IMG/VR virus record: IMGVR_UViG_2558860288_000010
DNA length: 52,982 nucleotides
Source of the DNA: a virus
Taxonomy: Duplodnaviria > Heunggongvirae > Uroviricota > Caudoviricetes
Strand: one strand, 5' to 3'
Part shown: piece after piece, positions 1-52,982 of the stretch
Layout: every line of letters starts with the position of its first letter
How positions within the stretch are numbered: the first letter of the stretch is position 1
The notes under the pieces: model-generated
The model's database searches: none
What the model was told of the DNA's origin: nothing
Seen by the model: the letters and a program-made list of their open reading frames with translations, nothing else
Program-made: the position numbers and the translations under genes

Positions 1-996
1 TTAAGCAGGGCTATTTTCAGCATTAGCTCTAACCACAGCTACCTCAACTGTGTCTTTCGCTATACTGTTGTAATAACTTTCTGTAAGCTCAGAAATAAGG
101 AAGTCATCCATCAATAATTTTATAAATAAATCCTTTGACACTTTCGTATCAAGAAGAATTTGAGTCCCATCTTCGGTAAATCTTATTTTACCTTTAAGCA
201 TAGGGTAGTTCTTACAGAAAATTATAATTTTGGCCGTTTCGATACCCCGCTGAATTACTGGAGAGGCTCTTGCAACTTTTGTTAATTTTCTTGCATATCT
301 TACATCTTGGATAAGCTCCGCTAATGCTTCAATATTTGAAACTATATTACGAGCCTCTATTGCAGCCATCCCAGACGTGGCCTCGCGAATAATCACTTCA
401 TGAAAACCAAATGATTTTTCTATAGTATCCAAATCAAATACAAATAACCCATCAGAGAATCTTAGCAATTGAAAGTTATCACTAATCCTAAAAAAATCAT
501 CATCAATCTTCTCGAATCTGGTTCTTGATTTTTTTAGAAAGAAATTTCTTCTTGAGAAAATATTAACGGGGGCCATGGTTTTATATAAAACCATTTGCTC
601 TCTCGCATCACCAATCTCAATAAGTAAGACCTTAATATTATTCACACCCTCTGTGGCAATATTATATAACTCATGATCATCAGTCTGTCTTACCTCATCG
701 AGAACTCTCAACTCCTCAGGTATTTCAAGATCATATTGATAGATGACCTTCACTCTCTCGTCTGATGCCGAAAGTTGTAATATTGACAATTCTTCATTTG
801 ATACAACATTGTCTCGGATATTGTCCATAAAAAGACTAATGAGCCCGCGTTGAGCATCTGGATCAATATCCATTTTTTTGGGGGTATTTGAATTTCTCGT
901 GAGTGCGTAGACAACTATTCCTAGCTGTGCTTGATTATCGATAAAATATTGAAACTTACGATCCAATGTTTCTTTATCATATATAATATCTGGCAT
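1..996 (-). CDS. Hypothetical 331-aa soluble protein, downstream partner of a membrane protein; candidate KwaB-like defense component
   Basis: Complete ORF with ATG start and AAGGG RBS 7 nt upstream. AT-rich. Sits 10 nt after the membrane-protein gene on the same strand; size and pairing fit the Kiwa architecture. No sequence-level confirmation possible here. Confidence 0.4.
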   Translation of the reverse strand: MPDIIYDKETLDRKFQYFIDNQAQLGIVVYALTRNSNTPKKMDIDPDAQRGLISLFMDNIRDNVVSNEELSILQLSASDERVKVIYQYDLEIPEELRVLDEVRQTDDHELYNIATEGVNNIKVLLIEIGDAREQMVLYKTMAPVNIFSRRNFFLKKSRTRFEKIDDDFFRISDNFQLLRFSDGLFVFDLDTIEKSFGFHEVIIREATSGMAAIEARNIVSNIEALAELIQDVRYARKLTKVARASPVIQRGIETAKIIIFCKNYPMLKGKIRFTEDGTQILLDTKVSKDLFIKLLMDDFLISELTESYYNSIAKDTVEVAVVRANAENSPA

Positions 997-1005
997 AGAA
1001 AACCC

Positions 1006-1650
1006 TTAATATCCTGAGTAGTAAACTCTATCATCAAGTTTTATATATTTTACTGAGTCGCCCATTTTAATTTTCTTCCTTGTTATAACTATAATCCCAT
1101 CTCTTTTTTCCCCTCCTTTGAAAACACCATCAAGTTTATAGATATGAAACCCCATCAACGCTAATGAAGGATTAGCATAAAAAAGATCTGTTTTAATATA
1201 AATAATCCCCATAACAACCAGCAACATAGCTAGAACAATTATGTATTTTGTTTTTTCGAAATCAAATGTTATTAATGGAATTACATAGGTTGCAAGAAAC
1301 GTTAAATGTTCATAATTTATACCTTCAACCTTCACAACTTCAAAAGGAATCTCGGTTGATTGTTTGATATCATATTTAAACTTAAAATACGCAACAATAC
1401 TATATAAAAAGAGGAGTGCACAAATAATAGCCACGACATTATTAGATATTAACTTTTCAAAACCTATAAACTTACATTTATCACCAAAACAGATTGGAAT
1501 ATCTATGGTGATAACTATAAAAAAGAAAAAAAGGAGTGATAATGAAAGAATATATAAATTAATCTTTCTGAAAATCATGCCTCCGCCACTATTCCTCATA
1601 TTGATTACTCCCATCATGAAACTATTACGATCATAACTGATATACTTCAT
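1006..1650 (-). CDS. Multi-pass membrane protein (214 aa), candidate KwaA-like
   Basis: ATG start. Translation has several long hydrophobic stretches (LYILSLSLLFFFFIVITI, VVAIICALLFLYSIVAYF, IIVLAMLLVVMGIIYI). AT-rich. Operon partner of 1..996. Confidence 0.4.
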   Translation of the reverse strand: MKYISYDRNSFMMGVINMRNSGGGMIFRKINLYILSLSLLFFFFIVITIDIPICFGDKCKFIGFEKLISNNVVAIICALLFLYSIVAYFKFKYDIKQSTEIPFEVVKVEGINYEHLTFLATYVIPLITFDFEKTKYIIVLAMLLVVMGIIYIKTDLFYANPSLALMGFHIYKLDGVFKGGEKRDGIIVITRKKIKMGDSVKYIKLDDRVYYSGY

Positions 1651-2174
1651 GTTTTAAATGCCACAAAGTAACACTATCCTACTCATAAAAATGCCATACC
1701 CAACAGATTTTATAGTAATTATACAATATTTAATAAGTTTTACTAAGCTACTGTTTTTATCTAAAAGATATCTCCTCTCAACTCCTAATGATAGACATAA
1801 AATATTCTCTCTATGACAGAAACAGCACTACACCGCACCCGCCTGCGGTTTTCATATCACTGAAGTTTTTCAGTTGGGATTTTTTACAAACGATACTTCC
1901 AGCCCGCGCCAGTGCTGGGGATGTACTGCGAGACAGGAACTGAAAAGAATGAAAGGAAATTCAGTTTTTTTCAGTTTTGCTATCCACCGATTCTGTTGCC
2001 AGAATACGCAACTCTTTGATGTTAAATGGATAATTAATTTTAGGTGTGATTTTTTATGAAGGATTGTGAAACAATAAAAACATAACACATTGAAATATAA
2101 TTATTTTATCTCTGTAGAAACTGAAATCCTATGACCAGACTCCGGGAACGGATCAACCATCCCCGGCGCACACT

Positions 2175-2447
2175 CTACCCGTTCTTTTGCGCAGCCAGCA
2201 GCAATTCTAAAGCCTTTTCCCGCCCCTCTGGTGGAATTGCATCAATCAGCTCTTTAACCCTTCCCTGCCCGTTCAGCGCGCTTGGGCTGACCGAATGGGA
2301 GAAAGCAACATTCATCACAAACGAGTGACCACACTCCACGTTAGAGCAATAGCAGTACACATCGTACAGCTGAGGGTGTTTTCTGTTTGTTTTACCGATC
2401 CGCGCGACTGCCTTACATGTTGGGCAGTACATTTTCATCATCTTCAT
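2175..2447 (-). CDS. Ogr/Delta-family zinc-finger late-gene activator (about 90 aa)
   Basis: Translation MKMMKMYCPTCKAVARIGKTNRK...YCYCSNVECGHSF has the C-x2-C...C-x4-C spacing of Ogr/Delta proteins. Start refined to the ATG at 2447 with an AAGGA RBS; the track ORF begins further upstream. Confidence 0.7.
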   Translation of the reverse strand: MKMMKMYCPTCKAVARIGKTNRKHPQLYDVYCYCSNVECGHSFVMNVAFSHSVSPSALNGQGRVKELIDAIPPEGREKALELLLAAQKNG

Positions 2448-2509
2448 CGTTTTATCCTTTTGCCCGCCAGAAAAAGGGATTCTGGTTCCCTGCCTCTTGT
2501 TCTGAACGT

Positions 2510-2697
2510 GTAACACTGGTAACACGCGTAACATCGTTGATTTAAATGAATTTAATCCGTTACCAGTTAACTAAATTAAGAGGTAACGCGTGGTAACACA
2601 CCGTTTTTTGTTACCACTGTTACCAGTACATATTTTTGACTGGTAACAGTGAAGAACCGCATCAGTAGCGGGTGTTACCTCTGTTACCAGTGTTACC
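2510..2697. repeat. Array of about 12 GGTAAC(A)/(T)GTTACC repeats in both orientations; candidate replication cis site (ori/crr-like)
   Basis: Counted directly: copies at 2510, 2518, 2528, 2559, 2582, 2592, 2610, 2619, 2642, 2674, 2683 and 2692, in the non-coding gap between the primase stop and the ogr stop. Confidence 0.6.
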
Positions 2698-2723
2698 TCA
2701 TAAAAATAAGACTCGCGCGATAA

Positions 2724-5411
2724 TTACTCGGGATCGGCGCTTCCCAGTACCTGCGTATTGAACTGATACACTCGCTTAACCCCTATTTCTGGCAGGCGTA
2801 TGCTGTTTTGTGTCCGCCCGTCCTCACCGGCTTTCAGCCAGCCCGCATCCACACACAACCTGGCCACCTTACGTGAATCAAATCCTTTACAGATTTCCTT
2901 CCAGCCGGACGGCAGCACATAAAACGTCACCACCGGTTCTGTGGTGTTGTCGCCTTTGTCCACCTTCCTGAACCCCATCATTGAAAGCGGCCGGTTTCTG
3001 TCATCGTACCAGTCTGCAAAACGGCTGAACTGGTTTCGCGTCATGAAGTCGCGTACCTGTTCAAGCGCGGTTTTGTCTTCCTGATTGGCCGCATGACCAC
3101 GATCGGCCATCCACGACGCCAGGCAGCATTCAGCCGCCCGGAATGCCTCACCTTCCGGCCAGCCGGTGATCCCGGCCTGAGTGGCCAGCTCCCCGGCCAT
3201 CGCCACCAGAGCAAAACGGGTAACCACACGGCCAACCTGATTCCCGGCATTTTCTGGTGTCAGTCTGCGGGTATATTCTTTCAGCAGGGTTTTCGCCTGG
3301 CGGGTCAGCTCAGGCAGATCCCCGGTCAGACAGTACAGCCAGTCGCGGAAAGGCGTGCCGTGATAATGCACCACCGACTGTTCCAGATGTTCTGCCAGGG
3401 TCTTCCCGCCACTGAAGCCGTGCAGCTCCTCAAACACTCCATATTTACCGGAATCGCTGGGGATCTGGATCATCCTGACCTCCACCCCGGCATAGGTTCG
3501 TTCACCGGCGTTGGCCGCATGTTCCACCAGTGACAGCTCTCCGGTGGACAGAAACAGCAGATTCCAGCGGTTGGTTTCTCTCACAGAACCATCCGTTCTG
3601 GCTCTGGCTTTCCCCTGCCCGTTCGCCAGCATATAGGCAATGTTTCCCGCCTCCCTTCCGTCAACCTCCCGGATCTCATCGAGCATCAGGGTCGCATCAT
3701 TGCGACGGCTCGCCGTTCCTTCCAGCGCATTGCCGGTAGCCCGCCACGTGTGCCAGAAGTCCGTACCACCGCAGACCGATGCGGCCACTTTCATGGTCGT
3801 GGTTTTACCGTCCGTCGATTCCCCTTTCAGGTGATAGCCGCCGCCACTCACGCCAACCAGCGTCAGCAGCGGTGCAGCAAAGGCCAGACTCACCGCAAAC
3901 GCCAGGCGGGCATTGCTGACACAATAACGCCCGATATTTTCCCGCCACTCGTCAGAAGTACCGCTGACGCGAAAATCCCGCCCCTGTACACTCGACGTCT
4001 GCAAAATAACCGACTGGGCTTCACGGCCAATCACTTCGTCCTGCAGGACATACACGCCGCCATGCCAGCCGGTTTTATTCACACAAGTGACTTTTCTGTC
4101 TGGTTTACACAGGGACAGGTATTCCATCAGGAAAGCTCTGGCCATCCCGTTGATGTTGATATAAGAAAGACCATTAACCAGTAACACGCGGCGCAGCTCT
4201 TCCCCGCTGCCGCCCAGCATTTCCATCGGCATAGCCCACTTGCGGCTGTTACCGTTTGTGTCCTCCCACTCCAGCAGACGCCCATAATTACTGCCGTCTG
4301 CATCACAGGTGATCGCAGTCACCCGCAGCGGACTGCAAATCTTGATATTGCGGATTTCCGTATCGCCATCAGACTTGTTAACCAGTTTGTCATACCACAG
4401 GTATTCCTTGGTCAGCCTGAATCCCTGCGGCAGCCGGGTCTGCCCTTTACCGTGTAGCGTCATTTCCTCGCGGAAGGCTTCACGCGCCCGATCTTTACCC
4501 ACCTCCTGCCGGTAATCATCCCAGTCCGCCTTATGGCGTACCGGGGGAAGTGTCACCCAGCCATCCACCGCTTTAGCGGCTTTCTCAGCCTGAATACGTC
4601 CGGTATTTTCCTTCCCGTCAGCCAGATCATTATCTCCGGCCAGAATGATCCGGGTCTCCGGCCAGCGCTTTCGTACTTGCTCCGTCACTTTCAGCAAATT
4701 GGTGGCCGCAACAGCCGCCACGATCCACCCTTCAGCCAGAAGGCTGACGGTCAGCGCCGTGGCATAGCCCTCCGTGATGATCACCTGTTCAGGTGTTTCA
4801 GCGGGTATATCGTTAAGGGCAATGAATGCGCCGGACAGCTGGCTGCCGGGTAGCAGGCTTTTATCACCGTCAGGGTTGATAAGCTGGCCACCGGTAATAG
4901 TCCCGGCAATATCCGTCAGTGGTAGCAGCAGCGAACCGGCAGAAAATGTCATCCCGGCCAGATTCAGAGATTGCGCCAGCAGGGGGAGTGAATACCCGTG
5001 TAAGCCCTTATTTGTCAGATAGATCGGCTCACCGTTCCGGCACTGCTGTCTGAGTCGGGTATACCGCTGCGCGCCCGTTTCTTTTCCTGCCGCCTTTTTC
5101 CTGGCGGGCAAAGCGGGTTTCTCCAGCATTTCAGGTAATGCAAGCACCTCAGATACCACATCTGCGGCTTCCTTTACCTTTCTCCCGGTCACCAGACGAA
5201 CCAGATCCAGACCATCACCATGACCGCACTGATTACAAAACCAGGTACCCCGTCCCTCTTTATCGTCGAGACGAAAGCGATCTTTGCCGCCACAGGCCGG
5301 GCAGGCTCCATGACGCCCCGCTGGCGGCACTTTGATACCTAAAGCAGACAGAATATGTGGCCAGTGCCCGACAGCAGCACCTGAAACCGCAGACACAGGT
5401 TGATTCCTCAC
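2724..5411 (-). CDS. P4 alpha-like bifunctional primase/helicase (895 aa)
   Basis: N-terminal zinc-binding motif CPACGG...FCNQCGHGDGLDLV, a central TOPRIM-like region and a C-terminal NTPase region. GTG start overlapping the stop of the upstream gene. Confidence 0.8.
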   Translation of the reverse strand: MRNQPVSAVSGAAVGHWPHILSALGIKVPPAGRHGACPACGGKDRFRLDDKEGRGTWFCNQCGHGDGLDLVRLVTGRKVKEAADVVSEVLALPEMLEKPALPARKKAAGKETGAQRYTRLRQQCRNGEPIYLTNKGLHGYSLPLLAQSLNLAGMTFSAGSLLLPLTDIAGTITGGQLINPDGDKSLLPGSQLSGAFIALNDIPAETPEQVIITEGYATALTVSLLAEGWIVAAVAATNLLKVTEQVRKRWPETRIILAGDNDLADGKENTGRIQAEKAAKAVDGWVTLPPVRHKADWDDYRQEVGKDRAREAFREEMTLHGKGQTRLPQGFRLTKEYLWYDKLVNKSDGDTEIRNIKICSPLRVTAITCDADGSNYGRLLEWEDTNGNSRKWAMPMEMLGGSGEELRRVLLVNGLSYININGMARAFLMEYLSLCKPDRKVTCVNKTGWHGGVYVLQDEVIGREAQSVILQTSSVQGRDFRVSGTSDEWRENIGRYCVSNARLAFAVSLAFAAPLLTLVGVSGGGYHLKGESTDGKTTTMKVAASVCGGTDFWHTWRATGNALEGTASRRNDATLMLDEIREVDGREAGNIAYMLANGQGKARARTDGSVRETNRWNLLFLSTGELSLVEHAANAGERTYAGVEVRMIQIPSDSGKYGVFEELHGFSGGKTLAEHLEQSVVHYHGTPFRDWLYCLTGDLPELTRQAKTLLKEYTRRLTPENAGNQVGRVVTRFALVAMAGELATQAGITGWPEGEAFRAAECCLASWMADRGHAANQEDKTALEQVRDFMTRNQFSRFADWYDDRNRPLSMMGFRKVDKGDNTTEPVVTFYVLPSGWKEICKGFDSRKVARLCVDAGWLKAGEDGRTQNSIRLPEIGVKRVYQFNTQVLGSADPE

Positions 5412-5818
5412 AGCAGTCCCCCCTGGTCTTCCGGTTTCACAAACTCAAAATCTTCAGGGAGATCTCCATCAGGGGCACCAAAAATAATATCCCGGTAAAT
5501 CTCCCGCATCTCTGTGACACCAAAAACTGACAGGTGAATATTTTCTGACATGAAGCCAGGTTTAAGCATTTTTTCCAGTTGTTCCCCGGCCAGCATGCAA
5601 CCAACTTCGGCACCAAATTCAGTCACCCACGGCATTTCAATATGATAAATAATATTGCTCACGACTTTTTCGTGGGTGAGTTCTATTCGTTCGCCATCTT
5701 CAATATAAACCGGTTCATTATGAACACGCTCCATTAAGGAAATGAATGCATCAGCAATGTAGTACCGTAAGACTGCTGTTCGTAAAGCATGCGCCTTTAA
5801 ATTTTGATTATTATTCAT
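5408..5818 (-). CDS. Hypothetical protein (about 136 aa), translationally coupled to the primase
   Basis: Track ORF 5408..5878 begins at TTG. An internal ATG at 5818 (MNNNQNLKAH...) is preceded by an AGGGAGAG RBS. Stop overlaps the primase start. Confidence 0.45.
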   Translation of the reverse strand: MNNNQNLKAHALRTAVLRYYIADAFISLMERVHNEPVYIEDGERIELTHEKVVSNIIYHIEMPWVTEFGAEVGCMLAGEQLEKMLKPGFMSENIHLSVFGVTEMREIYRDIIFGAPDGDLPEDFEFVKPEDQGGLL

Positions 5819-6047
5819 CGCGCATCTCTCCCTTAATTGTGCTGGTTTCCTTAACAACGCCATCCAGTTGTTCGGCAATACAGGCCACTAAAGCCGCAGC
5901 GCCTTCCGCTGAAACAGTTCTCGCTCCATTCACTGTGGGAACGGACAGGACCTCTGCAAGAAACTCACTGGCCAGTGCCGCCCGTAACAGACGACTCTCA
6001 CCCAGTTCGCTCAATATGCAGCCTTGCTTAAAATTCATGGATTTCAT
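5811..6047 (-). CDS. Hypothetical small protein (78 aa)
   Basis: ATG start with a strong GGGAGGTG RBS. Overlaps the neighbouring genes by a few nt at both ends. Confidence 0.45.
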   Translation of the reverse strand: MKSMNFKQGCILSELGESRLLRAALASEFLAEVLSVPTVNGARTVSAEGAAALVACIAEQLDGVVKETSTIKGEMRDE

Positions 6048-6247
6048 GCAATCACCTCCCCGGCACTTTTCACAGGGATACGGGCAGCAAAGCTCAGGAT
6101 AAATTCAGTGGCAAGTTTAAGGCGTGCAGCATGCTCGCAGTCTGCGATTACACGCACAGGACGTGGACGGGCATCACGGTCTGTACGGCGAACAGCCAGA
6201 AAGACAAAGGTAAATTCAGGGTGAGATAAAGCAGGGACTGTAGCCAT
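6044..6247 (-). CDS. Hypothetical small protein (67 aa) downstream of the structured RNA region
   Basis: ATG at 6245..6247; translation MATVPALSHPEFTFVFLAVRRTDRD.... It is the 3' part of the 196-aa track ORF 6044..6634, whose 5' part has no protein-like composition. Confidence 0.3.
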   Translation of the reverse strand: MATVPALSHPEFTFVFLAVRRTDRDARPRPVRVIADCEHAARLKLATEFILSFAARIPVKSAGEVIA

Positions 6248-6249
6248 AA

Positions 6250-6560
6250 TGGCAACCTCCGTTAGATAGCGGGTAACGCTACCACCGGAGTTCCTACGCT
6301 CATGGGTGGTAGCCCAGACGGGGGTAGGAATACCGGCTCTAACGGATACCGGCCAGCCCGAAAGCTGCCCCGCCTGGACTACCATAATTCTGATGATGTG
6401 GCGTAAAAAATAAAAACATGCAGTCAGCCACCACACCATAAATTTTAGGTGAGTCAAAGCTACGACACAAAAAAACACGCCTGGCGCGTGTTGTGTCGCC
6501 GTTAGATTACACGGGTTCCTACGCCCGGCTGCCGATTTTGCGGCAACCTTTAAACTATAT
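6250..6560 (-). ncRNA. Candidate C4/CI-type antisense RNA locus (satellite copy)
   Basis: Non-coding gap upstream of the small-gene/primase operon. Two hairpin-containing segments each carry ttcctacgc (6291..6299, 6517..6525), with a partly complementary gtaggaa segment between them (6324..6330), plus an 18-nt block tgccgattttgcggcaac (6530..6547) identical to 38449..38466. Strand inferred from the flanking genes. Confidence 0.35.
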
Positions 6561-6721
6561 CCCGCGCATTCCTGGTGAGGCAAGAAATTTATAACCGAAA
6601 ACTGAACATTGCCTGGATTAATTAACGCTGGCATGCTTAAGCCTCTGCTTAAAAATAGTTCTTCATTTTTCCTGATGCTGTAAACGAGACCCGCCTCTGA
6701 GCGGGTCTTTCTGTCGCGAAG

Positions 6722-7726
6722 TCAATCAGCAAACGTCAGGGCGCTCTCATCAACAGCCGCGTACAGTTCAGGTTCACCGAGTGCATAGCCTTCATTGCGC
6801 AGGTAGGAATGTACGTATTCACTGTTTTCATCATCAAACTCAGCACGAAACCACCGTGTTATCGCCTGAGTGTAAATATGCAGATTATCCAGCGTCGTTA
6901 CTGCCAGACGCTTACCCGGCATAAACGGGGGAATAAACGCAAAGCGGCCAGCAACAGAACTTGTAGCCATCTGTGCAGCATTCACATCAGCCGGGCGGTC
7001 TGCGGCATTAAATAACTTCAGGCGTTGATGTGCTGCCAGCTCTGCCCCAACCAGTACAACCAGACGAGGATCTTCACGAAACTGCTCAGCAATAAGCTCA
7101 GTAATCAGATGGTTGGCCAGAGCATCTATATTTTTCCAGGTGCCAGTCTCTCCCAGCATGACTGGCTCAGAGATGATTTGCTTTCCGTTCCCGTAGGCTT
7201 TCGCCAGTGCATGCCAGCCAATATTGACATCCTCGCCTTTTTTATTAATTTCCGGGTTTGTAGTATTTGCAATCGACACACCATTGAAACCGACCCGCAG
7301 CATGTCAAGCGCATATGCCTGGGCAAAAAAGCCCTCAACCGTTTTCTCAAACTCATCCGGCACGCCGGTATGGTAAATATGAGACATATCGGAATAGCTG
7401 ATCCGGGCGCAGGTATCCGTCTCGGTCAGAAAGAACTCCGTACCATTGATTGCCATTTTTTTGTGGAAACGGCCACCATCCACACGTCCGGTATGCAGTT
7501 CACTGGCACCAATATTGACGGCATTACCTGACACGGCGTTAACATCACGTAGGGTGATATTTTTAATAAGCCACCCGGATTCCAGAATTGAGGTACGCAG
7601 TATATTTTCAGTGGGTTCGCTTAATGCAAAGCGTCTGTTTGATTCTTCCTGATAGTTAGTGCCAGTGACGAATTTATTATGATAACGACGTGCTGCGTCC
7701 GGCCTTTCAGTTTTGAAGGCATACAT
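6722..7726 (-). CDS. P2 GpN-like major capsid protein homolog (334 aa)
   Basis: ATG with AAAGGTGA RBS. Motifs GFNGV, GW, EDPRLVVLVG and LDNLHIY match what I recall of P2-family capsid proteins. Needs an HMM or BLAST check. Confidence 0.45.
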   Translation of the reverse strand: MYAFKTERPDAARRYHNKFVTGTNYQEESNRRFALSEPTENILRTSILESGWLIKNITLRDVNAVSGNAVNIGASELHTGRVDGGRFHKKMAINGTEFFLTETDTCARISYSDMSHIYHTGVPDEFEKTVEGFFAQAYALDMLRVGFNGVSIANTTNPEINKKGEDVNIGWHALAKAYGNGKQIISEPVMLGETGTWKNIDALANHLITELIAEQFREDPRLVVLVGAELAAHQRLKLFNAADRPADVNAAQMATSSVAGRFAFIPPFMPGKRLAVTTLDNLHIYTQAITRWFRAEFDDENSEYVHSYLRNEGYALGEPELYAAVDESALTFAD

Positions 7727-7748
7727 AGCTTTTCACCTTTTTAAGTAT

Positions 7749-8621
7749 TTAAGAAAAGATTTTATTTTTGTACTCAGTAACCCGATTGTATTTCATTACA
7801 TGCTCAACATAATCCCGGTCACTTACGACTGAACGTAATACATTATTATCTGCTCGATAGTACTCCCTGTAAGCCATAGCTCTTGCCATTCCACCGTTAT
7901 TTAATACATAACGATCAGTTGGAACGCTACAACGGCTAATAATTTCACTCACAGAATCAGACAAAGATTTGAGTGCATCTGTAATAAATTTAATATCACG
8001 GACAACGTCACCGTCATTAAACACAGAAATAAAATCAGCAGGGATCTGGCCGGATTGAGGAAATATGTTCAGTAAACGCTTCTCAACTCCCTTACCAATG
8101 TAGTTAACTTCATCGGCCAGTACGCCCGGTAAAAGCTTGATTGTGCTCAGTCGGCTATGTTGCTCATTCAGCCGGGAAACGGCCAGATGGTAACACCGTT
8201 CAGCATCCGCTCGTTCAGCATGCCCCGTTTTATTCGTTTTGGCTTCAGCAATGCTACTGACGCCGTTTTTTGAGAATGTGCTTTTCCATGCAACTTCCGC
8301 ATTTGTCACTTCACGCTGCCGAAAAGATAACTCTTCCTCTTCCTGACGACACAACTGGGCATAACGGCTCAGGAGCAGGTTGATCTCATTCGCCACAGCT
8401 TCCGTATCAGGTACTGTTAACCCCGTAAGTGAATACAACTTTTCACCTTTAGCGCGCAGCTTATTCAGTGAATATATTTCAATAATACGCACAATACAGG
8501 CCGTGTCGCTATGAGTCTCTTTAAACGGGCTTACTTTATAGCTTCCTAACACGGAAACATATTCATTCTTAATTGGAAGGGATATGTATTGACTCCCCGC
8601 CGGTTGTAGACGGTAATTCAT
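7749..8621 (-). CDS. Hypothetical 290-aa protein immediately upstream of the capsid-like gene; possible scaffold
   Basis: ATG with GAGGAG RBS. Assignment rests only on gene order (scaffold-then-capsid as in P2 O-N); no sequence similarity recognised. Confidence 0.3.
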   Translation of the reverse strand: MNYRLQPAGSQYISLPIKNEYVSVLGSYKVSPFKETHSDTACIVRIIEIYSLNKLRAKGEKLYSLTGLTVPDTEAVANEINLLLSRYAQLCRQEEEELSFRQREVTNAEVAWKSTFSKNGVSSIAEAKTNKTGHAERADAERCYHLAVSRLNEQHSRLSTIKLLPGVLADEVNYIGKGVEKRLLNIFPQSGQIPADFISVFNDGDVVRDIKFITDALKSLSDSVSEIISRCSVPTDRYVLNNGGMARAMAYREYYRADNNVLRSVVSDRDYVEHVMKYNRVTEYKNKIFS

Positions 8622-8657
8622 ATAAACTCCTCATAAATGCCACTAATACTAATGTTT

Positions 8658-8858
8658 TTACTCTGAAGAATGACTATCACGCCAAGCATAGTAGTCACCG
8701 GCACGCCATCGAGACATACGACCTAATTTGATTGGTTTAGGAAAACGACCTAGAGAAATCAGTTTATAAATCCATTTATCAGTAAACAGACAATCAGATG
8801 TAATGAATTTCATATCAATGAGCGAGTCAGCAGAAGGACGATTATCAGTAAACCCCAT
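8658..8858 (-). CDS. alpA: AlpA-family transcriptional regulator / excisionase-like protein (66 aa)
   Basis: Translation ...KWIYKLISLGRFPKPIKLGRMSRWRAGDYYAW matches the AlpA signature (GRFPKP.KLG). ATG at 8858 with GAGAGGAA RBS; the track ORF begins at TTG. Confidence 0.75.
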   Translation of the reverse strand: MGFTDNRPSADSLIDMKFITSDCLFTDKWIYKLISLGRFPKPIKLGRMSRWRAGDYYAWRDSHSSE

Positions 8859-8965
8859 AATGAGTTCCTCTCTATGTATCAATCTATATCAACGAAGAGG
8901 ATTAAAACATCGTTCAAAAATATAAAAAAGGCGAGTAAGCAAAAAATACTTACCCACCAATAATG

Positions 8966-9763
8966 TTAATTATTTGTAAAAATTGGTTTTTTGAAAATAC
9001 TAGCAATCATTTTGCAGATTACTTCGAATGATAAGGGCGGTTCTTTCTTATCAGGCCAAAATTCGGCTGCTCGGGAAAAAACAAGCTTTGTTAGCGCTGT
9101 AGCATTGTCTTTTTTGACATTAGAGTTTTCTTTGTAAAGATAAATGGCCACACTCAAAACTTGATTTCGCTTTATTGCATGTCGCTCTTGTTGTGCAATT
9201 GATAGCGACTTATATACCTCCGAAGAAGAAACATCATTATTAATAATATTATACAGTTTTCGAACATCATCGCTTTCTATATAGCCATCATGCTCAAAAA
9301 AAAGCCCATCAGAATTTTTCCAGTCTATCTGAAAGAACTTTATCTCTTCTGAAAACACTTCCCCTGCTGGAACAAGAAGAGATGGGTATACTGGGAATTG
9401 CCCACTAAAATAAATAAAATCCTTCTGGATTCCTGGTGGGTATTTAAAATAACCTTTTATACGTAAAATAACTAAATTCTTGTCATTTTTTATCTCATGT
9501 ATTTTTATGAGACTATATTGACTAATATAACTATACCCCTCGTCATCCTTATCCAATGAATCAAGATGATTAATAAATTCATTTATACATCTAACTCGAT
9601 GCTTTGAGAAATTACCCTCCCTGCCAACAGATGCAGAGAATGAAAGTTCATTCTCTCCTGCCAGATAAAAAACATCCGCCTCTTCGCAATTTAGCATCTT
9701 AGCAACTTCTGCTACTTGATAATGCGTGCGAAATAGTTTCAAAGGAATGGTTTTATTAGCCAT
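8966..9763 (-). CDS. Hypothetical AT-rich 265-aa protein, translationally coupled to the integrase
   Basis: ATG at 9761..9763 overlaps the integrase stop by 8 nt. Markedly AT-rich compared with the integrase and primase. No recognisable motif. Confidence 0.5.
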   Translation of the reverse strand: MANKTIPLKLFRTHYQVAEVAKMLNCEEADVFYLAGENELSFSASVGREGNFSKHRVRCINEFINHLDSLDKDDEGYSYISQYSLIKIHEIKNDKNLVILRIKGYFKYPPGIQKDFIYFSGQFPVYPSLLVPAGEVFSEEIKFFQIDWKNSDGLFFEHDGYIESDDVRKLYNIINNDVSSSEVYKSLSIAQQERHAIKRNQVLSVAIYLYKENSNVKKDNATALTKLVFSRAAEFWPDKKEPPLSFEVICKMIASIFKKPIFTNN

Positions 9764-10943
9764 TACGATTCATTCCCTCAATAAAATCAGCATACCATTG
9801 CATCATTTCTCTGCGTCCTTCCAGATATTGAGCATGGTTATAAATTCCGCGAATAGAATTTTTATCTAAATGAGCAAGCTGGGTTTCAATCCATGCACTG
9901 TTAAATCCTTTCTCATGCAGAATTGTACTCATCGTATGCCTGAAACCATGCCCCGTAACACGCCCTGCATATCCAATACGTTTAAACACCTGATTAATGC
10001 TTGCTTCACTCATAAATTTGCTAGGATCGTTGCGTCCAGGGAACATCAGCGGGTAGTTCCCAGTTAGTTCTTTCAAACATTTGAGATGGGATAATGCTTG
10101 TTTTGGCAACGGGACAATATGGCTCCTACGCATTTTCATACGTTCTTTTGGGATCTCCCACACCGCATTATCAAAATCCACCTCACGCCACTCACCTGCT
10201 CTTAGTTCTCCTGTTCTTAGACCCGTCAGGATAAGTAAATGTGCCCCCAGCAATACAATTGGGCTTCCTGAATAAGCGTTAAGGGCAGTAAAGAACTCCG
10301 GCAGCTCGTTGGCTTTGAGGAATGGATAGTGGACTGCTTCATGTCCTTGCATCGCACTGGCAAGATCCGGTGCAGGATTGTAGATTGCTCTACCCGTTAC
10401 GATGGCATAGCGGAAAACTTCACCGCATCGCTGACGGACTTTCTTCGCTTTCTCCATAGCACCTCGTGCTTCTATCAACCTCAGTACTTCAAGTAGTTCA
10501 AGGGGCTGAATATCGGCTATAGGTCTGTGTCCAATATGCGGGAAAATGTCTTTCTCAAACGCCTCAATTATGTCTGAAGCATAGCCCTCAGACCATTTGG
10601 GAGATTTCATTTTGTGCCACTCTAACGCCACTTCTCTAAATGGGTTAAGTGTCTCGATCGCTGCGTTTAAAGCATGCTTCTTTGCTTTTTTCACTTCGCC
10701 AGGATCTTCACCAGCGACGAGTAGTTTCTTTGCGTCTTCGCGTTTTTGTCTGGCATCGGCGAGGGTGACTGTTGGATAGACACCAAAGGACAAGCGCTTC
10801 TCTTTACCAGCAAAACGGTACTTCATACGCCAGTAACGCGAGCCATTAGGTTCAACCTGAAGGTACAGGCCACCTCCATCAGATAGCTTATAGCTCTTCT
10901 CTTTTCCTTTAGCGGCTTCAACCTTGCGGGCATTCAGCATCAT
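9756..10943 (-). CDS. int: P4-type tyrosine integrase
   Basis: N-terminal arm-binding-like region (KSYKLSDGGGLYLQVEPNGSRYWRMKYRF) and C-terminal catalytic region with HGFRHT and a Tyr near the C-terminus. Likely ATG-ATG start at 10943; the track start at 11012 is TTG. Sits 165 bp from the tRNA-derived repeat. Confidence 0.85.
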   Translation of the reverse strand: MMLNARKVEAAKGKEKSYKLSDGGGLYLQVEPNGSRYWRMKYRFAGKEKRLSFGVYPTVTLADARQKREDAKKLLVAGEDPGEVKKAKKHALNAAIETLNPFREVALEWHKMKSPKWSEGYASDIIEAFEKDIFPHIGHRPIADIQPLELLEVLRLIEARGAMEKAKKVRQRCGEVFRYAIVTGRAIYNPAPDLASAMQGHEAVHYPFLKANELPEFFTALNAYSGSPIVLLGAHLLILTGLRTGELRAGEWREVDFDNAVWEIPKERMKMRRSHIVPLPKQALSHLKCLKELTGNYPLMFPGRNDPSKFMSEASINQVFKRIGYAGRVTGHGFRHTMSTILHEKGFNSAWIETQLAHLDKNSIRGIYNHAQYLEGRREMMQWYADFIEGMNRNG

Positions 10944-11107
10944 TGGGGGCACATTTCCTAGACCGAACAGAACATGCCCCCGATTGTGCCCCCAATTGTA
11001 TGTTGATTTCAAGAGATAGGGGTTGACGTCAAATGACGAAGAATCGCGTAATAACTATGTTTTTAAAGGGTTTTGTTGATTTGAGATGACTTGGAAATAC
11101 TAAGGGA

Positions 11108-11153
11108 TGGTGCCGATAATAGGAGTCGAACCTACGACCTTCGCATTACGAAT
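11108..11153. repeat. 46-bp exact duplicate of the tRNA-Thr 3' end (att site between the two elements)
   Basis: tggtgccgataataggagtcgaacctacgaccttcgcattacgaat is identical to 51539..51584. Confidence 0.85.
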
Positions 11154-11594
11154 CTGTAGCACCAATCATAACTATCTGTTTTAGCAAGCATTAACCGCAT
11201 TCACTAAGCTATAGTTGATGGCACAAACAGAAAGTTGATGCATGATGTTGTCATGTGTATGTCACAAATACGGCACAACGATCTTCAAACATGTAGCCAC
11301 ACATCCACAGAAGAGCGCAAAGCCTTGCAATCCAGTACAAAGCTTTGTGTGTCTCATTTTTGTCTCACCTTTTATTACGCAAAAAAAGATAAGCCTGAAA
11401 CCAAACGGCGCCATAGGCATGTTAACGGGAGAATTACCTACCAGGAACTTACAAACCGTTTAAATGATGTGGAAGTATTAACATGTAAAATCGGTAACGG
11501 CTGGAAATCATTCAATACTCGCACTATCAAAAGTTCACCAGCCAGCCGCAGCACGTTCTTGCATACGACGTGGCTGCGGCATATCACAAAACGA

Positions 11595-12179
11595 TTATTC
11601 CATGACAGGGATTACCGGCCACTCAACATCAGGTGCAGTTGATGTATCAACACGGTTCAGCAACACCCGATACTTTTTCCAGGCTTCCAGCAATGAGGTT
11701 TCTACCTCCGTTGCGATCTCAAGATCTACCGCATCCTGAAGTGGCGCAATATGCTCACTGGCTACCCGCATGAGGCTGTTTTTTGTTTCTTCCGCCTCCC
11801 GTATCCGAAACAGTTTTTCTGCTTCTGCATCTTTCACCCAGGTTGTGCCGTTCCACTTCTGATATTCCCCATCCGGCGACAACCAGGTGACATTTTCCGG
11901 TAACGGGCCGAGTTCAGAAATAAATAACGCGTCCCCTGATGCCACGTCATAGACCGTTTTTTCCCTGTGGTCTTCAACGAGATGCCATGATGTATCCTCA
12001 CTGTTAAAAACAGCCACGAAGCCAGCCGGAATATCTGGCGGTGCAATATCGGTACTATTTGCAGGCAGACCTGTATGAGGGGGAATGTATGCATCACCTT
12101 CACCAATAAATTCATTGGTTCCGGCCAGCAGATTATAAATTTTTATAGTCCGTGGTTGTTCACTCATTCTGAATGCCAT
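11595..12179 (-). CDS. tfa: Tail fiber assembly protein
   Basis: 194-aa ORF directly downstream of the tail fiber gene; typical size and position. Confidence 0.65.
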
Positions 12180-13867
12180 TATGCAAGCCTCACAATATAG
12201 TTAAATGCGATGTTTTTGACGGTGTTTTCCGCGTTACCAGCAGCGTTAACGGTGATGGTGTGTCCATGTGCACCCAGCGCCACAGTGTGTGCATGGGCAC
12301 CAATACCTACGGTGTGGTTATGCTGACCAATATCGACTGTATGGGCGTGTGCTCCGTCAGAGCTTGACACCTGGTTGGTTCCTGACACCTGAACACGTTG
12401 TTTACCCCCAATGGAGTCACCACCGTAACGACCACCGACAGTGTGCGTATGCGCTCCTGTATTGTTTGTCGTTTTTGTGCCGTGGTTAAACGTGCTGACT
12501 GTTTTTGTCCCGTAATCAAACGAACTGGTTGTTTTCGTACCCAAATCCGTACTGGATGCACTGGCACTGTGGGTATGCGATTTAATGCCGTCCTGTTCCT
12601 GAGACAATACAGCGCGACCACTGGCGGGTTTGCCCTTAATTGTCCAGCCACGCATATCAGGGATCACACCAGATGGGTAAGCTGCTGCAAGCAGGGGATA
12701 GGCAGCCTTGTCAAAAGTCTGCCCCTGCATAATCGCATAACCTTCCGGAACTATGTCCGAAGGCCAGGCTATTGGTGCCCCCACAGGAAAAGCATTAACA
12801 GGTTCAAATCCCCGTTCAAATCCATACCCATCACGGGATGAGCGGTAATAAAGCCCTCTGTTTTTATAATCCGCACGTAGCTGAAATGACCGGCAACTCC
12901 CTACACCACTAAAAAAATGAGCAACGATATATGAAGCGCCGCCGTCCATGACATTGTAAAGACCGCTTTTTGCGTTCCATGGCACCCCACCATCTGAACT
13001 CGGATACTGACCTGTACACCCAAGAGAAAAAGCATTTACATCTTCAGGTGATAACTTAATGTCAGATGACAGCGCGTGACCATTAACCTTACGTCCTGAG
13101 GGCACACGCCCGTTTGCATTGTCATTAGCAGCTTTCACTGCTTTCGGAGTCGCGGCAAGCGTTTCAGAGTCACTGTTAGTGGCGCTGCTTAACTGAACAA
13201 TCCCTTTTCGTGCCGTGGTGGCGTCCTGTGCAGTGTATTTGCCATCAGCAAGGTCATATGCTGTCTTAACCGCCTTTGATGTCGCTGCCTGTGTCTCACT
13301 GGTGCTGTTCACCGCACTGTTCAGTTGCACCAGACCTTTTTGCTTAGTCGTGGCATCCAGAACACCAAGAGACTCGCGGGATTCTTTTTGCGCGCCAGCT
13401 CCGCGCGCTTTTATTTCCTTCAGGTTCTGGTCAATGCGCAGAAAAAGTCCGTCTCCCGTTGCCACATTTAACGTGATGTTTGAGGTGTCAGATACAGCAA
13501 GCCGGAACTGCATATTGACACTGACACCGCCAACCGGTTTGTCAATCGCCGGGCAGTTCGCCACGGCATACAATTCCCCTCCATCAGTCATCAGTCCCAC
13601 TTCGCGGACTGTAAAACCTCCCGTTCCCGTTGGTAGCACAATTCTGGCCATGAGCTGTGTCGGCTGTTCCGGTGATACCACCAGCTCTGCAATATCTCCA
13701 CGGTAGGTTTCATTAACAAGCTGCGTTTGTGCCGGATCGGGTTTCAGCGGTTTGCCATTACTGTCGCCAACCACAAACTGTGTCAGAATAATCTGGCTAC
13801 CACTGGCAAGCGCTTCCGCCTCCAGTTCTTTTCCCCGGTTAGTAATAATTGAATAATATTCAGCCAT
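12179..13867 (-). CDS. Tail fiber protein
   Basis: Repeat-rich translation (...[21 protein letters not shown]... twice; C-terminal GAHxHTV repeats). ATG at 13867 with GGGGAG RBS; the track start is further upstream. Confidence 0.7.
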
Positions 13868-14423
13868 GAGACTCCCCGGCAAAAATATCCACATCGATAT
13901 GTGCTGTCGTCGCACCTGAAATATAAAAAGCGCCATCCATCCCGATATTCGCCAGAACATCTATTTTGCTCAGATGACTGCGCAGGTTTTTAGCCCGGTC
14001 AGTAAGCTGACGAATCTGGTGATACAGTGCATCGCTGACGCCCTGACTGCTGTGAACTTCAATCCGGAATGTGTAGGGTGCAGCCTGCGGTGAATCCTGC
14101 CACCACTCCACGACAGTGGTCGGCAGGTTTACCGCCCCCAGAGAACGCCTGACCGCACCCGCCGTTCCCCGGTGCTGGTGCACGTAAGCGGCGTCCTTAA
14201 TCACCTGGCGCTTTTGTGTCTCTGTCCAGCTGTCATCCCAAAAATCGACGGCATGTTCCCACGCAAGCCACGGTAAAAGATGTGCCGGGCAGCTGGCCGC
14301 ATCTTTCACCTTACGCACCATGTTGGTATCCAGTGCGATGATGTGTTCTGTCGTCGCCTGCTCCTGCGCCCGTTCTTCATGAAATGCGCCCGGCGGCAGC
14401 AGGGAGCGAAATTTATCCGTCAT
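13860..14423 (-). CDS. Baseplate/tail protein, GpI-like
   Basis: Position between the GpJ-like gene and the tail fiber, as in P2; ATG start. Confidence 0.55.
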
Positions 14424-15333
14424 GGCTGCTTACCTCCCTGCGGGTGACGTTGATGGCAGTACACCACGGTGCTTTTCCGGCTTCGGCTTCCAGATCAGCC
14501 ACGGGAGAGATCAGTCTGACGCGAACCACACCGGATTGCTGTAAAGCGGCATAGATGGCAGATAACGGCACCACGGTGTTAATCCGGTGAGACAGCATGG
14601 TGTAGGACTGCAAGGCTTCAATGGCATTGTTCAGAACTGTCGTGGCGTCCGGGCCGTCCGGGATCTCCAGTTCAGCCGTGATGGCATAATTTGTGATGGT
14701 GGCGCTCTTCACCGTCACGTAGTCTGTCAATGGACGGATTTCATCGGCATTCAGTGTGCTGTTAACTTTATCCAGCAGTGGTGCAGCTGCTGTTCCGTCT
14801 CCCGTACGGGAAAGCACATACACATCAACACACCCCGGGCGGCTGTGTGTTTCGGGGCCATAAGCTTCAGCATCCAGCACATCGGTATCCGCCGATTTCG
14901 CATGGAAGCGGTAAGCGTTGCGGGCACCCGCCGTATTTAGCTGTGCCCAGGACAACTGAATACGTTCACGAAATGCGCCGTCATCTTCCAGTTCCACTTC
15001 GACGGGGGGAACGGCATCCGGATCACCCGGTCTGATAACCTGGCGTTTAACATTGAAGGCAGCGCCAATATGATCAAGGTCTGCGCCTCTGGCGCTGGCA
15101 AGAAATACTGCCCGCACTGCATCATTGACACGCTGAAAGGCCAGCGTCAGCTGATATGCATTCACCTCTCCCTGTTTAAACGCCGGATCGGACTCTACCA
15201 GCGCATCAAACTGCGGATCCAGCTCCTGCAGACGTGCCAGCCATCGGGAGAAAATCTCTGCGGCATCCGGCACTACAAGCGCATCAGGAACAGCGAGTTC
15301 AGACAGATTGATCACATCATAACTGTTGGGCAT
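14413..15333 (-). CDS. Baseplate assembly protein, GpJ-like
   Basis: 306-aa ORF in the conserved W-J-I-H order; ATG start. Confidence 0.6.
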   Translation of the reverse strand: MPNSYDVINLSELAVPDALVVPDAAEIFSRWLARLQELDPQFDALVESDPAFKQGEVNAYQLTLAFQRVNDAVRAVFLASARGADLDHIGAAFNVKRQVIRPGDPDAVPPVEVELEDDGAFRERIQLSWAQLNTAGARNAYRFHAKSADTDVLDAEAYGPETHSRPGCVDVYVLSRTGDGTAAAPLLDKVNSTLNADEIRPLTDYVTVKSATITNYAITAELEIPDGPDATTVLNNAIEALQSYTMLSHRINTVVPLSAIYAALQQSGVVRVRLISPVADLEAEAGKAPWCTAINVTRREVSSHDG

Positions 15334-15670
15334 TTAGCGTTATTTCTCCTGTTCTGACGGGTAAGCCGTCTTCTTTTTTGATCCCTTCGATATCCAGAAC
15401 ACAGCCGGATTCGCCCGCCGGGAAGGTGACCATCACCCGCGTCACCTTTAAACGCGGCTCCCAGCGAGCCAGTGCAGTCGCTGAAGCGGCGATTATCCGC
15501 AGACGCGTCAGGTCATCCCGTGGGTTATCCAGCAACGAAAACAGTTCACTGCCATAGTCACGGATCAGCACACGACTCCCGACGGGCGTGGTCAGAATGT
15601 CCCGGACAGACTGGCGCAAATGCGCCACGCCAGACAGACGTTTGCCTGTCCGGCTGTTTACACCGTTCAT
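15317..15670 (-). CDS. Baseplate assembly protein, GpW-like
   Basis: 117-aa ORF, size and order typical of GpW/gp25-like baseplate wedge proteins. Confidence 0.55.
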   Translation of the reverse strand: MNGVNSRTGKRLSGVAHLRQSVRDILTTPVGSRVLIRDYGSELFSLLDNPRDDLTRLRIIAASATALARWEPRLKVTRVMVTFPAGESGCVLDIEGIKKEDGLPVRTGEITLNAQQL

Positions 15671-15710
15671 GATGATTTTCCGTTACAAAAGCGCCGGATG
15701 GCGCGATGGA

Positions 15711-16829
15711 TTAACCGAAGTAAGCCGGACCAGTTTTATCCTGTTGCTTCGATTTTTTTGCTGATTTTTGTGGTTTGTGAATATCCACCACCAGATTGCA
15801 GGTATAACTGAATCCGGCAGCGGTCAGTGAAAAGACCAGCGACTCAACCACCCAGGCTCTGTCTTCCCGGGTACCAAATCCTGAGGTTGCCACCCCTGCT
15901 TCTGCCGTCAGGGGAATATGCTGTGGTCGGCAGGGGCCGGTGAGCGTCATTTTCTGCTCATTCCGTCTTGCCTGTGTTTTTCGTGCTTTCGCCTGCTTCT
16001 CTGCCGTATCCTTTTCTGACTGGGTATACGGGTTGGTCATTGCCGGTCCGTCATGTTCGACCGCTGCGGTTTTTGTCCTGCCATCCACTTCATCGTAATA
16101 GCGAACCCCGATTTTCTCTTTTGCTTTACCCCCGCTTTCCGTGACTTTACCCGTGGAACTCCCCCGCTCACCTTCACTGTATGACCACGTTGTCACGTCT
16201 GCAGGCGTAATGGTGATACTGTCAATCTGTTTACCGGAAACTGTCGCTGTCGCCCCCTGCGGCAGAAAAAGCCAGTAACCACCGGAAGGTTTACTCACCG
16301 CGTTGTAGATGCGGGCAAGCCGGGACAGCAGGTTAGCATCAGATTCAGCCACCTGGTCGATGTGGTTAATGTGAATATCTTTCAGCGCGGCAGCGACTCT
16401 GGGGATCAGGCCATTATCGGTGGCCACGGTTTTCACCACATCCTCCAGACGAATGTTATCCCAGCTTCGTGTTTTCTGACTGGTGACGTCACCGGGTTGC
16501 TTCCGGGCATTCATGGGCGCTGCGGTGGCATAAATTTCAATGCGCCTCGGTGGCCCACTGCTGGCAACTCCGCTGACAACAAACCAGCCTTTATCGACAA
16601 GCTGCTCATTAAATCCCAGCGCAACCTGTAGTCGCGCCCCTCTGGGCGGAAGTGTCAGCGTTTCAGAAAGCAGGGTAATCTTCAGTTCATCGGCTCTGGC
16701 GGTCGCGCCACCGTAATCTGTCAGCGTCAGTTCAGAAAGGCATTGCTCAATTATGCGGGTAATATCTTTCCCTTCTGCCTTTATGCGGAATGCTGGCGCA
16801 TATTCAGGAGTCATCGTCTGAGAAACCAT
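15711..16829 (-). CDS. Tail protein, GpD-like
   Basis: Position after the tape measure/U/X genes; probable ATG at 16829 (track start is TTG). Confidence 0.5.
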   Translation of the reverse strand: MVSQTMTPEYAPAFRIKAEGKDITRIIEQCLSELTLTDYGGATARADELKITLLSETLTLPPRGARLQVALGFNEQLVDKGWFVVSGVASSGPPRRIEIYATAAPMNARKQPGDVTSQKTRSWDNIRLEDVVKTVATDNGLIPRVAAALKDIHINHIDQVAESDANLLSRLARIYNAVSKPSGGYWLFLPQGATATVSGKQIDSITITPADVTTWSYSEGERGSSTGKVTESGGKAKEKIGVRYYDEVDGRTKTAAVEHDGPAMTNPYTQSEKDTAEKQAKARKTQARRNEQKMTLTGPCRPQHIPLTAEAGVATSGFGTREDRAWVVESLVFSLTAAGFSYTCNLVVDIHKPQKSAKKSKQQDKTGPAYFG

Positions 16830-16830
16830 A

Positions 16831-17046
16831 TTAATCCCATAAGCTGAATGCAGACTCCACAACCGGGATCACCCGTTCCGGCAGAATAACAGACTGACCG
16901 GAGGGATATACCGCGCCACGATCAGCCAGCCCGGGATTTGCCTCCAGAACCTGGATTATCGTGTCAGCGAGATTTTCGCTGCCATAGTGCGCGGCGCAAA
17001 TCGCATCCAGCACATCACCGTCACGGGTTTGATATATCGTCGGCAT
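16831..17046 (-). CDS. Tail protein X, GpX-like
   Basis: 71 aa; ...DVLDAICAAHYG...ANPGLADRGAVYPSGQSVILPE resembles P2 GpX. Confidence 0.6.
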   Translation of the reverse strand: MPTIYQTRDGDVLDAICAAHYGSENLADTIIQVLEANPGLADRGAVYPSGQSVILPERVIPVVESAFSLWD

Positions 17047-17491
17047 AGTGTTTCAGTGTCATTGTCCAGTTTTTATTACGGTGACCACCTCCCGGCAGGA
17101 ACCGGTTAGTGGTGTCAGTAAAGTCAGTTACCACCCACCATCCCAGAACATCCCCTTCTCCACTGACCAGCTGCAGTGGCTTCGCCTGGTCGGCAAGAGC
17201 AAACAGGTCATTGACGGGGCCAACACCTTTTCGAAAAAAGGCATGGGATTCGCCTTCAAGTCTGACGGTACGCCCCGGCTTTCCAGTGTACTGGAGAAGA
17301 TCCTGCTTACCAATGCGCTCCTGTTCGCTCCAGCGCCAGGTTGCTTCGCGGGTCAGCTGGTTATAGGCTGTCGTATCAATCGAAAAAGCAAAATCTCCCA
17401 GCATCATCATCACGCGGGCGGTTCCTGCCGAACGCAGGTTTTCAGCCTGTTGCTGACCAAATTCATCAATAAAAGACATGAAATTACTCAC
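17021..17491 (-). CDS. Tail protein, GpU-like
   Basis: Contains MMMLGDFAF..., reminiscent of the P2 GpU N-terminus. Start ambiguous: GTG at 17491, ATG at 17479 or ATG at 17410. Confidence 0.45.
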   Translation of the reverse strand: MSNFMSFIDEFGQQQAENLRSAGTARVMMMLGDFAFSIDTTAYNQLTREATWRWSEQERIGKQDLLQYTGKPGRTVRLEGESHAFFRKGVGPVNDLFALADQAKPLQLVSGEGDVLGWWVVTDFTDTTNRFLPGGGHRNKNWTMTLKHYADDISNP

Positions 17492-19398
17492 CAGACCAGT
17501 CCTCCATCCGTCAGACGGTTGTCCCCGTTAAAAGCCGGATTATTTCGGGTGACCGTGGTCAGTTCATCGGCAATGGCTTTTTCATCCTGCCCGGGAGCTG
17601 CATTAATTTCGAAGTGATAATCAAACTTCCGGTTATCGATAACCTGCCTGGACGGCGGCTGTTTATCCAGTGCGTCCATTTTCTGCAGCAGGTTTTCCCA
17701 GTAGCCCCCTGTTTTGTCCTCCTGCTCTCTGGCAGAACGCGGATCCGGGGCTTGTTGTTGTCGTGAAGAAAATGTGATTTCCGGTAGAACAGCAGGAAAG
17801 ACGGGAGGTAACACATCTTTATTCCAGGCTTCGGTATTGTTCTCCGTCATTGCCGGAACGTAATGCATAAATGTGTTGTTTTCTGTCGTCGTCGGAGCGG
17901 TATGAATAACTGTGTTATTTTCCGTTGTTACCGGGGGCAACGATGCAGACTCCCGCTGGTTACGCTGTAAAGCGGTATTCCAGTTTAATAAGGATTCGTG
18001 GCTTTCCGGGGTCAGATAGTGATCAACAGACTGGTTAAATGCCTCATCATCCGAATCAAAACCCAAATAACCACGTGTCGATGCCCAGGACTGTTTCACC
18101 TTTTCCGGTAAGTCCGGATGCGCTGTTAACTGCTGTTCAAACCATTCCCCCTGTCCACTTCGCTGCGCGGTCAGTCTGGCAAAGTCAACGGAACCTCTTC
18201 TGGCGAGCGCTTTCAGCACATCACGCTGATCTTCACGCTCATCCGGTAACAGCCAGGCCAGTTTTTTAGCCAGCGCATAGACAATTTTGCCAACAAAAAC
18301 CACGCCCTGACCAAAGGTCAACACCCCGGGATAAAGATCGTTACGCAGGAAAGTGACAATACGCCTGACGCCGCCCCCTTTAAACCAGTCTGCCAGATCG
18401 TCCGTTAATCGCCGGATATCAGGTGCCAGCTCGTTACCCAGTTGCCCGGAAATCTCCGCCACCGCCGAAGAGAACACCGTGCGCAGATTACTGATAGCCT
18501 GATTACCGGCAATCGCACCTTCTGCCCCCTCCCGGGTCACCAGGTTATAACGACGCTGCTCGTCCATCAGCTCCCGGTAGCTTCTGCCCGACTGTTTGAT
18601 CAGCATCAGCAGCTTACTGGCCTCCCCGCCAAAAAGAGAGTCCAGCGCAAAAGATGCTTTTGCCTCATCCTGGAGACTGAGCGCCCGCTCAACAATTTTA
18701 TCGAACTGCGCCATATCACTGAGCCCGGCAAAATCGCCCTCTTTAAATCCCAGCGTTTCAAAGGCATCCTGCAGAGAGCCCTGTTTCCCGTTTTGCTTAT
18801 ACTCACCCGCTTTGTGCAGATACTCCTCAAAAAGGTCACCAATATTTTCGGCATTCATATCGTACTGCCGGGCCAGGGAGTCCCACGCACTGAAGGTGGC
18901 GACATCCACACCGTAGCTTTTCGCCACACTGGCGCGGGTGGCAGTTTCAGCATTCGTTGCTGCCGGGGCGATAAGCGTGCCGAGCGCTGAGGCCACCACA
19001 CCACCGCCACCAAATGCCAGTCCGGTACCGAACATACCTCCGACCTGACCGGCAATCCCCAGACCACGCCGGAACAATCCCTTCCCGGCACCTTTGAATG
19101 CCTCAATCCGCTGTGCTTTTTGCATCTGGACATTCAGTTTCTGCTGCTCTGCCTCTGCCTTGCGGATCTCTCTGGAAACTTCGCTATAACGGCGTTTCAA
19201 GTTTCCCAGACTTTCACCTGCCAGTTTCGCGCGTTTAATTTCAGCAGCCAGTTTTGTCTGCTCCTTTGTCAGACGTTCTGAACGTTTCCCGACATCATTC
19301 AGGCTCTTTTGTAAACCGTCAGCCGATCGCTTCCATGAACTGTCCAGGTTACCGCCAAACGTGATAACGGCTTTAAGATTCTGGCTTATTCCGCCCAC
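17488..19398 (-). CDS. Tail tape measure protein
   Basis: 636 aa, coiled-coil-rich N-terminus and Gly-rich segment, between the chaperone and the distal tail genes. GTG start. Confidence 0.7.
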   Translation of the reverse strand: MGGISQNLKAVITFGGNLDSSWKRSADGLQKSLNDVGKRSERLTKEQTKLAAEIKRAKLAGESLGNLKRRYSEVSREIRKAEAEQQKLNVQMQKAQRIEAFKGAGKGLFRRGLGIAGQVGGMFGTGLAFGGGGVVASALGTLIAPAATNAETATRASVAKSYGVDVATFSAWDSLARQYDMNAENIGDLFEEYLHKAGEYKQNGKQGSLQDAFETLGFKEGDFAGLSDMAQFDKIVERALSLQDEAKASFALDSLFGGEASKLLMLIKQSGRSYRELMDEQRRYNLVTREGAEGAIAGNQAISNLRTVFSSAVAEISGQLGNELAPDIRRLTDDLADWFKGGGVRRIVTFLRNDLYPGVLTFGQGVVFVGKIVYALAKKLAWLLPDEREDQRDVLKALARRGSVDFARLTAQRSGQGEWFEQQLTAHPDLPEKVKQSWASTRGYLGFDSDDEAFNQSVDHYLTPESHESLLNWNTALQRNQRESASLPPVTTENNTVIHTAPTTTENNTFMHYVPAMTENNTEAWNKDVLPPVFPAVLPEITFSSRQQQAPDPRSAREQEDKTGGYWENLLQKMDALDKQPPSRQVIDNRKFDYHFEINAAPGQDEKAIADELTTVTRNNPAFNGDNRLTDGGLVW

Positions 19399-19500
19399 AG
19401 TTCATCGTCTCCAGTTCATCAGTAAGAAAATCAGAGAAAGTGCTGAACGGCATATCCAGATAGTCCGACATCGGAAAATGCAGTCGCCGTCCAAGGAGTT

Positions 19501-19812
19501 TTATCGCCCGGAGGAGGTGTCTTTCGGACGCTTCGCGGGCGGTAGCATAAAAACATTGAAGGCATCCAGCAGTTGCGCATAGTCTGCAGCCGTCAGTTGC
19601 CAGATGTCCTTTTCACTGAGGTTGCACAACAGCGCAATCATCCGGGCTTCTTTTTCTTCTTCATTACCGCGATCTTTGGCATGAGCAATACGATCGCGCA
19701 CCAGCGGTTCACGCATCGTCACTTCCTCAAGGATCACGCCACCCTCCAGAATGACAGGGGAAAACAATCGGATAACGCGGGTTTCACCGGGAAAAGGCAT
19801 AATCACCTCCAT
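19501..19812 (-). CDS. Tail assembly chaperone (putative)
   Basis: 103-aa ORF between tube and tape measure; ATG with GGAGGTGA RBS. Confidence 0.4.
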   Translation of the reverse strand: MEVIMPFPGETRVIRLFSPVILEGGVILEEVTMREPLVRDRIAHAKDRGNEEEKEARMIALLCNLSEKDIWQLTAADYAQLLDAFNVFMLPPAKRPKDTSSGR

Positions 19813-19858
19813 TAAAAAACGGCCCGCAGGCCGTCAGGTAGTTAAAGAACGGGAATAA

Positions 19859-20365
19859 TCAGAGACGAACTTTTGCCGCCAGACCCGACAACATATCGAC
19901 ACCATTTACCCGACGGGAAAAGCGCTCGGTATCAATGGCAAACAGTTCACGACCATCCAGCGTCTGTCGGTAATAACTGACCGCAATATCGACCGTGATA
20001 GCATTTTCAGAAAGATTATCCTTACCCCGCGCATCCGGCGTGACAGCCTGAATAAACCCTTCAATTTCCTCAACAGTACCGCGAGCAGTACCGTTGCCGA
20101 GATACCCCTGGTAGGCCGTAAAGCGGGAACGACTGCCACTGACAAATCCAAAGCTGGCCAGCATATCCGTGTCCAGACCGTAAAATTTCACCTGACAGGT
20201 CAGTGCTTCCATCCCGTCATCCACGGGCGTGGGCGCATCCTGGGCACCAGTTCGCAGGTCAGTTTTCACGATTGTCAGCGATGGTGGCGTAAACTCATGC
20301 GCCCCCTGAATACGGATCCCCTGCCGGAAGAAAGTCCAGGCACGTAGTGTATTTTTATCGCTCAT
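19859..20365 (-). CDS. Contractile tail tube protein
   Basis: 168-aa ORF directly after the sheath gene; ATG start. Confidence 0.6.
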   Translation of the reverse strand: MSDKNTLRAWTFFRQGIRIQGAHEFTPPSLTIVKTDLRTGAQDAPTPVDDGMEALTCQVKFYGLDTDMLASFGFVSGSRSRFTAYQGYLGNGTARGTVEEIEGFIQAVTPDARGKDNLSENAITVDIAVSYYRQTLDGRELFAIDTERFSRRVNGVDMLSGLAAKVRL

Positions 20366-21831
20366 GCTGCCAGCATCTCCTCAAGCGCATAGTTATTATT
20401 CACCCGGACGCGCAAACTGATAAGTTCAGTCGGCGATTTCGGTCCAAAGTCATAGTTGATATACAGGACACCTGCCGCCATGCTCTCTGCGGTATTAAGT
20501 TCTTCATCCAGCCAGGCCCGACCGCCGAAGATGGCGCCCAGTCCGACCAGTTGTCGCATATAGGCATTAATGGTGCCGATAATGTCATCGGCATTTTCGC
20601 GATCCAGCGGACGGTCAACATACTCCAGCATGGTTTCCTGAATGCTGTCCTCGATAACATCTGCTGTACGTCGTACGGATTCAAAACGCCACTGCGGATC
20701 GGTTGCGCACAGACGGTTTCCCCAGTGTTTAAAGCCCGCACGACGGATAATGGTGGATACGTTCTGCATGTTGAGCAGGTTCGCATCGCAGTTTTCATCC
20801 CCGAGAATAAATTCGTCGATCTGCTCCACCCCGAGGATATTGTTGATGTCCTGGTTCGATTTGCTCCACCACCAGCCCTTTTCGTAGTCGATACGGGCAC
20901 GTAATCCGGCGGCAAAAGCAGAGTAAGGGCGATACACTAACTGGCCATCCGCATCGGCAGCCTGAACACGCGGTCGCAACAGTTCAGTACGGGCACCATA
21001 GGACTGACGGCGCTGTACCACCTCCTGCAACGTTGCACCGGAAGCACAGTCAACATAAGCCACCGCGCGTAATTTCCCGGCCACCGTTTCCAGGGCTTTC
21101 CCGACCGCATCGTCCTCACTAAATCCCGGCGCAATCACAATACGTGGCTGATACGTGGTAATGGATTTTGCTGATGACAGAAGCCCAATCCCTTTCAGTA
21201 TGGCTGCCCGTTTTTTTGCCCCGTCAGTTTCATCAGCCACCCGCACCACCACTGTCAGCGCATTACGCTGATCATTAATCTCTGTCAGCGCCTGTTTGAG
21301 AGTCCCCTTGTCTCCCAGACGATTAATGAGCGCGGTGCCCGCCACAGCCACAGGCGTATTTAACGGAAAAGGCTCATCTTCGCCCCCTTCCAGCTTTACA
21401 CTGAACGTTGCCAACAGCCCCTCGCCACTGCCTTCGGCCTGAACTTTGACGCCATCCAGCGCATTGACCACACTGACCACATCAGCAGGTCGCGCCGTGA
21501 TCACCCCCTGCTCATCACAGCCCAGTGTCACCGTCAGTTTGTGCGTAACGTCATCCCAGGATGCCGATGTGTTAACAGCCTGCGGGCTTTCCGTATCTGG
21601 TACCGCCGCCACCGCGTCCACCTGGATAACATTGCCAGCCCGGCCCCTCTCCTTTGCTGTGAAGTTCAGAACGTTATCCAGAATCGGCGTCCCGGTGGTG
21701 ACCGCTGCCGCACTCCCGGCAGACGACTCCGGTGCCGTGCCCACCAGACCGATAATAGCCGTCTGGATAGTGGTCACCGCCACAGTTCCCGAGGTCAGTT
21801 CAATTGTTTCAACACCATGTAACTGAGACAT
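20362..21831 (-). CDS. Contractile tail sheath protein
   Basis: About 490 aa, sheath-tube order. ATG at 21831 with GGAGAAAG RBS; the track ORF extends further upstream. Confidence 0.7.
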   Translation of the reverse strand: MSQLHGVETIELTSGTVAVTTIQTAIIGLVGTAPESSAGSAAAVTTGTPILDNVLNFTAKERGRAGNVIQVDAVAAVPDTESPQAVNTSASWDDVTHKLTVTLGCDEQGVITARPADVVSVVNALDGVKVQAEGSGEGLLATFSVKLEGGEDEPFPLNTPVAVAGTALINRLGDKGTLKQALTEINDQRNALTVVVRVADETDGAKKRAAILKGIGLLSSAKSITTYQPRIVIAPGFSEDDAVGKALETVAGKLRAVAYVDCASGATLQEVVQRRQSYGARTELLRPRVQAADADGQLVYRPYSAFAAGLRARIDYEKGWWWSKSNQDINNILGVEQIDEFILGDENCDANLLNMQNVSTIIRRAGFKHWGNRLCATDPQWRFESVRRTADVIEDSIQETMLEYVDRPLDRENADDIIGTINAYMRQLVGLGAIFGGRAWLDEELNTAESMAAGVLYINYDFGPKSPTELISLRVRVNNNYALEEMLAA

Positions 21832-21868
21832 GTCTTTCTCCAGCCATAAAAAAACCTGCCGCAGCAGG

Positions 21869-22486
21869 TCACATTTTCTGATTAGGTTTATCCGTACTCC
21901 CGCCACTGTCGCCGGGGTGGTTGTGCTCGTTAAAGATGTTGCGGATCCCGCTCATACTGCCGGTTTTGTCGGTAATTTCTGCAGAGGCACCAATATTACC
22001 CTTCACCGTCGTATCGGCGTTAATCTGCGTTTTCCCCTGTACAGTCAGGGTATCGGTGATTTCAACCGGACCATCAAGCGTACCCTTACCGGTGATTTTG
22101 TAAGTGCCTCCTTCGGTCAGGGTGATCGTCAGGGCATGAGCTGCCCGGTCATACCGGATCTCTGTGCCGTCGCTGTAACGGGTAATATGTTCGCTGTCGC
22201 TGCCCTCCGGCACGGGTAATTTCCCGGTGTTCCAGCCAGGAAACACCCGCCCGTTGTTTAACTCTCCGGCCTCCGACAACACTGTCACCGCATCACCGAC
22301 GGCATAAGGATTCGAATCAGCCCGGTTTGCGCCAGAAAAACCCTGACACAGCGGCAGCCAGGTCGTGATGATATCGCCCAGATCAACCCGGCATTTGGGG
22401 ATACCATCATGCCGGACAGAATGAATCACACCGCGTCGTACCAGATTTGCCAGTCTGCGTTGCAAATCCCCTGTAATGTCACTCAT
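21869..22486 (-). CDS. Baseplate spike protein, GpV-like
   Basis: C-terminal NEHNHPGDSGGSTDKP matches the P2 GpV signature (H.HPGDSGG.T). ATG at 22486. Confidence 0.6.
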   Translation of the reverse strand: MSDITGDLQRRLANLVRRGVIHSVRHDGIPKCRVDLGDIITTWLPLCQGFSGANRADSNPYAVGDAVTVLSEAGELNNGRVFPGWNTGKLPVPEGSDSEHITRYSDGTEIRYDRAAHALTITLTEGGTYKITGKGTLDGPVEITDTLTVQGKTQINADTTVKGNIGASAEITDKTGSMSGIRNIFNEHNHPGDSGGSTDKPNQKM

Positions 22487-23030
22487 CAGCTCCTGCCTCC
22501 AGGATAAGGTAATAGTCGTCCACATGCTGCCGCCCCGTATCCGGTGCTACTCCCAGCCAGACCTGACTCAGTGGCATAGCGGTGCGGGCGAACGGATCCA
22601 CGCCAAAAGCTGCCTCCTGGGTAAACGACACCCGCCACACCAGGTAGTCATCCATGCGAGGATCAAATTCGTCACGCTCTGCAGCAGTGAATACGGCGGG
22701 TGAAATGTGAGTCAGACCAAACTGTTGCCCGTCAATCCACTGCGTAATATCTGCTGCCGCTGTTCGCAGGAAGATTTCCGGACAACTGAGACCAGACGCG
22801 GCATCAACCACCACATAAAGATCGCACGAGAGTTCAACATTGAGTTGCCCCTCATTGCCGCCGTTCTGCTCCCAGCTGTTAATGGTGAAATACACGGCAG
22901 GCGTCACCAGCCCGGTGAAACGGGGAATATTTTTTTCAGGATAAGCTCCGGCATCACTTACCCACGTTATCTGCTTCAGCGCACTGATAACCGCATCGTG
23001 GTATCGGGCCAGAGATAAAGGTTCAGCCAT
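22479..23030 (-). CDS. Virion-associated hypothetical protein (183 aa)
   Basis: ATG start, within the head-to-tail gene block. Confidence 0.35.
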   Translation of the reverse strand: MAEPLSLARYHDAVISALKQITWVSDAGAYPEKNIPRFTGLVTPAVYFTINSWEQNGGNEGQLNVELSCDLYVVVDAASGLSCPEIFLRTAAADITQWIDGQQFGLTHISPAVFTAAERDEFDPRMDDYLVWRVSFTQEAAFGVDPFARTAMPLSQVWLGVAPDTGRQHVDDYYLILEAGADE

Positions 23031-23040
23031 TGTGATGACC

Positions 23041-23697
23041 TCATACCGATATCCTGGCTTTCACCCGCCCACGGATATCTGTTTCAAAATGGTGCATGAA
23101 AATGTCCATTGCTTCGGCAAAGGCGTTATCTTCAATGTAATTGAGCATCGGTTCATAAATATCCACCTCAGCTTCCCGGGTACGCCGGGTTTGCGGATCA
23201 CGAATAACCACCGTTCGCCGGTTCTCTCGTTTTGAGCGGGCGACTTCGCCATTTTCGAAGGTCAGTGTCGAAAGCAGACTGCCTTTAGGCGTAAACCCGG
23301 CATTTTTTACCTGTCGACGAGCTTTGATAAAACGCCCCGTGGATTTATCCCGCAGGGTATGGCGCGGGCGTAGCCGCCCGTTAATTCGCCCTTTCAGGTC
23401 TTTAACCTTAATGGCGTTGAGACCAAACCAGATCCTGAAATTATCCAGCCGGGAGCCTCTGTCGAGGCGAAAAGAGAGCAGACGGCGGCGTACCAGCCCG
23501 ATACTGCGCGGCGCCAGCCCGTCTTTCAGATCAGCCAGCGCTTTTTTGCGCAGGGTGGCAGCAGTTCGTCTGAGCGCCCGGGAGTAGGCTGCCCGAAACT
23601 GTTTTTGTGTGGCACCGATACTGTCCGCAATCTGCCAGATAGCATCCACATCAATATCGATCGGTAAATCCCGTCGCAGTCTGAATCCTCGCGCCAT
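23041..23697 (-). CDS. Virion morphogenesis / head-tail adaptor protein (putative)
   Basis: Arg/Lys-rich 218-aa ORF after the head completion gene. ATG at 23697; the track start is further upstream. Confidence 0.35.
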   Translation of the reverse strand: MARGFRLRRDLPIDIDVDAIWQIADSIGATQKQFRAAYSRALRRTAATLRKKALADLKDGLAPRSIGLVRRRLLSFRLDRGSRLDNFRIWFGLNAIKVKDLKGRINGRLRPRHTLRDKSTGRFIKARRQVKNAGFTPKGSLLSTLTFENGEVARSKRENRRTVVIRDPQTRRTREAEVDIYEPMLNYIEDNAFAEAMDIFMHHFETDIRGRVKARISV

Positions 23698-23698
23698 A

Positions 23699-24055
23699 TC
23701 AGCTCCATTGTTCAATCGGTGGCTGAACGTTTCCCGGTGCGCCATACGCCAGCGTGACACGGGTGCGCCCGGCTTCGTTCGCACCGACATGCGTTACCCG
23801 GTAGCGAATATTGTTCACCACCACCTCATCATGCCTGGACAGTCCGACAATATCCGTCGTCATCGCACTGAATGCCGGGGCGTGATTGCTGATTTCTCCG
23901 CCACCCGGAACACTGACCGGAGCATCCGGCGTTTCAAAAATCACATTCACCTGACGACATTCATTACCGATGTACAACACTGCGGGGTATGGCTGCGCAA
24001 AAAGTCGCGTTATGCGGGCCTCTGCCCGCATCAGCCGTTCATGGAAATTGCCCAT
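23699..24055 (-). CDS. Head completion / head-tail connector protein (putative)
   Basis: About 118 aa, ATG at 24055, downstream of the capsid gene. Confidence 0.35.
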   Translation of the reverse strand: MGNFHERLMRAEARITRLFAQPYPAVLYIGNECRQVNVIFETPDAPVSVPGGGEISNHAPAFSAMTTDIVGLSRHDEVVVNNIRYRVTHVGANEAGRTRVTLAYGAPGNVQPPIEQWS

Positions 24056-24384
24056 CAGTAACCGAGACGCACACACACGGTAGCATCGCTGGTTTCTGCC
24101 GCTGCCCATACGGTTCCCACCAGCGCATTGCCCGATTCTGTTGCTGTCAGCGTGGCAGTATCAGACCTGAGATATACCCGTTTTCCCTGTGTCAGTTCTT
24201 CAGCTTCTTTGGGTAATGCAAAAATCCCCGTGGTATGCAAAACACCTGAGCCATCCTGCAGAATATCCGCATGCGCCACCCCGATCAGATTGTCTTTAAC
24301 GACCAGTTCCCCGGATAAGACTGTTTTACCGCTATCGTTCACCCATTCAACGGTCGTACCGTCCTGAACATAATTTTTTGACAT
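24055..24384 (-). CDS. Small head-associated protein (109 aa)
   Basis: ATG with GGAGGT RBS, immediately after the capsid gene. Confidence 0.35.
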   Translation of the reverse strand: MSKNYVQDGTTVEWVNDSGKTVLSGELVVKDNLIGVAHADILQDGSGVLHTTGIFALPKEAEELTQGKRVYLRSDTATLTATESGNALVGTVWAAAETSDATVCVRLGY

Positions 24385-24455
24385 TTTTACCTCCGGTATA
24401 AGCGGCTCCCGACGGTGCCGCCTGAGTAAAAAAAACCGCCTGACGCGGCGGTGAA

Positions 24456-26534
24456 TTACTGTTTTTTGACTTTAACCATGCCACGCCAGTCAAGCGGTGC
24501 GACCCCGGCATCAATGCGCACTTTGAATGCGGCCCCGTCAACGGTAAAGCCCTGCTGCTGTTCCAGATACGGAGTATCGATACCGTCAAGATAAGCCACT
24601 TCAATCGTGTCACGCCCCTGTGCCGCCACCAGGTAATAATCGGTCGGGCTGCTGTCATCCAGACGGGCTTCTGACAGAACGGTGGCAAAGTTCTGGATCG
24701 GGTTAACAATGCCGCTGTTGGCATCTGCCCCCGGTACACTGGAAGATTTAATTAACTGACTTGCCCGGGATTCAATGGCAACAGGTGTCAGCATAAAGGC
24801 CGGACGAATATTCAGGCGGCGGCTACCGGACTTTTGCAGCAACATGGCTTTACGCCCTGCATCCAGTCCTTCAATGGACAGATCCGCAGTCACCAGGTTG
24901 CCGTGATCGGCATGGAACAACGGTTTACCATCAGACATTTTCGGGTTGCTGGTCAGTACGGCCCAGACAAGATCGCCCACTGTGGTACGCGCTGCTGCTC
25001 CCATTGCCATCGGAATACGGGTCAGCATATCCAGGTCATCGTTAATGATGGTCTGGCGATCAATGCTGAAGAGTTCGCCATACGTAGCCAGCGCAATGGG
25101 CTCACCGCGATCTTTAAGGGTTACATACTTATATTCAGCGCCCGGCTGAACCTGTCGCAGGGTCGGGAAAGCCTCCAGCCCCACACGGTGGGCAGTTTTA
25201 AAATCTGACAGCGTGCCCTTGCGGGTCCACTGGTCAAACGTTTCACTGGCGCTGCCCCAGCCCTGCAGTGCCGCTTTGTGAGCAACATCCATCAGGATAT
25301 TGCCAAAGTCACTGCCACTGTGGGTGAATGCCAGCCCCACCATTGCCATCGGTGCGGCATGTCCGGAAATTCCGATGCCGCGATCCACCAGTGAGGCACG
25401 CGCCAGTTCGCGTAGCGTAAAGCCGTTATAGGCATTGTCTTTTTCGGCTTCGCTGTACCCTGCGCGAGCCATCACTGCTGCACGGATGGAATCACCCACC
25501 AGATTGCCGTTTCCTGCGTAAATGTGTGCTGCTCCCGGCCCGGCACAGGGCGTGGTACCCGCCGCCAGCGCCTGCAGCAGTCGTTCACGGGCTTTTTCAG
25601 CCGAGCAGGTGAAATCGCTCAGGCATTCCGCTTTCAGCGAGGCGAATGCCGGAAATGCGTCGAACACGGCAGAGACGGCGTTCACGCGTTCCGCATTGGC
25701 AGCCTGCATCTGCTGCTGTAGCTGAGTGGCCAGCGCGGCAATATCTACGGCGCCTGGCTGCGGTGTGTCCTGAGATACCTGTGGTGCCGGAGGCTGGCTG
25801 GCCTGCAGTGGGGTAACCTGAGTTTCTGCACGCGGAGCAAAAAGAGCATTAACCTGTTCTGGCATATTCTGATAATCCTTCAGTTTATTTTGGTTCACAC
25901 AGGCCGCAGCCTGTAATTCGGGTTCGAGGGAGTCTGCAAAGCCCTTTTCCACAGCTTCAGCGCCGCTGAGCCAGGTTTCCGATTTCAGCATGGCCTCCAG
26001 CTCCTCCTGCCCCAGTCCGGTTTTATTCATGTAGGCAGACAGCATCAGCGCCTCGTTGCGATCCAGCCAGTCGGCATAATCACGCATATCATCGGAATCA
26101 CCGGCGATCCCGCCCCAGGGCTTATGCACCATAATCCAGGCGTTTTCAGGCATATGTACTGTGGCTCCGGGAAGGCAGACGATCATCGATGCCATACTGG
26201 CAGCGACACCATCCACCCAGATATCCACCTTCGCTTTCAGGCGTGACAGCGTGTTAAAGATGGCAAAGCCCTGCATCACATCACCGCCCGGGCTGTGGAT
26301 ATGCAGATCAATGGCGCTGGCCTCAAACACCCCCGCATCTTTACAGTCAGTGATAAACTGCTGCGCGGTGATGCCCCATCCACCAATCACGTCATAGAGG
26401 AAAATTTCCACCCGTCCGGTTGCCTGTGCACGGATTTCGTACCAGCACTGACCGTTTGCGGCATCGACACCCGCAAGGCTGGCGCGGGGATTAATCGTCA
26501 TCCCGCGACAGGGCGGGCTTATCATTTGCTGCAT
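24456..26534 (-). CDS. Fused head maturation protease / scaffold / major capsid protein
   Basis: N-terminal ClpP/S49-like protease region (...IHSPGGDVMQGFAIFN...), a Gln/Ala-rich linker and a C-terminal capsid-like region. Start uncertain among ATGs at 26534, 26525 and 26501. Confidence 0.6.
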   Translation of the reverse strand: MQQMISPPCRGMTINPRASLAGVDAANGQCWYEIRAQATGRVEIFLYDVIGGWGITAQQFITDCKDAGVFEASAIDLHIHSPGGDVMQGFAIFNTLSRLKAKVDIWVDGVAASMASMIVCLPGATVHMPENAWIMVHKPWGGIAGDSDDMRDYADWLDRNEALMLSAYMNKTGLGQEELEAMLKSETWLSGAEAVEKGFADSLEPELQAAACVNQNKLKDYQNMPEQVNALFAPRAETQVTPLQASQPPAPQVSQDTPQPGAVDIAALATQLQQQMQAANAERVNAVSAVFDAFPAFASLKAECLSDFTCSAEKARERLLQALAAGTTPCAGPGAAHIYAGNGNLVGDSIRAAVMARAGYSEAEKDNAYNGFTLRELARASLVDRGIGISGHAAPMAMVGLAFTHSGSDFGNILMDVAHKAALQGWGSASETFDQWTRKGTLSDFKTAHRVGLEAFPTLRQVQPGAEYKYVTLKDRGEPIALATYGELFSIDRQTIINDDLDMLTRIPMAMGAAARTTVGDLVWAVLTSNPKMSDGKPLFHADHGNLVTADLSIEGLDAGRKAMLLQKSGSRRLNIRPAFMLTPVAIESRASQLIKSSSVPGADANSGIVNPIQNFATVLSEARLDDSSPTDYYLVAAQGRDTIEVAYLDGIDTPYLEQQQGFTVDGAAFKVRIDAGVAPLDWRGMVKVKKQ

Positions 26535-28002
26535 CAGGGAGCACTCCTTTATCGTTGGCGGCGTCAGAATCGAACACCAGCCCGTTTTGTCGGTTAAATT
26601 CGGTTTCACGCATTCGCTGGCGTTTGACCTCCTGCGGTGACTGCCCTCTGGCACGGATCCACTCGGCTTCCGTTCCTGCACCACCACGAAGAATGGCCCG
26701 CCATGCTGCAGCCTCTTTGACGGGGTCAATCCACGGCATCACCGGACCAAGATAGGTCGCGTTAAAAAGCGTGGTTTTGTCGATATCAGGCGGGATATCC
26801 ATGTCAAGCAACGCCATTGCCAGCCAGGCGCGGTACACCGGACGGCTGAACTGCCCCACAAACCATTGCTGCAGGACGTTATAACCTTCGTAACTTTCCA
26901 CCAGTTCCTGACGTTGTGCGCTGTAGGTGCCGTTATAGTCACGGGCAATACTGGAATAGCTGCCGCGACTCCCGGCGGCAACCGCCCGCAGTTGCCCGTT
27001 ACGAAACTCATGGAGGTGGACGTTCGGACGGTTTGACTCAACCATGCCCAGATCTTCCCCCGGCGCCAGGTCGTCGAAAATCATGCCTGGCGCAATATCA
27101 AAGTGGCGGTACTTTTGTCCTGAGGGTTTCCAGTCTTCATCCGCCGGAAAGCTGGCGGCATCACCACGCTTGATGTAGAAGCCCAGCGCGGCAGCAATGC
27201 GGGCAGCCACACGTTCGCTCTCTTCGTAGTCCTTAATGTCACCCAGACGGCGGATCACCCCATGAAGCAGACTTATGCCACGTAACTGGTGAAGGCGTTT
27301 ACGCTGGGCAAGGTGCAGCATGTTCTCTGCCGCAATGGTTTTCAGTTCAGCGCTGAAGCGCGTCATACTGGCCGGGTGATATTTGTAAACCCGGTAACCA
27401 ACAGGACGCCCCCAGTCGTTAACGATAATGCCCTGGCGGATCTGCTGCCCCGATGTGCTGTTAAGACTGAACGGGACAAAATCAGCTTCCAGCAGTTCCA
27501 GTGAAAACGGCACTCGGGTTGCGTGCGTCAGTCCGGCAACCGGGCCCCGCACCAGCTGCGTGAACATCTCACCATCACGCAGTGCTGAACGCAGCGCCAG
27601 TCGCTCGGCTTCCGGACGGGTAAACACCCCCGTCACCTCCGGACGCACCGACCATTCCGACCAGAGTGCAGATATCTGTGCTGCAAATTCTTCATGCAGC
27701 TTACCGTCCAGACTGAGCGGTTGCGGCTCCACCTGGATCCCCTGCGCACCAATAACACGTTCTTCCAGCTTATCCAGCAGACCAATCACTATGTCATGGT
27801 CTTCATCCAGTGCCCGTGCCTGCTCACGCAGAGATACGCCAGCCACACCCACCGCAGTATCTGCCGCCCGACTCTCACGTTTTGTTTTGTTCACTCTGGA
27901 GGGGTGCGCCGCCTCGTAGGCGCGAAGAAGCATTCTGTTTCTGGCGCGCGAAACAGCCCACCCTGGCGCAATCGCGCCAAGTGCCCTGTCAAAAATGCCC
28001 AT
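26491..28002 (-). CDS. Portal protein
   Basis: 503 aa, ATG start, between the gpW-like and capsid genes. Confidence 0.75.
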   Translation of the reverse strand: MGIFDRALGAIAPGWAVSRARNRMLLRAYEAAHPSRVNKTKRESRAADTAVGVAGVSLREQARALDEDHDIVIGLLDKLEERVIGAQGIQVEPQPLSLDGKLHEEFAAQISALWSEWSVRPEVTGVFTRPEAERLALRSALRDGEMFTQLVRGPVAGLTHATRVPFSLELLEADFVPFSLNSTSGQQIRQGIIVNDWGRPVGYRVYKYHPASMTRFSAELKTIAAENMLHLAQRKRLHQLRGISLLHGVIRRLGDIKDYEESERVAARIAAALGFYIKRGDAASFPADEDWKPSGQKYRHFDIAPGMIFDDLAPGEDLGMVESNRPNVHLHEFRNGQLRAVAAGSRGSYSSIARDYNGTYSAQRQELVESYEGYNVLQQWFVGQFSRPVYRAWLAMALLDMDIPPDIDKTTLFNATYLGPVMPWIDPVKEAAAWRAILRGGAGTEAEWIRARGQSPQEVKRQRMRETEFNRQNGLVFDSDAANDKGVLPDAANDKPALSRDDD

Positions 28003-28010
28003 GAATGACC

Positions 28011-28226
28011 TTACAGAAAGTTAGCGAGTTTGAAGTTGGTGCCGCGACCGTTGACGGCCTGCCAGCGTTTTTCCCAGTATTCAAGCTCTTTACGAAGTGC
28101 GACGGGATCATGGTTGGTAATGGCGCGCCCATTCACGCCAGTAAAAGACACGCTTTTCCCGTCCAGAGAATCACGATACGCCTGGCGTACCGTGACCAGC
28201 ATCTGCTGGATTTCAGATTTCGTCAT
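28011..28226 (-). CDS. Head-tail joining protein, gpW-like
   Basis: 71-aa ORF between terminase large subunit and portal, as in lambda. ATG with GGAGG RBS. Confidence 0.5.
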   Translation of the reverse strand: MTKSEIQQMLVTVRQAYRDSLDGKSVSFTGVNGRAITNHDPVALRKELEYWEKRWQAVNGRGTNFKLANFL

Positions 28227-30340
28227 AGCCAGCCTCCGTTACCACTGACCCCCAGCCAGCCGCCAGACAGTGGGCTGGCCTGTTCGGTGACGGCAACCGG
28301 AGATGAACGAGCGGATATCGCTTTTTTCACTCCCCTCTCCCCGGGGCGTTCCCCGTCAATAATGTCCGGATTTGTGTCCTGAGATGCCGCCCAGGCAGGC
28401 GGCTGCTCCCAGTCTCGGATTTTTTCGTAACCACGCAGAATAGCGACGGCATGGGCATAGCAGAACAGGTCGAATGCTTCGTTGTTCCCTTTACCTGGCT
28501 TGCGCCATTTTCCGTCGCTGCCCCGCTCCTCATAAGTCAGCTCCTCGTAAAACCACTCACCGAGCCAGTCGGGAAAATGGATATACCCGGCCCCCGGGGT
28601 TTCACGCTCCAGATTATTGCTGAGTTGATCTTTGAGCAGATCGGTCTGCAGCAGATATACCGGTACTTCGCCGCGGGCATCAGCCCGGCGATCGCTTCGT
28701 CCGGTATTATCAGGGTGTGTTCGGGTGATCACTTTCTGGCGACGGGTACTGTCACCTTTTATCAGGTATACCCGTTTTCCCAGACCATCACGGCGGCATG
28801 TGCGCCAGAACTTATACGCATTATCCGTCACACCATCCTCACCCCCACTGTCCACAGCCATAGCCAGCACGGGCATACGGCGGGAAGGATTTGACTGGAG
28901 AGGGTATGTTTTCTCCAGCACATCCGTGATCAGCAACTGCCAGTCCTCAGGGTAAGAGCCCGGATGAATCGTCAGTGCCTCGCCGTTTTCATCACAGCGC
29001 AGGGACTGACGAATGTTATAGCGATCCACCAGCCAGCGTTCGCCGTTCTCACCGTAACCGATAATCTGCACCACAAAACGACGTTTCTTCCCGCCCTGTA
29101 CATCCACCGATGCCAGCAGAAAACGCACCTTCGGTGGTACCAGACGTTTACCGTAGTCCTCCGCCCGCTGCATCAGTACATCAGCCCTGCGCTGTTCGGT
29201 CGCCGCGCGTGGCAGATAAGGTAAGCCCCAGTCAGTGTTGATCACCGTTTTCAGTGTTTCTTCACTGCCTGTGGTTTCATAGTCCTGCTCTGCCGTCAGT
29301 AATTTGTAAACCAGCTGTGCCCAGGTCTGGTAAGCCGCGGCGGGACCTTCCATCCAGAAGGACGCGATGCGGGAACGACGGGCATCACCCGATATATTCC
29401 CGGCTTTATCAATGCTCTGACCTTCCCTGAGCCAGACGCCACGTCCGTTAAGCTCCCGCTTTTTACCAGCTGTGATCACCCCGTTACAGTGCGGGCAGAC
29501 GATATGTGCCGCTTCACTGGCTTTTACCGGATCGGCAATATCGCGGTAACCGGTCATCGCCTCCATAGCAGGCTGAAAGTACCCACCACAGTGCGGACAG
29601 GGCCAGTACCAGCGACGGCGATCACCGCGATTATATAAAGCCAGAATACCGGTAGTGGGTGGCGCTTCATGGGGTGATTTTCGTCGCCATTTGGTATTGG
29701 TGATTTCCCGCCCTGGCGAGCTCTCCACCAGGGTCATGCCCGCCGACATAAATGTGGTGGTTCGTTTTGAGGCCAGCGAAAAACCATCGCCTTCCCCGTC
29801 GATATCCTCCGGAAAACGGTCGTAATCCGTCAGTGCAACGCATTTAAAATCCGAGGATGACATGATGTTGACGGAGGGCCAGCCAATCTTGAGGTAGTTT
29901 CCGGCAAGAAACGTGCGGTCATGAACGTTGTTATCGTTACGCGACGGACTCAGCCTGCATGCCACTTCCGGGCTGACGCGAAATGTTCTGGCCAGACGTT
30001 TTTTGGAGTGTTCACGCGCTTTTTCTTCCGTCATCTGGACGATAAGCATATCCGACGGGTCACACACCACGTTGTACACCACCCAGCCGTCAATCAGCCC
30101 AATTGTTTTACCTGTTCGGGCCGGACCAACAAAAATAACAGCATCATACTCACGTGATGCCAGGCAGTTCATCGGCTCCACGACATAGGGGGCGAGTTGC
30201 GGATCCCATTCGACGGAGTTTCCGACGCCCACGGGAACCCGCATGTACTTATGAACGGCCTCGGCAACAGGCATCCGACGCGGTGCCTTTATGATCCCGG
30301 CGGTATTCTTTCTGACTTCCGCCGCCGTGGCCTGTCGCAT
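28223..30340 (-). CDS. Terminase large subunit
   Basis: 705 aa with an ATPase P-loop-like VGPARTGKT motif; ATG start. Confidence 0.8.
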   Translation of the reverse strand: MRQATAAEVRKNTAGIIKAPRRMPVAEAVHKYMRVPVGVGNSVEWDPQLAPYVVEPMNCLASREYDAVIFVGPARTGKTIGLIDGWVVYNVVCDPSDMLIVQMTEEKAREHSKKRLARTFRVSPEVACRLSPSRNDNNVHDRTFLAGNYLKIGWPSVNIMSSSDFKCVALTDYDRFPEDIDGEGDGFSLASKRTTTFMSAGMTLVESSPGREITNTKWRRKSPHEAPPTTGILALYNRGDRRRWYWPCPHCGGYFQPAMEAMTGYRDIADPVKASEAAHIVCPHCNGVITAGKKRELNGRGVWLREGQSIDKAGNISGDARRSRIASFWMEGPAAAYQTWAQLVYKLLTAEQDYETTGSEETLKTVINTDWGLPYLPRAATEQRRADVLMQRAEDYGKRLVPPKVRFLLASVDVQGGKKRRFVVQIIGYGENGERWLVDRYNIRQSLRCDENGEALTIHPGSYPEDWQLLITDVLEKTYPLQSNPSRRMPVLAMAVDSGGEDGVTDNAYKFWRTCRRDGLGKRVYLIKGDSTRRQKVITRTHPDNTGRSDRRADARGEVPVYLLQTDLLKDQLSNNLERETPGAGYIHFPDWLGEWFYEELTYEERGSDGKWRKPGKGNNEAFDLFCYAHAVAILRGYEKIRDWEQPPAWAASQDTNPDIIDGERPGERGVKKAISARSSPVAVTEQASPLSGGWLGVSGNGGWL

Positions 30341-30343
30341 GGC

Positions 30344-30850
30344 TTACTCCTCTTGTGACAAACTGTCCTCCTGTTCTGGCGACTCTGCCAGCTCAACCTT
30401 CATGGCAATCTGATCCCGCAGGTCATCTATGACTTTTTGCACCCTGACGACGGCTGACGGTGTCATTGCACAGTCACGCTCGAGAATATCCGGTAGCGTT
30501 TCCAGTACCTGAACGACAGCTTTTGCCATTGAGGCAAACTCCCGGCTGACTTCTGAGGCCGGGATAAGCTCTCCGGTCTCCTGCTGAAACTTGAGGCGCT
30601 CCCGCTCAGACTGAAACCACGCCTTTCGATCCGGCGGTGTCATTTTGTCAACAGCAACCAGCTCCGGCGTCGTAGTCCTGCCCAGTAATTCCCTGAGAAT
30701 ATCCAGAACCGAATACAGCTTGAGGCGGGAGTTACTTCCGGGGGCAGGCTCAACATTGCTCAGTCTACTTGCGACGGTCTGACGATGCAGATTAGTCAGC
30801 GCCGCCAGCTGGTTAATATTGAGGCGAAGATTTTTCAGTTCGTTATCCAT
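30344..30850 (-). CDS. Terminase small subunit (HTH DNA-binding)
   Basis: N-terminal HTH-like LNINQLAALTNLHRQTVASRL, immediately upstream of the large subunit. ATG at 30850. Confidence 0.55.
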   Translation of the reverse strand: MDNELKNLRLNINQLAALTNLHRQTVASRLSNVEPAPGSNSRLKLYSVLDILRELLGRTTTPELVAVDKMTPPDRKAWFQSERERLKFQQETGELIPASEVSREFASMAKAVVQVLETLPDILERDCAMTPSAVVRVQKVIDDLRDQIAMKVELAESPEQEDSLSQEE

Positions 30851-31442
30851 GATGGTGAACAATATTTAAGCGAATCGACATCATGAATAATTTCACAACT
30901 GAAATATCAACAGGTTAGATAAAAGATGATGATGCCGATAAAATGCAAAAAACCAGCCGTTTTCCGCGTGTCCGCAGCCCCCCGGTGTTTCAAATCGCCA
31001 GGAGGACCCGCCAACCGCTCTGGTTTACTCCGCAAAACGAATGAAAATCTGAACGACCACGGTCGCACAGACTAGAATACATGTCCTGTTTCTTCCCCCC
31101 CACACAGAACTTGCGAGCATGAGGGACAAACCCGCGAATAATTAGCGCGGTAAAAACCCGGTGTGCATCGTTTTTGATTATTTCCGCACACTCGCGCAGA
31201 GGAGTTCCCCGTCGGGCTACGGTCATTGTTAATGCGGGAATACGGCGACGATACAGCGCAGCTAAAAGGGTAAAGGACAGATAGAGCGGTTTATTTCATT
31301 CCACAGGATTCTGAATGTCCCCAACTCCCTCCAATAGTCTGAGCGTCCACCTGTGTAGTTTTAATTTTCATCAATTCATTTAACTATCGTTTAATTGTTG
31401 TCACATAGGATTCTGCCGTTTTTAACAATGCAGGATAATAAG

Positions 31443-31736
31443 ATGAAAAAAATGTTGTTTTCTGCCGCTCTGGCAATGCTTATTACAGGATGTGCTCAAC
31501 AGACGTTTACTGTTGGAAACAAACCGACAGCAGTAACACCAAAGGAAACCATCACCCATCACTTCTTCGTTTCGGGAATTGGACAGGAGAAAACTGTTGA
31601 TGCAGCCAAAATTTGTGGCGGCGCAGAAAATGTTGTTAAAACAGAAACCCAGCAAACATTCGTAAATGGATTGCTCGGTTTCATCACTTTTGGCATTTAT
31701 ACTCCGCTGGAAGCACGGGTATATTGCTCACAATAA
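31443..31736 (+). CDS. bor: Bor lipoprotein (serum-resistance lysogenic conversion protein)
   Basis: Translation MKKMLFSAALAMLITGCAQQTFTV...EARVYCSQ is near-identical to lambda Bor. ATG at 31443; the track start is TTG. Confidence 0.85.
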   Translation: MKKMLFSAALAMLITGCAQQTFTVGNKPTAVTPKETITHHFFVSGIGQEKTVDAAKICGGAENVVKTETQQTFVNGLLGFITFGIYTPLEARVYCSQ

Positions 31737-31767
31737 TTGCATGAGTTGCCCATCGATATGGTCAGCT

Positions 31768-32229
31768 CTATCTGCACTGTTCCTTAATATACTGCTGAGT
31801 CCCTTCCAGTTGTTTCTGCATTATTATCAGTCTATCTCTGAGGGTGAAATAATTCCGTTCAGCGGTGTCTGCCAGTCGGGGGGAGGCTGCATTATCCACG
31901 CCGGAGGCGGTGGTGGATTCACGCACGGACGGACAGACTGCTTTGATGCGCAACCGACGACGACCAGCGGCAACATCATCACGCAGAGCATCATTTTCAG
32001 ATTTCGCATCATCTAACTCCTTCGTGTATTTTGCATCGAGCGCAGCAACATCACGCTGGCGAAGCTGCATATCAGTAATTGTCGAGTTCGCCAGCTTCAG
32101 TTCACTGGCCTTGTTATCGCGCTGCTCTTTGTAGGCGATTGCGTTATCACGGTAATGATTAACAGCCCATGACAGGCAGACGATGATGCAGATAACCAGA
32201 GCGGAGATAATCGCGGTTACTCTGTTCAT
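31768..32229 (-). CDS. Rz i-spanin
   Basis: N-terminal TM helix and coiled-coil body. ATG at 32229 overlaps the endolysin stop (ATGA). Confidence 0.8.
31827..32012 (-). CDS. Rz1 o-spanin lipoprotein, embedded in the +1 frame of Rz
   Basis: Lipobox LVVVGC and proline-rich body ([15 protein letters not shown]); lies entirely within Rz on the same strand. Confidence 0.8.
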
Positions 32230-32723
32230 TGCTGACCCCACAAACAGATTTCACGCTCAATCTCACGACGAGTCATCAGGCCTTTCCATTGCTTACCGCC
32301 AGCGTATGTCCAGCGACGCAGCTGATCACATGCGCCTTTGATATCGCCCTGGTTTATTTTGCGAAGAAGCGTCGATGTTCTAAAATTGCCAGCACCCACG
32401 TTGTAAACGAATGAGTAAAGAGCGCCGCGCGTTGTTTCCGGTATATCGACTTTGATATACGGGTTAATTTGTCTGGCGACAGTGGCAAGGTCTTTATTCA
32501 AGAGTGCTTTGCATTCTGCTTTGGTATACGTTTTACCGAGCATGATGTCTTTTCCGGTGTGTCCGTGACATACAGTCCATACACCAACAATATCTTTGTA
32601 TGGTATGTAGCTGACACCTTCCAGACCATCGTTACCACTTGGGCCAGTGATTAACACTGATGCTATAGCAATTGCTCCGCCACCAATAGCAGCAGCAACG
32701 GCTTTTCGTAATGATGGAGGCAT
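32226..32723 (-). CDS. SAR endolysin (lysozyme)
   Basis: N-terminal signal-anchor-release segment [16 protein letters not shown] followed by a lysozyme-like domain; ATG start overlaps the holin stop. Confidence 0.8.
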
Positions 32724-32938
32724 TATTCACCTCTCGCAGCCTTGCGCTTATCTTCTTTAATCTTGAAATAAAGGTTTGTCAGGTACGTCAGCAGGCCAAA
32801 TACCAGGCTACCCAGCACACCTATTGCTGCCCACTGTGAGGGAGTGACTTTATCGAGCAGCTGTAAAAACCAGTAACCGGCACTACCTGCTGAGGTGCCA
32901 TAGGCGACTCCAGTTGTTAACTTATCCATGAATTTCAT
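32723..32938 (-). CDS. Pinholin (S21-type) with dual-start motif
   Basis: [26 protein letters not shown]...KRKAARGE is near-identical to the phage-21 / DLP12 pinholin as recalled. ATG at 32938 with GAGGTGGGG RBS. Confidence 0.8.
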
Positions 32939-33526
32939 AACCCCACCTCGCAGACAAAGCGGGTGTAAATTGAGGGAATACAACGTATCGCAAAAAAGCA
33001 GAAACGTAACTGACTCCGAGTCAGTGAATAACTCAGGTATTGAGTTATCAGCTAATATCGAGACTCAAAAAATGGAAAAACCAGCTCGACGGCGGGTTTA
33101 AGCTGTGTGACGAAGTAACCACTCTTAACAGCATAACCAATTTTTTACGTACGTAAACCACTGAATGATATTTATGAGAATGCTACCGAGTGTTCAAAAC
33201 ATCACCACAAATACATAAGAAAACTTCAACAAATAAACAATAAATAATTTCCAGTGTTATTTTTAGCTGGTTTAAATTAAACAGACGAATTATAGAACCA
33301 CCATAAATAACAGCCATTAATATAAATTAGCTAATAGGTTTATTTTTGTTCAAATAAGAGCCATAAATAGGTTTCGATAGAAAAAGTTCAGATAAAAATA
33401 GAGATCTACTTCACAAATTAAATGAGAAACTAAAACTTACATCTTGAAATAATCACATTGATTAGATGAATATTTATCGCGCAGTGACATCATTTTTTAA
33501 TAATAGTTCAAAAAAAAGGGCTCACG

Positions 33527-34624
33527 ATGAAAAAATTAACAGTGGCAATTTCTGCTGTAGCTGCATCAGTACTGATGGCGATGTCTGCTCAGGCAGCTGA
33601 AATTTATAATAAAGACAGTAACAAGCTGGATCTGTACGGGAAAGTTAATGCCAAGCACTACTTTTCCTCTAACGATGCAGATGATGGTGATACTACTTAT
33701 GTTCGTCTGGGCTTCAAAGGCGAAACCCAAATCAACGATCAGCTGACTGGTTTCGGTCAGTGGGAATATGAATTCAAAGGCAACCGCGCTGAATCTCAAG
33801 GTTCCTCCAAAGACAAAACCCGTCTTGCATTTGCAGGCCTGAAATTCGGTGACTACGGCTCAATCGATTACGGCCGTAACTACGGTGTAGCATACGACAT
33901 CGGTGCGTGGACTGACGTTCTGCCAGAATTCGGTGGCGATACCTGGACCCAAACAGATGTGTTCATGACTGGTCGCACCACTGGTGTTGCAACCTATCGT
34001 AACAACGACTTCTTTGGTCTGGTTGATGGTCTGAACTTTGCTGCTCAGTACCAAGGCAAAAACGATCGTAGCGATTTCGATAACTACACCGAAGGTAACG
34101 GTGATGGCTTCGGTTTCTCTGCTACCTATGAATACGAAGGATTCGGTATCGGTGCAACTTATGCGAAATCTGATCGTACCGACACTCAAGTTAATGCAGG
34201 GAAAGTTCTTCCTGAAGTATTTGCTTCCGGTAAAAATGCAGAAGTTTGGGCCGCAGGTCTGAAATATGACGCTAACAACATTTACCTGGCCACTACCTAT
34301 TCTGAAACCCAGAATATGACTGTATTTGCTGATCACTTCGTTGCTAATAAAGCTCAAAACTTCGAAGCTGTTGCACAATATCAGTTCGATTTCGGTCTGC
34401 GTCCGTCCGTTGCTTACCTGCAATCTAAAGGTAAGGATCTTGGAGTATGGGGCGATCAGGACTTAGTCAAATATGTTGATGTAGGTGCAACCTATTACTT
34501 CAACAAAAATATGTCTACTTTCGTTGATTACAAAATCAACCTGCTTGACAAAAATGACTTCACTAAAGCACTCGGTGTAAGCACTGATGACATCGTTGCT
34601 GTAGGTCTGGTTTACCAGTTCTAA
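33527..34624 (+). CDS. nmpC: OmpC/OmpF-family outer-membrane porin (nmpC/ompD-like), intact
   Basis: 365 aa with signal peptide [23 protein letters not shown] and a porin C-terminus ending ...GLVYQF. Lies between Q and the holin, as nmpC does in DLP12. Confidence 0.85.
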
Positions 34625-34640
34625 TCTGATTACGAAAAAG

Positions 34641-34674
34641 ATATGTTGCGGGAGGCGTTGCCTCCCCAACATAT
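34641..34674. terminator. Long hairpin downstream of the porin gene (candidate terminator)
   Basis: atatgttgcgggaggc-gtt-gcctccccaacatat near-perfect inverted repeat, with a T-run on the minus-strand side. Confidence 0.4.
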
Positions 34675-34762
34675 AAGTGGCTCCCTCAAGCCACTTCCTT
34701 TAGGAGCACAACCTTGCTTCTAACTATATAAACCTTCTGTTATATATTACCCTTTATTTTTG

Positions 34763-34790
34763 GGGGCGTTGCAACGCCCCATTTTTAATA
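34763..34790 (+). terminator. Rho-independent terminator-like palindrome
   Basis: Perfect 18-nt palindrome GGGGCGTTGCAACGCCCC followed by ATTTTTAATA on the plus strand. Confidence 0.5.
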
Positions 34791-34813
34791 ACTTTCAGTA
34801 AACAATTGGCATA

Positions 34814-35197
34814 TTAATTAGAGTTATTAACAACGATATCCATCTCTAACCGGATATCTAATGCCATTAACATCCCTTCAATTATGCCCTCAGCCTTCTG
34901 TAACCTTTTCCCGATATAACCATCAGAGCAGCAATGCTTACCTGCCAGTGACATGAATGTCATACCGACTACATAATAATCTACTAATAAATCGTGCAAA
35001 TCGCTGTTGTTCTTTTTCAGACGGGCCATGCACCCGCAAATGATCATCGCGTCATCGTCACAACATTGCGGGCGAGATTTTACTTTTGAAGGAATTAATC
35101 CCTTAAAACCGGCGGCAATGGACGACCAGGTCACATCTTCATGATTATTAGCCGCCCACGCTCCCCAACGCTCAAGAACCATCTGAATATCACGCAT
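34814..35197 (-). CDS. quuD: Late-gene antiterminator Q (QuuD-like)
   Basis: [24 protein letters not shown]... matches the DLP12 QuuD N-terminus as recalled. ATG at 35197; the track start is TTG. Confidence 0.8.
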
Positions 35198-35419
35198 CAA
35201 CTTACTCCACAAAAATCAGACCAGAACGCCAATTACAAGCAAAAATCAGCAAAACAGTATTAGTTGATTGTTATCTCTGACTTCATACTCCTGCTCCTGT
35301 CAGTGTTTTGGCGTAATTCTTCAGTATCCGGTAATCGGTCAAAACAGAACCGGGGAAACGATATAAGCGCAGGCGCATCCAGCGGTGGCGAAGACGTTCT
35401 GCCATATAAGACTCAAACA

Positions 35420-35782
35420 TCATTCATTCCCCATTTCGGTGATGGTCAGTTCCAGCCTCCCACCTTTGGTAACAGGCATCTTCACAACGCGGTAATCAAC
35501 GACCTGAGCATCATCCAGCCAGAAACCTGCTTTAGTGAGTGCGTCAAAAGCGGCTTTTTGCAGATTATCCAGGTCACGGCGACGGCGATCCGGCATGTGG
35601 CACTCAATGCGGATTTTCACAGGCATAGCCAGGCCGATATCCAGCATTGCGTTTTTAATGATTCGGGCGACGTTATCGCGGTATGCCTGCCCCTCTGCGC
35701 TGACGTGCGTGCGCCCGCGATTATGGCGGTAATAGCGATTATTGCTCGGAGGCCAGGGTAATGTGATGCTGTAGGTATTCAC
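35420..35782 (-). CDS. rusA: RusA Holliday-junction resolvase
   Basis: [38 protein letters not shown]... matches E. coli RusA as recalled; GTG start. Confidence 0.9.
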
Positions 35783-36069
35783 GCCTTAATAACCCCCTCT
35801 TTCAGCCAGATAACCTGTGTTCTCGCCATACCTTCCAGCGCGCATTCTTTTGCATATGCAGCATCGACAAAATGTGTGCGGCGGTCGATTTCGTCGTGGC
35901 AGGCAGAACATGCAATGGTGGCAATCAGGTCTGGCGGTTTGGTACCGGTGCCGCACAATCCAGTCAGCCGGATATGTGCCAGTACAGACGTTTCAGGGTT
36001 GCCATTGCATACGCCAGGGATTCTTACCTGGCATTCGCGACCACGCGCTGCTTTTCTCAAATCAGCCAT
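35779..36069 (-). CDS. ybcO: YbcO-like putative nuclease (Cys-rich)
   Basis: [23 protein letters not shown]...[13 protein letters not shown]; ATG at 36069 with AAGGAGGAAT RBS. Confidence 0.7.
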
Positions 36070-36232
36070 GATTCCTCCTTGCTGCCAGTCGCAACCATTT
36101 TTTATCAACCAGGCTGGCGGTATATCCGAGCAGTGTTGGTATTTCGGATGGTTTTAGCTCAGGCTTACGCTTACGACGATTTGGTACTTTGTAGATGTGT
36201 CCGTTCATGACACGAATAAGCGGTGTAGCCAT
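36062..36232 (-). CDS. ninE: NinE (56 aa), not in the ORF track
   Basis: Hand translation gives [59 protein letters not shown] at 36232 overlaps the ybcN stop; the stop overlaps the ybcO start. Confidence 0.65.
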   Translation of the reverse strand: MATPLIRVMNGHIYKVPNRRKRKPELKPSEIPTLLGYTASLVDKKWLRLAARRNHG

Positions 36233-36687
36233 TACGCCTCCTGTTTGTCGCGGAGCTGCTGGAACTCGCAGCTCTGCGGAATAGTCAGGTGGCAGCCAAT
36301 ATTCATCGCCCAGGCTTCAACCTTACACAGGAAGATATACATCTCTCCGGTATCAAGATCGGAGGTATGGCGTAACGACTGGATAGTGGTGATCTCACCG
36401 GTTACGACATCAACCAGGTCTTTGGTTTCATAACCGAGATATGTGTGTTTGAGAGCATCTTTTACCCAAGCTGGAGTGGCGAACGTTTTACCCCTGCTGA
36501 TGAGGTATTCACTGATTTCGCTGTACCACATGTGGCTGAGTGCATTCTGGGAAAGACTGCGTTTCTCACGCCACGGTTTAAGCACCATGCGAAAGCATTT
36601 GCCTTCCTCCAGATAAGGCTGGATCTGCTGACCGATAGCAGTGAAGTTACCACGATGCAATTTGATGCCGTCTTGTGGGAGGTTCAC
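36232..36687 (-). CDS. ybcN: YbcN / NinB-family protein
   Basis: 151 aa with a REKRSLSQN motif, at the head of the nin gene block; GTG start. Confidence 0.6.
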
Positions 36688-36720
36688 GCTTCACCTCCGC
36701 AGAGGTCAAACGCTGGATGC

Positions 36721-36869
36721 AAAAAATCGCAGGTGCATCTCTGCATCTGTGAAGGGAGAAGAGAGTTTGGATTGTATGTGCGCATAAACGTCCCCGTTTA
36801 GCGCAGAAGTCACCGGAGTTGTTCAAGCTCCAATGGCATGATTATGGCTGGTTGATTATTGGAAATCAA
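36721..36869. repeat. 149-bp direct repeat, copy A (about 90% identical to 38664..38812)
   Basis: Base-by-base comparison of the two segments; contains hairpin-forming segments (gcgcataaacg / gtttagcgc). Confidence 0.85.
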
Positions 36870-36881
36870 ATGTGCTGAAAA

Positions 36882-37391
36882 TTAGTCTGCCAAGTCTTCC
36901 TCAGTCGCAACTGGGTAATTCCAAATATCAAAAAAAGCTATAGCCTCCTGCCATTTGCTCCATAAGTTATCAAGTACTTGTGTAGGTTCCGTACTTTTAA
37001 AAACAGAATCAGCCGCATCACCGTTATGAACTTCCTCGTACAGTTCCATTATTAGCAGATTAACAAAGTACTGTTTCAACATTAATGCCTGATTACCTTC
37101 TTTCTGCTGGCTATCCTGCTTGATGATCTCCATCGCCCGTACTAGGCACCTGATGATATCCGCTGCATCATTAACGCTCCATTCAGATCCGCGCTTATCT
37201 TTAGCTGATGAATTGGCTCTCTCAGCGCAAGCCTTTAAAGACTCATAAAGGTAAACTCTATTTTGTAGCTGCAGCGCTTTTTTTGACGTGTACCAACTTG
37301 CAAGCGCCGACCCCGCTGCGGCTAATGTGCCAAACGCAGAAATGCCTGCTGCTATTGCACTTAAGTCGGCACTGTCAAAGTTCCACATCAT
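36882..37391 (-). CDS. Hypothetical protein (169 aa) with an N-terminal hydrophobic segment
   Basis: ATG start; AIAAGISAFGTLAAAGSALASW looks like a signal or TM segment. Confidence 0.4.
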   Translation of the reverse strand: MMWNFDSADLSAIAAGISAFGTLAAAGSALASWYTSKKALQLQNRVYLYESLKACAERANSSAKDKRGSEWSVNDAADIIRCLVRAMEIIKQDSQQKEGNQALMLKQYFVNLLIMELYEEVHNGDAADSVFKSTEPTQVLDNLWSKWQEAIAFFDIWNYPVATEEDLAD

Positions 37392-37626
37392 CGTTACACC
37401 TTATATAAACACCCCTCAGTAATATCCAATAAGGTATGTGAACAATCAATATAATTTATATCCGTATCGGCACATAGCGATTTTAATGCTACTGATAATG
37501 GTATCTTTTAGATTATATCGTCCAGTTCCAGTACCCGTATTTTATGAAATGGACTCGCACATTACCAAAAAAAATGCCAGCACTTCCGTCATCGCAGAAT
37601 GCTGGCAGTATTTCTAACTAGTGACT

Positions 37627-38235
37627 TTATTGCAACAGATTCTGACGGAAATATGGTAACACACGACTCCACTTATCATCCTGCCACGGTTGGAATTTTA
37701 CATGCGCCGTTTCTCTGGCAAGGATTTCTCGCGCCCTGTTGAGTATCCGAGGATATTCTTGTTCGATTGAAGTGAATCTACCTGCTTCGCGATGCTCTGC
37801 GACCTGAAGAAGGGGCGTAACGTTCTGGCAGGCGGTTAACATCGTATCACTTGCTCGCCATAACCAGGCGAGTGTGCAAAGTTCGTTATCAGTGAATTGT
37901 TTTGTGATTGGGGATTGTTGAACTTCTCGATCGAGAATATCCAGAACCCAGCGGCGGAATTCTTTGGCCACAGGAGTACGAGCAAACATGGCGATCAAAT
38001 GGGCTCCGCGAAGGCTAAATACTCGAGACTCCTGCATTCCACGAGGGGTGGTCACTTTGACCACCCTTGTCATCATATCTGTGAATTCATCTGAGTGCCG
38101 AGAGTAAATGCGCTGAACTGCTTTATCGTCCGCATATTCCAGTGCTAAACCAACTTCAGTGGCAGTAAGCCAAATTCTGTTATTGTGGCAAATCGGGGTA
38201 AACGTCGTTTTGTGGAATGCTAATTGAGTAGTCAT
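37627..38235 (-). CDS. Phage antirepressor-like protein (putative)
   Basis: 202 aa; N-terminus resembles antirepressor/Bro-N-type proteins as recalled, and the gene sits directly downstream of the C4-like structured region (P1 c4-ant arrangement). Confidence 0.45.
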   Translation of the reverse strand: MTTQLAFHKTTFTPICHNNRIWLTATEVGLALEYADDKAVQRIYSRHSDEFTDMMTRVVKVTTPRGMQESRVFSLRGAHLIAMFARTPVAKEFRRWVLDILDREVQQSPITKQFTDNELCTLAWLWRASDTMLTACQNVTPLLQVAEHREAGRFTSIEQEYPRILNRAREILARETAHVKFQPWQDDKWSRVLPYFRQNLLQ

Positions 38236-38239
38236 AGTA

Positions 38240-38480
38240 TCACCTCATCAGGTTAACCATCACCACCAACGACGCCAATCGACTGGTGGTGAACTGTGTA
38301 AGGTTGGCGTAACCGGCTACTCAAACCCGGCGCTTCCGAAGAAGCCCTCACACAGCCCACCATAATTTGGGCATAGCCGTGCTTAGCGCACAAAAAAACC
38401 GCTTAACGCGGTATGCGTTGAGTAGTATCCCGGGACGCCAATCCCGTGTGCCGATTTTGCGGCAACGCACAGAATATAGC
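38240..38480 (-). ncRNA. Candidate C4/CI-type antisense RNA locus (prophage copy)
   Basis: Non-coding leader upstream of the antirepressor-like gene. Two hairpin-containing segments each carry acgccaat (38272..38279, 38435..38442), with a partly complementary ttggcgt segment between them (38304..38310), plus the shared 18-nt block at 38449..38466. Confidence 0.35.
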
Positions 38481-38663
38481 GCCGGATAAATCATGTCGTC
38501 AACCCCAGTAAATGGACACCATGATGATCACAGCCATAGCTGCTACAACAGTTACAACTACCTCAGGCCAAAACATAACGATTTCCATATCACCTTTAGC
38601 CGCCAGACGAATAGAGACTCCCAATTCTGGCTGTCGAAGTAAAACACCGAATGTAAAAAATCG

Positions 38664-38812
38664 TAGGTGCATTTCTGCATCTGTGAATGGAGATGAGAGT
38701 TTGGATTGTGTGTGCGCATAAACGTCCCCGTTTAGCGCAGAAGTCACCGGAGTTTTTTAGGCTCCGATGACATGATTATGGCGAGTTGATTATGATGAAT
38801 CAATAGGTTCTT
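38664..38812. repeat. 149-bp direct repeat, copy B
   Basis: About 90% identical to 36721..36869. Confidence 0.85.
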
Positions 38813-38895
38813 ATGTCAAATGAACACTAGATCCAAAGGAGGGTAACAATTATCATAGCCAATGAGATTAATCTCATTTTTAATAAGGAAATTTC

Positions 38896-40017
38896 ATGAA
38901 ATATTTCTCAACTGGTTTTTATGTTTCAAACTCCACATCTCTAGCTGAGATCTTTAATGAATGTTTTTCTTGGGTAAACGACTCACCACATACAACTTTT
39001 ATTCCAGCACAATTAGTATGTGATTATAAAAGCGAGGAGTACTTCATAGAGTCTAAAAATGAAAGAATTGATATAATAACTTATAAAAACAAAGATACTA
39101 GTTTAGGCTGTTTTAGGTATTCGAAAATATCTGAGCCACACAAATGGGTAACAGATATTTCAATTAATAAAAATCTCAAAACTGATACCATGTGGATTCA
39201 GGTGGAATCTAGCGTTGTAAGCCAAGATGCAGCTTATCTAGCCCCGCAACCTAAGAAACCATTAGTTGTTATGAGATTGATTGATAAATTTTCTGGTGGT
39301 CTTGATGATATTTTCAAGGTGTCAGTCGAACCTCATTCCTTAGATGATACTGATGAACATTTAAATATAGCAGCTAAAGTTATAAATGGTGAAACTGACA
39401 ACAGACTACCAATAATATACGTTAGCTCCAAGTATTTTTTTAATGAACATGCTCACAATATCATCCCAGAACGCCTTGCAAGAAAGGTATGCGGATTAGC
39501 ACATGTATTAATTGAGCCTAGCAATAGACTATTTTCTATTAAGCTAAAAAATGAGACAAATGCTAAAAATGCCTATGCTGGTGCTGTTGGTATCTATTGG
39601 CCACGGGGTCAAAATATCAGTTTTTATCGCCGTGGTGAGAAAACCGCAAAAGAATTTGAAGATGAGTTATTTGATGATGTTGTAAGAGCTACGACTACAA
39701 TGGCTCCTGTCTCAGATAGTGGATGGAGTGAGATACAAACCAGAAAAACGAAAGACTCTATTAACTCACTCAAAGAAAGAGGAGAATACACACGCGAACT
39801 GATGGCGCTTTACGAAGCCGATAATGTTGCGAAAGATGACCAAATAGAAGATCTTAAGCATAAGATCTCCTCTTTAGAGCACAGAGTACGCACTCTTCAA
39901 TCACAAGCTTCAGCCCAAGGAAGCATTGTGCTTAATGCTGGTGAAGAGACTGATTTTTTTGATGGAGAAATCAAAAATATAATTATTGACGCACTAAAAA
40001 CTGCCATAAAAAAATAA
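38896..40017 (+). CDS. Hypothetical AT-rich 373-aa protein in reverse orientation to the surrounding early genes; possibly truncated
   Basis: ATG with AAGGAA RBS; C-terminal coiled-coil-like region. The stop follows a run of seven A's (40008..40014). Confidence 0.55.
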   Translation: MKYFSTGFYVSNSTSLAEIFNECFSWVNDSPHTTFIPAQLVCDYKSEEYFIESKNERIDIITYKNKDTSLGCFRYSKISEPHKWVTDISINKNLKTDTMWIQVESSVVSQDAAYLAPQPKKPLVVMRLIDKFSGGLDDIFKVSVEPHSLDDTDEHLNIAAKVINGETDNRLPIIYVSSKYFFNEHAHNIIPERLARKVCGLAHVLIEPSNRLFSIKLKNETNAKNAYAGAVGIYWPRGQNISFYRRGEKTAKEFEDELFDDVVRATTTMAPVSDSGWSEIQTRKTKDSINSLKERGEYTRELMALYEADNVAKDDQIEDLKHKISSLEHRVRTLQSQASAQGSIVLNAGEETDFFDGEIKNIIIDALKTAIKK

Positions 40018-40315
40018 AAATGAATTTGGTAGAAGCTACCATATCTTATCATCCCTAATTGCCAATAATGAATACAATAAAGAAACCGAGAGTCGCCGCC
40101 AATTACTTAAAAGGACTTTAACAGGTTACAGAAGCATGGATAGCGCAACACAAAGAAATTTAAAGGACTTAGGTTTCAGTGCGTCAAGCGATGGAAAACA
40201 CTGGAAGTTAACATATAATGAAGACCCTCGATATTCCTATATTTTACCTAAAACAGGAAGTGACCACAGAGGTTCTTTAAATGCTATCTCGGATATAGCA
40301 AACATTATTTTCTAA
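40016..40315 (+). pseudogene. Out-of-frame downstream continuation (about 100 codons) of the 373-aa gene
   Basis: Open frame from 40016 to the TAA at 40313..40315, with no ATG until 40135 and no RBS; a 1-nt change in the A7 run would fuse it to the upstream gene. Confidence 0.3.
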
Positions 40316-40323
40316 TAAATTTC

Positions 40324-40349
40324 AATAGCACTCACAAATGAGTGCTATT
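40324..40349. terminator. Hairpin between convergent genes
   Basis: aatagcactc-acaaat-gagtgctatt, a perfect 10-bp stem. Confidence 0.4.
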
Positions 40350-40366
40350 GTTGCCACTGAATTACT

Positions 40367-40621
40367 CTATTTAAATTCAACTTTTATCCCTTTGTTTAGC
40401 AGGGCATCAGAAACTGCCTTTTTTGTAACATTTATCCCTGCAAGCAATGCTTTATGCATTGGTCCCTTAAAAATTTCTACTTCTTCTTCAGTGAGTTTAG
40501 GCAATGTAATATAAATAACATCTTTCATCTGCTTGTTTTTATAGCATGAGCTTCTTGTGTGCTTACAATCGATATTTTCTTTATTTCCCAAAACATCATC
40601 CCCTTTATAATTCAGTTCCAC
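40367..40621 (-). CDS. Hypothetical small AT-rich protein
   Basis: ORF with alternative start and no clear RBS; lies between ren and the inserted reverse-oriented gene. Confidence 0.25.
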   Translation of the reverse strand: MELNYKGDDVLGNKENIDCKHTRSSCYKNKQMKDVIYITLPKLTEEEVEIFKGPMHKALLAGINVTKKAVSDALLNKGIKVEFK

Positions 40622-40685
40622 ACATCAATTATTTAGTTATCACGAATGTCGTAAAACTAAAATTAGTAACAATAATTGCTCATAC

Positions 40686-40973
40686 CTACTCTCTTCCATA
40701 TAAAGCCAACACCCGCTTCATCGCGGCACTTTGACGACACTCCTTAAAAATCAGATTCGTGCTCACCTTTCCTTCCCGTTCTTCTCTGGTAGCGAACCGG
40801 TAATACACCGTTCGCCAGACCTTACCATCAACGACCAGGATTCCTGACCGCGCCATTTTAGCCGCAGCCTGATTTATGCTGGTTACGGTTGCGCCTGTTA
40901 CCGCGGCAACGTCCTGCGCACAGAAGTTCTTATGAGTCCCCAGGTAATGAATAATTGCCTCTTTGCCCGTCAT
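40686..40973 (-). CDS. ren: Ren protein
   Basis: MTGKEAIIHYLGTHKNFCAQDVAAVTGATVTSINQAAAKMAR... is near-identical to lambda Ren as recalled. Confidence 0.85.
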   Translation of the reverse strand: MTGKEAIIHYLGTHKNFCAQDVAAVTGATVTSINQAAAKMARSGILVVDGKVWRTVYYRFATREEREGKVSTNLIFKECRQSAAMKRVLALYGRE

Positions 40974-41671
40974 ACACTTGCTCCTTTCAGCCCAAACTTA
41001 GCTTTGATTTCTGCGATCTTCGCCAGAGCCTGTGCACGATTTAGAGGTCTACCGCCCATAACAGGAAGTTGTTTTACTGGTTCAGGTATCGTCTCACCAC
41101 GGTTAATTCGCGCTGTCATACAGGTCAGTTCATCGGCAGCCTTGCGCCGTAATTCCGCGTCAGTCAGCGCATTGGCTCGCATGTTCTGGTACAGGTTGGT
41201 AACCAGCCAGTAGTGCGCGTTTGATTTCCACGGATAAGACTCTGCATCCGGATACAGCCCGCGCTTCCGGCAATACTCGTAAACCATATCAACCAGCTCG
41301 CTGGCGTTTGGCAGCCCGGCGGTAACGGATGCTTCTTCCCGGCACCAGGCGACAAACTGCCCGGGTGATGGCAGGAATGGTCGATTCTGCCGACGGGCTA
41401 CGCGCATTCCTGCGTTAACCTGTTCCATTGTGGTGATCCCGTTTTCCCGGAAAGCCAGAACCCACTGGCGGCGGATTTCGTTCAGTTCATTCTGGTCACG
41501 GTTAGCCAGGCTCGCCGGGAAAGTTGCCAGTAACTGGCTGAACACACCGTTGATGATCTGCGCTACCTGCTGTACCTGCGGCTTTTCGTCGTACTGTTCC
41601 GGCATGTTGTTGGCGATCCGACGCATCTGCTCACGGTCAAAGTTAACCATCTGTGCGGCGATGTTTTTCAT
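40970..41671 (-). CDS. P: Replication protein P (helicase loader)
   Basis: 233 aa, MKNIAAQMVNFDREQMRRIANNMPEQYDEKPQVQQVAQ... is near-identical to lambda P as recalled. Confidence 0.9.
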   Translation of the reverse strand: MKNIAAQMVNFDREQMRRIANNMPEQYDEKPQVQQVAQIINGVFSQLLATFPASLANRDQNELNEIRRQWVLAFRENGITTMEQVNAGMRVARRQNRPFLPSPGQFVAWCREEASVTAGLPNASELVDMVYEYCRKRGLYPDAESYPWKSNAHYWLVTNLYQNMRANALTDAELRRKAADELTCMTARINRGETIPEPVKQLPVMGGRPLNRAQALAKIAEIKAKFGLKGASV

Positions 41672-42597
41672 AAATCCACCCCGTAAATCCAGTCAGTGTT
41701 TGTCAGGTCGAGTTTTGGTTTGCTGGCTATCATGCCTGCCTGTTGCTTGTTACGGTTGATTTCGAGCTGGGTCCACTTGTCGCGGAGTTTGGCCGGACTC
41801 AGCACGTTACCGGACCAGAAGTTGTCCTGGCATGCCCAGCGGAACAGTACACACATGTCGCGGTGGTTACGTCCGTCACGTTCACGCATCAGGCGGATAT
41901 CGTTAGCCCACCCTGCAAAATTCGGTTTTCTGGCTGATGGCGCGATGGTCTTCACCATGTCAAACATCCACTCTGCGGCGGTCAGGTCTTCTGCTGTCCC
42001 CCACTTGCTGCCGCTCTGAATTGCAGCATCCGGTTTCACCACAGGAAGATCGTTTTCTGGTTGGTCAGAGGATTCGCCAGAATTCTCGGACGAAAAAGGT
42101 TTTATATTGTCTTTTGTTAGTTTGTCTTTTGTGTTTACCTGATTCGGGTAAACGCCTTTACCTGATTTGGGTAAACTTTTTTTACCTGATTCAGGTAAAT
42201 TTACCTCTTTCAGGTAAACTTTATTTTTCTTACCTGATTCGGGTAATGTTGACCATTCACTGACCACATTATTAATGCCGGTATTCCGCCCGCTCTGAAT
42301 AAAAATCCCACGCTTTACCAGAACACTTTTTGCAGCAGAACACTTGTGCGGCAATATCCCGGTTAACTCGGAAAGTTGCTCGTTGCTCACCCAATCCAGT
42401 TTTTTATTAAAGCCATATGTTTTGCGCATGACAGCCAGGAAGACCAGAAGCTGGTGCTGTGTTAATCCGGCCAGCATTACAGCTTCCAGCAACTCATTTG
42501 CAATGCGCGTATAACCATCATCGAGATCTGCCACGCGCGGCTCCTTTTGTGCCACATCCGGCACTGGAAAATTGAATATCTCAGCAGTGTTTGCCAT
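41668..42597 (-). CDS. O: Replication initiator, O-like, with ori iterons inside the coding sequence
   Basis: N-terminus ...RVADLDDGYTRIANELLEA...LLVFLAVMRKTYGFNKK resembles lambda O. Probable ATG at 42597; the track ORF extends to 42687. Confidence 0.7.
   Translation of the reverse strand: MANTAEIFNFPVPDVAQKEPRVADLDDGYTRIANELLEAVMLAGLTQHQLLVFLAVMRKTYGFNKKLDWVSNEQLSELTGILPHKCSAAKSVLVKRGIFIQSGRNTGINNVVSEWSTLPESGKKNKVYLKEVNLPESGKKSLPKSGKGVYPNQVNTKDKLTKDNIKPFSSENSGESSDQPENDLPVVKPDAAIQSGSKWGTAEDLTAAEWMFDMVKTIAPSARKPNFAGWANDIRLMRERDGRNHRDMCVLFRWACQDNFWSGNVLSPAKLRDKWTQLEINRNKQQAGMIASKPKLDLTNTDWIYGVDL
42135..42247. repeat. Origin iterons: five copies of about 19 bp TTACCTGATTCGGGTAAAC
   Basis: Counted directly at 42135, 42158, 42181, 42201 and 42229; each unit is itself an inverted repeat (TTACC...GGTAA). 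An AT-rich tract lies at 42100..42134. Confidence 0.7.
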
Positions 42598-42683
42598 AAT
42601 TCCTCCCGCAATGAGTGCGTTACGATTTGCACCTGAAAGTCGGCTCTGTTCCCGCAGACCGGCTTTCGCCATTTTTGAACCTG

Positions 42684-43229
42684 TCATATTGCCCCCAGCA
42701 TGGCGGTGACCATCGCCATCAATGGACCAGCCAGATCCGGGTCCACTCGAAACATCGACACAATGCCTTCACTCATCTCCTTCAGTTTCTGGTGGCGTGG
42801 TGCGTTGAGAATGACCGCCTGCTTTGCCTCACAGAGTTCCTTTTCCATTTCAGCCAGCCGAGCCATGAAGCTATCCTGCTCAACCAGGTGGCCGCGATAT
42901 TCCAGCGGTAGTACCGCCAGAATTGCCGGGGTCAGTTCACGCACGTTATTTCGGTATTTTTCAGAATCGAATTTGTTATCGAGGAAGCGGAACAGCTTCT
43001 GGCGTGCACGGCTGACATCATCAGGGAAATCGATAGTGCCGCCGCCCTGCTCCCGATACTCATTCACAATGAGTGTGGCAACGACATCCTGATTATCTTC
43101 AGCCGACCAGGCGCGGACGGCATCACGGATTTTTTCGTGGCCTGGCACCTGTTTTGTTTGAGAACGATTTATCACCGCAGTCGGGCTAAATCCGCTAGTC
43201 TGTTGGTATGTAAGTGGTTGCATAGTCAT
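42684..43229 (-). CDS. CII-like / YdaT-like early regulatory protein (putative)
   Basis: 181-aa ORF in the cII position between cro and O; ATG start. Confidence 0.35.
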   Translation of the reverse strand: MTMQPLTYQQTSGFSPTAVINRSQTKQVPGHEKIRDAVRAWSAEDNQDVVATLIVNEYREQGGGTIDFPDDVSRARQKLFRFLDNKFDSEKYRNNVRELTPAILAVLPLEYRGHLVEQDSFMARLAEMEKELCEAKQAVILNAPRHQKLKEMSEGIVSMFRVDPDLAGPLMAMVTAMLGAI

Positions 43230-43253
43230 TGCCTTATCAGTTAACGCCGCAGA

Positions 43254-43481
43254 TTAGGCGGCAGAATTACTCGCGTTAAACAATGGTGCGAGGTCGGGAC
43301 GAATATCTGCTGGTTTAATCTTTCCACCAGTGGCTGAGACAATTTTCATTACATAGCGGGCATCAATTCCGCCACCGTGTAGCCAACGCCAAACAGTGGG
43401 CTGGGCTACACCGCATAGATCTGCCAGTCGTTTTTGACTACCTGTAATACTGATTGCGAGTTGAATGGTTTGATTTGTCAT
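43254..43481 (-). CDS. cro: Cro-like HTH repressor
   Basis: MTNQTIQLAISITGSQKRLADLCGVAQPTVWRWL... is an HTH, divergent from cI. ATG at 43481. Confidence 0.6.
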   Translation of the reverse strand: MTNQTIQLAISITGSQKRLADLCGVAQPTVWRWLHGGGIDARYVMKIVSATGGKIKPADIRPDLAPLFNASNSAA

Positions 43482-43514
43482 TATCAATTCCTATTGGTAT
43501 TACAATGAATAAAT

Positions 43515-43579
43515 AATAGCAATACGTATTAACCATAACAATAGCAAAACGTGTTTTGACCATCAATACGCAAGCGTAT
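43515..43579. promoter_or_regulatory. Divergent cI/cro operator-promoter region
   Basis: Three dyad-symmetric sites: AATACGTATT (43521..43530), AAAACGTGTTTT (43546..43557) and ATACGCAAGCGTAT (43566..43579), with ATAGCAA(T/A)A half-site-like motifs. Confidence 0.5.
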
Positions 43580-43591
43580 AAATTAAAACTT

Positions 43592-44284
43592 ATGAAAAAA
43601 GAAACTCTTGCTGATCGCTTAAACCTAGCGATGGAACAATCTGGAATGTCTCAAGGCGCTCTTGCAAAGGCGTCTGGCGTAGCTCAACCCACAATCTGGA
43701 GACTGACAAGCGGCAACGCGCGCGGCTCAACAAAAATTGTTGAAATAGCTAATGCATTGGGTGTTCGAACAGAGTGGCTCTCATCAGGCATAGGCCCGAT
43801 GAGAAATGACGGTCAACAATTAGGGAAGCCTACTGCCAACCATCCCAAATACTTCAAGATTGACGTTCTTGACATAGAAGTAAGCGCTGGTCCTGGTGTC
43901 ATTAACCGCGAATTCGTAGAAGTTCTACGTTCAGTTGAGTACTCCCAGGACGATGCTCGCCATATGTTCGATGGCAGGAAGGCGGAAAATATCCGCATCA
44001 TTAACGTGCGCGGTGACAGTATGTCAGGGACGATCGAACCTGGTGACCTGCTGTTCGTTGATATCACAGTTAAATCTTTCGATGGCGATGGTATCTATGC
44101 GTTCCTGTACGACGACACAGCCCATGTTAAGCGCCTACAAATGATGAAGGACAAGCTATTGGTTATCTCTGATAACAAGAGCTACTCACCGTGGGACCCG
44201 ATCGAGAAAGACGAGATGAACCGGGTGTTTATCTTCGGGAAAGTCATTGGAAGCATGCCGCAGACGTATAGGAAGCATGGGTAG
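43592..44284 (+). CDS. cI: CI-type prophage repressor (HTH plus S24 LexA-like peptidase domain)
   Basis: N-terminal HTH (MSQGALAKASGVAQPTIWRL) and C-terminal autocleavage region with GDSM. ATG at 43592, with no obvious RBS, lies 13 nt after the last operator palindrome. The track start at 43556 is TTG inside the operators. Confidence 0.8.
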   Translation: MKKETLADRLNLAMEQSGMSQGALAKASGVAQPTIWRLTSGNARGSTKIVEIANALGVRTEWLSSGIGPMRNDGQQLGKPTANHPKYFKIDVLDIEVSAGPGVINREFVEVLRSVEYSQDDARHMFDGRKAENIRIINVRGDSMSGTIEPGDLLFVDITVKSFDGDGIYAFLYDDTAHVKRLQMMKDKLLVISDNKSYSPWDPIEKDEMNRVFIFGKVIGSMPQTYRKHG

Positions 44285-44386
44285 TTTTATTGCTAATGTT
44301 ATGTGTTTGTGAGATAGGCCAAATATAGTTGGCCACGGGACAAATTGTATGAGCGTATATTTATAGGAAAAACGGAAGCCATTACA

Positions 44387-44803
44387 ATGAATGGAAATAT
44401 ACATGCTGATTATTTTAAGTGGTGGTGTGGGACAGTTATAGTTGGTGCGATCCCAATTATAATTAGATTGATTTCATTCATGATTATAAAAAAAGACATT
44501 GAGCTTTTTAATATTACTGAGTTAGTATGCTTTGGTTTCGCCATACAAATATCAAGCATTTACTTTGGCATTGGTAAACCGAGTTTCAAAAGTGAAAATA
44601 AATTCATAGTAAATACAACCTTCTCCATTATTTTTATAGTGATTTTCTCTACTATATACATAATAAGCATGTTGGCAGAGGAACTTTTGGATTTAACATT
44701 CACCAAGATACTAGTAATAATTACATGCTTAATATCGCTATATATTGGACAAAACTCCGTTCAATGTGCTATTATAAATAATGATATTTTAACCAAGGAG
44801 TGA
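44387..44803 (+). CDS. Four-pass membrane protein (138 aa), first gene of the rex-slot cassette
   Basis: ATG at 44387. Hydrophobic segments VIVGAIPIIIRLISFMII, LVCFGFAIQISSIYFGI, TFSIIFIVIFSTIYIISML and ILVIITCLISLYIG. Very AT-rich. Confidence 0.5.
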   Translation: MNGNIHADYFKWWCGTVIVGAIPIIIRLISFMIIKKDIELFNITELVCFGFAIQISSIYFGIGKPSFKSENKFIVNTTFSIIFIVIFSTIYIISMLAEELLDLTFTKILVIITCLISLYIGQNSVQCAIINNDILTKE

Positions 44804-44805
44804 TT

Positions 44806-44982
44806 ATGTATTATTTAATGATCTTGCTCTTTATAATAACAGTTATCATTCCTGTATATCTTGCATTTCTCTCAAGAAATAACCTCAAAAAATATAAAGA
44901 CGCACTAGCGTCCATTGAAAACATAAGAAAGAAAAATAGTGAGCATTTTGCCGAGAAAGCAAAAGCACTTAGATATCGATAA
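44806..44982 (+). CDS. Small single-pass membrane protein (58 aa)
   Basis: ATG at 44806 with a strong AAGGAG RBS; translation MYYLMILLFIITVIIPVYLAFL then a charged tail. Confidence 0.45.
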   Translation: MYYLMILLFIITVIIPVYLAFLSRNNLKKYKDALASIENIRKKNSEHFAEKAKALRYR

Positions 44983-44993
44983 CAGGTATTACT

Positions 44994-45896
44994 ATGTCGT
45001 TAAAAAATATAATTTACATTGATTACGAAAAAGTTTACTCCCTCAGTTCACAGTTATTCGAAGGAGTTGTTCAATCAGCCGTAGAAGAGCAGGCATCAAC
45101 GCTATCAAACTCTGATGCGGTCGAGGTCAAAACGCAGACAAAATCTAGTAATACTAGTGATACAAATAAGCTATCGACTGTTATAAACCCGCATGACTAC
45201 CATTACTTGAAATTTGAAAAAGAACTGTTTCATAGAGGACTCATCAAATCAATCTCCTCTGGGGATTTTTATCCAGAGGAGATTGAATCAGGACAATTCG
45301 TAAAAATAAAATGTGCTATTGAAATTAATGATTATAAAAAACTAAAAGATACCACTAAAAATTTTACTGACCTTGGATATGCTATTCATTATGTTCACAA
45401 ACATGATGAATTAGAAAATATTGACATCTTGATTTCTGATAAGACAGCAAAGCCAAATGTAAAAAAAGATTTAAAAATACTTCGCGATAATTTATTAGAA
45501 CAAATAAAAGAAAGTGCCATGAAAAACAAAAAAGCTTTCTTTGACAACCTATCAATTGTTTTAAATTATGCTTATGGAGATGAGCTTGAAATATCACAAA
45601 AAATTAATGATTACAAATTTACATCTTTCTTAATTCGGGGATTTTTAAAGCTAACGCCAGAAATGTTAGTGAAACTATACTCCAGAAAAACGACCAGAGA
45701 ATTTACTATTGTTGGTATAGTAACGCAATCAGGTAAAGATACAATCAATAATACAGACTCAGAAAGAGCAATGATTGATATACGAAGTGCAGCATGGAAC
45801 ATGAATGATGCATTAGCAAATATCGAGTCAACGTTCTGTAAACCAACAGAAAATGAGTTTTTCATAGAACCTATCGCGTTGTACTCAGAAATTTAA
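44994..45896 (+). CDS. Hypothetical soluble protein (300 aa), third gene of the rex-slot cassette
   Basis: ATG start; AT-rich; no motif recognised; followed by a terminator. Confidence 0.55.
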   Translation: MSLKNIIYIDYEKVYSLSSQLFEGVVQSAVEEQASTLSNSDAVEVKTQTKSSNTSDTNKLSTVINPHDYHYLKFEKELFHRGLIKSISSGDFYPEEIESGQFVKIKCAIEINDYKKLKDTTKNFTDLGYAIHYVHKHDELENIDILISDKTAKPNVKKDLKILRDNLLEQIKESAMKNKKAFFDNLSIVLNYAYGDELEISQKINDYKFTSFLIRGFLKLTPEMLVKLYSRKTTREFTIVGIVTQSGKDTINNTDSERAMIDIRSAAWNMNDALANIESTFCKPTENEFFIEPIALYSEI

Positions 45897-45905
45897 TCAT
45901 TTGCA

Positions 45906-45932
45906 CCCGGCCACCGCGCCGGGTTTTCTTTT
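45906..45932 (+). terminator. Rho-independent terminator after the cassette
   Basis: cccggc-caccgc-gccggg stem-loop followed by ttttctttt. Confidence 0.6.
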
Positions 45933-46055
45933 GTTCCCTCCCCTCATCACACAAACCGTTCGAAAAACCACCACAACCTCCCTTCAGTTATCGCTATGCG
46001 ATGCAAGTCACAAAATTAATTCTTTTTGCTATCAAACAGTTAATATCAAAACACA

Positions 46056-46100
46056 TCAATCAATAGCAATAAGTATTGATACAACCATAGCAATAGCTAT
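46056..46100. promoter_or_regulatory. Candidate OL/pL operator region
   Basis: Dyads TCAATAgcaataagTATTGA (46060..46079) and ATAGCaataGCTAT (46087..46100) carry the same ATAGCAATA motif as the cI/cro operators; positioned upstream of the kil-gam-bet-exo block. Confidence 0.35.
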
Positions 46101-46296
46101 TATCACCATGTCGCAACAACACAACGATACGGCAACCACCTGATTCACCGTTGCGATGACCGCTTAGATCCGCAGCTTGAATTTCAGCAGGCTCCGGGGA
46201 GTGCGAGGGGTGAAGCGGACGCGTGAACGTCGGTGTGACCAGCTGAAATCAACTCAACACTTCATACCTTAGTCGCTTCAACGAGGCGGCTTAGTT

Positions 46297-46587
46297 ATGA
46301 CAACCGGCGGCCATCCACCGCCTGAATACGCGCAGAAGTCTCTATATGTTCAGCAGCCCAGCTTACGGGCAGGAGTTTTTATGGTTCATCAACATTACGG
46401 AACGCAGACCGTTAATCGAGGTGCGGTCATGCCAGGAATGCTGGTCAAACACAAAGATGGTACCTGGACTGCATCAGCTAATTTACGCGGACGGCTATAT
46501 CTGCATCGCGGCATCGAGCGCACTTATACCCGTGATTTGCTCGTGGAAGTTTTTCTCGACGGACGCGGTAACGGCCTGAATCACTAA
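46297..46587 (+). CDS. Hypothetical protein upstream of gam (kil/cIII position)
   Basis: 96-aa ORF; an overlapping 77-aa ORF in another frame (46346..46579) means the correct frame is uncertain. Confidence 0.25.
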
Positions 46588-46662
46588 TCCCCTTTCCTGT
46601 TTTCCTAATCAGCCTGGCATTTCGCGGGCGATATTTTCACAGCCATTTTCAGGAGTTCAGCC

Positions 46663-46959
46663 ATGAACGCTTATTACATTCAGGATCGTCTTGAGGCTCA
46701 GAGCTGGGCACGTCACTACCAGCAGATCGCCCGTGAAGAGAAAGAGGCAGAACTGGCAGACAACATGGAAAAAGGTCTTCCACAGCACCTGTTTGAATCA
46801 CTCTGCATCGATCATTTGCAACGCTGCGGGGCCAGCAAAAAAGCCATTACCCGTGCGTTTGATGACGATGTTGAGTTTCAGGAGCGCATGGCAGAACACA
46901 TCCGGTACATGGTTGAAACCATTGCTCACCACCAGGTTGATATTGATTCAGAGGTATAA
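46663..46959 (+). CDS. gam: Gam (RecBCD inhibitor), short form
   Basis: [33 protein letters not shown]...[10 protein letters not shown] is near-identical to lambda GamS as recalled. Confidence 0.9.
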
Positions 46960-46964
46960 AACGG

Positions 46965-47750
46965 ATGAGTACAGCACTCGCAACGCTGGCAGGGAAGCTG
47001 GCTGAACGTGTCGGCATGGATTCTGTCGACCCACAGGAACTGATCACCACTCTTCGCCAGACGGCATTTAAAGGTGATGCCAGCGATGCGCAGTTCATCG
47101 CATTGTTGATCGTCGCCAACCAGTACGGCCTTAATCCGTGGACGAAAGAAATTTACGCCTTCCCTGATAAGCAGAACGGCATCGTTCCTGTGGTGGGCGT
47201 TGATGGCTGGTCCCGCATCATCAATGAAAACCAGCAGTTTGATGGCATGGACTTTGAGCAGGACAATGAATCCTGTACATGCCGGATTTACCGCAAGGAC
47301 CGTAATCATCCGATCTGCGTTACCGAATGGATGGATGAATGCCGCCGCGAACCATTCAAAACTCGCGAAGGCAGAGAAATCACGGGGCCGTGGCAGTCGC
47401 ATCCCAAACGGATGTTACGGCATAAAGCCATGATTCAGTGTGCCCGTCTGGCCTTCGGATTTGCTGGTATCTATGACAAGGATGAAGCCGAGCGCATTGT
47501 CGAAAATACCGCATACACTGCAGAACGTCAGCCGGAACGCGACATCACTCCGGTTAACGATGAAACCATGCAGGAGATTAACACTCTGCTGATCGCCCTG
47601 GATAAAACATGGGATGACGACTTATTGCCGCTCTGTTCCCAGATATTTCGCCGCGACATTCGCGCATCGTCAGAACTGACACAGGCCGAAGCAGTGAAAG
47701 CTCTTGGATTCCTGAAACAGAAAGCCACTGAGCAGAAGGTGGCAGCATGA
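46965..47750 (+). CDS. bet: Bet (Red-beta single-strand annealing protein)
   Basis: [48 protein letters not shown]... matches lambda Bet as recalled. Confidence 0.9.
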
Positions 47751-48427
47751 CACCGGACATTATACTGCAGCGTACCGGGATCGACGTGAGAGCTGTCGAA
47801 CAGGGGGATGATGCATGGCACAAATTACGGCTCGGCGTCATCACCGCTTCAGAAGTTCACAATGTGATAGCAAAGCCCCGCTCAGGAAAGAAGTGGCCTG
47901 ACATGAAAATGTCCTACTTCCACACCCTGCTGGCTGAGGTTTGCACCGGTGTGGCTCCGGAAGTTAATGCTAAGGCGCTGGCCTGGGGAAAACAGTACGA
48001 GAACGACGCCAGGGCCCTGTTTGAGTTTACTTCCGGCGTGAATGTTACTGAATCCCCGATCATCTATCGCGACGAAAGTATGCGTACCGCCTGCTCTCCA
48101 GATGGTTTATGCAGTGATGGCAACGGCCTTGAACTGAAATGCCCGTTTACCTCCCGGGATTTCATGAAATTCCGGCTCGGTGGTTTCGAGGCCATAAAGT
48201 CGGCTTACATGGCCCAGGTGCAGTACAGCATGTGGGTGACGCGAAAAGATGCCTGGTACTTTGCCAACTATGACCCGCGAATGAAGCGTGAAGGCCTGCA
48301 TTATGTCGTGGTTGAGCGGGATGAAAAGTACATGGCGAGTTTTGACGAGATGGTGCCGGAGTTCATCGAAAAAATGGACGAGGCACTGGCTGAAATTGGT
48401 TTTGTATTTGGGGAGCAATGGCGATGA
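47747..48427 (+). CDS. exo: Exo (Red-alpha 5'-3' exonuclease)
   Basis: [40 protein letters not shown]... matches lambda Exo as recalled. Confidence 0.9.
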
Positions 48428-48580
48428 AGCATACTCACGATAATATCCGGGTAGGCGCGATCACTTTCGTCTACTCCGTTACAAAGCGAGGCTGGGTATT
48501 TCCCGGCCTTTCTGTTATCCGAAATCCACTGAAAGCCCAGCGGCTGGCTGAGGAGATAAATAATAAACGGGGGGCTGTAT
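48425..48580 (+). CDS. Small hypothetical protein (51 aa), not in the ORF track
   Basis: ATG at 48425 overlapping the exo stop; its stop overlaps the methyltransferase start. Confidence 0.3.
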
Positions 48581-49136
48581 GACTGATTTCACCGGAAGCA
48601 ATACTCCTGCAGAACATCGCGACAGCTGGTGCACACCACCAGAGATTTTTGCTGCGCTTAATGCAGAGTTCGTTTTTCAACTTGATGCTGCAGCCAGTGA
48701 AAAAAACCGACTATGTCGGCTTTTTATCTCACAGGAGCAGAACACATTAACCACTTCATGGCCTGAAGCAATGGGATATGCCTCTGGTTATGTCTGGCTG
48801 AATCCACCATACAGCAATATTTCCCCTTTTGTTAAAAAGGCAGCCACTGAAAACAAATTCAGTAGTGTGGGATGTGTAATGTTATTGCCTGCTGACACGT
48901 CTGTCGGATGGTTTCATGAAGCGATACAAACCGCCAGTGAGGTCAGATTCATCACGGCAGGACGACTGGCATTTATTAACCCACTCACCGGGAAACCCGT
49001 CAGTGGAAATAATAAAGGCTCGATGCTCATTATCTGGCACCCATACCCCCGTACACACTGCCACTTTACGACCGTTGATCGTGGAGAGTTGATAGCGTTC
49101 GGCTCAAGGATTCTTGCCCGTCGGGAGGCCGCATGA
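48579..49136 (+). CDS. Phage N6-adenine DNA methyltransferase (Dam-like)
   Basis: Catalytic motif WLNPPYSN (the NPPY/DPPY signature of N6-adenine methyltransferases); ATG start. Confidence 0.75.
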   Translation: MTDFTGSNTPAEHRDSWCTPPEIFAALNAEFVFQLDAAASEKNRLCRLFISQEQNTLTTSWPEAMGYASGYVWLNPPYSNISPFVKKAATENKFSSVGCVMLLPADTSVGWFHEAIQTASEVRFITAGRLAFINPLTGKPVSGNNKGSMLIIWHPYPRTHCHFTTVDRGELIAFGSRILARREAA

Positions 49137-49212
49137 CAACAACAGAATGCATTTTTCTGGCTGCGGGATTCATATTCTGTGTGCTTATGCTTGCCGACAT
49201 GGGACTTGTTCA

Positions 49213-49428
49213 GTGACACCTCAGCAGGAAAACGCCCTTCGCAGCATTGCCCGTCAGGCTAATGCTGAAATCAAAAAAGCCAGGCAGCAGTTTCCGGATA
49301 AAAACGTCGATGACATTTGCCGTAGCGTACTGAAGAAGCACCGCGAAACGGTAACGCTGATGGGATTCACACCGACTCATTTAAGCCTGGCGATCGGCAT
49401 GTTAAACGGCGTCTTTAAGGAGCGGTGA
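49213..49428 (+). CDS. Hypothetical protein (about 71 aa)
   Basis: Probable GTG start at 49213 overlapping the stop of a 27-codon hydrophobic micro-ORF (49133..49216); the track ORF begins at a TTG at 49114 inside the methyltransferase gene. Confidence 0.3.
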   Translation: MTPQQENALRSIARQANAEIKKARQQFPDKNVDDICRSVLKKHRETVTLMGFTPTHLSLAIGMLNGVFKER

Positions 49429-49526
49429 GCATGAAAAACAAAATCATCATGGAGCTACAGGCTCCTTTTTTATTATTCGCATTCACCCTCAAGCGTATTG
49501 ACCAACAATTCAGGGATTAATGAAAG

Positions 49527-49745
49527 ATGGCAGACATCATTGATTCAGCATCAGAAATTGAAGAATTACAGCGCAACACAGCAATAAAAATGCGCCGCCT
49601 GAACCACCAGGCTATATCTGCCACTCATTGTTGTGAGTGTGGCGATCCGATAGATGAACGAAGACGCCTGGCCGTTCAGGGTTGTCGGACTTGTGCAAGT
49701 TGCCAGGAGGAGATCGAACTTAAGAACAAACAATGGGGACTGTGA
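49527..49745 (+). CDS. TraR/DksA-family C4 zinc-finger protein
   Basis: Four Cys in CCECGDPIDERRRLAVQGCRTCASC and the small size typical of phage TraR-like proteins. Confidence 0.6.
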   Translation: MADIIDSASEIEELQRNTAIKMRRLNHQAISATHCCECGDPIDERRRLAVQGCRTCASCQEEIELKNKQWGL

Positions 49746-49792
49746 TGGCCTCAAAGCAGCAAATTTCAACATCGTCCAATTGAGGTGTAAAA

Positions 49793-50071
49793 ATGTTCAG
49801 AATCATTTTTCCTAACACCTGGTACGTCGATCACCACGGCACTCCCTGCAAAATCCTGCGTTCTACCCACAACAAAGTTCACTACATCCGAAAAGGCAGA
49901 ACATGTATCGCCAGCATGTTCCGATTTAATCATGACTTTGAACCTGTGAATAAAGCTGATGCAGATCGGATAGCAGAAGAGATCGAAACGGCAGAACACA
50001 TTAAGAAGTTACGTGACATGCGTTCAAAAAGCAGAGGTAACTATGGAATCATACAGCCTCACACTCGATGA
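49793..50071 (+). CDS. Hypothetical protein (92 aa)
   Basis: ATG with GAGGTG RBS. Confidence 0.35.
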   Translation: MFRIIFPNTWYVDHHGTPCKILRSTHNKVHYIRKGRTCIASMFRFNHDFEPVNKADADRIAEEIETAEHIKKLRDMRSKSRGNYGIIQPHTR

Positions 50072-50487
50072 GGCCTGCCAGCTTCTCAAGATATCCAGAC
50101 CTACAGCAATCATGTCAATCCAATAAATGGAGACTCCAAGTGGAAGAAGAAATCTTCACTCGTGAAGAGGCTGCGTCGTATCTGAAGGTAGACAAAGGCA
50201 CTATCACGCAGTGGATACGAAGTGGACGACTTCAAGCCGCAAAGATAAATCCAGATAAACCTAAAAGCCCATATCGCATTTGCAAATCAGACTGCATTGC
50301 GGCGCTTAAGTCTGTGAGACACAATAGCGCGGTGAATGCGGTTGATGTGCAGGAGGTTAAAGCATGTCAATCAAACTGCGCGGTGGCACATGGCACTGCG
50401 ATTTCGTCGCGCCAGATGGATCAAGAGTTAGACGCTCTCTTGAAACATCGGACAAGAGGCAAGCGCAAGAACTTCACGATCGTCTGA
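50068..50487 (+). CDS. xis: Excisionase-like HTH protein (putative Xis)
   Basis: Central segment REEAASYLKVDKGTITQWIRSGRLQAAKI is a typical excisionase-type HTH. Start uncertain (ATG 50068 or GTG 50140); the 3' end overlaps int by 124 nt. Confidence 0.45.
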   Translation: MRPASFSRYPDLQQSCQSNKWRLQVEEEIFTREEAASYLKVDKGTITQWIRSGRLQAAKINPDKPKSPYRICKSDCIAALKSVRHNSAVNAVDVQEVKACQSNCAVAHGTAISSRQMDQELDALLKHRTRGKRKNFTIV

Positions 50488-51524
50488 AAGCAGAAGCGTG
50501 GAGAGTAAAAAATCTCGGTGAATCACCGAAAAAGCTATTCAAGGAAGCCTGCATACGGTGGCTGCGAGAGAAAGCGGATAAGAAGTCCATTGATGATGAC
50601 AAGAGCATTATATCGTTCTGGATGTTGCACTTCAGAGAAACCATTCTCTCTGACATAACAACAGAAAAAATAATGGAGGCGGTAGACGGGATGGAAAACC
50701 GCCGCCATCGCCTGAACTGGGAGATGAGCCGGGATAGGTGTTTGCGGCTTGGCAAGCCAGTGCCGGAGTATAAACCAAAGCTGGCAAGCAAAGGAACGAA
50801 GACGCGGCATCTGGCAATACTTCGCGCTATTCTCAATATGGCTGTTGAATGGGGATGGCTTGACAGGGCGCCCAAAATATCAACACCACGCGTTAAGAAT
50901 GGACGAATCAGATGGCTTACAGAGGAGGAATCGAAGCGCCTGTTTGCAGAAATTGCTCCTCATTTCTTCCCTGTGGTCATGTTTGCAATCACGACAGGCC
51001 TTCGTCGTTCCAACGTTACAGACCTTGAGTGGTCACAGGTCGATCTGGATAAGAAAATGGCATGGATGCACCCTGATGAAACAAAAGCTGGCAATGCGAT
51101 CGGAGTTCCTCTTAACGAAACCGCATGCCAGATATTAAGAAAACAGCAGGGGCTCCATAAGAGATGGGTATTTGTCCACACCAAACCTGCCTACCGAAGC
51201 GACGGAACAAAAACAGCAGCGGTAAGGAAGATGAGAACCGACAGCAACAAGGCATGGAAGGGAGCGTTAAAGCGGGCAGGCATTAGCAACTTCCGCTTCC
51301 ATGACCTGAGGCATACCTGGGCAAGCTGGCTGGTTCAGTCCGGTGTCTCTCTTCTTGCACTTAAAGAGATGGGAGGATGGGAAACTCTCGAAATGGTTCA
51401 AAGATACGCCCACCTTTCAGCTGGGCATCTCACCGAGCACGCGAGCAAAATCGATGCGATTATAAGTCGCAATGGCACAAATACGGCACAAGAGGAGAAC
51501 GTAGTTTACTTAAATGCGAGGTAA
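50364..51524 (+). CDS. int: Tyrosine integrase (lambda-type)
   Basis: ATG with AGGAGG RBS; catalytic HDLRHTWAS and Tyr in VQRYAHL; ends 15 bp from the tRNA 3' end. Confidence 0.85.
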   Translation: MSIKLRGGTWHCDFVAPDGSRVRRSLETSDKRQAQELHDRLKAEAWRVKNLGESPKKLFKEACIRWLREKADKKSIDDDKSIISFWMLHFRETILSDITTEKIMEAVDGMENRRHRLNWEMSRDRCLRLGKPVPEYKPKLASKGTKTRHLAILRAILNMAVEWGWLDRAPKISTPRVKNGRIRWLTEEESKRLFAEIAPHFFPVVMFAITTGLRRSNVTDLEWSQVDLDKKMAWMHPDETKAGNAIGVPLNETACQILRKQQGLHKRWVFVHTKPAYRSDGTKTAAVRKMRTDSNKAWKGALKRAGISNFRFHDLRHTWASWLVQSGVSLLALKEMGGWETLEMVQRYAHLSAGHLTEHASKIDAIISRNGTNTAQEENVVYLNAR

Positions 51525-51538
51525 CTTATTGATTTAGA

Positions 51539-51614
51539 TGGTGCCGATAATAGGAGTCGAACCTACGACCTTCGCATTACGAATGCGCTGCTCTACCAAC
51601 TGAGCTATATCGGC
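51539..51614 (-). tRNA. thrW: tRNA-Thr (thrW-type), integration target
   Basis: Reverse complement reads GCCGATATAGCTCAGTTGGTAGAGCAGCGCATTCGTAATGCGAAGGTCGTAGGTTCGACTCCTATTATCGGCACCA (76 nt); its 3' 46 nt are duplicated at 11108..11153. Confidence 0.9.
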
Positions 51615-51728
51615 CCTGAAAGGACATGTTCACGAACGTGAATCACGGTGGGCAAGGTTAAAACTAACCGGGCGATGCGTCAATGGCCTTGTGAATCAAA
51701 TGGCTACTTTTGCATCACCCGGTTTTAT

Positions 51729-52982
51729 TTACGCACGAATGGTGTAATCACCAATGCCGATCCACTTGTAAGTGGTCAGTGCTTCCAGCCCCATTGGGCC
51801 ACGCGCGTGGAGTTTTTGTGTGCTTACCGCCACTTCCGCACCCAGACCAAACTGGCCGCCGTCGGTAAAACGCGTAGAGGCGTTAACGTAAACAGCGGAC
51901 GAATCCACTTCGTTAACAAAACGCTGGGCGTTGCGCATATCGCGGGTCAGGATCGCATCGGAGTGTTGTGTGCCGTGTTCACGAATATGGGCGATGGCAT
52001 CGTCAAGATCGCTGACGATTTTGACGTTCAAATCTAATGACAGAAACTCATCGTCATACTCTTCGGCTTTAACAGCAACCACCTTCGCAGGGCCTGCCTG
52101 CAACTGCGCCAGTGCAGCTGCATCTGCGTGTAATGTCACGCCGCTTTCCGCCATTTGTTTGCTTAATGCGGGCAGGAAGCTATCGGCGATGTTTTTATTC
52201 ACCAGCAACGTTTCAACCGTATTACATGTGCTCGGACGCTGAGTTTTCGCGTTGACGATCACTTTTAATGCTTCAGCGATCTCTACACTTTCATCAACGT
52301 AAATATGGCATACGCCTATACCACCTGTGATCACCGGGATTGTCGACTGTTCACGGCACAGTTTATGCAAACCAGCGCCACCACGCGGGATCAGCATGTC
52401 GATGTATTTATCCATACGCAGCATTTCACTGACCAGCGCACGGTCAGGATTATCAATCGCCTGCACGGCACCCGCCGGTAAGCCGCAGGATTTCAGGGCG
52501 TCCTGAATCACCGCCACCGTTGCAGCGTTAGTGCGACACGTTTCTTTGCCACCGCGCAGGATCACCGCATTACCGGTTTTCAGGCACAGCGAAGCGACAT
52601 CAACCGTCACGTTCGGGCGCGCTTCATAAATCACGCCAATAACCCCCAGCGGTACGCGACGACGCTCAAGACGCAGGCCGCTGTCCAGTACGCCGCCATC
52701 GATTACCTGCCCCACCGGATCGGCGAGGTTGCACACCTGACGTACATCGTCGGCAATGCCTTTCAGCCGTGCGGGCGTCAGTGCCAGACGGTCAAGCATC
52801 GCTTCGCTAAGGCCATTGGCTCGCGCGTCAGCAACATCCTGGGCGTTAGCGTTGAGGATGATTTCGCTTTGTGCTTCCAGTTCATCGGCGATTTTTTCCA
52901 GCACGCGATTTTTTTCGCGGCTGGAGAGTTGCGCTAATTTATACGAGGCTTGCTTCGCGGCAATGCCCATTTGTTCCAGCAT
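51729..52982 (-). CDS. proA: Gamma-glutamyl phosphate reductase
   Basis: 417-aa translation matches E. coli ProA as recalled; the ATG is at the very end of the window (52980..52982). Confidence 0.95.

Follow-up and report, generated by a model that had tools for sequence, protein, structure and literature searches.

The C4 RNA of phage P1 is a stable species of ~77 nt that is processed from a longer transcript, with RNase P acting at its 5' end, and heteroimmunity that arises from altered recognition sequences in C4 has its precedent in P1 and P7. The immI region of these phages has the order a1, b1, c4, a2, b2, icd, ant (Citron and Schuster, 1990; NC_005856), and the site names used here follow the annotation of the P1 GenBank record. 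In P4, the order is seqA, CI RNA (8507..8420 of the P4 genome), seqC and kil/eta. There, the CI RNA causes premature transcription termination of the replication and Kil genes, and the RNA gene is crossed by an ORF, eta, that shares its frame with the first gene under control. A third system, isrK - orf45/STnc1160 - anrP of Gifsy-1, was described by Hershko-Shalev et al. (2016; PMC4825925). The Gifsy-1 operon is transcribed from the isrK promoter without being translated, and the short IsrK RNA activates translation in trans, its G28 and G31 forming pairs with bases C162 and C159 in the orf45 region; translation of anrP is coupled to that of orf45, and a stable processed RNA arising downstream of IsrK was likened by the authors to P4 CI (PMC4825925). 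Elsewhere, seqA has been equated with IsrK and CI RNA with C4, and copies in lambdoid prophages were noted, with speculation about an anti-satellite role (PMC3632133). Further cases are the c4 and isrK elements upstream of BRO-N genes in the APSE phages of Hamiltonella (PMC7313666) and the CA RNA/antirepressor system of N15 (Ravin et al., 1999, cited in PMC3632133). Motifs c4 and c4-a1b1 go back to PMC2864571, and the presence of the C4/IsrK design in satellites and lambdoid prophages has already been discussed (PMC3632133, PMC4825925, PMC7313666).

The DNA analyzed here is a stretch of 52,982 nucleotides (IMG/VR record IMGVR_UViG_2558860288_000010; hereafter, the window). From its sequence, an initial annotation had proposed that a prophage carries a second C4-type structured leader whose recognition sequences differ from those of a satellite copy. 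An Rfam scan of the whole window bore this out, with C4 and isrK above their thresholds at both loci. In the prophage, C4 (RF01695) matched at 38367..38282 over its full length (1-87) with 74.8 bits against a threshold of 45 (E ~1e-13), and isrK (RF01394) matched at 38464..38392 with 58.7 bits against a threshold of 50 (E ~4e-10). The satellite copies, at 6389..6302 for C4 (81 bits) and 6547..6470 for isrK (71.8 bits), likewise exceeded the curated thresholds. The prophage locus is an uncharacterised, ordinary member of the already-known P1 c4/P4 CI/Gifsy-1 IsrK design that Rfam catalogues, and very probably it is an immI-type antisense-RNA switch that keeps an antirepressor gene silent by base-pairing.

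The prophage element is read on the minus strand, and RNA sequences are given as minus-strand sequences. The unit extends beyond 38240-38480, with its -35 box at 38497-38502, the start codon of the antirepressor gene at 38233-38235 and the downstream target b2 at 38224-38231. A promoter scan predicted a sigma-70-type promoter at 38473..38502 (10/12 matches), directly upstream of the leader, in which a -35 TTGACG (38502..38497) and a -10 TATATT (38478..38473) are separated by an 18-nt spacer. This TTGAC-18-TATATT layout aligns with the isrK promoter of Gifsy-1, and transcription is predicted to start near G38466. The IsrK-like leader, or short RNA (38392..38466), is the equivalent of P4 seqA and the P1 a1-b1 region and comprises two hairpins, numbered 1 and 2, followed by a linker and an intrinsic terminator. 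Hairpin 1 (GUUGCCGCAAAAUCGGCA, 38449..38466) is an 18-nt block that is identical in the satellite locus (6530-6547). The loop of hairpin 2 carries target a1 (UUGGCGU, 38435..38441), the complement of C4 a', and target b1 (CUACUCAA, 38418..38425), the complement of the C4 b' loop, lies in the linker that separates hairpin 2 from the terminator. The terminator (38391..38412; ACCGC-GUUAA-GCGGU followed by U7) was identified by a terminator scan and in the Rfam isrK alignment. Since its stem is short, read-through is plausible, and partial read-through has been shown for the Gifsy-1 homologue (PMC4825925). The isrK leader fold of the prophage copy had a z-score of only -1.65. C4 begins 24 nt past the U-run of the terminator.

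The C4-type RNA (38282..38367) is 86 nt long, and its minimum-free-energy fold is the Rfam family structure (z = -5.9 vs. shuffles). In this fold, a closing stem of 17 bp encloses two hairpins, the first of the UUCG type and the second with the b' recognition sequence (UUGAGUAG, 38317..38324) as its loop; an 8-nt single-stranded joint 3' of hairpin 2 contains the a' recognition segment (ACGCCAA, 38304..38310), and there is a 3' ACCACCA tail. Among 37 distinct homologues, double-sided changes occurred in 15 of the 27 C4 pairs and 99.9% of alignment cells were paired, as against 33-50% in slid controls, in an alignment that was fitted to the C4 model and hence favours the structure. Downstream, target a2 (UUGGCGU, 38272..38278) begins at the fourth base past the C4 3' end, which is the relative position of the annotated P1 a2, and target b2 (CUACUCAA, 38224..38231) occupies codons 2-4 (ACU ACU CAA) of the antirepressor gene.

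Exact string searches of the whole window located the strings quoted in the initial annotation where it had placed them on the plus strand: acgccaat at 38272 and 38435 (with further copies at 35226 and 52633), ttggcgt at 38304, the 18-nt tgccgattttgcggcaac at 38449, and ccaccataattt at 38357. Both of the latter had been described as blocks shared with the satellite locus; this is correct for the 18-mer, which has its second copy at 6530, while only 8 nt of the 12-mer (ccataatt; 6382 and 38360) are common to the two loci. The central segment, which had been called partly complementary to the repeated motif, is in fact fully complementary over 7 of the 8 repeated bases. That motif corresponds to the a set of recognition sequences (ACGCCAA and two copies of UUGGCGU); a second, b set, consisting of UUGAGUAG and its two targets, had been missed and appears on the plus strand as ttgagtag at 38224 and 38418 with its complement ctactcaa at 38317. 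All four complements together were recovered in 0 of 20000 shuffles of the two flanks (single-site frequencies, 0.001-0.026), so the arrangement is beyond chance.

The integrity of these sites bears on whether the locus might be an inactive relic, or a conventional protein-regulated promoter that retains RNA motifs as inherited baggage. Such a reading could draw on the c4-a1b1 model (RF03163), to which the prophage leader (38479..38427) scored 39.6 bits in a permissive local Rfam scan, below the threshold of 46.7 that Gifsy-1 passes with 48.1 bits. The region is nevertheless still within the isrK model match, with a1 in the hairpin-2 loop as in P1. Moreover, both recognition segments and all four of their targets are preserved, with exact complementarity between them, the C4 structure is intact, and the locus is identical in the record of phage PhiR26_1 and conserved in 308 genomes. 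Comparison within the window also revealed no operator shared by the leader promoter and the immunity region, but only scattered 10-11-mers, none of them in the cI-cro region. We consider a relic or a protein-controlled promoter scarcely credible.

If the switch works by base-pairing, recognition segments and targets should change together, and the initial annotation had named such covariation as a check. To follow it across relatives, 80 IMG/VR loci were picked by exact match to the 16-mer TGCCGCAAAATCGGCA, which lies inside the 18-nt leader block, and a covariance model built on the two C4 copies of the window returned 56 matches, comprising those 2 and 54 C4 copies in the 80 loci. For each C4 copy, reverse complements of the loop and the joint were sought in the flanks, over 170-230 nt on the upstream side and 70-160 nt on the downstream side. 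In 46/46 units examined from viral contigs, both sides had cognate complements of 7-10 nt at conserved offsets, and these units represent 26 distinct specificity combinations, formed from 20 loop and 8 joint variants. Among non-cognate pairs, most reached 4-5 nt; motif and complement thus covary, and the refuting outcome named in the initial annotation did not occur. These counts of contiguous complements, limited to the loops and flanks, replaced RNAduplex energies of whole C4 cores against target regions; the latter were uninformative, being strong also for non-cognate pairs, because the conserved GCCGG stems are opened in the calculation. Loops and joints are reassorted among units; ACGCCAA, for instance, is combined with four different loops, also on P4-like scaffolds (contigs L010 and L046). 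The prophage locus is thus a clean illustration of independent reassortment of the two C4 recognition sets.

This covariation also weighs on a purely cis-acting leader, in which a1 and b1 would pair with a' and b' of the same read-through molecule in the manner of a riboswitch, the short IsrK RNA would open the structure in trans, and processed C4 would have no regulatory role. In Gifsy-1, the compensatory pairs G28A/C162U and G31A/C159U, together with native gels, were read as a cis switch, and the emphasis of that study was on alternative structures in cis and on IsrK as an activator, rather than on a processed C4 RNA as a repressor; over-expression of STnc1160 did not relieve toxicity (PMC4825925). 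The sequences involved in the Gifsy-1 cis pairing are also present in the prophage locus, where the Shine-Dalgarno sequence (GAGGUGA, 38240..38246) is predicted to lie inside a small local hairpin even without C4. Nonetheless, if only a1 and b1 were needed, the downstream a2 and b2 sites that covary with a' and b' in every relative would be unexplained. When the whole leader of 262 nt is folded in silico, the C4 domain pairs within itself and not with the leader. The conserved closing stem and 3' ACCACCA tail fit a tRNA-like processing substrate, and in Salmonella STnc1160 occurs as a processed RNA that is stable (PMC4825925, PMC7067206). A cis-only mode is therefore very unlikely in our view, and we favour an antisense role for a processed C4 RNA.

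The gene that this RNA would control (37627..38235, minus strand; start AUG at 38235..38233) encodes a protein of 202 aa with the Pfam domains Bro-N and P22_AR_C and with matches to PHROG anti-repressor Ant families, in agreement with its initial description as antirepressor-like. RefSeq names it 'P22AR C-terminal domain-containing protein', and in the identical phage PhiR26_1 it is called 'Rha protein'. From the family names, the protein is assumed to act against the resident CI-type repressor (43556-44284). Its Shine-Dalgarno sequence and AUG fall between or within the a2 and b2 sites. In most relatives b2 overlaps the Shine-Dalgarno sequence, whereas in the prophage it lies in codons 2-4 instead. 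An upstream ORF of 36 codons (38253..38363, minus strand) starts with the conserved AUGG in the 5' strand of C4 (38363) and ends with a UAA at 38255..38253, 17 nt from the antirepressor AUG. It is the counterpart of Gifsy-1 orf45, and its frame is open across C4 in 35/35 distinct homologues; among the same 35, stops interrupt the other two frames in 26 and 25 cases. Translation of this ORF and its coupling to the next gene have been shown only for Gifsy-1 orf45 (PMC4825925). The proposed echo of the P1 c4-ant arrangement holds for the a1/b1-c4-a2/b2 layout but not for icd: between C4 and the antirepressor gene of the prophage there is no icd-like gene, and only the 36-codon ORF overlaps C4.

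By analogy with P1 and Gifsy-1, from which repression of the downstream gene by C4 is drawn (PMC8198154, PMC4825925), the switch could operate as follows. The constitutive-looking promoter (38502..38473, minus strand) would yield a transcript starting near 38466, and most transcripts would end at the leader terminator, giving a short IsrK-like RNA that bears a1 and b1. From read-through transcripts, the 86-nt tRNA-acceptor-like domain would be excised as a stable C4-type RNA exposing the b' loop and the a' joint. These segments would pair with a2, ~40 nt ahead of the start codon, and with b2 on the read-through mRNA, thereby clamping the ribosome-binding region of the Bro-N/P22_AR_C gene, such that no protein would be made in the lysogen. 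This clamp would be of uncertain geometry, since b2 lies in the coding region, and not on the Shine-Dalgarno sequence as in P1, P4-like elements and Gifsy-1, and the a2-b2 spacing is 40 nt, vs. ~22 nt in P1. Blocked translation may add Rho-dependent termination, as in P1. Derepression could take either of two routes modelled on Gifsy-1 IsrK: the identical a1 and b1 copies of the leader would titrate the C4 RNA, or ribosomes translating the 36-codon ORF would pass through C4 and a2. The binding of Hfq and the trans-activation of the read-through mRNA by IsrK are known only for Gifsy-1 (PMC4825925). Titration of C4 in the prophage, like its processing and the activity of the antirepressor, is likewise suggested by these homologues.

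A C4-like RNA acting at a1/b1 and a2/b2 might instead mainly force premature transcription termination, as in P4, so that control of the antirepressor would be transcriptional. The P4 CI RNA does act by termination via seqA and seqC (as summarised in PMC4825925, PMC3632133), P4 itself has the same leader-C4 layout as the prophage locus, and in the latter an intrinsic terminator stands between b1 and C4. On the other hand, a2 and b2 bracket the Shine-Dalgarno sequence and start codon, with b2 in codons 2-4, an arrangement that suits a block of translation and would be needless for termination, and the Gifsy-1 operon is transcribed yet untranslated (PMC4825925, Table 1A). Although we regard a mainly transcriptional mode as unlikely, the two modes are not mutually exclusive. 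Indeed, Biere, Citron and Schuster reportedly found in 1992 that the translation block in P1 leads to Rho-dependent polarity.

Translational silencing by C4 is the reading that we prefer. The locus was compared with the described systems. Gifsy-1 shares with it the lambdoid setting, the promoter layout, the IsrK leader with its terminator, an antirepressor gene directly downstream, a C4-type RNA and, overlapping it, a short ORF with the same AUGG start, and the identical a' ACGCCAA with a1/a2 UUGGCGU. The two differ in the b' loop (UCGGUGAU in Gifsy-1 vs. UUGAGUAG in the prophage), in b2, which is on the Shine-Dalgarno sequence in Gifsy-1, and in the end of the upstream ORF, whose stop overlaps the anrP start (AUGA) in Gifsy-1 rather than leaving a gap of 17 nt. 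They also differ in the position of the module, which is downstream of Q in Gifsy-1 and upstream of Q, in the nin region, in the prophage. The prophage antirepressor was examined as an orthologue of Gifsy-1 AnrP and rejected as such, since BLASTP gave an E value of 0.003 confined to the N-terminus and the proteins belong to different antirepressor families. With P1, the locus shares the order of elements, the C4 fold, the placement of a2 four bases after C4 and that of b' in the hairpin-2 loop. In P1, however, C4 and ant are separated by icd, a cell-division inhibitor gene to whose translation ant expression is coupled; b2 covers the Shine-Dalgarno sequence of icd, and one of the P1 promoters has a C1 operator, none being evident at the prophage leader promoter. 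P1 is, in addition, a plasmid prophage, and by name its antirepressor and that of the prophage belong to unrelated families. The RNA of P4 is of the same family, but the P4 unit governs replication and Kil genes, whereas the prophage unit precedes an antirepressor gene. As far as can be drawn from their descriptions, APSE and N15 resemble the locus in having a C4-type RNA and a region matching a'/b' upstream of a Bro-N/antirepressor gene, in different hosts and with different specificities.

The satellite locus of the window is a P4-type immunity unit (6302..6549, minus strand), identified with Rfam and composed of an IsrK/seqA-like leader (6470-6549) and a C4/CI RNA (6302-6389). Its architecture over 6044-6634 is that of P4 seqA - CI RNA - seqC - kil/eta, and its neighbours are an alpha-like primase gene (2724..5411) and an integrase gene (9756..11012). 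An ORF of 196 codons (6044-6634) runs through the C4 gene, and nested in it is the 67-aa Icd/Kil-like ORF controlled by the unit (6044..6247, minus strand); islands related to the satellite annotate a 'host cell division inhibitor Icd-like protein'. The leader-to-C4 spacer is ~60 nt shorter in the prophage than in this P4-type unit. The satellite RNA has a' UUCCUAC and b' CCGUUAGA, with two targets GUAGGAA and two targets UCUAACGG(A). Thus, the two C4 RNAs have neither recognition site in common, and the longest complement between either RNA and the targets of the other spans 6 nt, with no match to a cognate recognition core. Regulatory cross-talk between the satellite and its co-resident prophage had been suggested; because no site is shared, the sequences instead predict that the two switches are insulated from one another. 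At the level of sequence, a satellite and a prophage that reside in the same chromosome can thus have C4 copies that are wholly orthogonal.

Across the family, a broader proposition is possible, which we advance tentatively and hold to be rather doubtful: that the C4 gene is an obligatory dual-use sequence, that RNA recognition dictates the antirepressor N-terminus and the recombination joint, and that half-site cross-immunity occurs elsewhere. Considering that the AUGG frame of C4 is open in all homologues compared, translation through C4 and a2, as by P4 eta, Gifsy-1 orf45 and the prophage ORF, could be a general physiological route of derepression. Viral contig L025 has the same leader through codon 4, followed by an AnrP-type gene, which places a mosaic joint just past b2. 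Since b2 lies in codons 2-4 and an unrelated AnrP-type gene has the same codons in L025, recognition at the RNA level may dictate the N-terminus of the antirepressor and mark the recombination joint. As a weaker alternative, the a' segment ACGCCAA, which is shared by Gifsy-1, the PhiR26_1-type group and some P4-like satellites (L010 and L046), could bring about partial cross-immunity in other genomes; such half-site sharing is inapplicable between the two loci of the window.

The host prophage is lambdoid and, over positions 31585-38739, matches Escherichia phage PhiR26_1 with ~97% identity, and within this span 37600-38560 is 100% identical in the deposited phage. The C4 module belongs to the nin region, where it is flanked by a defence-cargo slot and a ninB/ybcN homologue. 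Outside the module, a third copy of AUUGGCGU (35226-35233), located 29-36 nt upstream of the start of the Q antiterminator gene, was considered as an additional C4 target because AnrP induces AntQ in Gifsy-1. This candidate was rejected as a probable coincidence: the ylcG-quuD junction that contains it occurs in 3472 genomes, vs. 308 for the C4 locus, and exact string search found no b-type site beside it near Q. A 296-nt core of the C4 locus was present in 308 of 5426 complete E. coli genomes, with at least 99% identity in 119, and no RNA feature is listed under these matches. Diverged relatives of the locus were found in 224 phage records, many of them Stx-converting. A widespread group of E. 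coli lambdoid prophages therefore carries an unannotated RNA switch on its antirepressor gene, which has little import beyond annotation, although the switch is relevant to predicting prophage induction and heteroimmunity. Both loci of the window can be classified by an Rfam search alone.

Comparison of the prophage control module with related viral loci in IMG/VR located a mosaic joint next to a target site. At locus L025 (positions 12515-12885), the promoter, leader, C4 RNA gene, downstream target a2 and antirepressor codons 1-4, which include the second downstream target (b2), were near-identical to window 38150-38520. Immediately 3' of codon 4, L025 continues into an unrelated AnrP-type antirepressor gene, and the joint between the two sequences is thus placed directly after the b2 site. 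Two further C4 copies, L010:6327-6414 and L046:5964-6051, combine the "lambdoid" form of the recognition segment a' (ACGCCAA) with a different loop; their flanks are P4-like, with an Icd/Kil-like small ORF downstream. Reassortment of the two recognition sets between satellite and phage lineages follows from this.

The module also lies within a repeat-bounded cassette. A direct repeat of 168 nt, with copies 87% identical, occurs at window 36702-36869 and 38636-38803, enclosing a small upstream ORF, the IsrK/C4/antirepressor unit and a 169-aa ORF. The small upstream ORF can be read either as a phrog_4612-like product of 57 aa (38499-38672) or, as annotated in the related Escherichia phage PhiR26_1, as one of 53 aa (38558-38719). 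Both repeat copies contain a promoter-like TTGATT-17-CATAAT and a small hairpin. Beyond the repeat the copies differ, one entering the upstream small ORF and the other a ninB/ybcN homologue. The repeat pair resembles a scaffold on which recombination could add or remove cassettes. Beside the module is a cargo slot (38740-40695) that is unlike PhiR26_1, which has PD-lambda-1 at that place. The slot contains a 373-aa ORF (38896-40017, plus strand) that has no Pfam family and weakly matches HEC-07 in PADLOC (E = 5e-10); small ORFs come after it.

Within the C4 genes, the frame initiated at the conserved AUGG of the C4 5' strand contained no internal stop in any of 35 distinct, though not phylogenetically independent, sequences, namely the two window genes (38282-38367 and 6302-6389) and 33 distinct homologues from IMG/VR loci (L004-L080) and the Salmonella prophage Gifsy-1. 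Stops interrupted the remaining two frames in 26 and 25 of these sequences, respectively, and the AUGG frame stays open although many loop variants hold an out-of-frame TAA, TAG or TGA. This fits with P4 eta, an ORF that reads through the CI RNA gene, and with orf45 of Gifsy-1.

An alternative pairing is possible between CACCACCAG, which forms the 3' strand of the C4 closing stem, and UUGGUGGUG, directly downstream of a2 (window 38261-38291, minus strand). In the hairpin so formed a2 occupies the apical region, and part of it falls in a small inner stem in the minimum-free-energy fold. Gifsy-1 has a similar GGUGGUGAU after a2, and the satellite locus has GGUGGUAGC at this position. As modeled, the hairpin could represent an alternative fold specific to the precursor.

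Upstream of the late antiterminator gene Q/quuD (start at 35197) is a third copy of the a-type target sequence AUUGGCGU, 29-36 nt from that start (window 35226-35233, minus strand). As an extra C4 target it is probably a coincidence, since no b-type site lies nearby and the C4 module is absent from most of the 3472 E. coli genomes that have the ylcG-quuD junction carrying this copy.

A partial, 46-nt copy of tRNA-Thr(CGU) (11108-11153) lies just past the satellite integrase gene (9756-11012), and the intact tRNA gene (51539-51614) lies just past that of the prophage (50364-51524). The satellite and the lambdoid prophage therefore share one tRNA attachment site, where they lie in tandem. Among the genes of the P4-like satellite is one for Kiwa defence, with a KwaB domain (1-996); related islands annotate kwaA/kwaB. 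The satellite's P2-family major capsid protein gene is directly upstream of the immunity promoter and co-directional with it, whereas sid-delta-psu is divergent in P4; the stretches concerned are window 1-1650 and 6722-7726. Finally, Rfam IS009 gave a full-length match (208.6 bits) at window 11638-11836, minus strand, within a tail-fibre-assembly ORF (11595-12179; Caudo_TAP domain), and this "RNA family" match may simply be conserved coding sequence.

Follow-up and report, generated by a model that had tools for sequence, protein, structure and literature searches.

A frameshifted allele of the phage-defense gene DS-10 in a lambdoid prophage, probably a recent loss-of-function pseudogene

The window analyzed here, i.e., the entire 52,982-nt stretch of tailed-phage DNA available as IMG/VR record IMGVR_UViG_2558860288_000010, contains an AT-rich cargo module that is composed of a defense gene and a convergent small ORF (Table 1). 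The initial annotation had located the gene between ren and the nin genes. This is correct; the gene is separated from ybcN of the nin region by an additional cassette (36860..38635). The defense gene is present as an ORF of 373 codons, which starts with the ATG at 38896, ends with the TAA at 40015-40017, and has a good ribosome-binding site, as had been noticed before. It is antisense to the early-right genes of the phage, which are all on the minus strand, and its GC content is 35.6%, as compared with 48.6% for the window.

Table 1. Features of the cargo module and its surroundings (positions refer to the window)
Feature	Position	Strand	Remarks
169-aa ORF	36882..37391	-	in 1.8-kb cassette
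Bro-N/P22_AR_C antirepressor-like ORF	37627..38235	-	in 1.8-kb cassette
C4 antisense RNA	38282..38367	-	in 1.8-kb cassette
isrK	38392..38464	-	in 1.8-kb cassette
Promoter-like site ATGACA-18-TATGAT	38767..38796	+	putative; pattern match only (consensus scan, 10/12 matches)
AT-rich cargo module (~1.9 kb)	38814..40695		defense gene and convergent 84-aa ORF, between ren and nin region
Shine-Dalgarno sequence AAGGA	38885..38889	+	6 nt upstream of ATG 38896; read from sequence
Truncated 373-aa ORF	38896..40017	+	DS-10 residues 1-371 followed by KK
A7 homopolymer	40008..40014	+	frameshift site; exactly A7, then T, then AAAA; A6 in intact alleles
+1-frame remainder	40016..40315	+	residues 374-472 of intact protein: helical linker and HicA-like alpha-beta3-alpha domain
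59-aa ORF	40136..40315	+	bare HicA-like domain; no convincing ribosome-binding site; from ORF list
Perfect hairpin	40323..40350		12-bp stem, 4-nt loop; terminator scan; separates convergent genes
Convergent 84-aa ORF	40367..40621	-	annotated CDS in RefSeq relatives
ren	40686..40973	-	early-right gene
P	40970..41671	-	early-right gene
O	41668..42687	-	early-right gene

The stop codon of the 373-aa ORF directly follows the A7 run, as had been described. The +1 frame is open from position 40010 to a TAA at 40313-40315. The earlier description of this frame as open to 40315 and devoid of a ribosome-binding site was accurate, but its first ATG is located at 40136 rather than at 40135. The 59-aa ORF that starts at this ATG is what gene callers make of the broken gene, and it was called on 22 contigs with broken alleles. 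When one A is removed, the two frames are computed to fuse into a single protein of 472 aa, in agreement with the ~470 aa anticipated. A perfect hairpin does separate the gene from the small convergent ORF, but its stem comprises 12 bp and not, as first reported, 10 bp at 40324..40349. With a predicted energy of -17 kcal/mol (z = -4.6 relative to shuffled sequences), it probably functions as a bidirectional terminator. Besides the A7 tract, the gene contains two T7 runs (39435..39441 and 39954..39960), which makes three homopolymers of at least seven nucleotides where 0.9 would be expected from shuffled sequences. A common variant, 39954 T>C, breaks up one of these T7 runs.

The 84-aa ORF had no match in Pfam, PADLOC, PHROGs or NCBIfam. 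It is named "phospholipase D-like domain-containing protein" in one RefSeq record and hypothetical protein in others. It was considered as a partner or antitoxin of the defense protein, and this option was rejected because the ORF is absent beside all distant homologues fetched. This absence argues that the defense protein acts alone.

In megablast searches, the gene was matched over its full length in 24 of 5,426 complete E. coli genomes, with 98.4-99.8% identity, and all of these matches are one base shorter than the window. The cargo module is spanned by matches in only these 24 genomes, whilst its flanks are common: in another 144 records, the match is confined to query positions 1-64 (left of ~38813), and in ~2,900 genomes it is confined to the part from ~40695-40707 rightwards, in ren and P. 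A comparison of the A-run in relatives, as initially proposed, revealed A6 in each of the three loci that were read (L001-L003), in the form of AAAAAAT or, in the lineage of L003, AAAAAAC. These loci contain an intact CDS, annotated in RefSeq, for a 472-aa protein (WP_042028685.1 or WP_000873394.1). Apart from the extra A, the CDS of the window is identical to the intact copy in L001. Judged from this comparison, the frameshift is derived and very recent; a recent frameshift had been one of the possibilities put forward initially, and it is strongly supported.

The intact form is also the form in which the protein is found in other bacteria. A protein search yielded 75 homologues, almost all of full length (466-482 aa), from Escherichia, Salmonella, Edwardsiella, Pantoea, Dickeya, Serratia, Pseudomonas, Stutzerimonas, and Caulobacter. 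A profile search among 1.84 billion representatives produced 3,446 relatives, including 1,037 with E values <= 1e-30, and the best 150 of the 3,446, which are the matches listed, are almost all full length as well (~460-480 aa). In an alignment of 47 sequences, the best-conserved region is a C-terminal stretch, GF..GKHxKL..D.RY..LPKTGSDxRG.LN, and 6 of the 19 invariant columns (G426, F427, H435, D443, R445, and Y446) fall within the last 60 residues. Thus, the frame downstream of the A-run is conserved at the protein level. The initial annotation had stated that its reading would fall if this frame lacked such conservation, which is not the case. When the downstream codons were compared with those of a 77%-identical homologue, 39 of the differences were synonymous and 30 were non-synonymous.

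The homologues occur in settings that are typical of defense genes. As single-gene cargo, they adjoin the integrase gene in small integrative islands with a DUF927 protein. One homologue is located at the end of a Pseudomonas prophage, where its neighbor is a HipA_C kinase gene, and another homologue has a defense-island-like neighborhood with Schlafen/AlbA_2-HATPase_c_4, radical-SAM, and HSP70-like genes. In five loci from Enterobacterales assemblies and one metagenome (L011-L015), a 77%-identical homologue (P0004) forms the terminal cargo of an integrase/DUF927 island, which is inserted at two chromosomal sites, one adjoining dsbD/cutA and the other an ornithine-decarboxylase-type gene. Hence, the same defense gene travels both on satellite-like islands and on lambdoid prophages.

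The intact gene is already known. In the supplements of the DefensePredictor study (Science 2026, PMC13092281), system DS-10 with code name "ZAPB" is WP_087897267.1, a 472-aa protein from an E. coli genome, for which HHpred detected a HicA domain at residues 416-471 with a probability of 0.91. Expressed from its native promoter in strain MG1655, DS-10 lowered the plaque count of phage Bas1 from 3x10^6 to 30 PFU, corresponding to an EOP of 10^-5, i.e., a 10^5-fold drop, and it reduced the plaque size of lambda and Bas3 (PMC13092281). According to the main text of that paper, the newly validated defense domains include "a HicA mRNA interferase"; the mechanism of DS-10 is not described there (PMC13092281). 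After repair of the frameshift, the window protein is identical to WP_087897267.1 at 395 of 399 positions over the part that is printed in the supplement. The four substitutions are T62N, V124I, S133P, and I215T, with the residue of the window given first. Both proteins are 472 aa long when the window copy is repaired, and both are encoded by a single gene of E. coli. However, the window copy has A7 instead of A6 and does not form a single 472-aa ORF. On the basis of the identity over the printed part, the window gene is, by its sequence, a frameshifted allele of a known and validated defense gene that has already been described. The role in phage defense or toxicity that had been suspected is thereby confirmed for the intact gene, which is the experimentally validated system DS-10. 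A literature search with the RefSeq accessions of the window-type alleles gave no match.

An intact relative was modeled with AlphaFold (pLDDT 82.8). The model shows a beta-rich, SRPBCC-like N-terminal domain (residues 1-110), an alpha/beta domain with a thioredoxin fold but without a CxxC motif (residues ~120-270), and a long helix or coiled coil (residues 277-335). The latter is followed by a helical linker, of which residues 374-415 are encoded in the +1-frame part, and by a C-terminal alpha-beta3-alpha unit resembling HicA (residues 416-470). The truncated ORF retains everything from the SRPBCC-like domain through the thioredoxin-fold domain and the coiled coil to the beginning of the linker. 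By contrast, truncation after residue 373 removes the last 99 residues, including the linker and the whole HicA-like domain, and the allele is therefore most probably a loss-of-function allele, whose 373-aa product would most probably be unable to defend. Foldseek searches against the PDB revealed no full-length solved relative, only weak matches of the SRPBCC and PDI-b' types, and searches with the whole protein against Pfam, NCBIfam, and the sequences and profiles of PDB chains returned only coiled-coil noise. In PHROGs, only the unnamed family phrog_2053 was matched, by the C-terminus, and no copy of the defense gene was found in the phage collection.

The C-terminal domain resembles HicA (PF07927) in its dsRBD-like alpha-beta-beta-beta-alpha fold and in a conserved His at the start of beta-1. 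This residue, H435, is invariant in the 47 aligned sequences, and hhalign paired it with the His of the "NHLKL" motif in E. coli HicA. The domain of the window did not match PF07927, for which the best score, 17.3 bits against a gathering cut-off of 27, was obtained with a divergent member (P0075). Unlike HicA of the HicAB type II toxin-antitoxin systems, DS-10 has no HicB partner, nor does it have any conserved neighbor across its genomic contexts. Fused forms of HicA are known, but none of classes 11-14 of Gerdes (2024), which comprise HicB fusions, an alpha-helical N-terminus, and SMC, matches the N-terminal architecture of DS-10.

The N-terminal part points to a relationship with HEC-07. 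The PADLOC profile of this system (PDLC04161), for which PADLOC has no curated cut-off, was matched at E 1e-9 and 35.8 bits by residues 83-334 (profile positions 107-366 of 553). HEC-07, which was active against phages in E. coli, is reported to be built from an AdoMetDC-like domain at the N-terminus, a thioredoxin-like domain that has no CxxC, and, at the C-terminus, an RNase of the RelE type (10.1101/2024.01.29.577857). In both systems, a single protein provides the defense; its N-terminal domain is rich in beta structure, its thioredoxin-like domain is devoid of CxxC, and it ends in an RNase-toxin domain. They differ in that HEC-07 is ~550 aa long and ends in a RelE-family domain (BECR fold) with His543. 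Such an end is not found in the window gene, which has its own HicA-like C-terminus of the dsRBD-type alpha-beta3-alpha fold, and the profile match stops before it. An hhalign comparison of a HEC-07-family fragment with the family alignment gave an E value of 0.019, which is not significant alone. When the 133 N-terminal residues printed in the preprint supplement were used to search for full-length HEC-07, only fragments were retrieved. The relationship to HEC-07 is therefore distant, and it is based on the PADLOC profile match together with the shared fold description.

How widespread is the frameshift? Contigs with the various alleles were counted by exact-sequence look-ups on each protein background. 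Intact (A6) alleles were present on 450, 250, 199, 77, 47, and 8 contigs of the respective backgrounds, truncated A7 alleles on 5-7, 3, and 2 contigs, A5 alleles on one contig each of two backgrounds, and A8 on none. Hence, frameshifted alleles make up ~1% (~10-12 A7 and two A5 alleles as opposed to ~1,030 intact contigs). The A7 tract was confirmed in L004-L010, L025-L028, L031, and L032. It resides on at least three haplotypes, which are distinguished by SNPs at 39292, 39929, and 39954 upstream and at 40475 and 40546 downstream of the run, and it occurs in prophages with as well as without the upstream 1.8-kb cassette. Since at least three haplotypes carry it, either the A7 insertion arose repeatedly or short gene-conversion tracts moved it from one haplotype to another. 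Other lesions are found as well. The allele in L030 lacks an A at the position equivalent to 39996 of the window, within an A5 run (39994..39998), and the databases hold further broken forms, namely N-terminally truncated proteins of 347 aa and forms shortened to 286 and 117 aa; P0091 and P0017 are truncated forms of this kind. Together, the deletion in L030 and these truncated forms indicate that the gene has been inactivated in several independent ways. One A7 carrier, L005 (GCA_044683585.1; a contig of 4,324 bp), deviates in its surroundings: ren is joined directly to kil/gam/recT (window position 41378 to 46324), which means that the replication and immunity region was deleted or that the contig is chimeric.

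Considering these data, we think it very likely that the locus is a moron of a lambdoid prophage that is expressed in the lysogen and encodes DS-10, and that the homopolymer at codons 372-373, a hotspot of replication slippage, has recently grown from A6 to A7, which created what is probably a loss-of-function pseudogene. That the extra A is an error of sequencing or assembly can hardly be credited. Some sequencing platforms often produce spurious indels in homopolymers, and the single A5 genome record (a contig of 4.79 Mb) may be such a case. However, exactly the same 373-aa A7 product is encoded in seven independent assemblies, two from NCBI and five from independent SRA runs, and it has its own RefSeq entry, WP_023568606.1. 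Moreover, L004, L006, and L008 share 100% identity with the window over 1.6-7.1 kb; for the A7 carrier GCA_000498235.1 (contig AHHN01000020.1), one of the seven assemblies and probably the source of the window or a clone-mate, the identity of 100% extends over 7,122 bp. It is just as difficult to believe that the split has generated a two-part, toxin-antitoxin-like system of a 373-aa sensor and a separately translated HicA-like peptide of 59 aa. The ORF for this peptide is intact and its ATG is positioned just ahead of the HicA-like domain, but it is not preceded by a ribosome-binding site, and the 118 nt between the upstream stop codon and the ORF make translational coupling impossible. In addition, the helical linker (residues 374-415) would be missing from such a pair, and no naturally split homologue is present among the matches listed. 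Very improbable, too, is a recoding of the A7 allele, in which either programmed +1 frameshifting or transcriptional slippage along the A-run would still yield full-length protein. A stop codon directly after the run would suit such recoding, poly-A tracts permit some slippage of RNA polymerase, and tRNA-Lys is shift-prone, so that a small fraction of full-length product is conceivable. Yet, efficient transcriptional slippage in E. coli requires ~9 or more A or T residues. The frameshift site is not conserved, every homologue that was read being in frame, and upstream of the run no stimulatory Shine-Dalgarno-like element was seen; the only stem-loop in the vicinity is one of six pairs at 40027..40041. 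Furthermore, the A_AAA_AAA sequence favors a shift to -1, and the conserved frame can only be reached by +1 (or -2). Programmed -1 frameshifting was rejected, as the -1 frame ends after 14 codons; the ribosomal slippage that was entertained initially is thus not supported.

More difficult to dismiss is phase variation, in which the A-tract would serve as a contingency switch and reversible slippage between A6, A7, and A5 would toggle a costly abortive-infection toxin. The initial annotation had raised phase-variable expression, and the proposal is weakly supported insofar as A7 and A5 recur on several haplotypes: at least three haplotypes, told apart by SNPs upstream as well as downstream of the run, carry A7, and A5 occurs on two protein backgrounds, so that the changes are recurrent and go in both directions, and A5, A6, and A7 tracts were all detected on the same protein backgrounds. 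However, with only 6-7 nt, the tract falls short of the established poly-A/T switches, for which 8-9 nt is usually the minimum. Nor is it conserved: L003 reads AAAAAAC, and the more distant homologues do not have the run. Frameshifted alleles remain at the low frequency given above, backgrounds represented by 77 and 47 contigs have no A7 at all, and the lesions elsewhere in the gene (39996 in L030; P0091 and P0017) fit plain decay. Altogether, we regard a phase-variation switch as unlikely. A milder form of it seems, if anything, slightly less likely: the A6 tract may be kept in the prophage as a low-frequency, reversible on/off switch of an abortive-infection gene, by which lysogens hedge protection against the cost or self-toxicity of an RNase, with the recurrent A7 and A5 alleles as its footprint. 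The recurrence of A7 on several haplotypes could reflect more than simple decay. Nevertheless, recurrent homopolymer indels are not by themselves a sign of a new regulatory mechanism, and the allele pattern is that of an accessory gene that is dispensable and has a homopolymer as its mutational hotspot.

For intact DS-10, we infer an RNase activity, autoinhibition, a trigger, and abortive infection. The N-terminal SRPBCC-like and thioredoxin-fold domains, held together by a dimerizing coiled coil, would act as a sensor and as an inhibitor in cis. Upon infection, the C-terminal HicA-type endoribonuclease may be released, and its cleavage of RNA would then stop translation in an abortive-infection-type response. 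By analogy, this would resemble fused toxin-antitoxin defenses such as CapRel(SJ46), in which, as summarized by Gerdes (2024), a regulatory and sensor part restrains a translation-blocking toxin of the same polypeptide until it is bound by a phage protein. The resemblance is meant as a working analogy only: the proteins are not related in sequence or fold, and the toxin of CapRel is N-terminal and pyrophosphorylates tRNA. As compared with HEC-07, the scaffold may have been kept and the RNase exchanged, i.e., a HicA-type in place of a RelE-type enzyme.

These considerations have practical consequences. The 373-aa protein WP_023568606.1 and the orphan 59-aa ORF are best annotated together as a frameshifted DS-10 pseudogene, and strains with the A7 allele should be scored as being without DS-10 defense. 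The natural A7 allele also provides a ready effector-less control when the requirement for the HicA-like domain is addressed. Apparently, DS-10 and HEC-07 share a sensor scaffold (beta-rich plus thioredoxin-like) and differ in their RNase, which points to effector swapping and offers a handle on the design of single-protein defenses. Finally, the recurrent homopolymer indels illustrate how defense genes disappear from populations.

The prophage has some other features of interest. The 1.8-kb cassette upstream of the defense gene is bordered by direct repeats of 158 bp (36702..36859 and 38636..38793) that are 88.6% identical, and it is absent from L001-L003, L005, and L007. With its isrK and C4 antisense RNAs and its antirepressor-like ORF (Table 1), it looks like a c4-ant immunity module of the P1/P7 type. 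A second pair of isrK and C4 antisense RNA is located at 6302..6547 on the minus strand (Rfam scores of 71.8 and 81 bits), and the prophage thus possesses two c4-type antisense modules. The late region contains a full-length Rfam match (208.6 bits) to IS009 RNA (RF02111) at 11638..11836 on the minus strand. At the end of the prophage, a tRNA-Thr (CGT) gene (51539..51614, minus strand) adjoins an ORF of 386 codons (50364..51524, plus strand); these may represent the integration site and the integrase, respectively.

What the first reader, a model, noticed from the sequence alone, without database searches (positions are those of the whole stretch)
44345..45935. AT-rich three-gene membrane/membrane/soluble cassette in the rexAB slot of the immunity region
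Between the cI repressor gene and the candidate OL/pL region, where lambda carries rexA-rexB, this prophage has a co-oriented operon: a 4-TM protein (138 aa), a 1-TM protein (58 aa, strong RBS) and a 300-aa soluble protein, closed by a clean terminator. The genes are much more AT-rich than the flanking cI and recombination genes and the stop/start codons are closely packed. A membrane effector plus a soluble sensor expressed with the repressor in the lysogen is the logic of Rex-type exclusion, but I see no sequence similarity to RexA/RexB and the gene order is reversed. This is my best candidate for an undescribed prophage-encoded exclusion or defense system.
Basis: partly seen in the sequence, partly recalled or inferred. 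Interest (0 to 1): 0.85.

Follow-up and report, generated by a model that had tools for sequence, protein, structure and literature searches.

The report
Prophage three-gene membrane defence candidate
Just after this prophage's repressor gene sits a widely conserved three-gene operon (two small membrane proteins and a soluble protein from the family of an anti-phage protein, DolA) that very probably protects the lysogen against other phages, though nobody has tested it.

Summary
Three tightly packed co-oriented genes lie between the cI-like repressor and a terminator: A (44387-44803, 138 aa, four membrane helices), B (44806-44982, 58 aa, one membrane helix) and C (44994-45896, 300 aa, soluble). 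GC is 28-33% against about 50% in the flanks.

C belongs to Pfam DUF6414, the family of DolA from the validated Dodola defence system. It has no ClpB-like DolB partner and no similarity to RexA/RexB or Kiwa. The A-B-C trio recurs in 56 of 61 genomic and 57 of 58 viral loci across several phyla. It often sits directly behind lambda-type or 186-type repressors, or next to restriction and other defence genes.

In related E. coli prophages the same slot holds SIR2, HipA+DUF3037, ASCH genes or nothing. A sister architecture replaces A and B with an Mrr-type nuclease that ends in the same tail motif as B. This suggests C is a sensor/regulator that docks swappable effectors, the effector here being a membrane pair, as in Rex.

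The exact protein C is listed as an untested "predicted novel defense gene" in DefensePredictor (Science 2026). Verdict: a real, unvalidated new variant of a known kind.

The parts
43556..44284 (+). cI-type immunity repressor (context; RefSeq start 43592)
   Evidence: Pfam HTH_3 1.5e-6 and Peptidase_S24 4.5e-18. Annotated as an XRE family regulator in E. coli HKUOPY1.
44286..44386 (+). 5' leader of the cassette; left boundary of the cargo
   Evidence: Homology to sister prophages stops 1-3 nt after the cI stop codon. No terminator-like site lies between cI and gene A.
44387..44803 (+). Gene A: 138-aa protein with four membrane helices; a family with no Pfam, NCBIfam or PADLOC model
   Evidence: Four helices in the AF2 model, though pLDDT is only 65. 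Residues T16, P23, R27, S80 and S117 are invariant across phyla. An A-family gene lies directly upstream of C in 56/61 genomic and 57/58 viral loci. pN 0.19-0.23 against pS 0.68-0.85.
44806..44982 (+). Gene B: 58-aa protein with one N-terminal membrane helix and a charged cytoplasmic tail carrying a diverged copy (IRKKNSEHF) of the family tail motif
   Evidence: AAGGAG ribosome-binding site. Found in 52/56 loci by hydropathy and in the other four by HMM. Family tail motif: T-R-x-x-Y/F-Y-x-D/E-Y/F-x-x-R-K. dN/dS 0.37-0.58.
44994..45896 (+). Gene C: 300-aa soluble DUF6414 protein (DolA family); OB-like beta-barrel with a helical insertion and a disordered 25-62 linker
45905..45934 (+). Intrinsic terminator belonging to the prophage backbone (tImm-like)
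   Evidence: Stem ACCCGGC/GCCGGGU followed by a U-run, dG -13.7 kcal/mol. Homology to prophages with other cargo or an empty slot resumes at 45905/45906.
46060..46103 (+). Candidate OL/PL (context): two exact operator-like words overlapping a promoter-like site
   Evidence: ATAGCAATA occurs exactly only at 43516 (OR), 46063 and 46087. TTGATA-16-TATTAT lies at 46076-46103.

Best explanation
This is a lysogen-expressed, three-component anti-phage (exclusion or abortive-infection) system.

Proposed mechanism:
- The cassette is read through from the repressor gene, so it is made in the lysogen.
- A (four membrane helices) and B (one membrane helix) form an inner-membrane effector.
- B's cytoplasmic tail tethers the soluble DUF6414 protein C.
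- C acts as the infection sensor/regulator. When it detects a cue from a superinfecting phage, it switches the membrane pair on. The membrane is compromised and the infection aborted, as in Rex (RexA to RexB).

What is shown:
- The three genes are real and co-conserved.
- C is a member of the DolA family.
- The slot is a cargo hotspot.
- The same tail motif occurs on a nuclease partner in a sister architecture.

What is inferred:
- Co-transcription with cI.
- The C-tail contact.
- Which component senses and which one kills.
- The anti-phage phenotype itself.

I put the probability of some defence or exclusion role at about 0.8, and of this specific division of labour at about 0.5.
For: 1. C matches Pfam DUF6414 over its full length. 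DolA of the validated Dodola system is PF19952.
2. The exact protein scores log-odds 5.89 in DefensePredictor, above their strict cut-off of 4.
3. Same backbone, different cargo. In sister E. coli prophages the slot holds SIR2, HipA kinase + DUF3037 (both domains were among those newly validated in defence by DefensePredictor), ASCH genes, or nothing. The boundaries fall exactly at the cI stop codon and the terminator.
4. The trio is conserved in 56/61 genomic and 57/58 viral loci from Gammaproteobacteria, Bacteroidales, Poribacteria, Chloroflexi and Chlorobi, with overlapping junctions.
5. It sits directly downstream of, and co-oriented with, immunity repressors of two unrelated types: lambda cI/S24 and 186 CI. 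One example is the 186-like Vibrio phage PQ189350, ordered CI-A-B-C-Int.
6. Nearest neighbours elsewhere include type I and ISP restriction-modification genes, GmrSD, KAP NTPase, Schlafen/AlbA_2, Fic and HNH.
7. There is a sister architecture: an Mrr_cat nuclease of about 200 aa followed by an overlapping DUF6414 gene, seen in Sulfurovum, in the cyanobacterium Microcoleus and in two further contigs of unrecorded origin.
   - Its DUF6414 proteins are 42-45% identical to trio-type C proteins.
   - The nuclease ends in the same tail motif as B.
   - A 319-aa relative that is not next to DUF6414 lacks the motif.
   - Codon usage shows selection at the protein level.
   - A nuclease is plainly an effector, so DUF6414 is most simply the sensor/regulator and A+B the membrane effector.
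Against: - There is no experiment and no expression data.
- DefensePredictor's overall validation rate was 45%.
- A Dodola homologue gave minimal protection in S. thermophilus.
- PADLOC's DolA model does not hit C or any of 56 relatives. DefensePredictor's own homology column is empty for this protein. The link to DolA therefore rests on shared Pfam membership alone.
- The C family is acidic (median pI 5.3), and its best structural match, Ten1, is a protein-binding OB fold. Nucleic-acid sensing is not indicated.
- The model of A is of low confidence (pLDDT 65), and A and B resemble no known pore or channel.
- In Kiwa the membrane protein is the sensor rather than the effector, so the opposite polarity is possible.
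- The C-tail contact is inferred only from co-occurrence.
- The enteric form of the B tail is diverged from the family motif.
Confidence: 0.5

Rival explanations
1. Kiwa-like polarity. The A/B membrane complex senses phage attachment or DNA ejection and releases or activates C. C is then the effector, binding phage DNA or a replication protein through its OB-like barrel and blocking replication without killing the cell.
Against: There is no sequence or fold similarity to KwaA or KwaB. The sister architecture swaps A/B for an Mrr nuclease carrying the same tail. That is hard to read as a swapped sensor and easy to read as a swapped effector. C is acidic and has no recognisable catalytic motif.
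Confidence: 0.2
2. Classical superinfection exclusion at DNA entry. The A/B/C complex in the inner membrane blocks genome injection by incoming phages, as Sie or Imm-type proteins do, with no sensing step and no cell death.
For: The system consists of small inner-membrane proteins encoded next to the repressor and probably expressed in the lysogen. This is typical of prophage Sie functions (established knowledge of P22 SieA, T4 Imm and HK97 gp15).
Against: Injection blockers are usually specific to a phage or receptor and narrowly distributed. This trio spans several phyla and also occurs outside prophages, next to restriction-modification genes. An equivalent architecture uses a cytoplasmic nuclease in place of the membrane proteins.
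Confidence: 0.12
3. Not a defence system. The cassette could be a toxin-antitoxin-like addiction or stress module that stabilises the prophage, or a lysogenic-conversion membrane function unrelated to phages.
For: No phenotype is known. A membrane toxin with a soluble regulator is also the logic of an addiction module. About half of high-scoring DefensePredictor candidates gave no protection in tests. Toxin-antitoxin genes lie next to the Sulfurovum locus.
Against: The slot alternates with SIR2 and HipA+DUF3037 cargo. The family is shared with the validated Dodola system. Neighbours are restriction-modification and other defence genes. An addiction role and abortive infection are not mutually exclusive.
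Confidence: 0.13

Closest known systems
Dodola (DolA + DolB; Millman et al. 2022, as cited)
   Same: The soluble protein C is in the same Pfam family as DolA (PF19952/DUF6414), matching over the whole profile. Both are small operons found in mobile or defence contexts.
   Different: - No ClpB-like DolB is present here or in any of about 120 related loci. The partners are instead a protein with four membrane helices and one with a single membrane helix.
- PADLOC's DolA and DolB models hit none of the 56 relatives tested.
- Dodola's mechanism is unknown, so this comparison transfers no mechanism.
Lambda RexA/RexB
   Same: Same genomic slot: between cI and OL/PL, co-oriented with cI and ending at a terminator. 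Same parts list: a soluble protein of about 280-300 aa plus a protein of about 140 aa with four membrane helices. The proposed logic, sensor to membrane effector, is also the same.
   Different: - No homology by Pfam: neither RexA nor RexB is hit.
- hhalign probability is 0.1% for both pairs.
- The gene order is reversed.
- There is an extra single-helix membrane protein.
Kiwa (KwaA/KwaB)
   Same: A membrane protein with four helices paired with a soluble protein of about 315 aa, giving a membrane-anchored defence complex.
   Different: - KwaB has a Rossmann-like domain plus DUF4868, whereas C is an OB-like barrel with a helical insertion.
- KwaA has an intracellular beta-barrel. A is only 138 aa and nearly all helix.
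- The NCBIfam KwaA model gives 17.7 bits against a cut-off of 100, and on B rather than A.
- Kiwa has no third gene.
Mrr_cat nuclease + DUF6414 gene pair
   Same: The DUF6414 subfamily is the same, 42-45% identical to trio-type C proteins. The upstream gene overlaps in the same way and ends in the same tail motif, T/I-R-x-x-Y/F-Y-x-D/E-Y/F-x-x-R-K.
   Different: The effector is a soluble PD-(D/E)xK-type nuclease domain instead of the A+B membrane pair. This pair is not in PADLOC-DB v2 either.
DefensePredictor predicted cluster (DeWeirdt, Mahoney & Laub, Science 2026, PMC13092281, Table S10)
   Same: The identical protein WP_023568614.1 is listed with log-odds 5.89 as a 'Predicted novel defense gene'.
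   Different: It is a prediction for the single gene C only. It is not among the 94 units they tested, and DUF6414 is not among their newly validated domains. The two membrane genes are not annotated in the RefSeq record I examined (E. coli HKUOPY1).

Membership tests
RexAB | RexA-family soluble protein (Pfam RexA; structure 8TWQ) | tested here: not met
RexAB | RexB-family four-helix membrane protein (Pfam RexB) | tested here: not met
   No Pfam hit for A. hhalign of the A-family profile against lambda RexB gives probability 0.1%.
RexAB | Located between cI and OL/PL, co-oriented with cI | tested here: met
   ORF map, cassette boundaries, operator words and promoter-like site downstream.
RexAB | Exclusion of T4 rII and similar phages, with membrane depolarisation | not testable with these tools
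   Needs plating and membrane-potential assays.
Dodola | DolA: a DUF6414 (PF19952) protein | tested here: inconclusive
   The Pfam criterion is met: 64.3 bits against a cut-off of 25, over the full profile. PADLOC's DolA model hits neither C nor any of 56 relatives at E<=1. C is therefore in the same Pfam family but a different subfamily.
Dodola | DolB: an adjacent ClpB-like partner | tested here: not met
   There is no conserved downstream gene. The upstream genes are A and B in 56/61 and 57/58 loci. No Clp/AAA+ family appears among the listed top 25 Pfam families of 88 nearest neighbours.
Kiwa | KwaA (NCBIfam NF041622) membrane protein | tested here: not met
   A has no hit. B scores 17.7 bits against a cut-off of 100. 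PADLOC gives no hit.
Kiwa | KwaB with a DUF4868 domain | tested here: not met
   No DUF4868 hit in Pfam or PADLOC. C's fold is an OB-like barrel with a helical insert, not Rossmann plus DUF4868.
Membrane-pair + DUF6414 trio (proposed here) | Order A (four helices), B (one helix with the T-R-x-x-Y-Y-type tail), C (DUF6414), with tight or overlapping junctions | tested here: met
   Window coordinates. Conserved in 56/61 genomic and 57/58 viral loci. The enteric B tail is a diverged version of the motif.
Phage lysis genes (holin/spanin) | A curated holin or spanin family match and a location in the lysis cassette | tested here: not met
   B has only sub-threshold hits: Holin_LLH 15.9 bits against 24.9, and Rz-like spanin at E 0.024. 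The genes lie in the immunity region, not in a lysis cassette.
Anti-phage defence system (any) | Reduced plating efficiency or plaque size when the system is expressed | not testable with these tools
   Only a prediction exists: DefensePredictor log-odds 5.89, not among the tested units.

The most novel reading that the evidence does not exclude
DUF6414 proteins are a general infection-sensing hub. They hold swappable effectors through a short conserved C-terminal tail, T/I-R-x-x-Y/F-Y-x-D/E-Y/F-x-x-R-K. Three effector types would exist: a ClpB-like ATPase (Dodola), an Mrr-type nuclease, and a membrane pair with four plus one helices. The membrane version would be a non-homologous functional replacement of RexAB that temperate phages of several phyla have repeatedly placed behind their repressor gene.
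Probability: 0.35. Interest if true: 0.8.

Novelty: new variant of a known kind. Interest (0 to 1): 0.68.

Why it matters
Dodola has no known mechanism. RexAB, the oldest known exclusion system, is still only partly understood.

This finding offers several things:
- A compact E. coli representative (1.6 kb) of a DUF6414 system with an obvious, assayable output: membrane integrity.
- A sister version whose output is a nuclease.
- A short tail motif that can be mutated to test how sensor and effector are coupled.

If confirmed, it would:
- add a widespread family (about 1,000 clusters at 50% identity) to the defence catalogue;
- give DUF6414 a role;
- document the repressor-proximal slot of lambdoid and 186-like prophages as a general defence hotspot.

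It also shows that two real genes of the system are missing from the one RefSeq record examined (E. coli HKUOPY1) and from Pfam, NCBIfam and PADLOC-DB v2.

Tried and rejected
- Rex homology: rejected by Pfam, hhalign and fold searches.
- Kiwa membership: rejected.
- Canonical Dodola: rejected. There is no DolB, and the PADLOC DolA model does not hit.
- Holin/spanin reading of B: only sub-threshold compositional hits.
- Sequence search of the C profile against the PDB: nothing meaningful.
- Foldseek against the PDB and against BFVD viral structures: no match with E<=0.001. AFDB50 was unavailable.
The enteric-only alignment gave pLDDT 65, too poor for a fold search.
- Rfam scan of 43000-47000: no RNA family.
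- Plasmid collection: no relative of C.
- Direct comparison with a DolA sequence: not possible. The representative search returned only the top 150 hits, all of this subfamily.
- B-family HMM against the Sulfurovum nuclease tail: the motif was too short to score. The shared tail was established by inspecting 16 nuclease tails and by codon analysis instead.
- Error caught: I first took the HKUOPY1 annotation as describing the whole window. A check showed that only window positions from about 35.3 kb onward match that strain. The HKUOPY1 late-gene annotation was therefore not used for the window.
- The Brenes & Laub paper on E. coli prophage defences is not in the paper library, so I could not check whether it describes this trio.
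Full report
**1. What is in the sequence**

The ORF map and the sequence show four co-oriented genes on the + strand.
- A cI-type repressor at 43556/43592-44284, with HTH_3 and Peptidase_S24 domains.
- Gene A at 44387-44803, 138 aa. The finding's start, 44345, is a TTG extension that the homologues do not share.
- Gene B at 44806-44982, 58 aa, with an AAGGAG ribosome-binding site.
- Gene C at 44994-45896, 300 aa.

GC falls to 0.28-0.33 over the three genes, against about 0.5 on both sides. A 7-bp GC hairpin with a U-run follows at 45905-45934, with dG -13.7 kcal/mol. No terminator-like site separates cI from A.

Exact copies of the word ATAGCAATA occur only in the cro/cI intergenic region (43516) and at 46063/46087. 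At the latter site they overlap a promoter-like TTGATA-16-TATTAT. The cassette therefore lies between cI and a probable OL/PL, which is lambda's rexAB slot. Rfam finds no RNA family in the region.

**2. The genes are real and form a conserved trio**

Orthologous cassettes occur in Enterobacter, a second E. coli lineage and Buttiauxella. C is 57-69% identical in these. They sit in the same place behind different repressors. Non-synonymous divergence is far below synonymous divergence for all three genes.

Relatives of C with only 25-34% identity still have the same upstream genes: a four-helix gene of about 135-150 aa and a single-helix gene of 40-63 aa. These relatives come from Vibrio, Pseudomonas, Halomonas-group bacteria, Psychrobacter, Shewanella, Stenotrophomonas, Methylobacter, Nitrosomonas, Bacteroidales, Poribacteria, Chloroflexi, Chlorobiaceae and Bacteriovorax. 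The junctions commonly overlap by 4 bp.

HMMs built here give these counts:

| Set | Loci with C | A-family gene found | B found |
|---|---|---|---|
| Genomic loci | 61 | 56 | 52 of 56 by hydropathy; the other 4 by HMM |
| Viral set: 57 IMG/VR contigs + Vibrio phage PQ189350 | 58 | 57 | 57 |

A has invariant T16, P23, R27, S80 and S117 across phyla. It matches no Pfam, NCBIfam, PADLOC or PHROG family. RefSeq annotates only gene C in strain HKUOPY1.

**3. What C is**

C matches Pfam DUF6414 (PF19952) over the whole profile, at 2e-17 and 64.3 bits against a cut-off of 25.

DUF6414 is the domain of DolA in the Dodola defence system, whose partner DolB is ClpB-like. This is stated in a 2024 preprint and shown in DefensePredictor Table S5, where DolA matches PF19952 with probability 100.

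PADLOC's DolA model does not hit C or any of 56 relatives, and no locus has a ClpB-like neighbour. This is therefore a different subfamily in a different architecture.

A profile of the subfamily finds 1,045 representatives at E<=1e-3 among 1.84 billion 50%-identity cluster representatives.

RexA (8TWQ) is in the library but is not among the top matches. Profile comparisons with lambda RexA and RexB give probability 0.1%.

The C family is acidic, with median pI 5.3. I therefore do not claim that it binds nucleic acid.

**4. The slot is a cargo hotspot**

Thousands of E. coli prophages share the flanks. Only 1 of 5,426 complete genomes carries this cassette, and one more carries a 66%-identical variant.

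With the same or a similar repressor and the same kil-gam-bet genes downstream, the slot holds one of the following:
- a SIR2-family gene;
- HipA kinase + DUF3037, two domains newly validated in defence by DefensePredictor;
- a hypothetical gene plus an ASCH gene;
- DUF7946, DUF6932 or BamE-like genes;
- nothing.

Homology breaks 1-3 nt after the cI stop codon and resumes at the first base of the terminator hairpin. The cargo is therefore 44286-45904, and the terminator belongs to the backbone.

**5. Context elsewhere**

- In Vibrio phage 10N.286.54.E4_PE001, a 186-like phage, the order is CI-A-B-C-Int.
- Among 25 non-redundant viral loci, the co-oriented upstream neighbour is a 186-type CI in 5 and an HTH_3 regulator in 6. 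Five neighbours carry a Peptidase_S24 domain, as lambda-type cI repressors do.
- Outside prophages, the 88 nearest neighbours include type I and type ISP restriction-modification genes, GmrSD (4), KAP NTPase (3; PADLOC candidate system PDC-S20), Schlafen/AlbA_2, Fic, HNH and integrases.
- I did not compute a background rate, so this is descriptive only.

**6. A sister architecture that suggests which part does what**

In Sulfurovum, A and B are replaced by a 193-aa protein with an Mrr_cat nuclease domain that overlaps the start of C. Its family has 566 members.

Three further members of about 200 aa were looked up, and each is followed by an overlapping DUF6414 gene. One is from the cyanobacterium Microcoleus and the other two are from contigs whose organism was not recorded. 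These DUF6414 genes hit my C HMM at 1e-89 to 1e-103. They are 42-45% identical to trio-type C proteins, closer than the enteric trio proteins are.

All sixteen nuclease tails of this size class that I inspected end in T/I-R-x-x-Y/F-Y-x-D/E-Y/F-x-x-R/K-K. This is the motif that follows the membrane helix of B. For example, Microcoleus has ITRQKYYEEYIHRKRKKES, and a Poribacteria B has STRKRYYEEYMRRKRGTKD. A 319-aa relative that is not next to DUF6414 lacks the motif.

The invariant Arg is encoded by six different codons and the Tyr residues by both TAT and TAC. The conservation is therefore at the protein level, not a by-product of the overlap or of a ribosome-binding site. The enteric B proteins carry a diverged version (IRKKNSEHF).

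My inference runs as follows.
- The tail is the element through which C contacts its partner.
- C is the constant sensor/regulator.
- The partners are interchangeable effectors: an ATPase in Dodola, a nuclease in the sister pair, and a membrane pair here.

This is an inference from co-occurrence, not a demonstrated contact.

**7. Prior knowledge**

- The term DUF6414 occurs in one paper of the library.
- The exact protein C (WP_023568614.1) is in Table S10 of DeWeirdt, Mahoney & Laub (Science 2026), with log-odds 5.89 and the label 'Predicted novel defense gene'. No known-defence homologue is recorded for it.
- It does not appear in the tables of tested or validated units, and DUF6414 is not among their newly validated domains.
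- Neither the trio nor the nuclease pair is in PADLOC-DB v2.
- I could not check newer DefenseFinder releases or the Brenes & Laub prophage screen.

**8. Verdict**

I commit to a lysogen-expressed defence system in which C senses infection and A+B are the membrane effector.
- Probability of this specific mechanism: about 0.5.
- Probability of any defence or exclusion role: about 0.8.

The rivals are Kiwa-like reversed polarity, a pure injection block, and a non-defence addiction or conversion module.

It is a new variant of a known kind: a DolA-family protein with new partners, in a known type of prophage hotspot. It is untested experimentally and well suited to testing.

Noticed in passing
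window 38896-40017 (+), GC about 0.31-0.36 around 40000-40700: A second AT-rich gene on the opposite strand to its neighbours, between the nin-type genes and ren. It has no Pfam family. It is 373 aa here but 472 aa in E. coli HKUOPY1, with one gap in the alignment, so the window copy may be frameshifted. It is another possible cargo or defence gene.
   Followed up: partly
window 1-35300 compared with 35300-52982: Only the early/immunity half of the window matches E. coli HKUOPY1, at 96-99.6%. The left 35 kb is a different late region, with a contractile tail, terminase and a ClpP-like protease-capsid fusion. No complete E. coli genome holds that region in full, so the prophage is a mosaic.
   Followed up: partly
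window 50364-51614: An intact 386-aa ORF in the position of the integrase gene ends 15 nt before a tRNA-Thr(CGU) gene on the opposite strand, which is probably the attachment site. The HKUOPY1 relative instead has a frameshifted integrase next to a tRNA-Ser.
   Followed up: no
L067, L068, L069, L070 (E. coli prophages sharing the window's flanks): The repressor-proximal slot holds SIR2, HipA kinase + DUF3037, a hypothetical gene + ASCH, DUF7946, DUF6932 or BamE-like genes, or is empty. The junctions are identical at the cI stop codon and the terminator. This is a defence-cargo hotspot in lambdoid prophages.
   Followed up: partly
L040, L048, L058, L062, L117, L120 (Vibrio/Aliivibrio genomic loci and related viral contigs): An ORF of about 470-480 aa lies directly downstream of the trio. 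Three of the scanned nearest neighbours match KAP_NTPase (Pfam) and three match the PADLOC candidate system PDC-S20. The scan gave only per-family counts, so assigning these hits to particular loci is my inference. If right, two putative defence genes sit stacked behind the 186-type CI repressor.
   Followed up: no
L133 (Acinetobacter baumannii) 3001-5044: A 319-aa Mrr_cat relative that lacks the tail motif is followed by an unannotated 313-aa gene with no Pfam or PADLOC hit and no match to the C HMM. The pair lies next to Tn7-like tniQ/tniB genes and may be yet another partner pairing.
   Followed up: no
L044 (Sulfurovum) 3527-4409: Three small co-oriented ORFs lie immediately upstream of the nuclease + DUF6414 pair. 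By eye they resemble two antitoxin-like proteins and a MazF/PemK-like toxin. I did not test them against any family library.
   Followed up: no
L017, L037, L055, L059, L065 (Poribacteria MAGs): Several Poribacteria copies of the trio look degraded: A is truncated or absent, or C is split or fused. This suggests frequent decay of the system in that lineage.
   Followed up: no

Follow-up and report, generated by a model that had tools for sequence, protein, structure and literature searches.

A 124-nucleotide overlap of xis and int in a thrW prophage follows the standard layout of P22-type integration modules

Introduction

The integration modules of P22 (X04052, BK000583) and ES18, and those of the SfI, SfII, SfIV and SfV type, share a common architecture. 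In these modules, a gene for an excisionase, Xis, of 115-116 aa is followed by a gene for an integrase, Int, of 386-387 aa, the two genes overlap by 124 nt in a fixed relative frame, attP lies directly downstream of int, and integration occurs at the tRNA-Thr gene thrW. The overlap was already annotated in the P22 record X04052 from 1986, in which Xis has 116 aa and Int 387 aa, while full-text searches returned no statement of a 124-bp overlap in the literature. Mattis et al. are said to have purified P22 Xis in its full length in 2008.

Phage lambda has a similar gene order, i.e. an excisionase gene followed by an overlapping tyrosine integrase gene with attP downstream. However, the lambda overlap amounts to only 23 nt including the stop codon (int 27812-28882, xis 28860-29078), and lambda Xis has 72 aa. 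The flexible C-terminal tail of lambda Xis contacts the N-terminal domain of Int. Because no lambda record is present among the tblastn matches listed for the Xis analyzed here (60 of 177), we treat the lambda xis-int module as a functional analogue and not as a member of the same family.

Here, we analyze the xis-int module in a stretch of 52,982 nt of viral DNA (IMG/VR record IMGVR_UViG_2558860288_000010; the window). Its closest relatives are HK75, HK446, mEp213, mEp043, mEpX2, ECP1 and SfX, which have Xis proteins 96-97% and Int proteins 99-100% identical to those of the window and share with it the GTG start of xis and the 124-nt overlap. Identity to P22 is about 42% for Xis and about 55% for Int and, by contrast to P22, the window has another xis allele, ahead of which lies a fossil of a P22/SfI-type xis 5' end. 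The original prediction for this locus regarded the overlap as anomalous and suggested that the C-terminal part of the excisionase-like protein might be either a sequence artefact or a regulatory overlap. Based on the data reported here, the window very probably contains a xis-int module of the usual kind, from a P22-type lambdoid prophage that integrates at thrW, with an overlap of 41 codons read in two frames.

Results

Layout of the xis and int genes

The following features are all on the + strand of the window.

50068-50139, +: non-conserved 5' extension of the xis frame, 24 codons; TAA in HK75/HK446, unrelated extensions in homologues
50129-50132, +: GGAG, putative Shine-Dalgarno sequence of xis with a 7-nt spacing to GTG 50140, read from the sequence
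50140-50487, +: xis (excisionase / recombination directionality factor), 115 aa, GTG start
50351-50356, +: AGGAGG, Shine-Dalgarno sequence of int, located within xis codons 71-73 and separated from the int ATG by 7 nt
50364-50487, +: dual-coding overlap, 124 nt, encoding residues 1-41 of Int together with residues 75-115 and the stop codon of Xis
50364-51524, +: int, P22-type tyrosine integrase, 386 aa, ATG start

The sequence and the list of open reading frames bear out the basic observation that an open reading frame of 139 aa on the + strand (50068-50487) and an int gene with a ribosome-binding site and an ATG at 50364 have 124 nt in common. The xis stop codon is counted within these 124 nt, and the int frame is the xis frame +2. 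At the position of the int Shine-Dalgarno sequence, a purine-rich motif is present in all 17 loci compared. As had also been proposed, the helix-turn-helix (HTH) part of the upstream protein ends well before the overlap: the Pfam domain HTH_17 covers residues 30-75 of the 139-aa frame, i.e. residues 6-51 of the 115-aa Xis, while the overlap begins at residue 75.

Xis and Int

The Pfam matches agree with the earlier gene calls of an HTH excisionase-like protein upstream and a tyrosine integrase downstream. The upstream protein passes the cut-offs of PF12728 (HTH_17; 34.8 bits, cut-off 27) and of TIGR01764 "excise" (31.8, cut-off 28.8). The family profile phrog_2907 "excisionase" matches residues 1-115 over profile positions 2-117 of 117 (E=1.5e-51), and the tblastn alignment to P22 covers residues 1-112. 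By its domain, its full-length match and its position at an overlapping int gene, the protein is a predicted P22-type excisionase (PHROG 2907). In the AlphaFold model, which was built on a shallow alignment, residues 1-60 form a winged-helix HTH (pLDDT 72-87; helices 8-15, 19-28 and 49-60, strand 45-48), and residues 61-115 form a low-confidence tail (pLDDT 40-49) with one short helix over ELDALL. The 41-aa part encoded in the overlap is basic, with 7 Lys/Arg and 3 Asp/Glu residues. In a profile search of solved structures, Xis gave marginal HTH matches (6ama/6amk, "putative DNA-binding protein", E ~0.03), and none of the solved relatives was informative on the tail.

Int matches Phage_integrase (PF00589) over residues 184-353 (E=9e-35), and its translation contains the catalytic signature Arg...His-x-x-Arg...Tyr in the segments TGLRRSN, HDLRHTW and RYAHL. 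The N-terminus, with a putative extension of ~60 aa, is conserved from Met1 onward in 17 homologues (identity 0.61), and the next in-frame start after ATG 50364 does not occur before residue 87. In lambda-type integrases, an N-terminal extension of ~60 aa represents the arm-binding domain.

The start of xis

From comparison with homologues, we infer that the conserved start of Xis is GTG 50140 and not ATG 50068. GTG 50140 aligns with the annotated xis starts of HK75, HK446 and SfX, in each of which the gene has 348 nt, and the aligned codon in Omnitron is ATG. All 21 aligned enterobacterial database homologues, which come from Leclercia, Enterobacter, Kluyvera, Cronobacter, Pectobacterium, Serratia, Pantoea, Erwinia and other genera, end at a common C-terminus, and 14 of them are exactly 115-116 aa long; the N-terminal extensions of those longer than 116 aa are mutually unrelated. 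In HK75 and HK446, a TAA located 28-30 nt ahead of the GTG closes the frame, while the window has TCA at this site (50110-50112). Accordingly, ATG 50068 was rejected as a conserved start, and the 24-codon extension is probably not translated as part of Xis. Thus, of the open reading frame first described, the stop at 50487 stands, while the start at 50068 is probably over-extended.

The case for ATG 50068 is that it forms an ATGA junction with the stop of the upstream DUF4222 gene (49793-50071, +) and that PGAP uses it. In E. coli RefSeq genomes, PGAP annotates a 420-nt xis (139 aa) at L021 1379-1798 and L022 1316-1735. The PGAP int genes in these sequences (L021 1681-2835, L022 1618-2760) start 6 nt past the conserved ATG, at an ATC, giving an apparent overlap of 118 nt. 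Both the xis and the int starts in L021 and L022 look like start-site mis-calls.

The overlap in homologous loci

Searches against phage records gave 203 records with blastn and 177 with tblastn. In 173 of the 177 records, the tblastn match takes in the tail and covers 80% or more of Xis. For comparison, 19 loci from the search were combined with the original P22 record, and both open reading frames were re-derived for each locus by tblastn and frame tracing; 16 of the homologous loci are intact. The relative frame of xis and int is identical in all 16, with an overlap of 124 nt in 12 and 145 nt in four, and Xis identity to the window drops to 33% among them. Like the window, HK75, HK446, SfI, P22, ES18, the Cronobacter phage ENT47670, the Citrobacter phage Omnitron, Edno5, Kpn_RAH1, HK639, BHUENT3 and EhrS_59 have the 124-nt form, while the 145-nt form is found in the Hamiltonella phage APSE-1, Proteus V3, POCJ13 and 2G7b. 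The intact loci include phages of Cronobacter, Citrobacter, Klebsiella, Edwardsiella, Erwinia, Proteus and Hamiltonella. The xis stop codon is formed by the codons cTG Aaa of the Int residues Leu-Lys; in the 145-nt group, this Leu-Lys is replaced, and as a consequence the stop is lost and the xis frame is seven codons longer.

The depositors themselves annotated the 124-nt overlap in HK75, HK446, SfX, SfI, P22 (BK000583, X04052), ES18 and ENT47670, and the 145-nt overlap in APSE-1. In SfX, int is interrupted by IS2, and the 124-nt overlap is still present in the annotation. Comparison with homologous xis-int junctions, which had been proposed as a check, therefore finds the overlap conserved at the protein level, and its description as an anomaly does not hold. 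The overlap is a genuine, long-annotated and already known standard layout of the P22-type integration module.

A fossil xis 5' end at a mosaic joint

Immediately upstream of xis, the window contains a remnant of a second xis allele.

50043-50126, +: fossil 5' end of a P22/SfI-type xis, a 27-codon open reading frame (MESYSLTLDEACQLLKISRPTAIMSIQ, followed by a stop codon) in the int frame

This segment aligns with the 5' part (~22 codons) of xis genes of the P22/SfI/2G7b type (MESYSLTLDEACQLLKISRPTA...). At the DNA level, it is colinear with the xis starts of SfI, 2G7b and P22 to about 50105 and divergent beyond. The fossil has a weak HTH_17 match and its own AGAGG...ATG, and the 24 extra codons of the 139-aa frame are an out-of-frame reading of it. 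In SfI-type phages, the DUF4222 gene overlaps the start of the P22-type xis by 29 nt; from this overlap, ATG 50068 can be explained as part of GAT GAG in the codons of the old xis, read out of frame.

In blastn matches to phages, the left arm stops at 50107 and the right arm starts at 50038-50056. The left arm is SfI/2G7b-like and carries the DUF4222 gene, while the right arm is HK75-like; in other words, left of about 50038-50107, the window differs from the HK75/HK446 group. Because the fossil coincides with this switch, we conclude that it marks a mosaic joint and provided the patch of homology at the joint. HK75 and HK446 bear more decayed copies of the fossil, the fossil ATG is absent in HK446, and the fossil stop is replaced by CAA in E. 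coli 14EC033. With neither its stop nor, in HK446, its ATG retained, the 27-codon frame was rejected as a conserved leader peptide.

Positions 49990-50600 were also compared with complete E. coli genomes. A related segment is present in 3,072 of 5,426 genomes, with at least 80% query coverage in 113, and the best full-length match does not exceed 96.9%. The exact combination of left and right arm in the window appears to be uncommon in E. coli genomes.

Prophage context

The region downstream of int contains the following features.

51537-51587: right copy of the att core, a 51-nt repeat within the tRNA-Thr region
51539-51614, -: tRNA-Thr (CGT), thrW, identified with ARAGORN; the integration target
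51729-52982, -: proA, to the right of the tRNA-Thr gene

The 3' part of the tRNA gene is present as a 51-nt direct repeat at 11106-11156 and 51537-51587, with two mismatches. We presume these repeats to be the attL and attR sites of a thrW prophage of ~40.4 kb that appears to be complete, and the xis-int module lies at its right end, adjoining proA. The attP of HK446 is likewise annotated as thrW-like.

Alternative explanations for the overlap

If the overlap were primarily regulatory, it would control the ratio of Xis to Int through coupled or occluded translation, or a promoter serving int only would be concealed within xis. The location of the int Shine-Dalgarno sequence inside translated xis codons is compatible with this idea, and lambda has the promoter pI within xis. 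However, the searches for such signals gave little in its favor. No conserved RNA structure emerged near the int ribosome-binding site when 11 diverged loci were folded jointly with RNAalifold (four pairs, consensus energy -2.1 kcal/mol), and the single-sequence fold around the int start has a z-score of -0.93; based on these weak folds, we rejected an RNA structure that hides the ribosome-binding site. In crude scans, no sigma-70-like promoter was found in 49400-51700, and the cII/C1-type motif TTGCN6TTGC is absent from the coding strand in and just upstream of xis in the window and in 15 of 16 homologues, the lone case being Edno5, in which it lies 360 nt upstream of xis. These scans, though crude, lend no support to a pI-like promoter within xis. 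Thus, the earlier suggestion of a regulatory overlap gains no RNA structure, promoter or cII/C1-type motif, while the crude scans leave room for regulation, and we consider a primarily regulatory role rather unlikely.

Alternatively, the Xis tail could be translated and functionless, with a frame that stays open because the N-terminal sequence of Int rarely makes stops in it, and with conservation that reflects hitchhiking on Int. The predicted disorder of the tail would fit this possibility. To quantify openness, Int was held fixed, its codons were redrawn synonymously, and the probability that the xis frame remains open for at least 40 codons was determined. This probability is 0.17 for the window and 0.10-0.57 per lineage, so that an open xis frame in any single lineage is weakly surprising and not significant alone. 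However, the product of these values over ~9 lineages gives a joint probability of ~5e-6 if the lineages are independent. Moreover, the 39 tail codons contain no stop in any of 11 diverged representatives, while, in the same relative frame, each of the 248 other int windows of 39 codons that are free of gaps has a stop in at least five of the 11; no other int window is stop-free in all lineages.

The substitution pattern indicates that the Int frame dominates, because the second position is the most variable Xis codon position in the tail (0.44). Similarly, the window differs from HK75, HK446 and E. coli 14EC033 at three to four positions in the overlap, all silent in Int and all changing Xis. 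Yet, in pairwise statistics that come from phylogenetically non-independent pairs and are indicative rather than formal, identity in the tail frame is 0.434 and a regression on Int identity in the rest of the gene predicts 0.284, i.e. an excess of 0.15. In the same comparisons, codon identity at shared Int residues is 0.563 in the overlap, more than in any other 40-codon window, versus 0.38 elsewhere, and the divergence of Int at third positions falls by a quarter, from 0.60 elsewhere to 0.45 in the overlap. These indications suggest that both frames are under selective constraint, with the Int frame dominant and the Xis frame adding to it, and that the Xis tail may be kept beyond the level expected from Int conservation alone. 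Hitchhiking as the sole explanation is, therefore, improbable in our judgment.

Finally, the possibility that the Xis tail stems from an error of sequencing, assembly or annotation, with the true end of xis close to the start of int, can be dismissed as next to impossible. Long same-strand overlaps in prokaryotic annotation are often mispredictions, and Pfam detects no more than the HTH domain at the N-terminus. However, frame and stop are retained in independent sequences from more than 10 genera, homologues down to 33% Xis identity keep the overlap, its frame and a recognizable tail, the PHROG profile takes in the tail, and the tail is conserved beyond hitchhiking on Int.

Discussion

The window very probably contains an ordinary P22-type xis-int module in which one stretch of DNA, read in two frames, encodes both the C-terminal end of Xis (41 codons) and the N-terminal end of Int (41 codons). 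In this model, the N-terminal winged-helix domain of Xis would bind and bend att DNA, while the basic, probably disordered tail would make protein contacts, most likely with Int by analogy to lambda Xis. Int would be translated independently from its own ribosome-binding site. If so, the overlap would mainly be a compact coding arrangement and not a switch.

We also considered that dual coding serves as a linkage device, such that mosaic recombination cannot part the Xis tail from the N-terminal surfaces of Int. If this were true, the DNA-binding domain of Xis and the upstream genes could be swapped, while the presumed contact surfaces of the Xis tail and Int would never be separated. In the Xis homologues P0008 and P0009, an HTH domain of the window type, nearly identical to that of the window from residue 1 to 64, is joined to a tail that matches the Omnitron tail in every residue. 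These chimeras suggest recombination near the start of the overlap, with the tail traveling with int and not with the HTH domain. The recombinant alleles in P0008 and P0009 and the fossil joint at the xis 5' end fit the linkage idea and do not prove it, and we regard it as unlikely.

For the biology of these phages, the overlap has little significance because it belongs to the usual arrangement of a phage module that has been well studied. For annotation, the implication is that long overlaps in P22-type xis-int modules should not be trimmed automatically, and that, in E. coli RefSeq genomes, the gene models for a "helix-turn-helix domain-containing protein" of 139 aa probably begin 72 nt too early. 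The quantitative two-frame constraint, read as indicative, provides a clean, small example of dual coding.
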